Source: Candidatus Kuenenia stuttgartensis
GTDB lineage: Bacteria > Planctomycetota > Brocadiia > Brocadiales > Brocadiaceae
DNA: 32,000 nt
NCBI RefSeq assembly: GCF_900232105.1
Contig: NZ_LT934425.1
Location: 4,140,001 to 4,172,000, forward strand
Direction: 5' to 3'
The position numbers and the translations under genes are program-made. Positions 1 to 32,000 of the stretch are shown piece after piece. The notes beneath the pieces were generated by a model that saw only the letters and a program-made list of their open reading frames with translations, had not been told where the DNA came from and searched no databases. How positions within the stretch are numbered: the first letter of the stretch is position 1; the number at the start of each line of letters is the position of its first letter.

Positions 1-847
1 CTATTACGTACTTGGCATAAATAAGGGTCTCCGGTTTTAGTTCAATGCCCTTTTTGCTTGCATGTCTTTTAAGTTTTTTATGAGCTATTTTAATGGCTTC
101 TTCTGTTTTGCGTATTATACAAAGACTACCTTTGACATATTCAGTATTATCAACGTTTGGAATAAAAACGTTCCATGATTTTATAGCAAGGGGTCTTTTT
201 AAATATTGGATTTCTTTCAATAAAGGAAAGGGTTTCTTTTCTTCGCCGAATATCCGTAGAGATTGCGAATTAACTCTAACGCTAAGATAAGCGCCTTTCC
301 TTGTTGCATGATGAATTCCTTGGCCAGTACAGTAACCTCTGTCAGCTATAATATAATCATCTTTTTTCATCGGAAACTGCCGAAAAGATTCTCCTGTGCC
401 TTCTCCTTCAGTTCCCGTAAGTTTAAAGAAATCGCAAGATAATGAAGGAACCTCAATACTATAATGAATGCGCCAAAGACTTCCTGTTTTCCCAGGTTCC
501 TTTACTGTTGTTGCATCAAATAAGCGAAGATGAAAATTATTCCGTTTATTAATTTGGAGGCCACGCTCACGGAATAAAGATAAACATAATTTATATAGCC
601 ATTCTTTGCTCTTTTTTAATCGCTTTAATAAGGCAACATCGGATAAATCTGCTAAGTTAGCACGCTTGGCTCGAACTACTGTTTCACGCAATGAATAGCC
701 ACATCCTAAATGAATTAATAATGTTCGAAGAAGCTTTTCTTCAGATTTATCCTTGCGCAAGCCTTTTAAAGCATTTGTATCAACGGCTAAACTTTTCCAA
801 TCGTTTGGGAAGAAAGTTCTTAGAAGATCCCAATCTTCTCTCATCAT
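1..847 (-). CDS. IS4-superfamily DDE transposase, copy 1 (first ~282 codons; C-terminus beyond window edge)
   Basis: The minus-strand ATGATG at 847-842 begins MMREDWDLLRTFFPNDW, identical to the 367-aa ORF at 18437-19540. The frame stays open to position 1. It is missing from the ORF track only because it runs off the edge. Confidence 0.85.
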   Translation of the reverse strand, partial: MMREDWDLLRTFFPNDWKSLAVDTNALKGLRKDKSEEKLLRTLLIHLGCGYSLRETVVRAKRANLADLSDVALLKRLKKSKEWLYKLCLSLFRERGLQINKRNNFHLRLFDATTVKEPGKTGSLWRIHYSIEVPSLSCDFFKLTGTEGEGTGESFRQFPMKKDDYIIADRGYCTGQGIHHATRKGAYLSVRVNSQSLRIFGEEKKPFPLLKEIQYLKRPLAIKSWNVFIPNVDNTEYVKGSLCIIRKTEEAIKIAHKKLKRHASKKGIELKPETLIYAKYVI

Positions 848-958
848 GGCTTTATCCTCCTATAGAGTGATTAGCGGGATAATTAATATAAAAATACCAT
901 GATGAATAAAAATACCATGATGAATAAAATTTGTCAATAAAACAAGTTAGCGCTTATG
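1..958 (-). mobile_element. IS4-superfamily insertion sequence, copy 1 of 3 (distal part cut by window edge)
   Basis: Collinear and near-identical to 18344-19727 (opposite strand) and 28571-31082. The terminal IR CATAAGCGCTAACTTGTTTTA is read on the minus strand at 958-938. The leader has an 18-bp tandem duplication (AAAATACCATGATGAATA at 891-908 and 909-926) that the other two copies lack. Confidence 0.9.
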
Positions 959-1232
959 CCCCCTGCACCCCCGCCAGCGGAGGACATAGTTTGAGCAGGA
1001 TCATTCCCGATTTTTGGTTAACTAATTGTACAAGGACTATTGTACAAGGACTAAAGTGTTACCAAATTTCACCATTAAATATTTTGCCAAAAATGCTAAG
1101 AAATTACTGATAAGGTACTAAAAAATCCCCCCCGGCAGACTTCTGGCAGGAGCCTTTAAAAAAAGGAAGCAAATCTTGCGCATACGCTTATTTTCAGTTG
1201 ACAACTCTTATATACAAAACTATCATCTCTGC

Positions 1233-2189
1233 ATGTTTTCATTTGCCAATATTAAACAATATAAAAAAATATTACTCTTATTCCTGCTGATAGTGTTCGC
1301 AAGCAGTATTATTGCACCCGTAGTAAAAGTATTTTTGGATTCATTTTTACCCTCAAATTCTTTTTTCGTTAATTTATTGGATTATGAAGATGGTCACTAT
1401 AATTTTGCAAGAGTCATGCGGCGCATTATCATGGCGGTCGCCATTCTATGCATATTTTTATTGAGAAAATCACTCATGTTTCCTTCCTTTGGTACTATTG
1501 GTTTAAAGCCCGGTAAAGGCTGCTGGCAAAAATTGCAAATTGGATTTCTTATTAGCACCGGTATGTGTATTCTCTATTTCGCATTTTTATATTTTTACGG
1601 AATTGTTACTTTTGAAATAGAAACAATGTCTCCCGGCAGTTTGATCGGTAAAGTTTTCACCTTGATAATAATCGCCGTTGTTGTGGGCGGCGTAGAAGAG
1701 TTTATTTTCAGAGGATTTATCCTTCAAAGCATTTTAAGAGATACGAAGGTGTTATTTGCCGTTTGTTTCTGCAGTATGTTTTACGCATTGCTCCACTTCT
1801 TCAAGGCGAACTCACTCGTTACTCCGGGTTTTCAACCCTTTATTGGTTTTATTGTAGTATATCAATCTTTCGCCAATATTATTCTCACTATTGCAGAGAC
1901 ACTTCCACTAATTATTGGGCTCTTCATTGTTGGCGTGGTGCTTTCGTACGCCTATTTGAAAACAAATTCATTGTACCTCTCCATTGGACTGCATGCCGGA
2001 TGGATATTTTTTATTAAGGCAAACAGGCTTTTTTTTGATTTCGTTGATTCAGAATCAGGTTGGTTGTTCGGAGACCGTAACTTAATTAACGGCATAATGG
2101 GCTGGAGTTTTTTGATCGTTACCCTTTTAATTGTACATTTTATTACAAAAAGACTGCATAATGGAAAAAACGCTGCAAGAACTTGCTGA
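1233..2189 (+). CDS. CPBP-family intramembrane glutamic endopeptidase (CAAX-protease-like)
   Basis: Polytopic hydrophobic protein with the CPBP motifs EEFIFRG (EExxxR), FYALLHF (FxxxH) and a later HAGW histidine motif. The in-frame ATG at 1233 is preferred over the TTG at 1176 in the ORF track. Confidence 0.8.
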   Translation: MFSFANIKQYKKILLLFLLIVFASSIIAPVVKVFLDSFLPSNSFFVNLLDYEDGHYNFARVMRRIIMAVAILCIFLLRKSLMFPSFGTIGLKPGKGCWQKLQIGFLISTGMCILYFAFLYFYGIVTFEIETMSPGSLIGKVFTLIIIAVVVGGVEEFIFRGFILQSILRDTKVLFAVCFCSMFYALLHFFKANSLVTPGFQPFIGFIVVYQSFANIILTIAETLPLIIGLFIVGVVLSYAYLKTNSLYLSIGLHAGWIFFIKANRLFFDFVDSESGWLFGDRNLINGIMGWSFLIVTLLIVHFITKRLHNGKNAARTC

Positions 2190-3201
2190 TTACGTAGGGG
2201 GAACAGTTGCCGGCGATCCCAATACCATCATAAACGGTATCATGGGCATTGATGAAGCAACTGAAGGACACATCACATTTGTCGCCAATGAAAAATACAT
2301 TAAAAAAATGAATCATACCAAGGCTTCCGCGGTGATCGTTTCGCCAAAACTTATCAACGCTAAAAAGAACCTTCTGGTCTGCAATAACCCCTATCTTGCA
2401 TTTGCAAGGATAGTGGAATTACTCATGTTTAAAAAACCGGTCTACGTGAAAGGAATTGATTCCGCCACAAGCATTGCAAATACGGCAAAAATCGGCAAAG
2501 ACGTTTCAATTCAGGCATACGTTACGATAGGAGAAAACGCCTGCATCGGCGACCGCGTGGTTGTTTTCCCCGGTGTTTTTATCGGAGAAAACTGTACCAT
2601 CGGCGATGATGCCGTTCTCCATGCAAATGTTGTAATCTATCCCGATACCGTAATTGGCAGGAGAGTCACTATTCACAGCAATACGGTAATCGGCAGCAGC
2701 GGCTTTGGCTATGCCCCTGATGGCCAGAGCTATTATAAAATACCACAGGCGGGCAATACTGTAATAGAAGACGACGTTGATATTGGTGCAAATACAACAA
2801 TCAACAGGGCAACTCTGGGGCAAACTATCATCAGGCGGGGAACAAAAATTGACAGCCAGGTTGTCATCTCTCATAACGTCGAAATCGGAGAAGATTCTGT
2901 AATCGTTTCACAGGTAGGCATTGCAGGCACCGCAAAAATCGGAAAACACGTGACCCTTGCAGGCGGCGTCGGCATTATCGGACATATTACCGTTGGAGAC
3001 AACGTTACCGTTGGCGGGCATTCCGGAGTGGCGCAAGACCTCCCTGGCAACGGAACATACCTGGGAACGCCTGCGCTTCCCATTCAAAAAATGAGGCGAT
3101 GTTACGTAATCATTGAAAAATTGCCTGAAATGAAAGAACATATGAAATCACTTGATAAAAGATTAAAACAACTGGAAGAAAAATGGAAAAACTCGGATTA
3201 A
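2161..3201 (+). CDS. lpxD: UDP-3-O-(3-hydroxyacyl)glucosamine N-acyltransferase
   Basis: LpxD-type N-terminus (LQELADYVGGTVAGD...GHITFVANEKY) followed by a long run of hexapeptide (left-handed beta-helix) repeats and a C-terminal helix. ATG at 2161; it overlaps the upstream stop. Confidence 0.9.
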   Translation: MEKTLQELADYVGGTVAGDPNTIINGIMGIDEATEGHITFVANEKYIKKMNHTKASAVIVSPKLINAKKNLLVCNNPYLAFARIVELLMFKKPVYVKGIDSATSIANTAKIGKDVSIQAYVTIGENACIGDRVVVFPGVFIGENCTIGDDAVLHANVVIYPDTVIGRRVTIHSNTVIGSSGFGYAPDGQSYYKIPQAGNTVIEDDVDIGANTTINRATLGQTIIRRGTKIDSQVVISHNVEIGEDSVIVSQVGIAGTAKIGKHVTLAGGVGIIGHITVGDNVTVGGHSGVAQDLPGNGTYLGTPALPIQKMRRCYVIIEKLPEMKEHMKSLDKRLKQLEEKWKNSD

Positions 3202-4001
3202 TTGCAGGAAACGGAAGATTCCCCATACTGTTTGCCAAAGGCGCAAAAAATAATAATGTGCCGGTTATAGCCGTTGCTATTGAAGGGGAAACCTCCCCGG
3301 AAGTCGGGCAATATGTGGAAAAACTCTACTGGATCGGCGTCGCTCAGATTGGCAAACTTATTAAAATTTTTAAACAGGAAAACGTTTCCAAAGCAGTCAT
3401 GGCGGGCGGTCTTACGAAAGGCAATATGTTTTCCTCTTTGCGAAATCTTAGACTCCTTCCCGATTTAAGGACAATTAACCTCTGGTATAAAAACGTAAAG
3501 AGAAGAGACGACCAGACCCTGCTCGGAGCGGTTGCTGACGAGTTGTTGAAAGACGGCATAGAATTGCAAAGTTCCACCCTTTACGTTCCTCAATTACTCG
3601 CAAAAAAAGGCATACTTACCAAAAAAAACCCCACCGATAGAGAGATGGAAGATATTTATTTCGCAGTTCCATTGGCAAAAGAAATTGCGAAACACGGCAT
3701 CGGCCAGTGTATTGTTGTTAAGGAAAAAGTAGTTCTTGCGGTGGAAGCCTTTGAAGGTACTGATGAAGCAATCCGCAGAGGCGGAAAACTGGGGAGAAGC
3801 GATGTTGTTGTCATAAAAGTTTGCAAACAAAATTTTGATCCGCGATTCGATATTCCTACCGTAGGTCTTGACACCATTAAAACCCTGAAAGAATCTTCCG
3901 CCTCCGTCCTTGCCCTTGAAGCAGGCAGGACTATTATTCTCGATATTGAAGAAACCCTTGCAGAGGCTGACAAGGCAGGCATTTCCGTTATAGGCATATA
4001 G
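3183..4001 (+). CDS. lpxI: UDP-2,3-diacylglucosamine pyrophosphatase LpxI (DUF1009 family)
   Basis: The N-terminus MEKLGLIAGNGRFPILFAKGAK and the ~270-aa size are typical of LpxI. The start overlaps the lpxD end by 19 nt, the usual lipid A operon context. Confidence 0.75.
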   Translation: MEKLGLIAGNGRFPILFAKGAKNNNVPVIAVAIEGETSPEVGQYVEKLYWIGVAQIGKLIKIFKQENVSKAVMAGGLTKGNMFSSLRNLRLLPDLRTINLWYKNVKRRDDQTLLGAVADELLKDGIELQSSTLYVPQLLAKKGILTKKNPTDREMEDIYFAVPLAKEIAKHGIGQCIVVKEKVVLAVEAFEGTDEAIRRGGKLGRSDVVVIKVCKQNFDPRFDIPTVGLDTIKTLKESSASVLALEAGRTIILDIEETLAEADKAGISVIGI

Positions 4002-4290
4002 GCGCTTCACGTTTAACAATTGACAATTTATTGTAGAGATGCTGCATCGTATAAATTCTAAATACGAACCCCGAAATACGAAACAATACAGAGCTACAAA
4101 CAGATCACCCCTAACGGGGTTATATTGTTTTTTTATATATTGGCTTTTCAAAAAACTAAATTGTTACAAATGTTACCAAATACGGATAACGTTTTTGCCA
4201 TTAGGATTTCGTATTTCGTGCTTCGCATTTCTTATCTCATCCCTGTTTAGTTATGGCTACACCAGCTTAGGAGTTTTATCTCTTTTAACA

Positions 4291-4914
4291 ATGATGACCA
4301 AAACACCTCGTGAAAGATGTTTTCATTGCCATTTAATACTACAGGACTGTATTTGTCCCCAAAATCCTCCCCTCTGGACCGAACACAAAATAACCCTGTT
4401 AACAAGCAGAAAAGAGTCGCGAATCCCATCCAATACCGGAAGGTTGATCCGTATCATGTTGGAAAACACCACTGCTATTTTTATCGGAGAATACGGCTGG
4501 GAAAGAGCGGTTGAGCGGGAAATAGCAGGAAATGATTATACGCCTGTAATCCTCTTTCCCATGGCGCCTTCTATTGACGGTAAAAATATCATTGAAAAAA
4601 AGGGGAAGCCTCTGAATATTTTCGTACCGGACACAAGCTGGAGAAATGCGAGAAGATGGCTTCACAAACCACTGTTTCTGAATTTACCGAAAATAGGATT
4701 AAGAGAAATTCCTGCCTCTGAATATCACCTGAGAAAACAATCTGCCAAAAATTATTTATGTACATTTCAGGCAGTAATCTCATTAATGAAGGAACTCGAA
4801 ATCAAGGATTTTGGCTCAGCATCTTTTCAAATGAACGAAAGATTCAGGCTATGGGTAAAATCGCTGGCAAAAGAAAGAGGATTAACCTTCACGAGCGATA
4901 GCATTAATTATTGA
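4291..4914 (+). CDS. DTW-domain protein (tRNA-uridine aminocarboxypropyltransferase-like, TapT/TuaA type)
   Basis: N-terminal cysteine cluster CFHCHLILQDCIC and the DTW signature VPDTSWRNARRW. ATG at 4291 is chosen because the 84 upstream codons of the tracked ORF run through intergenic repeat DNA. Confidence 0.75.
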   Translation: MMTKTPRERCFHCHLILQDCICPQNPPLWTEHKITLLTSRKESRIPSNTGRLIRIMLENTTAIFIGEYGWERAVEREIAGNDYTPVILFPMAPSIDGKNIIEKKGKPLNIFVPDTSWRNARRWLHKPLFLNLPKIGLREIPASEYHLRKQSAKNYLCTFQAVISLMKELEIKDFGSASFQMNERFRLWVKSLAKERGLTFTSDSINY

Positions 4915-5738
4915 ATTCGGGTAACTATACTCAAACTGCGGAATTTTTTGCTACTGTACAAAACAAGATGCATTAGTCATATTCAGGGGACACCATACTT
5001 AATTATTGGCACAATCAAGTATGGATGGATGGGGTTCTTGAAGTGGCGAGAAAGGTAACAATTTAGTATTTTGAAAAATTCCAACAATGTAGTGCGATGA
5101 GGTTCGTCGCACTACAAATTATAATTTCCTGTAGTGGTCAATAAATAGGGGTAATGCATTTACATCCCTCGTATAAACCTGATATGTGCTTACCTTTAGT
5201 CCCCCCCGCTGGGGGAGTCAGGGCAATGTCATTAAGTTAAACAAACGGCCGCAAAGTAGAGACAGATTTCAAACCTGTCTCTACGAAGGGGGAAAAAGGG
5301 GGGTGTTTTTGATCAAATAATTCATAGCACCTTAGTTATTTGAAAAATCCAAGGGGGGATATAAAAAACAATGTAGCCCCTGTAGGGGCGGTCTGTTTGT
5401 AGCGCAATAAAATTCAACAGGTAAATAGCTCCGTAGGAGCGGCCTGTATATGATTGACAGGAAGACAGGCCGCTCCTGATTATAGAGACAGGTTTCAAAC
5501 CTGTCTCTACGATCTGTTATGGTATCCTATCTACAAACAGGTTGCTCCTACGGAGCTTATCGGCAATACGTTTTTTTTAAACCAAAGTGTTACAATAATT
5601 CTGAACTTAATGACATTGGGATTCAGGGGTTCTTTTGTACAATAGCATCCTATCCTGCTACAAACAGGTTGCTTGCACTGAATTTATCGACAATACGTTT
5701 TTCAAAAAACTAAAGTGTTACGATGCTTTTAGCTATCA
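4915..5738. repeat. 824-bp intergenic mosaic of short hairpin-forming repeats (REP/BIME-like)
   Basis: Hairpins read directly: GTAGTGCGATGAGGTTCGTCGCACTAC (5090-5116); GTAGAGACAGATTTCAAACCTGTCTCTAC (5256-5284); TAGAGACAGGTTTCAAACCTGTCTCTA (5483-5509); GCTCCGTAGGAGC (5428-5440); GGAGCGGCCTGT/ACAGGCCGCTCC (5436-5447 with 5465-5476). There are also two ~64-bp direct repeats, CTACAAACAGGTTGC...GTGTTAC, at 5531-5593 and 5658-5721. Confidence 0.8.
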
Positions 5739-6869
5739 CTATGTCATGGTTTTCTGAAATCTCCGGGAAGCAAACCAAAGAGTCAATATCCCCATAACCA
5801 TAAGAGCAAGCATTTGAGGCCAGAGAATTTCTGTCCCGATTCCTTTAAGAAAGATTCCGCGAATAATTTCCAGGAAATACCGGAGAGGATTCAGATAGGT
5901 AAGCCACTGGATTGCCCTGGGCATATTTGCTATTGGAAACATAAATCCGGAAAGTAATACTGCAGGAAAATAAAAGAAGAAGGTACTCATCATTGCCTGT
6001 TGCTGTGTCTGGCTTACTGTTGAAATGAATAGTCCGATGCCAAGCGTAGTCATGATATACAAAGCCGTAGCAAAGAAAAGAAGAAACAGGTTGCCTCTGA
6101 TAGGCACTTCAAACCAGAAAACACCTATCACGGTAATCAGTATCACATCTGCAAATCCTATGAGTGCAAAAGGCACTGTTTTGCCCAGGATAAATTCAAT
6201 TTGTCTTATTGGGGTAACCATGATCTGTTCAATAGTCCCTATCTCTTTTTCCCGTACAACGGCCATACTGGTCAGCATCAGGGTAATAAGCATGACAATG
6301 ATTGCAATTACTCCGGGTACATAAAAATTTCTGCTCTCGAGGTTTTCATTGAACCATGCACGCGTTTGCATATCGACCCCAGCGGGCATTTGATAAGCGC
6401 CTTTGACCAGAGTAAGGCGGGTTATAAGAATCTTTTTTGAAAACTGTGCAACAATCTTTGCGCTGTAATCAAGTATTACTCCGGCAGTATTTGAATCGGT
6501 TCCATCTACAATTAACTGCAATTGAACAGACCTGCCTGCCCTTAAATTCCCTGCAAAGCCAGCATTCATATGAATTACCGCCCTTACCTTACCACGGTCA
6601 ACAAGTTCCCATATACGCCTTTCATCGCTTACATATTCGATTACCTTGAAATAGCCTGATTGGACAAAACGTGCCGTGAGTTCACGGCTGACTACAGTAT
6701 TGTCAAGGTCATAAACTGCTGTGGTAATATTCCTAACGTCTGTCGTAACAGCATATCCGAACACAAGTGTCTGGAGTACCGGCATGATAAAAATTATTCC
6801 CATCATCTTCCTGTCCCGAAACATCTGGATAAATTCTTTAATAAGGATTTGTCTTATACGTTCTATCAC
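5739..6869 (-). CDS. ABC-2 type transporter permease (YbhR/YbhS-like)
   Basis: The N-terminus IERIRQILIKEFIQMFRDRKMMGIIFIMPVLQ matches the YbhR/YbhS pattern. It has a large periplasmic loop followed by a C-terminal bundle of about 5 TM helices. GTG start at 6869. It is the last gene of the operon. Confidence 0.85.
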   Translation of the reverse strand: MIERIRQILIKEFIQMFRDRKMMGIIFIMPVLQTLVFGYAVTTDVRNITTAVYDLDNTVVSRELTARFVQSGYFKVIEYVSDERRIWELVDRGKVRAVIHMNAGFAGNLRAGRSVQLQLIVDGTDSNTAGVILDYSAKIVAQFSKKILITRLTLVKGAYQMPAGVDMQTRAWFNENLESRNFYVPGVIAIIVMLITLMLTSMAVVREKEIGTIEQIMVTPIRQIEFILGKTVPFALIGFADVILITVIGVFWFEVPIRGNLFLLFFATALYIMTTLGIGLFISTVSQTQQQAMMSTFFFYFPAVLLSGFMFPIANMPRAIQWLTYLNPLRYFLEIIRGIFLKGIGTEILWPQMLALMVMGILTLWFASRRFQKTMT

Positions 6870-6876
6870 TTTTATT

Positions 6877-7094
6877 GTAACACTTTAGTTTTTTTGAAAA
6901 ATTCCAATAATAACGCTGCTTTCAGTATAGTGTAAGTGTAGTGGCGAAGCATTTGTCATAAACGGTTGCTGCTCGTTCCTCACTTGAAATATCTAAGTAG
7001 AGACAGGTTTGAAACCTGTCTCTACCATGTAGTGCGACGAACCTCGTCGCACGACAAAGGACAATTTTCCAGTTTCAAAAGACAAAAGAGTTAC
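6877..7094. repeat. MITE/BIME-like composite repeat filling the gap between the two permease genes
   Basis: Imperfect terminal inverted arms GTAACACTTTAGTTTTTTTGAAAAATTCC (6877-6905) and GGACAATTTTCCAGTTTCAAAAGACAAAAGAGTTAC (7059-7094). They enclose the hairpins GTAGAGACAGGTTTGAAACCTGTCTCTAC (6996-7024) and GTAGTGCGACGAACCTCGTCGCACGAC (7028-7053), plus a half palindrome TGGCGAAGCATTTG (6943-6956). Confidence 0.7.
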
Positions 7095-7097
7095 CTT

Positions 7098-8237
7098 TTA
7101 TTCAAGTTTTTTGTTGAAACCAACATTGGCGAGGATGACCATTACGATACCAAACAATGTCAGCAAAACCGCCTCCAAGATTAAAACCTCCAGCCCTACT
7201 CCTTTGAGATAGATACCTTTAAGCAGCGTCACAAAATACGTTGCGGGAATGAAGTATGTCATTACCTGTATAGCTTGCGGCATATTGTCAATTGCGTACA
7301 CAAAACCGGACAAAAGAAATGACGGAAGAAACGTTACTACCATGGCAAGCTGGCTGGCCAGAAGCTGTGTTCTTGCCAGAATGCTTATCACTATACCCAA
7401 CGAAAGTGCACCGGTAAGGAATATGGCTGCCATAGCAAAGAGAAGTCCCGCACTGCCACGAAGTGGTACCTGAAACAAAAATTCTCCCATGAGAACTGCG
7501 ATCAGAACATCAAACATTCCAATAGCGAAATAAGGAAATAGCTTACCGAATATGAGTTCGCTTCCACTGACAGGCGTTGATATAAGCTGCTCCATTGTTC
7601 CCCGCTCCCATTCACGTGCAACGGTCAGAGAGGTGAGAAGTGCTGCAATTACCATCATGATCACTGCGATAAGGCCAGGTACAATGGAGTTCTTTGATTC
7701 AAGGTCGGCATTAAACCATGCCCTGGGCCTAAGGTCCACAGGGTTGCTAATCCCGTGTGATCCTCCGATGCGCTCAATCTGTCTGATAACGAGGTCACTG
7801 GAATAGTTAAAGGCAACAGTATCAACATACCCAATTGTAATAGTCGCTGTGTTTGAGTCGCTTCCGTCCACTATTAGCTGTGTGGAAACCCTACGGCCCG
7901 AGTTGATTCTCCTATCGAAATCTGTAGGTATAATAAGAGCTGCGAATGCCTTACCTGAATCTATCGCCCTTTCGATATCACGGTAATTGCTTACCTGGGC
8001 TTTGAGCGAAAAGTAACGGGAACCGGTGAACCGGCTTATAAACTCCCTGCTCATCTCAGATTCGTTCTGGTCCCAAACAACTATCGGTACACTGTCAACA
8101 TCAAGAGTAAGTGCATATCCGAAAAGCACTAACAAAATCATTGGAATAGCGATAGCCATCCCCAGACTTCGCGGATCGCGTATAATATGTAAAAACTCTT
8201 TACGGGAAATAGCCCAAAACCTGTTTAGCTTCATCAT
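7098..8237 (-). CDS. ABC-2 type transporter permease (YbhS/YbhR-like)
   Basis: Paralogue of 5739-6869 with the same architecture (FWAISRKEFLHIIRDPRSLGMAIAIPMILL...). The ATGATG at 8237 is preferred over the upstream start in the track. Confidence 0.85.
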   Translation of the reverse strand: MMKLNRFWAISRKEFLHIIRDPRSLGMAIAIPMILLVLFGYALTLDVDSVPIVVWDQNESEMSREFISRFTGSRYFSLKAQVSNYRDIERAIDSGKAFAALIIPTDFDRRINSGRRVSTQLIVDGSDSNTATITIGYVDTVAFNYSSDLVIRQIERIGGSHGISNPVDLRPRAWFNADLESKNSIVPGLIAVIMMVIAALLTSLTVAREWERGTMEQLISTPVSGSELIFGKLFPYFAIGMFDVLIAVLMGEFLFQVPLRGSAGLLFAMAAIFLTGALSLGIVISILARTQLLASQLAMVVTFLPSFLLSGFVYAIDNMPQAIQVMTYFIPATYFVTLLKGIYLKGVGLEVLILEAVLLTLFGIVMVILANVGFNKKLE

Positions 8238-8330
8238 GTTCTTTTCCGTATTTACTAAACGTAATTTTACTCCTGCGACCACCTGCAAAACCGGCCAATA
8301 AAATAAAAATCCCCAGGCGTTTAATCCGGT

Positions 8331-9335
8331 TCAAACCCCATCTTTGATCCCTTTTTGATGCTCACGATCGTAAGCTTCTATGAGTGAAATAAACACGTCC
8401 TCCATGGACGGAACAACTTTCTCAATACCTGTCACTACATAATTTTGCCCGGCAAGCAGGTTACGAATTGATTTTTCTGCTGATGCCGCATTACCGGTTA
8501 CAACATGAAGCCCGTTTCCGAACAGGGTCACTTCTTTTATATCTGGCAGTCCGCCAATTTGATCCATTGCATCCTGTGACCTGTCACATGCCACTTCCAG
8601 GATATCCTCTTTCATGAGTTCGGTCTTAAGATATTCCGGAGACCCTATGGCAATAAGTTTCCCCCTGTAGATCAGCCCTATCCTGTCGCAATATTCGGCT
8701 TCATCCATATAGTGAGTTGTCACGAATACCGTAACGCCACTACCTGATAGTTCATATATCAGGTCCCAGAACTGGCGGCGGCTTATCGGGTCTACTCCGG
8801 AGGTGGGTTCATCAAGAAAGATTATCGAAGGCTCGTGCAAGATAGCACAACCCAGTGCTAACCTCTGCTTCCAGCCTCCTGACAAGATAGCTGTTTGAGA
8901 ATGGCGGTGATCCTTAAGCCCTGCCATATCAATAATCCATTCTTTTCTTCTTTTTTTCTTCTCTGCGGGTATACAATAGATTCCACTGTAGAAATCAATG
9001 TTTTCCTCTACGGTTAGGTCTTCATAGAGAGAAAACTTCTGACTCATATATCCGATGTGTTCTTTGATCTTTTCCGGTTCGGTACGTATGTCAAACCCTC
9101 CAACTGTACCGCTTCCTCCGGTCGGGGCAAGGATTCCACAGAGCATGCGTATCGTTGTAGACTTGCCTGCTCCGTTAGGTCCAAGGAATCCGAAAATCTC
9201 TCCTTTGAAAACCTCAAAACTAACGCTATCTACGGCCAGGAAATCACCGAAACGCCTCTCAAGACCCACTACAACTACAGCTTTTTTATCATCATTTTTA
9301 TTGTCAATGGTGTTCATCTCCATTACTTTACTCAT
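8331..9335 (-). CDS. ABC transporter ATP-binding protein (second ATPase of the operon)
   Basis: Walker A GPNGAGKST, signature LSGGWKQRL, Walker B IIFLDEPTSGVD and H-loop TTHYMDE. The start is uncertain: ATG 9335 overlaps the upstream stop by 8 nt, and 9323 or 9317 are also possible. Confidence 0.85.
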   Translation of the reverse strand: MSKVMEMNTIDNKNDDKKAVVVVGLERRFGDFLAVDSVSFEVFKGEIFGFLGPNGAGKSTTIRMLCGILAPTGGSGTVGGFDIRTEPEKIKEHIGYMSQKFSLYEDLTVEENIDFYSGIYCIPAEKKKRRKEWIIDMAGLKDHRHSQTAILSGGWKQRLALGCAILHEPSIIFLDEPTSGVDPISRRQFWDLIYELSGSGVTVFVTTHYMDEAEYCDRIGLIYRGKLIAIGSPEYLKTELMKEDILEVACDRSQDAMDQIGGLPDIKEVTLFGNGLHVVTGNAASAEKSIRNLLAGQNYVVTGIEKVVPSMEDVFISLIEAYDREHQKGIKDGV

Positions 9336-10257
9336 TTTGGCTGGCAAGGACGTAGACAAAGACATCCTCAAGTGATGGTTCAATGGTACGGATACCTGTG
9401 ATTCTTACTCCGGCAGTGTTCAGTATTTTTTCTGTTTCCTTTGTGTCCGTATCAGGATTTTTTGTCACTATGTGTATTTTGTCTCCGAAAAGGCCGACTG
9501 AATCTACTTTTAATTTTTCACGCAACAGGAGACTGGCTTTCCTGGAATCAGAAGTGCGGATCTCAATTACGGACATGTGCATCAATTTTTTCACTTCTGC
9601 GGGGGTACCGATACTAAGCAGCTTTCCTTTGTGAATAAGTCCTATCCTTGTGCATCTTTCCGCCTCATCCAGGTAGGCCGTGGACACAAAGATGGTTACT
9701 TTTTTTCTCAAAAGCTGGTACAGAATTCTCCAGAAATCACGGCGTGACAACGGATCTACGCCATTTGTAGGTTCATCCAGAAAGAGAACTTTGGGTGTAT
9801 GAATAAGTGCACAGGCAAGTCCAAGCTTTTGTTTCATGCCACCCGAAAGGTTACCGGCGAGTCGTTTCCTAAACGGCGTGAGATTGCTGAATTCCAGAAG
9901 TTCTTCAATTTTTTCCTTCCTTCCCTTTCGGGGAACACTGTAAATATCTGCATAGAAATTTATGTTTTCTATTACTGAGAGGTCGGGGTATAGACCAAAC
10001 CTCTGACTCATATAACCAATCTCCTCTTTAATCAATTCGGCATCTTTTACTGTATGTTTCCCGGCAATCCATGCAGCGCCGGAAGTTGGTTCCATGATAG
10101 ATGTGAGAAGTCGCATAACAGTGGTCTTTCCTGCACCATCAGGACCAACAAGACCAAATATTTCTCCTTCGGCAACTTTTAGTGTAAGATTGTCTACGGC
10201 TTTCAGATTATTAAACAATTTTGTTAAATTTTCAGTTCTTATGGTATCCGTAATCAT
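9328..10257 (-). CDS. ABC transporter ATP-binding protein (first ATPase of the operon)
   Basis: Walker A GPDGAGKTT, signature LSGGMKQKL, Walker B VLFLDEPTNGVD and H-loop STAYLDE. Confidence 0.9.
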   Translation of the reverse strand: MITDTIRTENLTKLFNNLKAVDNLTLKVAEGEIFGLVGPDGAGKTTVMRLLTSIMEPTSGAAWIAGKHTVKDAELIKEEIGYMSQRFGLYPDLSVIENINFYADIYSVPRKGRKEKIEELLEFSNLTPFRKRLAGNLSGGMKQKLGLACALIHTPKVLFLDEPTNGVDPLSRRDFWRILYQLLRKKVTIFVSTAYLDEAERCTRIGLIHKGKLLSIGTPAEVKKLMHMSVIEIRTSDSRKASLLLREKLKVDSVGLFGDKIHIVTKNPDTDTKETEKILNTAGVRITGIRTIEPSLEDVFVYVLASQNE

Positions 10258-10262
10258 ATTTC

Positions 10263-11273
10263 TTATTCTGTTTTCAACAGTATTTTCCCATCCGCAGGCA
10301 TGCCTGGCTTGAGTTCCATTTCCGGATTATAAACCACTATTTTAATGCGATAAACGAGTTTTACCCGTTCTTCTTTTGTTTGGACGTTCTTGGGAGTAAA
10401 CTCAGCCTCTGAAGCTATGAAGGAAACATGGCCTTCATAAATCTTTTCAGGATATGTATCCGTTGTGATGTGTACTTTTTGACCAACTTTAATCCTTCCC
10501 AGATCCGTTTCGTTTATATATGCCCTAAGCCAGATATCATTCAGGTTGCCAATGATTACAACAGGTGTGCCGGGAGATACGTATTCACCCGGTTCTACGT
10601 TTTTGGACAGGACAATACCGGAAATCGATGATTTAATGGTTGTGTATCCCAGCCGTGTTTTCGCCAATCTCAGTGCCGCTCTAGTCCGCTGCAGATCTGC
10701 CCTTGCCTTATCAATTTTTTCCTTGCGAGGCCCTTTTTTAAAGAGTACGAGTCTTTTATTAACCTCACGATACCTTGCTTCTTCCGCATCATAATCCGCT
10801 TTTGCAGCATCAAATTCACTTGTAGAAATTATTTTTTCTGCATATAGCCTTTCCTGACGTTTATAATCAGCAGCAAGCCGGTCTAAATCAACCCTTGTTC
10901 TTCTGACTACCGCCTCCCACTCCTCGATTTCCTCAGTTCTGTAACCGGTTTCCAGCTCTTCAAAGACGGCCCTGGCAGCATTTACTTCTGCTCTGTAAAG
11001 TAAAACTTCCTGTGCTAATTCAGTACTCTCCAATCTGGCAATTATCTGACCAGCACTAACTGTTTCTCCCTCATCAACCAGTCGTTCTTCGACCCAGCCG
11101 GAGATTCTAAAACTCACAGCAACATCAGTAACCTCAATATTCCCTGACACGTCAATTTCGTCTTTAACCCTGCCCATCCAGCTCTCAGCATACAAATAAA
11201 TTACAATCCCTATTACAATTGGTAACAGCATCAATAGCACTATTTTCTTTTTGACTTTCATTAAAACACTCAA
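10263..11273 (-). CDS. HlyD-family membrane fusion / periplasmic adaptor protein (YbhG-like)
   Basis: N-terminal TM anchor, then a lipoyl-like motif (SGWVEERLVDEGETVSAGQIIARLE), a long coiled-coil and a beta-barrel C-terminus. It is the first gene of the ABC operon. Confidence 0.85.
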   Translation of the reverse strand: MSVLMKVKKKIVLLMLLPIVIGIVIYLYAESWMGRVKDEIDVSGNIEVTDVAVSFRISGWVEERLVDEGETVSAGQIIARLESTELAQEVLLYRAEVNAARAVFEELETGYRTEEIEEWEAVVRRTRVDLDRLAADYKRQERLYAEKIISTSEFDAAKADYDAEEARYREVNKRLVLFKKGPRKEKIDKARADLQRTRAALRLAKTRLGYTTIKSSISGIVLSKNVEPGEYVSPGTPVVIIGNLNDIWLRAYINETDLGRIKVGQKVHITTDTYPEKIYEGHVSFIASEAEFTPKNVQTKEERVKLVYRIKIVVYNPEMELKPGMPADGKILLKTE

Positions 11274-11813
11274 TTAAATAATTTTTTGGAATCGGATATA
11301 TTCAATATGTTTATCACTACAGTGACATTTTATTCTTAAGTCCTGATTGTAAAATCCTGATTTCAAACTATGTCCCCCGCTGGCGGGGGTGCAGGGGGTG
11401 GACCGGATTTCTCCAGCAATTCAACTACCCCTTTATTATGAAAACAAATTTGCCCCTCTTTCCCACGCTCCGCAGACTGGGTCAAAAGGACAATTTTATC
11501 CTGTTTCGCAACATGCATTTCCACGCAGAGCGTAGGAATGAGAAGAAAAACTTATGGCTATTCATGTTATAAGCCTCCCAGATTCCCTACGCAGACAATT
11601 CCACCCCCTTAATCCCCCGCCAGCGGTGAACAGGCTTGTCACATCCCTTGCAGCTTTCATGCCCTTGTGGGGTTGTTCCGGGTACATTCCCGGTTTTTTG
11701 TGACTTCTGCCATGTTTTAATGAAACGTACAACAGTATTAACCCCTGGCAGTGTTGTTTTGCCCCAATCACATAAACGGTTACAAAAAATCGGGAATGCT
11801 CCTATCCTGATCG

Positions 11814-12047
11814 CTAAAGGGGAAAAGGGACAACGACAATATCCCCTTTATTATAGTTGTCATATATTGTATCCTCTTCGTTATCCCAAATTTTTTGAAA
11901 TGCTGAAGCGGATAAATCCTGAGAAGCTTTTATAAGGATATTTTTTTCTCTTTTACTTTCTAAAAATTGGATAAAGTCAAAAACTTCTGAGAGAAGATTT
12001 TCCGGGAGTTTATCGATCTCCCTTTTTATCATTTCTTTTACCGTCAT
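11814..12047 (-). CDS. Putative DUF2281-like antitoxin ORF reading into a decayed MazF/PemK-like toxin gene
   Basis: The N-terminus KREIDKLPENLLSEVFDFIQFLESK resembles DUF2281-type antitoxins. The last residues, KGDIVVVPFP, are the typical MazF/PemK N-terminal signature. Downstream (11813 to ~11650), only out-of-frame toxin-like fragments remain (FSDQ..., TLPGVNTVVRFIKTWQK). Confidence 0.45.
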   Translation of the reverse strand: MTVKEMIKREIDKLPENLLSEVFDFIQFLESKREKNILIKASQDLSASAFQKIWDNEEDTIYDNYNKGDIVVVPFPL

Positions 12048-12160
12048 TTTTCGTCACATCCGCTTCAATAATATTGTTATTTTGCCAGACTCTATTTATT
12101 GGATAAATTTTATCACAGAATTGCTACAATTATACCTGATTTTGATAATTATAATAGACT

Positions 12161-12427
12161 TCACCAAGATACCACGCCTTTAACAACCTTAATTTCTTCT
12201 GCTAATCCATACAGCCTATACACAATTTCATCTATTAATTCATCCGTTGCTTTAATTCTGGTTTTTAACGGTTCGAGGATTGGCAGGCTTTCAGCAAATT
12301 GCCTTTCCAGCAGTTCCTGCTTCTTTCGGTCTGATGGGTTTATGGATACCTTGTTTTTGTTCTTCCTGAGGACTTCGAGGAGTTGATTGAAGTCGTGTTC
12401 GTGATATTCCTTTTCTATAACAACCTT
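12161..12427 (-). pseudogene. C-terminal fragment of a type IIG/Eco57I-like restriction-modification enzyme
   Basis: Startless open frame ending ...KATDELIDEIVYRLYGLAEEIKVVKGVVSW*. The IDxxVYxLYGLxEEEIxxV tail is characteristic of the C-terminus of these fused RM proteins. No N-terminal body is present. Confidence 0.5.
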
Positions 12428-12638
12428 TTAAATTCATAAACGGATAAATGTGCTTGTTTAATGATGTGAGACAGAGTAAACCTTTTGATAGGATTGTGCG
12501 TTGGGACTGTGAGTTTTAGTGTTCTTTCTGCCGTATGCTTTTTTGCAGACGTATATGACTGTCTTTTTGCCGGACAATTACCCATCCATCACGATGTAAA
12601 GCTTTAACACCGATTTTCACACACACATAAACCATCAT
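12415..12638 (-). pseudogene. hicA: HicA-like mRNA-interferase toxin gene, frameshifted, 5' end replaced by an IS terminus
   Basis: Frame 1 reads MMVYVCVKIGVKALHRDGWVIVRQKDSHIRLQK and stops at 12516-12518. After a 1-nt shift in the A6 run (plus-strand T6, 12540-12545) it continues HTAERTLKLTVPTHNPIKRFTLSHIIKQAHLSVYEFKRLL*, the HicA pattern (GW...RQxGSH...TVPxH...IxKQAxL). The first 11 codons lie inside the IR of the IS at 12607. Confidence 0.55.
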
Positions 12639-14791
12639 AATACACCCCTTAAAGTCGTCTGTGTTTGAAGGCTGCAGAGCGATGAATTTATTTTGCCCTT
12701 ACCTTGTAAACTTATATTACAAAATAGTCTATGCCTTGTATTTCATTACTTGCCTGTTAGTAGTAACAAATTACATTTTTAAATCAGGGCATTTTTGCAT
12801 TATTCGGGAATTTCAGCAAATTTTGGGATTTTAGGGTGATAATATGATGAACAAAATGCTTGATTGATGATTATAAGTGTGCTACAATTCTGAATATTAA
12901 CCAATTAGCAAGCGCAAATACCTCTCAAATAGAAGGTATTTGACGGTATTATCAGTATTCAGCAAGAATATTACAAATGCATAATCATCATAATAACACC
13001 CTAATACATGGCAAACTTAATCTAGTTTCATATTTCAATAATCCTGTTTCACAAAGACAAAAACAATATGAAGCAGTAAGGGCCATTGTAATTGACAAAC
13101 AGGCAGTTGAGACTGTAGCAACAAAATTTGGTTACAAGCCAGGCACGGTTTATTCTTTAATGAGAGACGTTAATGCAGGGAAAATAGAACTTTTCCCTAT
13201 CGTGCGAAAGGGCCCTAAAAAGAAAAGGACTACTTGTGATGTTCAGGATAAAATTATCAAATACAGGAAACAGGGACTATCGACAACCGACATCCATAGC
13301 CGCCTTGCGGAAGAGGAGATCAATATATCTGCAATCACAGTAGAACGTATTCTGAAAACCGCAGGGTTCGGCAAACTAAAACGCAGAACGAATAATGAAC
13401 TTGGAAAAACTCTTAAAAACAAAATCATACCGGAACGTTCGGAACACCTGGATTTTGAGATACTCGAATATCTTAATGTGGATTGCCCCACGGCCGGGGT
13501 TTTCTTTTTTATCCCTTATATCATAGAATCCGGTATCCTTGATTTGTTGCAGGAATGTAAGTTGCCTGAATCAAGCGATATTGGATCGACGCAAGCCTGT
13601 CTTTCCATGTTACTGCTGAAATTAATAGGCGAGAGGAGGCTGACCCATATTTGTGCTTATGACCAGGAACCTGGCTTTGGAGTTTTTGCCGGATTAAACG
13701 TTCTTCCGAAGCCTACATACATGAACACCTATTCATGCCGTTGCTCTGAAACTCAGTTGATGAATTTGCAAAGCAAAGTTGTTTCGCTTTTCAGGAAAAA
13801 GTATCCGGACTTTTATAGTAGCGACTATATAAATCTTGATTTTCACTCGATCCCGCATTATGGGGATGAATCCGAAATGGAAAAGATCTGGTGTGGGTCT
13901 AAGGGTAAGACCATGAAAGGCGCTAATACCATCATTGCGTCTGATAGTAAAAGCAATGCAGTTTTATATACAAGAGCTGATATACTACGGCGCGAAGAGT
14001 CGCAAGAGGTTAAAAAGTTTGTAAGTTACTGGAAAAATATAAAAGGCAATGTTAGCGAAACACTTGTTTTTGATTGCAAGTTTACGGCTTACAATATCCT
14101 TGACGATCTTGAAAATGACAAGGTAAAGTTCATAACGCTTCGTAAACGTTATGCCGGCCTTGTGAAGGAAACATTGGTACTTCCAAAGGAGGTATGGAAA
14201 AAAGTTTATATTCCGGTTCCAAAGCGAAAGTATAAAAACGTCTCAGTTTATGAAAGCGAAGTCAGGCTTAAAGATTGTAAAAACATTTTCAGGCAAATAG
14301 TGGTGAAAGATCACGGACGGGAGAACCCTACATTTATTTTAACCAATAGCAAAGAGCTGTCCTTACAAAGGGTATTGGAAGTTTACGCTAAACGATGGCG
14401 GATAGAAAACAAAATAGCCGAACTGGTAATGTTTTTCAATCTGAACTCTCTGTCTTCACCTATTATGATCCGTATTCATTTTGACATTCTATGGACAATG
14501 ATTGCTGATACCCTGTATCATCGATTCGCATGCGACCTGAGACGTTTTGAAAATAATCTTGCCCCTGCAATATTCAGGAAGTTTATTGATATGCCGGGGA
14601 GGGTCGTTTATGACGGTGGTAAGTTTTTTGTGAAAATAAGAAAAAGAGCACATACTCCGGTTTTGATGGAAGTAAAAAAATTACAAACTCCATTCGCTGT
14701 TCCATGGCTTGGAGGAAAATCTATTGAAATTGTCTGGACGGCATGATTAGGGTGTTTTTATGATGGTTTTCATGCCTGTGAAAATCGGTGT
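12607..14791 (+). mobile_element. Unclassified DDE insertion sequence (called IS-B here), ~2.19 kb, apparently intact
   Basis: About 45-bp imperfect terminal IRs. The left end is ACACCGATTTTCACACACACATAAACCATCATAATACACCC (from 12607). The reverse complement of the right end is ACACCGATTTTCACAGGCATGAAAACCATCATAAAAACACCC (ending 14791). It has a single long transposase ORF. At most a 3-bp TTA direct repeat flanks it. Confidence 0.8.
12977..14746 (+). CDS. DDE transposase of IS-B (IS4-superfamily-like; family not assignable by eye)
   Basis: 589 aa with an N-terminal HTH region. Candidate catalytic residues are INLDFHSIPHYG, LVFDCKF and YAKRWRIENKIAEL (YxxRxxxE signature). It is homologous in architecture to the split ORFs at 16103-17409. 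Confidence 0.85.
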   Translation: MHNHHNNTLIHGKLNLVSYFNNPVSQRQKQYEAVRAIVIDKQAVETVATKFGYKPGTVYSLMRDVNAGKIELFPIVRKGPKKKRTTCDVQDKIIKYRKQGLSTTDIHSRLAEEEINISAITVERILKTAGFGKLKRRTNNELGKTLKNKIIPERSEHLDFEILEYLNVDCPTAGVFFFIPYIIESGILDLLQECKLPESSDIGSTQACLSMLLLKLIGERRLTHICAYDQEPGFGVFAGLNVLPKPTYMNTYSCRCSETQLMNLQSKVVSLFRKKYPDFYSSDYINLDFHSIPHYGDESEMEKIWCGSKGKTMKGANTIIASDSKSNAVLYTRADILRREESQEVKKFVSYWKNIKGNVSETLVFDCKFTAYNILDDLENDKVKFITLRKRYAGLVKETLVLPKEVWKKVYIPVPKRKYKNVSVYESEVRLKDCKNIFRQIVVKDHGRENPTFILTNSKELSLQRVLEVYAKRWRIENKIAELVMFFNLNSLSSPIMIRIHFDILWTMIADTLYHRFACDLRRFENNLAPAIFRKFIDMPGRVVYDGGKFFVKIRKRAHTPVLMEVKKLQTPFAVPWLGGKSIEIVWTA

Positions 14792-14797
14792 TTAAAA

Positions 14798-15849
14798 GAT
14801 GCGGAATTTCTTGACGAATTATTGCAGCAAATCCCTGAACATCGCATGCCCAGAGGCGTTCGCCACAGGAAACGTTCTATCCTGGCAATTTCTATCTGTG
14901 CTATCATCTGCAATGCCTGGAGCTTTGCCGCCATTGCAGAGTGGGCAAAGCGTTGTCCGCAAAATATGCTAAAACGTCTCTCCTGCCGTTATAATACAAA
15001 AACGAAACGATACGAACCACCGAGTGAACCTACCATCAGGCGTTTCTTACAGCAGGTGGATGCAGAAGCAGTTGATAAAGTCCTCTCGCGTTGGTTTCAA
15101 TCTGTAGGTGATAAAAGCCTGCCCATTGCGGTTGACGGGAAAACCCTTTGCGGTGCAAGACAGCCTGACGGCAAACAGGTACATTTGCTTGCCGCTTTTC
15201 TTCATAAACAGGGTATAGTTCTCGCACAAACTCAGGTAGACCGCAAAACAAACGAAATACCGATGGTTCCGGTATTGTTTGATGATTTAGACATAAAAGA
15301 CCGTGTCGTTACTTTCGATGCCTTACATGCGCAAAAGGAAACCGCCCGTTATCTGGTAGAAGACAAAAAGGCAGAATATATATTCACGGTGAAAGATAAT
15401 CAAAAAACCATAAAACAAGCCATCTAGGAACTGAATCTCAGTTCTTTTCCCCCCCTCAGCACGAAACAATTGAAAAAGGCCATGGCCGCATTGAAATCCG
15501 CAGGATTTGGACCAGCACCGAATTAAACGAATAACTTGATTTCCCCTACGTTAAGCAGGTATTTTGCATTCATAGAATATTTACAAAAGTCAAGACCGGC
15601 AAAAAGACCGAGGAAATTGTTTACGGTATTACCAGCCTGACACAACAAAAAGCAAGTCCCAAAACCATTCTTAAGTTTTCCCGCGGACACTGGTCAATAG
15701 AAAATGGACTTCATTATGTGCGTGATACCTCCTTCCGTGAAGACCATTCTCAAATACGCACACAAAATGCCCCAAGGGCAATGGCTTCTTTGAAGAACCT
15801 TGTGGTTGGGCTGTTTCATTTTCTCAATGTACCAAATATTACCGAGTAG
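14798..15849 (+). pseudogene. ISAs1-family transposase pseudogene (5'-truncated, nonsense plus frameshift)
   Basis: The ISAs1 pattern is present: FLDELLQQIPEHRMPRGVRHRKRSILAISICAIICN ... EKGHGRIEIRRIW ... SRGHWSIENGLHYVRDTSFREDHSQIR. There is no start codon (IS-B abuts at 14791). Defects are an in-frame TAG at 15425-15427, a frameshift in the C-run around 15449-15455, and an in-frame TAA in ELNE*LDF. Confidence 0.8.
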
Positions 15850-16102
15850 AAAACAGGCGCATTGCTAAACGTTTGAAACCTCTTTCATACTGAAGCGGAG
15901 GTATTTACTCAATCTCTTTTTAGTATGTTTCCTGTTCCCTCTCTAAAATTCCTTACGGTCAGAACCCAGGAAGTGCCTTTTTGGTCAAAAAGCATGTAAG
16001 CTATTGAATTGTGTAGAGATAGGTGTATATAGAGAGAAGGCATTGCCATACGTGGGTGGAAAATGATATGATCCCTTTTTTTCGGAGAAAGGGCGGGTAC
16101 TC

Positions 16103-16603
16103 ATGCCACAGTTAGTATTACCCCTATTTTCCCCTGACTGCAAACTGATAAATAATCAGGTAGGTTTTGAGAAAATAGGTAGCAAGATATATTATTTTCA
16201 CGGAAGACTTCCTGTGTTTAGTCATGAGGAAGACGACCTGGAATCATTTCGGTTCATCACCAGTCAATTAGTAGTCGGCGGTAATGTCAAGCAACAACAA
16301 ATAGTGAAGGCCTTCGGTGTTTCGGCAATAAGTGTTAAGCGTAGTGTAAAGCGGCTAAGAGAACATGGGCCTAAGGGATTTTTCCGTCAGTCAGCGCGAA
16401 CAAGGTCAGCCCATGTGCTTACGCCAGAGGTAAAAGCGAAGGTGCAAAAGTGCCTGGAAAGAGGGCAGAGTGTTTCAGAAACAGGTAAGAAGTTCAATAT
16501 CAAATCAAGTACGATTCACAAGGCAATCCAAAGCGGTCAGTTAGAGAAAAAAAAACGGCAGAAAGCGCTCCGGAGCAAAGAAACAAAAGTGAGCGTGCCG
16601 TAA
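16103..16603 (+). CDS. IS-C transposase, N-terminal HTH part (orfA)
   Basis: Two HTH-like segments (IVKAFGVSAISVKRSVKRLREHG; QSVSETGKKFNIKSSTIHKAIQSG). It ends shortly after an A9 run (16547-16555), where a -1 shift joins it to the downstream frame. Confidence 0.6.
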   Translation: MPQLVLPLFSPDCKLINNQVGFEKIGSKIYYFHGRLPVFSHEEDDLESFRFITSQLVVGGNVKQQQIVKAFGVSAISVKRSVKRLREHGPKGFFRQSARTRSAHVLTPEVKAKVQKCLERGQSVSETGKKFNIKSSTIHKAIQSGQLEKKKRQKALRSKETKVSVP

Positions 16604-16620
16604 CCGATAGTCGTGCTGGT

Positions 16621-17409
16621 ATGGGTCTTGGATGTACACGGGAACAAGAACGTGTAGAAGCCGCATTAGGTGGGCTTAATGAGGCAGTTCCGGCATTTGT
16701 TCCCGATCAGGACGTCAAATCGGCAGGGGTATTGTTTGCACTGCCGGCATTATTATTAAATGGTTTGCTAAAGTATGCAAACAACTATCTCTCATTTCCC
16801 AAAGGGTACTATGGATTACAATCGTTTCTGCTGCTACTGTCGTTTGCAGCCCTCTTAAGGATCAAATCACTGGAGGCAATTCGCTATTGTGAAGCTGGGG
16901 AATTGGGCAAGGCAATCGGGTTAGACCGTATACCTGAAATACGAACACTGCGCAAAAAAGTGAAATATATAACAAACCATGGCGAACCTGAGCAGTGGAG
17001 CAAAGAGTTATCAAAATACTGGATGGAAGAGGATCCGGAATTGGCCTGGATCCTTTACGTGGACGGCCATGTACGGGTATATAGCGGAAGCAAGACACCG
17101 TTACCGAAGCGGTATGTATCGAGGCAAAAGCTATGTTTAAGGGGTTTAACCGACTATTGGGTAAATGATGCAGTAGGTAAGCCATTTTTCGTGGTAAGCA
17201 AAGCGGTAAATCCCGGCTTGCTTTCGGTAATGAGAGAACAGATCATACCCCGGTTGCTCCGAGACATACCAAAGCAGCCTACCGGGGAAGAATTAAAAGC
17301 CAATCGTCATCTCTATCGCTTTGGTGTAGTATTTGACCGTGAGGGTTACAGTCCTGAGTTTTTCAAAGAAATGTGGGAGAAACGCATAGCGTGTTATACC
17401 TACAAAAAG
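16621..17409 (+). pseudogene. IS-C transposase, catalytic part (orfB), interrupted by IS66 insertion
   Basis: ILYVDGHVRVYSG and VVFDREGYSPEFF correspond to the first two acidic motifs of the IS-B transposase. The frame is open upstream to at least 16531. After in-silico removal of 17410-24331 it continues ...CYTYKK|YVNDVWPESEFIEKEVV. Confidence 0.65.
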
Positions 17410-17679
17410 GTAACTATTCAGCGAAAATAATTTAGAATTTACTTGACAGCAGAAATGTTACAAACAAGCAATTTACCTGGTAGTGTATGTATATGTTTGT
17501 AAATGCGTTAAAAACAGGCAGCAAGATGCCGTGCATAGAGACGTGTGTGGGGTCTGTTCAGTTATAGAATTTCGAGCCCTTGTGGTGTGTTATAGAGCGA
17601 AAGAAAAGGGTGAAAAAACCTGCAGTATAATAGATGCAGTAGATAATTTCAGGCTAATTATATATACAGGTATCATCCA

Positions 17680-18333
17680 TTGACGATAGAGAATATAGAC
17701 GTAGACGCAACACTCCAAAAAGTAGAGAAGCTGCTTTCAGAAGAGAAAGGGCTGTCACCGGCGGTGAGGTCAATGATAGAGTTGTTGGTATTATTGATAA
17801 CACTGCTGGTAGGACGTCTGAACCGGAACAGCCGCAACAGCAGCAAGCCTCCCTCAAGCGATCCGAATCGCAAGAAAGAAAGCAAGGCGAAGGGTGAAAG
17901 GAAGGCAGGCGGGCAAAAGGGCCGTGATGGAGTAACGCTCAAAAAGGTAGACAATCCTGATGAGGTGGAAGTAATAAAAGTAGACCGGAGGAAGTATCCG
18001 CGCAGCAAATACAAGGTGGTAGGTTACGAAGCACGCCAGGTGTTTGATATAAAGATTTCGCGTGTAGTGACGGAGTATCGTGCAGAGGTAGTAGAGGATG
18101 CGAAAGGGAATCGGATTGTAGCGTCATTTCCGGAAGGGGTAACAAAGGCGGTGCAGTATGGTCCGGATTTGAAAGCACATGCAGTCTATATGTCGCAGTA
18201 TCAATTGATACCCTACAAGAGGATACAGGAGTATTTTGAAGGGCAGATTGGGATACCGCTGAGTGAAGGTTCTATTTACAACTTTAACAGGGAAGCCTAC
18301 GAGTCATTGGAACCCTTCGATGTGAGAGCCAGG
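17680..18333 (+). pseudogene. IS66-family transposase, N-terminal half (split by transposon insertion)
   Basis: Leucine-zipper-like start and the IS66 signature NSRNSSKPPSSD. It ends ...LEPFDVRAR at the CCAGG target duplication. It has a TTG start. Confidence 0.85.
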
Positions 18334-18436
18334 TGCTAAGCCCCATAAGCGCTAACTTGTTTTATTGACAAATTTTATTCATCATGGTATTTTTATGTTA
18401 ATTATCCCGCTAATCACTCTATAGGAGGATAAAGCC

Positions 18437-19540
18437 ATGATGAGAGAAGATTGGGATCTTCTAAGAACTTTCTTCCCAAACGATTGGAAAAGTTTAGCCG
18501 TTGATACAAATGCTTTAAAAGGCTTGCGCAAGGATAAATCTGAAGAAAAGCTTCTTCGAACATTATTAATTCATTTAGGATGTGGCTATTCATTGCGTGA
18601 AACAGTAGTTCGAGCCAAGCGTGCTAACTTAGCAGATTTATCCGATGTTGCCTTATTAAAGCGATTAAAAAAGAGCAAAGAATGGCTATATAAATTATGT
18701 TTATCTTTATTCCGTGAGCGTGGCCTCCAAATTAATAAACGGAATAATTTTCATCTTCGCTTATTTGATGCAACAACAGTAAAGGAACCTGGGAAAACAG
18801 GAAGTCTTTGGCGCATTCATTATAGTATTGAGGTTCCTTCATTATCTTGCGATTTCTTTAAACTTACGGGAACTGAAGGAGAAGGCACAGGAGAATCTTT
18901 TCGGCAGTTTCCGATGAAAAAAGATGATTATATTATAGCTGACAGAGGTTACTGTACTGGCCAAGGAATTCATCATGCAACAAGGAAAGGCGCTTATCTT
19001 AGCGTTAGAGTTAATTCGCAATCTCTACGGATATTCGGCGAAGAAAAGAAACCCTTTCCTTTATTGAAAGAAATCCAATATTTAAAAAGACCCCTTGCTA
19101 TAAAATCATGGAACGTTTTTATTCCAAACGTTGATAATACTGAATATGTCAAAGGTCGTCTTTGTATAATACACAAAACAGAAGAAGCCATTAAAATAGC
19201 TCATAAAAAACTTAAAAGACATGCAAGCAAAAAGGGCATTGAACTAAAACCGGAGACCCTTATTTATGCCAAGTACGTAATAGTATTCACAACGTTTCCT
19301 GAAAATCAATTTACCGCTTTTGATATCTTAGAATGGTATCGAGTTCGATGGCAAATTGAACTGGTCTTTAAAAGATTTAAACAAATAGCACAATTTGGAC
19401 ACTTACCTAAATACGATGATGATAGCTCAAAAGCTTGGCTTTATGGCAAACTATTCGTTGCTCTTTTGACAGAAAAACTAATAGATTTTGCTACGTCTTT
19501 TTCCCCCTGGGGATACTTCATTGTCAAGCAAGAAGACTAA
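18437..19540 (+). CDS. IS4-superfamily DDE transposase (intact copy)
   Basis: 367 aa. It has the YREK-type signature YRVRWQIELVFKRFK and acidic motifs in LRLFDATT and IIADRGY. GGAGG lies 7 nt upstream of the ATG. Confidence 0.9.
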   Translation: MMREDWDLLRTFFPNDWKSLAVDTNALKGLRKDKSEEKLLRTLLIHLGCGYSLRETVVRAKRANLADLSDVALLKRLKKSKEWLYKLCLSLFRERGLQINKRNNFHLRLFDATTVKEPGKTGSLWRIHYSIEVPSLSCDFFKLTGTEGEGTGESFRQFPMKKDDYIIADRGYCTGQGIHHATRKGAYLSVRVNSQSLRIFGEEKKPFPLLKEIQYLKRPLAIKSWNVFIPNVDNTEYVKGRLCIIHKTEEAIKIAHKKLKRHASKKGIELKPETLIYAKYVIVFTTFPENQFTAFDILEWYRVRWQIELVFKRFKQIAQFGHLPKYDDDSSKAWLYGKLFVALLTEKLIDFATSFSPWGYFIVKQED

Positions 19541-19709
19541 AAGCAAATGGCGTGAATTTGCTTTTATGCTTAATCAAGTAAAACGGGCTATAGAACCAGC
19601 GTTATCATTACAGGAAGTTCTTAAGTGCTGGAATGACATTGCTTGTTCTTTAGCAGAAAATACAAGAATCCGAAAAACACAGATATCAAAATACTTCGAG
19701 CATACCTAA
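19488..19709 (+). CDS. Overlapping 73-aa ORF2 at the 3' end of the IS4-like element (function unknown, possibly not expressed)
   Basis: Conserved identically in copy 3 (28589-28810). It overlaps the transposase end in another frame, next to a TTTTCCCCCTGGGG run. It has no recognisable motif. Confidence 0.3.
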   Translation: MLRLFPPGDTSLSSKKTKSKWREFAFMLNQVKRAIEPALSLQEVLKCWNDIACSLAENTRIRKTQISKYFEHT

Positions 19710-19766
19710 AACAAGTTAGCGCTTATGGTGCTAAGCCCCACAATAAATGAACCTGGAATTCTCAGA

Positions 19767-20069
19767 TTAAGTGGAATTAATATATTGAGGTAAAACGGAT
19801 TTTAGCAGATAGACAGCATCTGGGAAAGAGGAGTTGGAATCTACCATGACGATGTCGATGGTATTAAAGTTTTTTTTACAACGGAAACACCTGGCGAGGT
19901 TCGTATTTGGGTTGGTGGCGGAATTAAATTCAGAACAGAGAGGGCAGAGGAAGCGGAAATAGCCTTCGGAGTATTTATGAGGTATGGAGAGGACATCAGC
20001 GATGAGTCGATCGATGGGGATATCGTTTCGTAATGAGCGCAAGAGTTGAGGGGAAAAGAGACGGGCCAT
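19767..20069 (-). CDS. Tn-X orf100: small primase-type (CHC2-like) zinc-finger protein
   Basis: IPIDRLIADVL...GYFRFLCPLCSEFNSATNPNTNLARCFRCKKNFNTIDIVM follows the spacing and flanks of the DnaG zinc-binding domain (CPxC ... CxRC ... D.I.F). AAGGAGGT lies 5 nt before the ATG. It is the last gene of the transposon. Confidence 0.65.
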   Translation of the reverse strand: MARLFSPQLLRSLRNDIPIDRLIADVLSIPHKYSEGYFRFLCPLCSEFNSATNPNTNLARCFRCKKNFNTIDIVMVDSNSSFPDAVYLLKSVLPQYINST

Positions 20070-20080
20070 GGTAGACCTCC

Positions 20081-20872
20081 TTAAAAAGATTGAATTTCAG
20101 CAAGAGCCTGATGGAAGATATCCTGGGTAATTTTCTGTGATTGTCTGATGGAAGCGTTAATCAGGCAGGCGGTGGAAATGGCGTTGATTTGCCTTGGGAT
20201 GCCGGCGGAGAACTCATGGATCAGGTCTTTGACGTCTGAGTCAAAGATTTTATCGGATGCGCCGGAAGATTTCAGATGGAAGTCTATGTATGCAGCGGTT
20301 TGAGTTTTAGTAAGGGGATGAATGTGGTAATGTACCGAGATGCGTTGTGCGAAGTCGGCATGGATGTCTCTTTTGAGGATATATTTGAGGTGTTCCTGTC
20401 CCGAGAGGATGATTTTGAGATGAGTGGAAGAATCAAGCGGAGAGCTGACAAGGAGTCTGAGGTCTGTGATGGCGTCGGTTTTCAGGAGATGAGCCTCGTC
20501 GATAACGATAATGGGAGTGAGATTTGAGCGCAAGGATTTATCCATAATTTGGAGGAAGAGCCGGTCTTTGGTGTGTTTTGGTATTTCACCGAGCTGGGAG
20601 ACGATTAAGGAGAGAAGGCTGGATGATTTTAGGTGGGTAAAATGGAGGTAGATGGGGAGAAACAGGTTTTGGGGGATTTGTGAGAGGAAGAGTTTGAGGA
20701 GTGTGGATTTTCCGACTCCCGTCTGTCCGTAGAGGACGGCGATAGAGCCTGAGTGTAAGAGGTATTGGAGTCGTGCAAGCCCCTGGGTAAAGCGTTCGTC
20801 TTTCATGATAAGGCTGGTGTTGATTCTTTCAGAGAACGGCTGAGTAGTCATGGAAAAATGAGAAGTAAACAT
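20081..20872 (-). CDS. Tn-X AAA+ ATPase (ExeA/TniB/MuB-like transposition helper)
   Basis: Walker A GQTGVGKST, Walker B IIVIDEAHLL, and the sensor region LSGQ. At 263 aa and placed directly after the transposase gene, it matches tniB or Tn552 p271. The SD AAGGAGG lies within the last codons of the upstream gene. Confidence 0.85.
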   Translation of the reverse strand: MFTSHFSMTTQPFSERINTSLIMKDERFTQGLARLQYLLHSGSIAVLYGQTGVGKSTLLKLFLSQIPQNLFLPIYLHFTHLKSSSLLSLIVSQLGEIPKHTKDRLFLQIMDKSLRSNLTPIIVIDEAHLLKTDAITDLRLLVSSPLDSSTHLKIILSGQEHLKYILKRDIHADFAQRISVHYHIHPLTKTQTAAYIDFHLKSSGASDKIFDSDVKDLIHEFSAGIPRQINAISTACLINASIRQSQKITQDIFHQALAEIQSF

Positions 20873-20874
20873 GG

Positions 20875-22435
20875 TTAAGAGACCTCCTTTTTCGAGTAAG
20901 CGATTTGTAATTCACGAATGATATAGGGTAAGGTTTTCACGGAGGCATTTTGGAATGCCTCCGTGAGCAATGATTCGTTGAGAGCGGGGATACGGTTGTA
21001 GCATTTTTTAAGCGATTCGAGTTCATGAGAGCTGAAGGCGGAGAGAGAGCCTTTGTGTCCCATGAGGAGTGCGAGTTTCTGGACGAATGCCATGAATGGC
21101 CAGGGTCGTTCGGAGATGATTTGGTGGTAATCAATGCCTTTGGCCTGAGCCTGGAGAATGGATTTGTGTTTCTGAGTGATAAGGTCGAGGTAATTATGTT
21201 TTGGTTTTGAAGGTGAGGCGGCTGGAGTTTCAGCGCCCTGGTCGCGCAGGTAGAGATTTCCCGAGCCGAGGTATTCACCGTTTGCGGAATAGATCAAGAC
21301 CTTTTTGAGATCGCCGTATGGGTCGTAACGGACTTCTACTTTATCGCCTCTGAGTTTGGGGTCAACACGGTAAAAGCGGTTATCAATGCGGACATCGGCA
21401 AAGGTTCTGTCAACGGTTCTGGGGATGCGTTTCATGAAGAAGGCAAGAGCGGCGTCCATATCGACGTGTCGGATGACGGTAAGCCCCTCGTCGTAGCGTT
21501 GTTTTGGAGATTGATTGGTTTCGGAGTGGATTCTTGCGTGATAGACAACGGCAAGGTAAGCGGAGAAGGCCTGGTTAATGGCATCAAGGGTGATAATGTC
21601 GCCGGAGCGGACTTCCGACTCGAACTATGTCTGGCTGGTGCCGAAGAAACGTTCGACCAGTCCGCCGGGAGCAGGGTCGCGTGGTGGTCTGTGGATGAGT
21701 TTAATGCCGAGGTTGTAACAGGCAGAGCGCAGGGCGTCAGAGTGGTAGACCTTGGCATTGTCGAGGTAGAGTTCTTTGGGCGAGCCGTGGATAGTCCAGG
21801 CCCTGATGAGAGAATCGATAAGGATATCGAGGGTTTGTTTGAGATAATACCGTCCTTCGACCACATAACGGCTGTAGCAGTCGATAAAGAGACAGAGGTT
21901 TGTGGGAAGCGCCTCGCCGTCAACGAGCACGAAAGGGCCTTCCTGGAAGTCGCCAATCCAGAGGTCGTGGGTATGCTCACGGCTAAGAGCGTATACGCAC
22001 CTTTTGCTGTGAGACGCCGAGTTTGAGCCGGGTCGCCCCTGCGAGTCTGAGATGGCGGTAGAGGGTGGATTTGGGGATCGTTTTCCCATAGTATTTCTCA
22101 AGAAAGCGGTTGAGGCAATCGTCGCTGCGGCGTGGTTGTTCTTTTTTGAGTTCAACGGCTTTGTCGATAATTTCAGGAGAAAACCTTCTGGATGCGCCAC
22201 GGTCGCTCCTCGCCTTTCTTGCAAGAGATTGAAATCCATCTTTGCGGTAGCGGTTGAGTTTTCTCCTGAGGGTAGAGATAGTGGGTCTTTTCCGCTTTCC
22301 GTTGGGGAATACGACCTCCTGAAGGCAGAGTTTTTTCAGAAAAAGGTTGGTCTGCTCCTTCTCAATCTCACCGAAGATGACAGGATGCAGAAGATTGCAC
22401 CAGAATAAAGCCCATTTTTCGTCTTTCGATTTCAT
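20875..22435 (-). pseudogene. Tn-X transposase (HTH + rve/DDE core + Mu-transposase-type C-terminal domain), inactivated
   Basis: The three tracked ORFs (21983-22435, 21625-22239, 20875-21459) are pieces of one ~520-codon gene. The core motifs are LWIGDF, LFIDCYSR, LYLDNAKVY and GGLVERFF. There is a 1-nt frameshift near 21990 (..QQKVRIR / LSREHTHDLW). A single in-frame TAG at 21625-21627 separates FFGTSQT from FESEVRSGDIITL.... Confidence 0.85.
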
Positions 22436-22438
22436 AAT

Positions 22439-22466
22439 TCACCTCCTTTTTTAAGTGTGGAGGTGA
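22439..22466 (-). promoter_or_regulatory. SD-sequestering hairpin in front of the Tn-X transposase gene
   Basis: The mRNA reads UGA(orf212 stop, 22476-22474)-GUUACAA-UCACCUCC-ACACUUAAAAAA-GGAGGUGA-AUU-AUG(22435). The 8-bp perfect stem pairs the whole Shine-Dalgarno with an anti-SD placed 7 nt after the upstream stop codon. Confidence 0.5.
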
Positions 22467-22473
22467 TTGTAAC

Positions 22474-23112
22474 TCAAGACCAGCCGCTTTTTGTTGCCAG
22501 TTCGGGGAAAAATGAATGCCCAAAAATTCGGTGATATTCCGGCTCGGCGCTGAACAATTGAATCGATTGATCGAGGGAGGTTTTTCGTTGTTTGCTTTTA
22601 TACTTTCCGTGGTAAATGGGAAACATTTGGCGAAAAACCGGAGAGTTGGGGTCGGCCTGCCTGATGAGGTCAAAGGCGTTGCGGAGTGTGTATTTCAGTG
22701 AGCCAAAGAAACGCAGCCACCTCCAAACGGTTGACCAGGCAAGCATGCGGTTGTCTATTTCCTGTGTTCGGGTAGTATATCCGATGGCAGAGGAGACACT
22801 CCGGTAGGTTTCTGTATCATCTTTGACATAAGCCTGACTGAAGGAGAGACAGTGATCCTTTACGTACCGCTTGTAAGGGAGCGCATACTCAGGATAGGAA
22901 GTAAACGTCTTCTTGCACAAGGAACATTTCCAACGTCCCAGGAAAGATTCTATCGTATGAACAAGGGAGTCGATAATAACGTGAAACAACCGATATCTGC
23001 ATTCATGAAGGGTGAAATTGACATGGGTACTCTTGCACTTTGGACAAAAGCATGGCTTCTGTTTTGTCGCAATAAGCTTTTCATGCTTGTGGATTTTTTC
23101 TATAATATTCAC
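22474..23112 (-). CDS. Tn-X orf212: zinc-ribbon protein of unknown function (DUF6431-like by recollection)
   Basis: CFCPKCKSTH...(35 aa)...WKCSLCKKTFTSYPEYALPYKRY forms two CxxC pairs. It has a GTG start with GGAGG 6 nt upstream. It is the first gene of the transposon. Confidence 0.7.
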   Translation of the reverse strand: MNIIEKIHKHEKLIATKQKPCFCPKCKSTHVNFTLHECRYRLFHVIIDSLVHTIESFLGRWKCSLCKKTFTSYPEYALPYKRYVKDHCLSFSQAYVKDDTETYRSVSSAIGYTTRTQEIDNRMLAWSTVWRWLRFFGSLKYTLRNAFDLIRQADPNSPVFRQMFPIYHGKYKSKQRKTSLDQSIQLFSAEPEYHRIFGHSFFPELATKSGWS

Positions 23113-23193
23113 GCACTGCCTCCTTTGTATAGGGGGGAAATGGGCAGGAGGATGAAGTTTCCCAACGTTCGGTCCTCCTGCCCTGAGTTTTTT
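23113..23193 (+). ncRNA. Candidate ~80-nt antisense RNA covering the orf212 translation-initiation region
   Basis: Plus-strand promoter-like TTTTCA (23078-23083), a 17-bp spacer, then TATAAT (23101-23106). The transcript would contain CCTCC (23119-23123), complementary to the orf212 SD. It would end at an 11-bp GC-rich hairpin GGGCAGGAGGA/TCCTCCTGCCC (23142-23152 / 23173-23183), followed by TGAGTTTTTT. Confidence 0.35.
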
Positions 23194-23523
23194 ATGTTCC
23201 GGAAAAATCTTACAAAACTTGTCCTCGTGAAAACGGGGAACTGGGAAGTAAACCGCCGTTAGGAAGTTTGGAAGTGGTTTTAACCCCTTCCAAACTATTT
23301 AATGAGGCTTTACTCCGCCTTACGGACGTAACTTCTTTCTAACGGGGTAAACGATGTATTTTTCTTAACGTGAACAAAAAATCAAGTGAAATACTTACGC
23401 AGGATAAAAAAAAGGCGGGGTAGCTGGGTAAGATTTTTCAAATCATTTGCTGGGTATTAGACTCAAATATTCTGAGACTAATTGGGCATTTTTGGAGCAT
23501 TTATTCTAAGACGTAGCACCAGG

Positions 23524-24291
23524 GAAGAACTTGCAAAATCAGAGGTGATGCATGTGGATGAAACTAGTATCAACAAGAATGGAGACAGGTATTGGTTGCA
23601 CAGTGCATCCAATAGTTTGTGGACGTACTTTTTCCCGCATGAAAGACGTGGAACAGAAGCGATAAATAGTATCGGGATATTACCTGAATTTAAGGGGATT
23701 CTTTGCCACGACCATTTGAAGTCGTATTACACCTATAGCAACTGTACGCATGCGTTGTGTAATGCACACCACTTGAGGGAATTGGATGGTGTGTGGGAAG
23801 ATGATAATAAGCAGGAGTGGGCGAAAGAGATGAAAGCATTACTTAAAGAGATAAACCGTGCGACGAGTGATGCCGGGGGAATGCTGGGAACTGATGAGTC
23901 AGAAAAATACCGGCAAAGGTATAGGAAGATACCCCAAAACGCAGAAGCCGAAAGCCCTCCTCCTGATGAAACGAACCGTAAGGGAAAAAGGGGGAGGGTA
24001 AAAAGGACAAAGGCACGGAATCTTCTGGAACGATTGAGGACGTATGAGGGTGATGTGCTGAGGTTTATGGACAATAAAAATGTCCCCTTTACGAACAATT
24101 TAGCAGAAAACGATATCAGGATGACGAAGGTTCAGCAGAAGATATCTGGTTGTTTTCGTTCTTTGGAGGGAGCGAAAATTTTCTGCCGCATCCGGAGTTA
24201 TCTCTCGACCTGTCGAAAGCAAGGGGTAAATTTGAGTCGGGCATTACAGATGCTATTCCGTGGCGAATTGCCTGATTTTGCTAGCTCGTAG
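23524..24291 (+). pseudogene. IS66-family transposase, C-terminal half
   Basis: It reads EELAKSEVMHVDETSINKNG...WLHSA...CNAHHLREL...NNLAENDIRMTKVQQKISGCFRS, the IS66 DDE core. It is in frame with 17680-18333 once 18334-23523 is removed. Confidence 0.85.
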
Positions 24292-24382
24292 CGACAGTGG
24301 GTGAAAATACGCTGAATAGTTACACAAAAAGTATGTAAATGATGTTTGGCCGGAATCAGAATTTATAGAGAAAGAGGTGGTT

Positions 24383-26578
24383 CTTAACCCAACTTCGACA
24401 AGCAGAAATCGTATCTCTTTTATTGCCAATGTGATACGACTTTAGTCCTTCATTTTTCGGCACTACATCTTTGAGTTTTCATGGGTGATTTTATATTTTT
24501 TCTGCCTAATGGTGTATGTTTAATTTGTAGTTTATTGTAAATCGTGTGCTGCTTTTCCGTGGGCGCTGTGCAGGTTCTGACGGCAATAACGCAGCCGTCC
24601 TTTGTGTTCATGGTCGTTGTTACCCTTATATGGGTGGCAAGGATATTACGAATCGTATTCCAATTATAATGAACCCCTGCGGTTCTTAGCTTTTTTAATA
24701 TCCCGGCAAGTATGTGATAGGCCAATACAGTGACATGCACGTGGGCAATGGTTGGGGTATCTGTGTGGTGAAAGTTTGGCCGTAAACCAAGGTTGCCTTT
24801 CATTGTTTTAAAACTTTCCTCAACAGTACTCAACGACCTATGGAGCTTTGATATCTCTTCCCCGCTAAGATCAAGTCGGTTTGTCCGTAATATAGTCAAA
24901 CAAGTCAGGTTTTTGAAACTTAAACCGGCAAATGCAGGCGATTCGCACTACATTTTTAGAAAATCAGAAGCTTTTGGCTATACATACGTGCCTATGGCTT
25001 CTTCCTTTGCTTGCGCCTGAGCATTTTTCTTAAATTTGATATCGGTCGCTTTGCCATCCGTCTGTTCCACTTTGATCGTATATAAATTGCCCACCTTGTA
25101 GCGTTCTTTTAACCGGCCTATCCTCTCTATGATCGTATCATATTTTTTCTGTCTTTTTGGCTTCTCTAATCCTTCTTTTATTGCCGAGAGCGCCTCTTCA
25201 AACCTTTGTTCTTTCAGGGAAAGGATGGACTTCTCTTTTGCCTCTTTTGCCTCTTTTGCCTCGCTGTGGCATAAAAGGAATGCCTCTTCTTCAGTACGGA
25301 CTAATTTCATGCCCAACGTTGTTTTCCCGTCTGATAACATAATCTTCTCTTCGTCCGTTTCAGGCCAAAAAGTATCTTCAAAAGATTTCTTGCGCGAGAC
25401 GACCACATATTTATAGCCACTCTTCCTGATAAGCGCAATGTTCTCTTCCGTTGCTATCCCCGCGTCCATAACAATCGTTCTATCATTTGAAAACATACCG
25501 TCTTCTTTTTTTAATCCATCCAAAATATCTTTTAGGGTACCAGGCTCCGACACATTGCCCTCAAAAACCTTGCTCTGCTTGGGAAATCCCTCTTCATCAA
25601 CGGTAAGGGATAGCGTAATTAACGGACAATCATTACGGCTCTCTTTTGATTTGTAGCGCCGGGCCACCTTACTCCCTCTTTTGCTACCCTCAAAATAGGT
25701 ATTTGTTAAATCATATAAAATCACCGTCTCTTTAAGGGAAAATATCTCTCGCGCCCGCTTTGACAACTCTTGCTCTATGGCGGCATGATTCTCCCAAAGC
25801 AAGACTGCCGCGCGATGCAGCGCTTTATCATACAGTTTAACCCCGGAGTCCAACAGCTCTCCCGCCCCGCTTGTTTCAGAAAGCCATCGCACGGTATCAC
25901 GCTCGCTGCCGGGATGAACCATTCTCCCCACAATGAGCATCTTGGAATAGGCAATCTGGTCATCTGTAAAATCAAGCCCTTGCAATATCTTATCAAACCC
26001 GTATTCATTCATTTGGCTTATGGCCACGTGTTCGGCGCCTACGGTCTTTGCATCATTTGTTATCAGGGAATTAATATTCACGTGCTCGTATTGAGCAGGT
26101 TCTTCCCCTGCTGATTCACCGCCGGTAATACGTTCTTGCGCCCTGTCCAACCGCTCCTGTCTTATCTGGCTGGCATAATGCCTTGCTTTCGCCTCTATTT
26201 CAGGATCTTGAGTAAACAATGTTTTTTGATTTGCTAAAAATCCTTCAATGCAATTGGCAAGGGTCTTCCACTTCTCCTCGGGCAGACTAAGCTGCCCAAG
26301 GTTTAAGACTATTTGCTGTCTTGGCCCTGAAGGGGTGCGAATGGATTCGATGAGTTGGTGTTGTATGTAGCTCTTCCCGCCATTCACTTTTTTGATCTTT
26401 TCACGGATAAACACACCGGTATTTTACCATGTAAGCAATGGCGCCGCAAGCATAAACAATAATATTCAGGCACTACATTAAACGCCGAAAGCAACATTCA
26501 ACCATACCAATAGGTTACGACTATTACATGCTCAATTTCTTGCCTTTTTCAGGATAAATTTGTCGAAGTTGGGTTAAG
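24383..26578 (-). mobile_element. IS1634-family insertion sequence (2196 bp)
   Basis: 19-bp perfect IRs CTTAACCCAACTTCGACAA (24383-24401) and their reverse complement (26560-26578). The transposase begins MFIREKIKKVNGGKSYIQHQLIESIRTPSGPRQQIVLNLG, typical of IS1634. No flanking direct repeat is visible. Confidence 0.85.
24450..26414 (-). pseudogene. IS1634-family transposase with two in-frame amber codons
   Basis: The tracked ORFs 24978-26414 and 24450-24899 are in the same frame. The 84 nt between them read ...GTYV*PKASDFLKM*CESPAFAGLSFKNLTCLTILRTNR..., with TAG at 24978-24980 and 24948-24950. Confidence 0.85.
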
Positions 26579-26619
26579 GCAGCATGTGGAAATACAGTCT
26601 CTATTTTCTTTAAAAAGCA

Positions 26620-26686
26620 GGGGCGAAGCATTTGTCCGGTTAGGTATGAACGCATTTATGACAATTTTTAGCAAATGCTTCGCCCC
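26620..26686. repeat. Long-stem palindromic element, GGGGCGAAGCATTTG family (copy 1)
   Basis: 15-bp perfect arms GGGGCGAAGCATTTG (26620-26634) and CAAATGCTTCGCCCC (26672-26686) with a 37-nt loop. The conserved flanks AAAAAGCA and TACAAT are shared with the copy at 28276-28386. Confidence 0.75.
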
Positions 26687-26713
26687 TACAATATGCGTGG
26701 CAAATTATTGTTT

Positions 26714-27079
26714 TTATCTCGGCTTTTTATTCTTTTTGAAAAGGTCCAATATTTTTCCAGTGTTTGAGGATTTTTTTATGAGTGAAGTTATTGCCGCCCC
26801 CCATGGGTTCGTTATGACAAACCCTGCGATTACTGCCGTGGCAATAACGCCGCCTATGCCCATCAATCCCAGCATCTTCCTGAGTTTTTTCTGATCTACG
26901 TCTTTATTATCAACCAATTGCTTCAGCGCAATGAGCTGTTCTTCCTGTGTATAATCAGGCTGTGAAATGCCGCTTTCCCACCTGCTCACTGTTGAAAAGC
27001 TGATTCCCAATGCCTTTGCAAACTCGGACTGGGTTGCTCCCAGTTTTTCACGAAGTTCCTTAATTTCTTTTGCACCCAT
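26714..27079 (-). CDS. XRE-family HTH transcriptional regulator with C-terminal membrane anchor
   Basis: The Cro/C1 HTH is LREKLGATQSEFAKALGISFSTVSRWESG. The hydrophobic segment MLGLMGIGGVIATAVIAGFVITNPWGAAITSLI is followed by a basic tail. Confidence 0.8.
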   Translation of the reverse strand: MGAKEIKELREKLGATQSEFAKALGISFSTVSRWESGISQPDYTQEEQLIALKQLVDNKDVDQKKLRKMLGLMGIGGVIATAVIAGFVITNPWGAAITSLIKKSSNTGKILDLFKKNKKPR

Positions 27080-27490
27080 TATGCCACCTCTCTTTCACTA
27101 AATTTAAAAGGTATTCATAGTGAATACCTGTGGAAGTATATCACGAATTAACTATTATGTAAGGCAAATAATTTGCATATGCAAACTATTTGCGGCTGAT
27201 TTAACGTTTCTTCTTCTTGTTCCTACGCTCCTGCGTGGGCATGCGTGGAAAAGGAACAAACCCACCCTTACCCCTCCCAAGAGGGGAATTTGATGTAGAG
27301 ACGCACGGCCGTGCATCTCTATGTGGGAGATTGAGGTGTGGATTAAAATGAATGCCATGGTTTTATTCTTTTTTCCATGTGAAGCCGGGGCTTCTCAAAC
27401 AATTGCGTTTCCAAGCCGGAGCTTGGGAACGAGTGTATAAATGTTTTATCTCGTGCTTGTTTTGTTCCGGCTATGAAGGGATGGCTGGTG

Positions 27491-28228
27491 TTATTTTTTA
27501 CCTGCTGCTGCCAAATATATTACAAATTCCTCATCGCCATCGAGAGAGAGTAAATCGTTTATATTATCATCAGAAAACGCCGCAATTGCGCATACCCCGC
27601 AATCAATGGATTCTGCGCTTAAATACAAATTCTGGCAGACGTGTCCTGCATCCAGATGCATATACCTGTATCCGCGTTCTCCATATCGCCATTTCATACG
27701 GTAAGCTACCGCAGACCAAATGAAAACAACATCGCATAGTTTTATTATATTCTGCCCCAAACACGCTTCTGTAATTTTATCAGCAATATCCGGTTGTAAA
27801 TTTACTTCCATCAGCTTATGTTTAGATGCAAGAAATCTGTATGCGCCTGGCAACAAGCCCGTTATGTTATTTACCAATAAATATGTTTCCAAAGAATGCC
27901 GTGCCCCCGCTGACGGCACGTTTCGATACGTTGCAGTCCCGGGTATCACTTCTTTTACCCCCTGAGTACACCACAGCAGGTAAGATAATTCTTCAAGGGT
28001 TAATGGTTTTTTAGAATAATTACGTATACTCGTTCTTGATTCTATCACTCTTCGCACATCAGCATTTTTTACAACAATATCCTCCGGTTTCGGTAAATCA
28101 ATAATCGGTTTTGACCGGTCATAAGGAAGCTCCAAAGGTGGCTGCTGTATCCCTTTCATCTGATCCGATGCCGCTAAATATTGATATTTCGTCATGTGCA
28201 TAAACTCTTTTCCAATTCCGTTTGACAT
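27491..28228 (-). CDS. SagB/ThcOx-type nitroreductase-fold dehydrogenase (stand-alone)
   Basis: RTSIRNYSKKPLTLEELSYLLW...YRNVPSAGARHSLETYLLV...GAYRF...YMHLDAGHVCQNLYL fits the SagB-type dehydrogenase domain. ATG at 28228 has AAGGAG 7 nt upstream. The longer tracked ORF (to 28399) runs through a palindromic repeat. Confidence 0.8.
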   Translation of the reverse strand: MSNGIGKEFMHMTKYQYLAASDQMKGIQQPPLELPYDRSKPIIDLPKPEDIVVKNADVRRVIESRTSIRNYSKKPLTLEELSYLLWCTQGVKEVIPGTATYRNVPSAGARHSLETYLLVNNITGLLPGAYRFLASKHKLMEVNLQPDIADKITEACLGQNIIKLCDVVFIWSAVAYRMKWRYGERGYRYMHLDAGHVCQNLYLSAESIDCGVCAIAAFSDDNINDLLSLDGDEEFVIYLAAAGKK

Positions 28229-28275
28229 AATCACACTCCTTTTTTGGCAACAATTTATTTTTTTAGAAAAAGCAT

Positions 28276-28386
28276 GGGGCGAAGCATTTGCCTGCGTACA
28301 GTATACTCGTTCAGTGGAACGGTGCCGGCGCATATACAGACAACGTTTTACGTCTTTGTTCCCTGTGCAGGCAAATGCTTCGCCCC
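28276..28386. repeat. Long-stem palindromic element, GGGGCGAAGCATTTG family (copy 2)
   Basis: 20-bp perfect arms GGGGCGAAGCATTTGCCTGC (28276-28295) and GCAGGCAAATGCTTCGCCCC (28367-28386) with a 71-nt loop. It has the same AAAAAGCA and TACAAT flanks as copy 1. It lies 48 nt upstream of the SagB-like start codon. Confidence 0.8.
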
Positions 28387-29475
28387 TACAATCTATCATT
28401 TTGTGAATAAAAAGCTATAGCTTTATGCAGTGAAAAACATGTACAATTTGCTTCCACTGTATTTGATGTATAGGAATTTCAATATTTTTAGTTAAGCAAT
28501 GCATAAACCCACCCCCTGCCCCTCCCAGGAGGGGAATTTGATAAGTCCCCTCCTGGGAGGGGATTGAGGGCATAAGCGCTAACTTGTTTTAGGTATGCTC
28601 GAAGTATTTTGATATCTGTGTTTTTCGGATTCTTGTATTTTCTGCTAAAGAACAAGCAATGTCATTCCAGCACTTAAGAACTTCCTGTAATGATAACGCT
28701 GGTTCTATAGCCCGTTTTACTTGATTAAGCATAAAAGCAAATTCACGCCATTTGCTTTTAGTCTTCTTGCTTGACAATGAAGTATCCCCAGGGGGAAAAA
28801 GACGTAGCAAAATCTATTAGTTTTTCTGTCAAAAGAGCAACGAATAGTTTGCCATAAAGCCAAGCTTTTGAGCTATCATCATCGTATTTAGGTAAGTGTC
28901 CAAATTGTGCTATTTGTTTAAATCTTTTAAAGACCAGTTCAATTTGCCATCGAACTCGATACCATTCTAAGATATCAAAAGCGGTAAATTGATTTTCAGG
29001 AAACGTTGTGAATACTATTACGTACTTGGCATAAATAAGGGTCTCCGGTTTTAGTTCAATGCCCTTTTTGCTTGCATGTCTTTTAAGTTTTTTATGAGCT
29101 ATTTTAATGGCTTCTTCTGTTTTGCGTATTATACAAAGACGACCTTTGACATATTCAGTATTATCAACGTTTGGAATAAAAACGTTCCATGATTTTATAG
29201 CAAGGGGTCTTTTTAAATATTGGATTTCTTTCAATAAAGGAAAGGGTTTCTTTTCTTCGCCGAATATCCGTAGAGATTGCGAATTAACTCTAACGCTAAG
29301 ATAAGCGCCTTTCCTTGTTGCATGATGAATTCCTTGGCCAGTACAGTAACCTCTGTCAGCTATAATATAATCATCTTTTTTCATCGGAAACTGCCGAAAA
29401 GATTCTCCTGTGCCTTCTCCTTCAGTTCCCGTAAGTTTAAAGAAATCGCAAGATAATGAAGGAACCTCAATACTA

Positions 29476-30602
29476 TAGTAAAAAGCATTTATTTTTATAA
29501 AAATCTGTTTTTTTCTTGCATTTGAATTGTTTCTAGAGTATTAAATTCTGCATGAATCCATTTCTCAGTGAAAAAACCCGAATAGAATTTAAAAAAGCAC
29601 ATAAGAAAGAGCCTCATAGACGTCATGCCGACCGAATCAAAGCTATACTTCTTCTTGATTCAGGATGGAGTTATGAAAAAGTAGCAGAGGCGCTCTTGTT
29701 AGACGATCAAACAATCAGGAATTACGAAAAACTATACAAAGATAAAGGTTTTGACGGGCTTTTATCTGACAATTATATTGGCTGTGTGCCAAAACTCACC
29801 TGCGAACAAGAAGAACAATTAAAAGATCATATCAGGAAAAACAACTATAGTGCGGCAAAAGAAATTGTTGAATATGTAAAACAGACATTCAATAAAATCT
29901 ATACACCCGAAGGAATGGTACATACCCTCGATAGATTAGGCTTTACTTACAAGAAAACTACAATAGTTCCAGGCAAAGCAAACCCTGAAAAACAAAAAGA
30001 ATTTATCGAAAACTACAAACAACTCAAAGAAGAGAAAGCCCCTGGAGATAAGATACTTTTTATGGATGGAGTTCATCCACAGCACAATTCTACGTCTGCA
30101 TATTGCTGGATAGAGAAAGGCAAAAAGAAGGAAATACCCTCTAATACCGGCAGGAAAAGAATAAATTTAAACGGGGCTATTGACATAGAAACCTTTGAAG
30201 TAACAATCCGGGAAGATGAAAGCATCAATGCTCAATCAACAATAAAGCTTTTCCATGAAATAGAGTCAAGGTATGCTCAAGCCGGTACTATTTACATAAT
30301 CTCTGATAATGCTAAATATTACAGGTCTAAGTTGGTCAAAGAATACCTTGCAAATTCGAGAATAAAGATCAAATTTCTCCCTTCCTATTCGCCCAATTTA
30401 AATCTCATTGAAAGATTATGGAAATTCTTTCGCAAAAAAATATTGTATAACAAGTATTATGATACTTATGAGAAGTTTAAAAACAAATGTTTAAGTTTTT
30501 TCAAAAATATTAACGAGTATACAGATGAATTGTCTACTCTTTTAACTGAAAATTTTCAAATTATTGGCGAGCAAATTTCGAAAATCTGATTTGTTTGACT
30601 AT
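29476..30602 (+). mobile_element. IS630-family insertion sequence (1127 bp, boundary +/-2 bp)
   Basis: The uninterrupted copies read CAATACTATAATGAATG. Here the junctions are CAATACTA|TAGTAAAAAGC and GTTTGACTA|TAATGAATG. This fits a TA target duplication with terminal IRs TAGTAAAAAG / TAGTCAAACA, the IS630/Tc1 hallmark. Confidence 0.85.
29552..30589 (+). CDS. IS630-family DDE transposase (intact)
   Basis: 345 aa. It has N-terminal paired HTHs, then ILFMDGVHPQH, IYIISDNAKYY and the SYSPNLNLIERLW motif (DD35E type). The promoter-like TTGCAT-17-TATTAA (29516-29544) ends 7 nt before the ATG and there is no SD, so the mRNA may be leaderless. Confidence 0.9.
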   Translation: MNPFLSEKTRIEFKKAHKKEPHRRHADRIKAILLLDSGWSYEKVAEALLLDDQTIRNYEKLYKDKGFDGLLSDNYIGCVPKLTCEQEEQLKDHIRKNNYSAAKEIVEYVKQTFNKIYTPEGMVHTLDRLGFTYKKTTIVPGKANPEKQKEFIENYKQLKEEKAPGDKILFMDGVHPQHNSTSAYCWIEKGKKKEIPSNTGRKRINLNGAIDIETFEVTIREDESINAQSTIKLFHEIESRYAQAGTIYIISDNAKYYRSKLVKEYLANSRIKIKFLPSYSPNLNLIERLWKFFRKKILYNKYYDTYEKFKNKCLSFFKNINEYTDELSTLLTENFQIIGEQISKI

Positions 30603-31247
30603 ATAATGAATGCGCCAAAGACTTCCTGTTTTCCCAGGTTCCTTTACTGTTGTTGCATCAAATAAGCGAAGATGAAAATTATTCCGTTTATTAATTTGGA
30701 GGCCACGCTCACGGAATAAAGATAAACATAATTTATATAGCCATTCTTTGCTCTTTTTTAATCGCTTTAATAAGGCAACATCGGATAAATCTGCTAAGTT
30801 AGCACGCTTGGCTCGAACTACTGTTTCACGCAATGAATAGCCACATCCTAAATGAATTAATAATGTTCGAAGAAGCTTTTCTTCAGATTTATCCTTGCGC
30901 AAGCCTTTTAAAGCATTTGTATCAACGGCTAAACTTTTCCAATCGTTTGGGAAGAAAGTTCTTAGAAGATCCCAATCTTCTCTCATCATGGCTTTATCCT
31001 CCTATAGAGTGATTAGCGGGATAATTAATATAAAAATACCATGATGAATAAAATTTGTCAATAAAACAAGTTAGCGCTTATGGGGCACCGCCCCCGCAGC
31101 TCCTTATGAAGCAAATTATGTAATCGATCATTTTCTGAAAATTCTATGCTTTACCATCGTGCGTATCACCAATGAATTGCTGCCTTTCATCGGTGTTCAG
31201 GCAATTTGCAATGGTAATGAAAAGAATACACCGAAGTAAAATAATTT

Positions 31248-32000
31248 ATGGAAAACATACAAATAAATATTAACCATTTGTGGGTGATTATGGCGGCCTG
31301 CATGGTATTCCTGATGCAGTTGGGTTTTACCTCTTACGAAACCGGATTTTCCCAGTCCAAAAATGCCATCAGTATTGCATTGAGAAATCTCGTAGATACC
31401 CTTATCTCATCACTCGTTTTTTTCAGTGTGGGCTTTGGGTTCATGTTTGGCAAAAGCTACATGGGATTGATCGGAATAGATCTTTTCTTCGCAAATGATT
31501 TGGCATTGCATCCCAATACGTTATCGTATTCATTCTTTTTTTTCCAAATGGTCTTTGCATCCACAGCCGCCACAATATTAACAGGCGCCATAGCAGAACG
31601 CTCCGGTTTTATTCCCAATATAGCAGGTACCGCATTTATTGTTGCCATTATCTATCCAATCTTCGGGCACTGGGCATGGGGCAATCTCTTTTCCCCCGAT
31701 CAAACCGGCTGGTTAAAAGAATTGGGTTTTATTGATTTTGCAGGTGCAACGGTAGTACATTCCATCGGCGGCTGGTTTGCCATGGCGGCGGCTATAATGG
31801 TAGGGCCAAGAATAGACAAATACAATCCTGACGGATCTTCTAACCGGATTGGGTTACATAATGTACCACTAGCCACATTAGGCACTTTTTTTCTGTGGTT
31901 TGGTTGGTTTGGTTTTAACGGCGGAAGTCTTTTGAGAGTGAGCGCAAATATCGGATTGGTAATCCTGAATACGAACATGGCCGCCGCCTCTGCCGGGGTT
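31248..32000 (+). CDS. amt: Ammonium transporter Amt (N-terminal 251 codons; continues beyond window)
   Basis: Read in frame from ATG 31248: MENIQININHLWVIMAACMVFLMQLGF...FFQMVFASTAATILTGAIAERS...IDFAGATVVHSIGGW...LGTFFLWFGWFGFNGGS. These are the canonical Amt/MEP signatures. It is missing from the ORF track because it has no stop in the window. Confidence 0.9.
   Translation, partial: MENIQININHLWVIMAACMVFLMQLGFTSYETGFSQSKNAISIALRNLVDTLISSLVFFSVGFGFMFGKSYMGLIGIDLFFANDLALHPNTLSYSFFFFQMVFASTAATILTGAIAERSGFIPNIAGTAFIVAIIYPIFGHWAWGNLFSPDQTGWLKELGFIDFAGATVVHSIGGWFAMAAAIMVGPRIDKYNPDGSSNRIGLHNVPLATLGTFFLWFGWFGFNGGSLLRVSANIGLVILNTNMAAASAGV

Follow-up and report, generated by a model that had tools for sequence, protein, structure and literature searches.

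A 3.8-kb transposon of an uncategorised family, interrupted by a nested IS4-family element, within an IS66-family transposase gene of Candidatus Kuenenia

We analyzed a 32,000-nucleotide stretch of a Candidatus Kuenenia genome (the window) and found that the insertion at 18334-23518, inside an IS66-family transposase gene, is the result of two nested events. A transposon of 3,790 bp (3.8 kb) inserted into the IS66 gene first, and an IS4-family insertion sequence (IS) later inserted into one end of the transposon. The transposon belongs to a large, widespread, and barely studied family that is so far uncategorised. As judged from sequence comparison, three proteins make up the core of this family: a zinc-ribbon/HTH protein of the DUF6431 type, a DDE transposase that resembles IS481 and carries a Mu-type C-terminal barrel, and an AAA+ ATPase of the ExeA type. 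This clade adds a free-standing primase-type zinc-binding domain (ZBD). An initial annotation had described 18334-23518 as a compact, precisely read single unit; it is instead a transposon plus a second, nested IS. The features are the following:

17680-18333, plus strand: interrupted IS66-family transposase gene, 5' part (Pfam DUF6444, and DDE_Tnp_IS66 profile positions 2-56)
18329-18333, no strand: left CCAGG, 5-bp target-site duplication, with the same pentamer at 23519-23523 (sequence)
18334-18344, no strand: outermost 11 bp of the orf100-side transposon end, TGCTAAGCCCC, repeated at 19729-19739 within the 13-bp duplication of the IS
18345-19726, plus strand: nested IS4-family IS, 1,382 bp (find_repeats-type repeat pair, sequence, NCBIfam transpos_IS4_1)
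19740-19773, no strand: remaining part of this end (orf100 side), with the last bases of the 25-bp terminal inverted repeat at 19740-19753 and a second end-motif copy at 19759-19773
19767-20069, minus strand: orf100, predicted stand-alone primase-type ZBD with four cysteines (C42, C45, C61, C64)
20081-20872, minus strand: AAA+ ATPase of the ExeA/GspA type, 263 aa (Pfam AAA_22, 75.7 bits)
20875-22435, minus strand: tnpA, transposase pseudogene (six-frame reading; Pfam HTH_32, rve, and Mu-transpos_C)
22474-23112, minus strand: orf212, predicted DUF6431-family protein with a C4 zinc ribbon (C23, C26, C63, C66), then a helical/HTH-like region
23464-23518, no strand: orf212-side transposon end; terminal inverted repeat 23494-23518, ending ...TAGCA (sequence, motif scan)
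23519-23523, no strand: right CCAGG, target-site duplication (sequence)
23524-24291, plus strand: interrupted IS66-family transposase gene, 3' part (Pfam DDE_Tnp_IS66 profile positions 59-283, E 2e-39)

The outer limits drawn by the initial annotation were confirmed: CCAGG lies on both sides, and removal of the insertion with one CCAGG, which fuses 17680-18333 to 23524-24291, restores the frame of a single open IS66-family ORF. Gene calls and Pfam also supported the four genes reported there, including the rve transposase with its Mu C-terminal domain and the AAA+ ATPase. All four (orf212, transposase, AAA_22 ATPase, and orf100) are co-oriented on the minus strand, and a GGAGG-type sequence precedes each, in agreement with the strong Shine-Dalgarno sequences described. 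The nested IS is a fifth gene in the interval, absent from that annotation.

The IS lies 11 bp inside the left (orf100-side) end of the transposon. It has perfect inverted repeats of 20 bp, ATAAGCGCTAACTTGTTTTA, and a transposase ORF (18437-19540, 367 aa) that scored 163 bits against NCBIfam transpos_IS4_1 (cutoff, 115). Insertion of the IS duplicated 13 bp, GGTGCTAAGCCCC (18332-18344 and 19727-19739), across the IS66/transposon junction; further copies of the IS are present in the window at 1-957 and 28572-31081. Because the IS is nested 11 bp inside the end, the left 25-bp repeat as first read was partly IS sequence and agrees with the right end at only about 11/25 positions. The true left end consists of 18334-18344 plus 19740-19753, restored as TGCTAAGCCCCACAATAAATGAACC, and 17 of its 25 positions agree with the right end. 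The transposon is indeed richer in GC than the rest of the window (47.3% versus 41.0%), but the contrast first reported (about 50% versus 35%) was overstated: the 35% "host" value was partly a reading of the nested IS, since that 35% stretch is the IS itself (35.4% GC).

Uninterrupted copies elsewhere prove the corrected boundaries independently. At least 10 other Kuenenia loci carry the reconstructed 3,790-bp sequence in one piece (99.8-100% identity), and in ten other copies the 11 bp at 18334-18344, here severed from the remaining end by the IS, are joined directly to 19740 onward. Relatives keep the orf100-side terminus, ...ATTGTGGGnCTTAGCA, and the orf212-side end is conserved in loci L001 and L002. 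A motif scan identified an approximately 15-bp motif with two copies per end, at positions 7-21 and 31-45 from the orf100-side end and at 23498-23512 and 23464-23478 on the orf212 side. This repetition is statistically weak, with 5 motifs observed, about 1 expected, and a shuffle maximum of 4.

The window copy of the transposon is dead, with a frameshift and an in-frame TAG in tnpA and a severed end. The tnpA lesions were defined by DNA alignment to the intact gene of relative L003: one extra base lies near 21987, the N-terminal frame stops at 21983-21985, and TAG at 21625-21627 replaces the CAG found at that codon in L003. Six-frame reading and this alignment both agree with the frameshift and TAG originally noted. 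If repaired, the product would be about 520 aa, with a DDE triad (D165, D228, E264) that is invariant in the protein alignment and a C-terminal extension of about 130 aa after Mu-transpos_C.

The same frameshift is present in 11/11 Kuenenia copies (at least 10 loci in at least 4 assemblies), while orf212, the ATPase gene, and the ZBD gene are intact in every one. A simple autonomous-element model does not explain a frameshift common to all copies at different loci. Conceivably, the Kuenenia lineage is alive and ...CGC UCU UAG C... serves for programmed +1 recoding, which would supply full-length transposase in low, regulated amounts; we regard this as quite unlikely. In this site, as in known +1 sites, a stop comes after a sense codon; the site is identical in all 11 copies next to three intact genes, and its difference from L003 is more than a simple indel, comprising three substitutions as well as the insertion. 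However, there is no Shine-Dalgarno-like stimulator at prfB spacing, a shift from UCU to CUU permits no re-pairing, and relatives use a single ORF. A four-gamete pattern among the Kuenenia copies reveals gene conversion, by which an inactive allele could have spread. In addition, a copy with the extra TAG is found at two loci (the window and L092), which favours mobilisation in trans over recoding.

Six of 9 Kuenenia copies have no duplication, and neither do 3 of the 22 distant ones; in one case, two inverted copies have visibly exchanged flanks. The duplication-less copies are consistent with replicative transposition or with later recombination, and homologous recombination explains them equally well.

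Copies lacking the frameshift and TAG, which the initial annotation had proposed seeking, were found among relatives but not among the 11 Kuenenia copies. Relatives at 80-88% identity have all four genes intact, according to gene calls (L003 and L109) or tblastn (L001 and L108). Distant multicopy relatives with four intact genes occur in Desulfobacterota, including Desulfoferrobacter suflitae (9 copies, 99.9% identity), a delta-proteobacterial MAG (10 copies), and Desulfobacterium (at least 3), and comparison of their sequences showed that they appear to have been recently active. Gene order in these copies is unchanged, with termini T(G/C)CTA...TAGCA. Duplications flank 19/22 of them, 6 bp long in 14 copies, 7 bp in 4, and 5 bp in 1, with no consensus among the duplicated target sequences. 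The relatives have the termini of the Kuenenia transposon in common with it, and their duplications are 5 to 7 bp long, mostly 6. Both small zinc proteins are part of the element, with sequence and gene position kept in dozens of relatives. The DUF6431-transposase-ATPase order was also found on plasmids of Bacillota, Actinomycetota, and Betaproteobacteria.

We compared the transposon with named systems, and membership in Tn402/Tn5053, Tn552, Tn7, IS21, or IS481 was rejected. The Tn402-like label of the initial annotation proved too close. Like Tn5053/Tn402 (tniA, tniB, tniQ, tniR), the transposon has an rve and Mu-transpos_C transposase followed by an AAA+ ATPase, and its approximately 25-bp ends and 5-bp duplication at this locus resemble those described for a Tn402-like element (PMC4739549). 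However, the match to TniA-type genes, which thousands of plasmids carry, is confined to residues 175-388, the catalytic core, at about 28% identity, whereas the match to DUF6431-linked transposases extends over 84% of the length (about 31% identity). The modal duplication in the new family is 6 bp, not 5, and there is no apparent res-site targeting. As the initial annotation stated, no TniQ/TnsD-size protein, TnsA, or resolvase was found among the ORFs and Pfam matches of the element; a res site is lacking as well.

The ATPase has Walker A (GQTGVGKS) and Walker B (IVIDEAH) motifs and scored 142.8 bits against TIGR03015, under the cutoff of that model. Pfam and NCBIfam profile searches found no TniB or IstB domain in it, and a PDB sequence search gave no match. 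Tn552 (p480, p271, BinL) encodes a transposase and an ATPase of about 270 aa, makes 6- to 7-bp duplications, which those seen here resemble, and has multiple transposase-binding repeats in its ends. The Kuenenia transposon differs in its much shorter terminal repeats, the missing resolvase, and two extra zinc proteins. It is most improbable that the transposon is a Tn402/Tn5053 (tniABQ-R) or Tn552 member that lost its resolvase and TniQ: TniB, TniQ, and resolvase Pfam matches are absent, orf212 is unlike the TniQ structures in the PDB, and active relatives retain all four genes, conserved and intact, which means that no gene has been lost.

IS481 and IS3 elements move by copy-out-paste-in transposition. 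A mechanism of this type, via a circular intermediate and with the ATPase and zinc proteins as helpers as in IS21, is an unlikely alternative that several observations nonetheless fit. The best curated NCBIfam model for tnpA is IS481 (E 2e-36), PGAP gives the homologs in pGS18 and Tn6049 the name "IS481 family transposase," the ends are TG...CA, no resolvase is present, and the majority of copies are simple insertions, each with a clean duplication. But the IS481 score, 125.9 bits, is far under the cutoff of 224. IS21 (IstA/IstB) is likewise a compact unit with an HTH and rve transposase, an AAA+ helper, and duplications of variable length, yet its model scored only 43 bits (cutoff, 160), and the Kuenenia transposon has no IstB-type domain, a Mu-type C-terminal barrel, and two more genes. 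In a phmmer search of the PDB with TnpA, TnsB was the sole match besides retroviral integrases (ShCAST TnsB, E 4e-6).

The initial annotation did not recognise the architecture as a named transposon. This holds only in part: the DUF6431-transposase-ATPase order is annotated on many plasmids, and a single relative with a name was found, the distant Tn6049 of Cupriavidus metallidurans CH34, whose transposition module "could not be categorized" according to the literature. All four genes of Tn6049 (3.5 kb, 12 copies; the compared copy, on pMOL28, is L091 22251-25778) point the same way, and their order is as in Kuenenia: first a small protein rich in cysteine (CxxC...CxxC and a W-rich helix), then a DDE transposase resembling IS481, an ExeA/"GspA" AAA_22 ATPase, and a short ORF. 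It is similar in size, has short terminal inverted repeats and a duplication of 4-5 bp, and is also multicopy and frequent in islands or other mobile elements. The transposases are 24% identical (E 2e-20) and the ATPases 20% (E 9e-13). Tn6049 differs in its ends (TGTGC...GCACA versus TGCTA...TAGCA), in a first ORF without detectable DUF6431, in the absence of a Mu-transpos_C match, and in its fourth ORF, a cysteine-free acidic protein of 71 aa in place of the primase ZBD.

Unnamed modules on plasmids of Geobacillus (pGS18), Clostridium estertheticum, Streptomyces, Rhodococcus (pRHL3), and Cupriavidus necator (pBB2) share the three-gene order and the domains of its products, and no description of them was found in the searched literature. 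Their transposases align over about 84% of the length at about 27-31% identity, have the invariant DDE triad, and lack the approximately 130-aa C-terminal extension. Their fourth gene is missing or unrelated, e.g., DUF6618 on the Clostridium plasmid.

We consider it probable that the nested history, an uncategorised family, and Mu-like replicative transposition with ATPase-mediated target capture together explain this locus. The 3,790-bp transposon entered the IS66-family gene, duplicating CCAGG, and the IS later entered 11 bp inside its end, duplicating 13 bp. We infer the replicative mechanism by analogy with MuA/MuB, TnsB/TnsC, TniA/TniB, and Tn552 p480/p271. Phage Mu and type V-K CAST (TnsB/TnsC/TniQ) likewise pair a DDE transposase with an AAA+ ATPase acting on target DNA, and TnsA-less Tn7-like/CAST elements, whose TnsB is the best non-retroviral PDB match, also lack a 5'-end nuclease, which predicts replicative products. 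The Kuenenia transposon differs in not being a phage, in having no TniQ, Cas, or guide RNA, and in its accessory DUF6431 protein and primase ZBD. In the proposed reaction, the transposase would bind the repeated approximately 15-bp motifs at both ends and nick the 3' CA termini; ATP-bound ATPase would capture target DNA and pass it to the transposase; and the cut ends would be joined to the target at positions staggered by 5-7 bp, most often 6. Because there is neither a TnsA-like second nuclease nor a resolvase, the product is expected to be a Shapiro intermediate, which host replication would finish, and cointegrates would be resolved by host recombination.

The initial annotation had pointed to structure prediction for the two small proteins. 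Orf100 scored 26.3 bits against Pfam Zn_ribbon_DnaG (cutoff, 24.9), and its AlphaFold2 model (pLDDT 91.8) best matched the DnaG zinc-binding domain 1d0q in Foldseek (TM 0.76, probability 1.0), which establishes its predicted fold as a free-standing primase ZBD. Orf212 scored 21.4 bits against Pfam DUF6431, under the cutoff of 26.6 (the D. suflitae ortholog scored 28.9), but profile-profile matching to annotated plasmid DUF6431 proteins (96% probability, E 3.5e-9) established the homology at the sequence level. Its AlphaFold2 model (pLDDT 90.8) had no match below E 0.2 in a PDB structure search.

The DUF6431 protein may be a core DNA-binding adaptor or regulator, and the ZBD may connect the reaction to host priming/replication machinery or to forked or single-stranded DNA. 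Alternatively, orf212, orf100, or both could be a repressor or passenger, e.g., interfering with host or phage replication, although a role outside transposition seems improbable. The fourth gene does vary by clade: it encodes the ZBD here and DUF6618 in the Clostridium plasmid, and in Tn6049 and the C. necator element its place is taken by short acidic ORFs. A 61%-identical ZBD gene occurs in a second multicopy element that is otherwise unrelated. Against this, orf212-type genes are universal in the family, always first in the operon and closely spaced with tnpA. The orf100 gene begins 11 bp past the ATPase gene and has a strong Shine-Dalgarno sequence of its own, and its product is the best conserved of the four proteins (59-69% identity across elements, in the order ZBD > TnpA > ATPase > orf212). 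Its homologues form more than 961 clusters, and the ZBD is present in hundreds of elements of about 4 kb that carry no other cargo.

The transposon at 18334-23518 has decayed; it belongs to a widespread, recently active family that has no described mechanism and is distantly related to Tn6049. A second element lies within the same interval. The transposon splits an IS66-family transposase gene, as read from the sequence, and CCAGG abuts it on both sides (18329-18333 and 23519-23523). Deleting the insert and one CCAGG fuses 17680-18333 with 23524-24291 into a single open reading frame, and the two gene halves cover consecutive segments, 2-56 and 59-283, of the IS66 profile in Pfam. For these reasons, the outer boundaries in the initial annotation are correct. 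That annotation had described a single compact transposon; the transposon is real, but its interior was misread because a nested IS4-family insertion sequence (IS) was overlooked. Searching for repeats revealed an inverted pair of 33 nt (18332-18364 versus 19707-19739), which on base-by-base reading comprised the IS, its inverted repeats, and a direct duplication.

Nested element within the transposon
18345-19726, IS4-family IS, 1,382 bp, located by repeat search and sequence
Termini of the IS, 20-bp perfect terminal inverted repeats, ATAAGCGCTAACTTGTTTTA
Target duplication of the IS, 13 bp, direct, on both sides, GGTGCTAAGCCCC

The 367-aa transposase of this IS passes the NCBIfam IS4 model (163 bits; cutoff, 115). 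Its 13-bp duplication bridges the IS66/transposon junction, consisting of the GG of CCAGG and the outermost 11 bp of the transposon, so the IS is younger than the transposon insertion. We rejected the 25-bp inverted repeat in its original form, as the left end enters the nested IS after 11 bp, is mostly IS, and matches the right end at only about 11 of 25 positions. After reconstruction, the true left end (18334-18344 joined to 19740-19753, TGCTAAGCCCCACAATAAATGAACC) and the other end (TGCTACGTCTTAGAATAAATGCTCC) do match over about 25 bp, at 17 of 25 positions. Ten other loci carry the 3,790-bp reconstruction uninterrupted and gapless, at 99.8 to 100% identity. The complete genome CP049055.1 has six of them, two further Kuenenia assemblies have three between them, and a JGI metagenome contig has one. 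These copies are independent proof of the reconstruction, and the host is Candidatus Kuenenia. The transposon is richer in GC than its surroundings, as had been noted, but the estimate of 50% versus 35% becomes 47.3% versus 41.0% for the remaining window; the nested IS has 35.4%.

The transposon has four genes, all on the minus strand and separated by 38, 2, and 11 bp. A GGAGG Shine-Dalgarno sequence precedes all four, in line with the strong sites first described.

Genes of the transposon
22474-23112, minus strand, orf212, C4 zinc ribbon (C23, C26, C63, C66) followed by a helical region
22435-20875, minus strand, tnpA, transposase pseudogene with HTH_32, rve, and Mu-transpos_C domains (Pfam)
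20872-20081, minus strand, ATPase gene, AAA_22, ExeA/TIGR03015-like, with Walker A and Walker B motifs
20069-19767, minus strand, orf100, Pfam Zn_ribbon_DnaG, four cysteines as zinc ligands

As annotated, orf212 and orf100 are two small zinc proteins, a C4 zinc ribbon and a primase zinc domain, respectively. The orf212 protein, which carries a conserved STVWRW motif in its helical region, scored 21.4 bits against Pfam DUF6431, under the cutoff of 26.6, and the Desulfoferrobacter suflitae ortholog passed at 28.9. A profile of the orf212 family matched annotated DUF6431 proteins with 96% probability (E value of 3.5e-9), several of which also have helix-turn-helix (HTH) hits. The AlphaFold2 model (pLDDT, 90.8) had no Foldseek match below an E value of 0.2 in the PDB, TniQ structures included; the weak top matches were NrdR and the ISCth4 transposase. 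Because of this result, the model indicates that orf212 is not TniQ-like, and we rejected a short TniQ, for which there was also no Pfam hit. The model of orf100, a stand-alone primase zinc-binding domain (ZBD), reached a pLDDT of 91.8, and its fold overlays that of 1d0q, the zinc-binding domain of DnaG (TM score, 0.76; probability, 1.0).

Residues D165, D228, and E264 of TnpA are invariant in an alignment of seven homologs, and its best nonretroviral PDB sequence match is ShCAST TnsB (E value of 4e-6). In the ZBD-bearing clade, TnpA has a C-terminal extension of about 130 aa (residues about 390 to 520; 20875-21270) containing RPWPF...ELE.LKK.YN. The extension has no Pfam hit, is absent from Bacillota and Actinomycetota relatives in the alignment, and might be where the ZBD or the ATPase docks. 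The ATPase matched neither TniB nor IstB in Pfam, and no sequence in the PDB.

Each end of the Kuenenia element has two copies of a motif of about 15 bp, which suggests multiple transposase-binding sites, with weak statistics. A 406-bp noncoding leader runs from the transposon end to orf212 and contains an imperfect 33-nt inverted repeat (23247-23314; 76% complementary, 2-nt loop); a stretch of the leader, at transposon positions of about 164 to 301, is not conserved among relatives. An Rfam scan of the whole window gave no match, and promoter and terminator scans over 19700-23560 gave nothing informative.

The initial annotation had placed the element with Tn402/Tn5053, Tn552, and Tn7 on the basis of a transposase with rve and Mu C-terminal domains and an AAA+ ATPase. 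That core is present, but membership of all three is excluded. Plasmid TniA-type genes share these domains but align to TnpA residues 175 to 388 alone, the catalytic core (about 28% identity; E value of about 1e-9). Pfam detected no TniB in the ATPase at an E value of ≤0.01, only AAA_22 and generic P-loop families, and no TniQ in any open reading frame (ORF). We found no serine resolvase (TniR/TniC) in 19740-23518 or in intact relatives. The ends point neither way: Tn402/Tn5053 has 25-bp inverted repeats and a strict 5-bp duplication, and the Kuenenia element has about 25 bp and 5 bp, with mostly 6 bp in relatives. Judged by gene and domain content, Tn402/Tn5053 is excluded because TniB, TniQ, and a resolvase are missing and the TniA match is limited to the core. 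By the same kind of comparison, Tn7 is excluded because there is no TnsA, TnsD, or TnsE: no ORF or domain for a TnsA endonuclease adjoins the transposase, neither TniQ nor TnsD is present as target selector, and insertion sites are diverse, without a consensus. ORF reading and Pfam thus agree with the initial annotation that TniQ/TnsD, TnsA, and a serine resolvase are lacking. Tn552 encodes the resolvase BinL, with a res site, and has long terminal repeats of about 116 bp. The Kuenenia element has no resolvase ORF, and its ends are alike over about 25 bp plus one subterminal motif; the missing resolvase and short inverted repeats argue that Tn552 is excluded as well. Curated-model scores far under their cutoffs likewise exclude IS481 and IS21. 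The best curated model for TnpA is IS481, at 125.9 bits versus a cutoff of 224, and IS481 is a single-ORF element of about 1 kb, compared with four genes in 3.8 kb here. The IstA model of IS21 scored 43.1 bits versus a cutoff of 160, with no IstB_IS21 hit.

The order of the first three Kuenenia genes (DUF6431, then an HTH-rve-Mu_C transposase and an AAA_22 ATPase) is annotated, co-oriented and tightly spaced, on plasmids of Geobacillus (pGS18), Clostridium, Streptomyces, Rhodococcus, Mycobacterium, and Cupriavidus necator (pBB2). These plasmid elements have no ZBD, and their fourth gene is absent or unrelated. The architecture had initially been taken to match no named transposon. The ZBD-bearing clade is indeed undescribed in the literature covered, but the search surfaced one named element with the same four-gene layout, Tn6049 of Cupriavidus metallidurans CH34, reported as 3.5 kb in 12 copies, each with a "gspA" ATPase gene, and with a transposition module that "could not be categorized." The pMOL28 copy is 3,528 bp and encodes a Cys-rich small protein, an IS481-like transposase, a GspA/ExeA-like ATPase, and a short ORF (181, 479, 277, and 71 aa, respectively), compared with 212, about 520, 263, and 100 aa in the 3,790 bp of the Kuenenia element. 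Its duplication is 5 bp, and 4 bp has been reported for Tn6049 in pHS87a. The transposases are 24% identical (E value of 2e-20) and the ATPases 20% identical (E value of 9e-13). The first ORF of Tn6049 is not significantly similar to orf212, merely reminiscent of it in a CxxC...CxxC pattern and a W-rich helix, and the fourth is unrelated to the ZBD. The termini also differ (TGTGCATAAGCA and TGCTCACGCACA in Tn6049; TGCTA...TAGCA in the Kuenenia element). We considered the fourth ORFs of Tn6049, the C. necator element, and the Clostridium element (DUF6618) as diverged ZBDs and rejected them, as they showed no similarity. Given this distant similarity, sequence comparison makes Tn6049 a named but distant and uncharacterized precedent for the architecture, and the ZBD-bearing clade a new variant. 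The search, which covered the literature, found no description of the family, and in that literature the accessory set of DUF6431 and a stand-alone primase zinc domain is undescribed.

The frameshift and TAG first read in tnpA are both present: the window copy has an extra base near 21987 and TAG at 21625-21627, where relatives have CAG. A search for copies free of both had been suggested. Copies free of the TAG exist, as it is confined to the window copy and one other (locus L092). The one-base frameshift, at CGC-UCU-UAG-C (21983-21990), is shared by all 11 Kuenenia copies (the window copy and those at L092-L099, L106, and L107; at least 10 loci in at least 4 assemblies); the relatives are intact. 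No unframeshifted Kuenenia-type tnpA was found, and a metagenome scan across the site returned one contig, likewise frameshifted. The other three genes are intact in every Kuenenia copy. The shared frameshift possibly reflects mobilization in trans by an unseen intact copy, or a dead allele may have been spread by gene conversion; a four-gamete pattern indicates that such conversion has occurred among the Kuenenia copies. A third possibility, +1 recoding, has nothing positive in its favor.

At least 8 of the 10 Kuenenia copies examined (the window copy and those at loci L092-L099 and L106) sit within or next to transposase genes of other ISs: IS66, IS110 (twice), and DDE_Tnp_1/_1_4 (several times). 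This association is commoner than in Desulfobacterota relatives. The duplication is kept in only 3/9 Kuenenia copies. The sequence CTTCAC is common to the left flank of L098 and the right flank of L093, which implies an inversion between these copies, about 1.3 Mb apart in CP049055.1.

Relatives at loci L003, L109, L001, and L108 have 80 to 88% DNA identity, four intact genes, a TnpA of 519 to 520 aa, and the same termini. With the orf212 profile, 808 representatives of clusters at 50% identity were retrieved, and with the ZBD search >961 clusters at 90% identity. Members have been seen in Desulfobacterota, Planctomycetota, Bacteroidota, and other phyla, with more distant relatives on plasmids of Bacillota, Actinomycetota, and Betaproteobacteria. 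Homologs of orf212 and orf100 sit mostly on 3.5- to 4.5-kb contigs, as is usual when multicopy repeats collapse. A scan of species-representative genomes gave 269 loci, and three genomes had multiple near-identical copies.

Genomes with multiple near-identical copies
Desulfoferrobacter suflitae DRH4, 9 copies, 99.9% identity, 4,321 bp
Deltaproteobacterial MAG, 10 copies, about 99.9% identity, 3,693 bp
Desulfobacterium MAG, 3 or more copies, 99.0 to 99.7% identity, about 4,250 bp

The family has been recently active in at least three genomes, with elements of 3.7 to 4.3 kb. The D. suflitae copies encode proteins of 230, 518, 263, and 95 aa plus an extra opposite-strand SEC-C/TPR ORF, probably a passenger gene; in the copy at locus L016 it lies at 2321-2929, minus strand, between the element end and the DUF6431 gene. 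Family termini follow T(G/C)CTA(A/C)GTC..ACAATA..TG ... CA..TATTGTG.GAC(T/G)TAGCA. Direct duplications flank 19 of 22 copies (6 bp, n = 14; 7 bp, n = 4; 5 bp, n = 1), and the 5-bp CCAGG, annotated correctly, falls inside this range. The 19 duplicated sequences have no consensus. Targets in relatives are diverse (P-type ATPase, CorA, IS transposases, integrases, and a conjugation gene), and no sequence-specific target was obvious across the family. Protein identity between elements is highest for the ZBD (59 to 69%), followed by TnpA (50 to 64%), the ATPase (42 to 57%), and orf212 (34 to 42%). A 1,886-bp contig binned as Nitrospira (L008), with an orf100 gene 100% identical to that of the window, is probably a Kuenenia repeat placed in the wrong bin. 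A 3,544-bp contig from a Methanophagaceae archaeon/ANME-1 bin (L045) has a 65% identical ZBD gene, reflecting either cross-domain spread or a binning artifact.

A second multicopy element type in Desulfobacterales (L021, 5231-9553; L066, 5355-9512) carries a 61% identical ZBD gene near its 5' end, and this type accounts for about half of 80 loci from the scan of species-representative genomes. Besides the ZBD it encodes proteins of 219, 176, 563, and 222 aa; the 222-aa protein is weakly AAA_22-like, and the 563-aa protein had no family or PDB match. Its ends are TGATAGGATGCAAATAGTGTAACGC. We rejected this element as a relative of the Kuenenia element, as the ZBD alone is similar and the other proteins are not detectably so; it may represent a further, undescribed family of transposons.

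By analogy with Mu, Tn7, Tn5053, and Tn552, TnpA would assemble on the repeated end motifs, nick the 3' CA ends, and join them to the target with a 5- to 7-bp stagger, and the ATP-bound ATPase would capture the target and activate TnpA. As the element lacks a 5'-end nuclease and a resolvase, completion by replication would be expected, then resolution by host recombination. Copies without a duplication (3/22 distant relatives and 6/9 Kuenenia copies) are compatible with replicative transposition and also with plain homologous recombination; the inverted copies 1.3 Mb apart show one flank exchange. The DUF6431 protein, which is universal, comes from the first gene of the operon and evolves fastest, a pattern that would fit a DNA-binding adaptor or regulator. 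The ZBD, the slowest-evolving protein and the one shared with the second multicopy element, would fit a host-conserved partner, e.g., replication-fork DNA, DnaB, or DnaG.

A more speculative proposal, which we hold to be rather doubtful, is that the ZBD is a new type of transposition factor, used on at least two unrelated backbones to couple strand transfer to host priming and replication, with the DUF6431 protein replacing TniQ in a distinct heteromeric family. The ZBD could recognize forked or single-stranded DNA as the target or, alternatively, act on DnaG/DnaB in trans and so set off replication of the Shapiro intermediate, and the fast-evolving DUF6431 protein would stand in for TniQ as adaptor to the AAA+ ATPase. 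If true, this family would stand alongside Mu, Tn7, Tn5053, Tn552, and IS21. Target choice and target immunity are best understood in transposons that combine a DDE transposase with an AAA+ ATPase (Mu, Tn7/CAST, Tn5053, Tn552, and IS21), which also serve as the chassis for CRISPR-guided integration tools. The present family is widespread and has a different accessory set; knowing the roles of its DUF6431 protein and primase-like domain would fill a gap in the understanding of target selection and replication engagement and would also classify Tn6049-like elements.

The surroundings of the transposon (12977-17430 and 24450-29384) form an IS island.

Other mobile-element features of the window
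12977-14746, 14822-15427, 24978-26414, and 28758-29384, DDE_Tnp_1 genes
16103-17430, HTH ORF and truncated Transposase_29 gene
29552-30589, IS630-family ORF with DDE_3 and HTH domains

Further copies of the IS4-family IS lie at 1-957 and at 28572-29477 plus 30602-31081, the latter split by a 1.1-kb IS630-family element (29478-30601).
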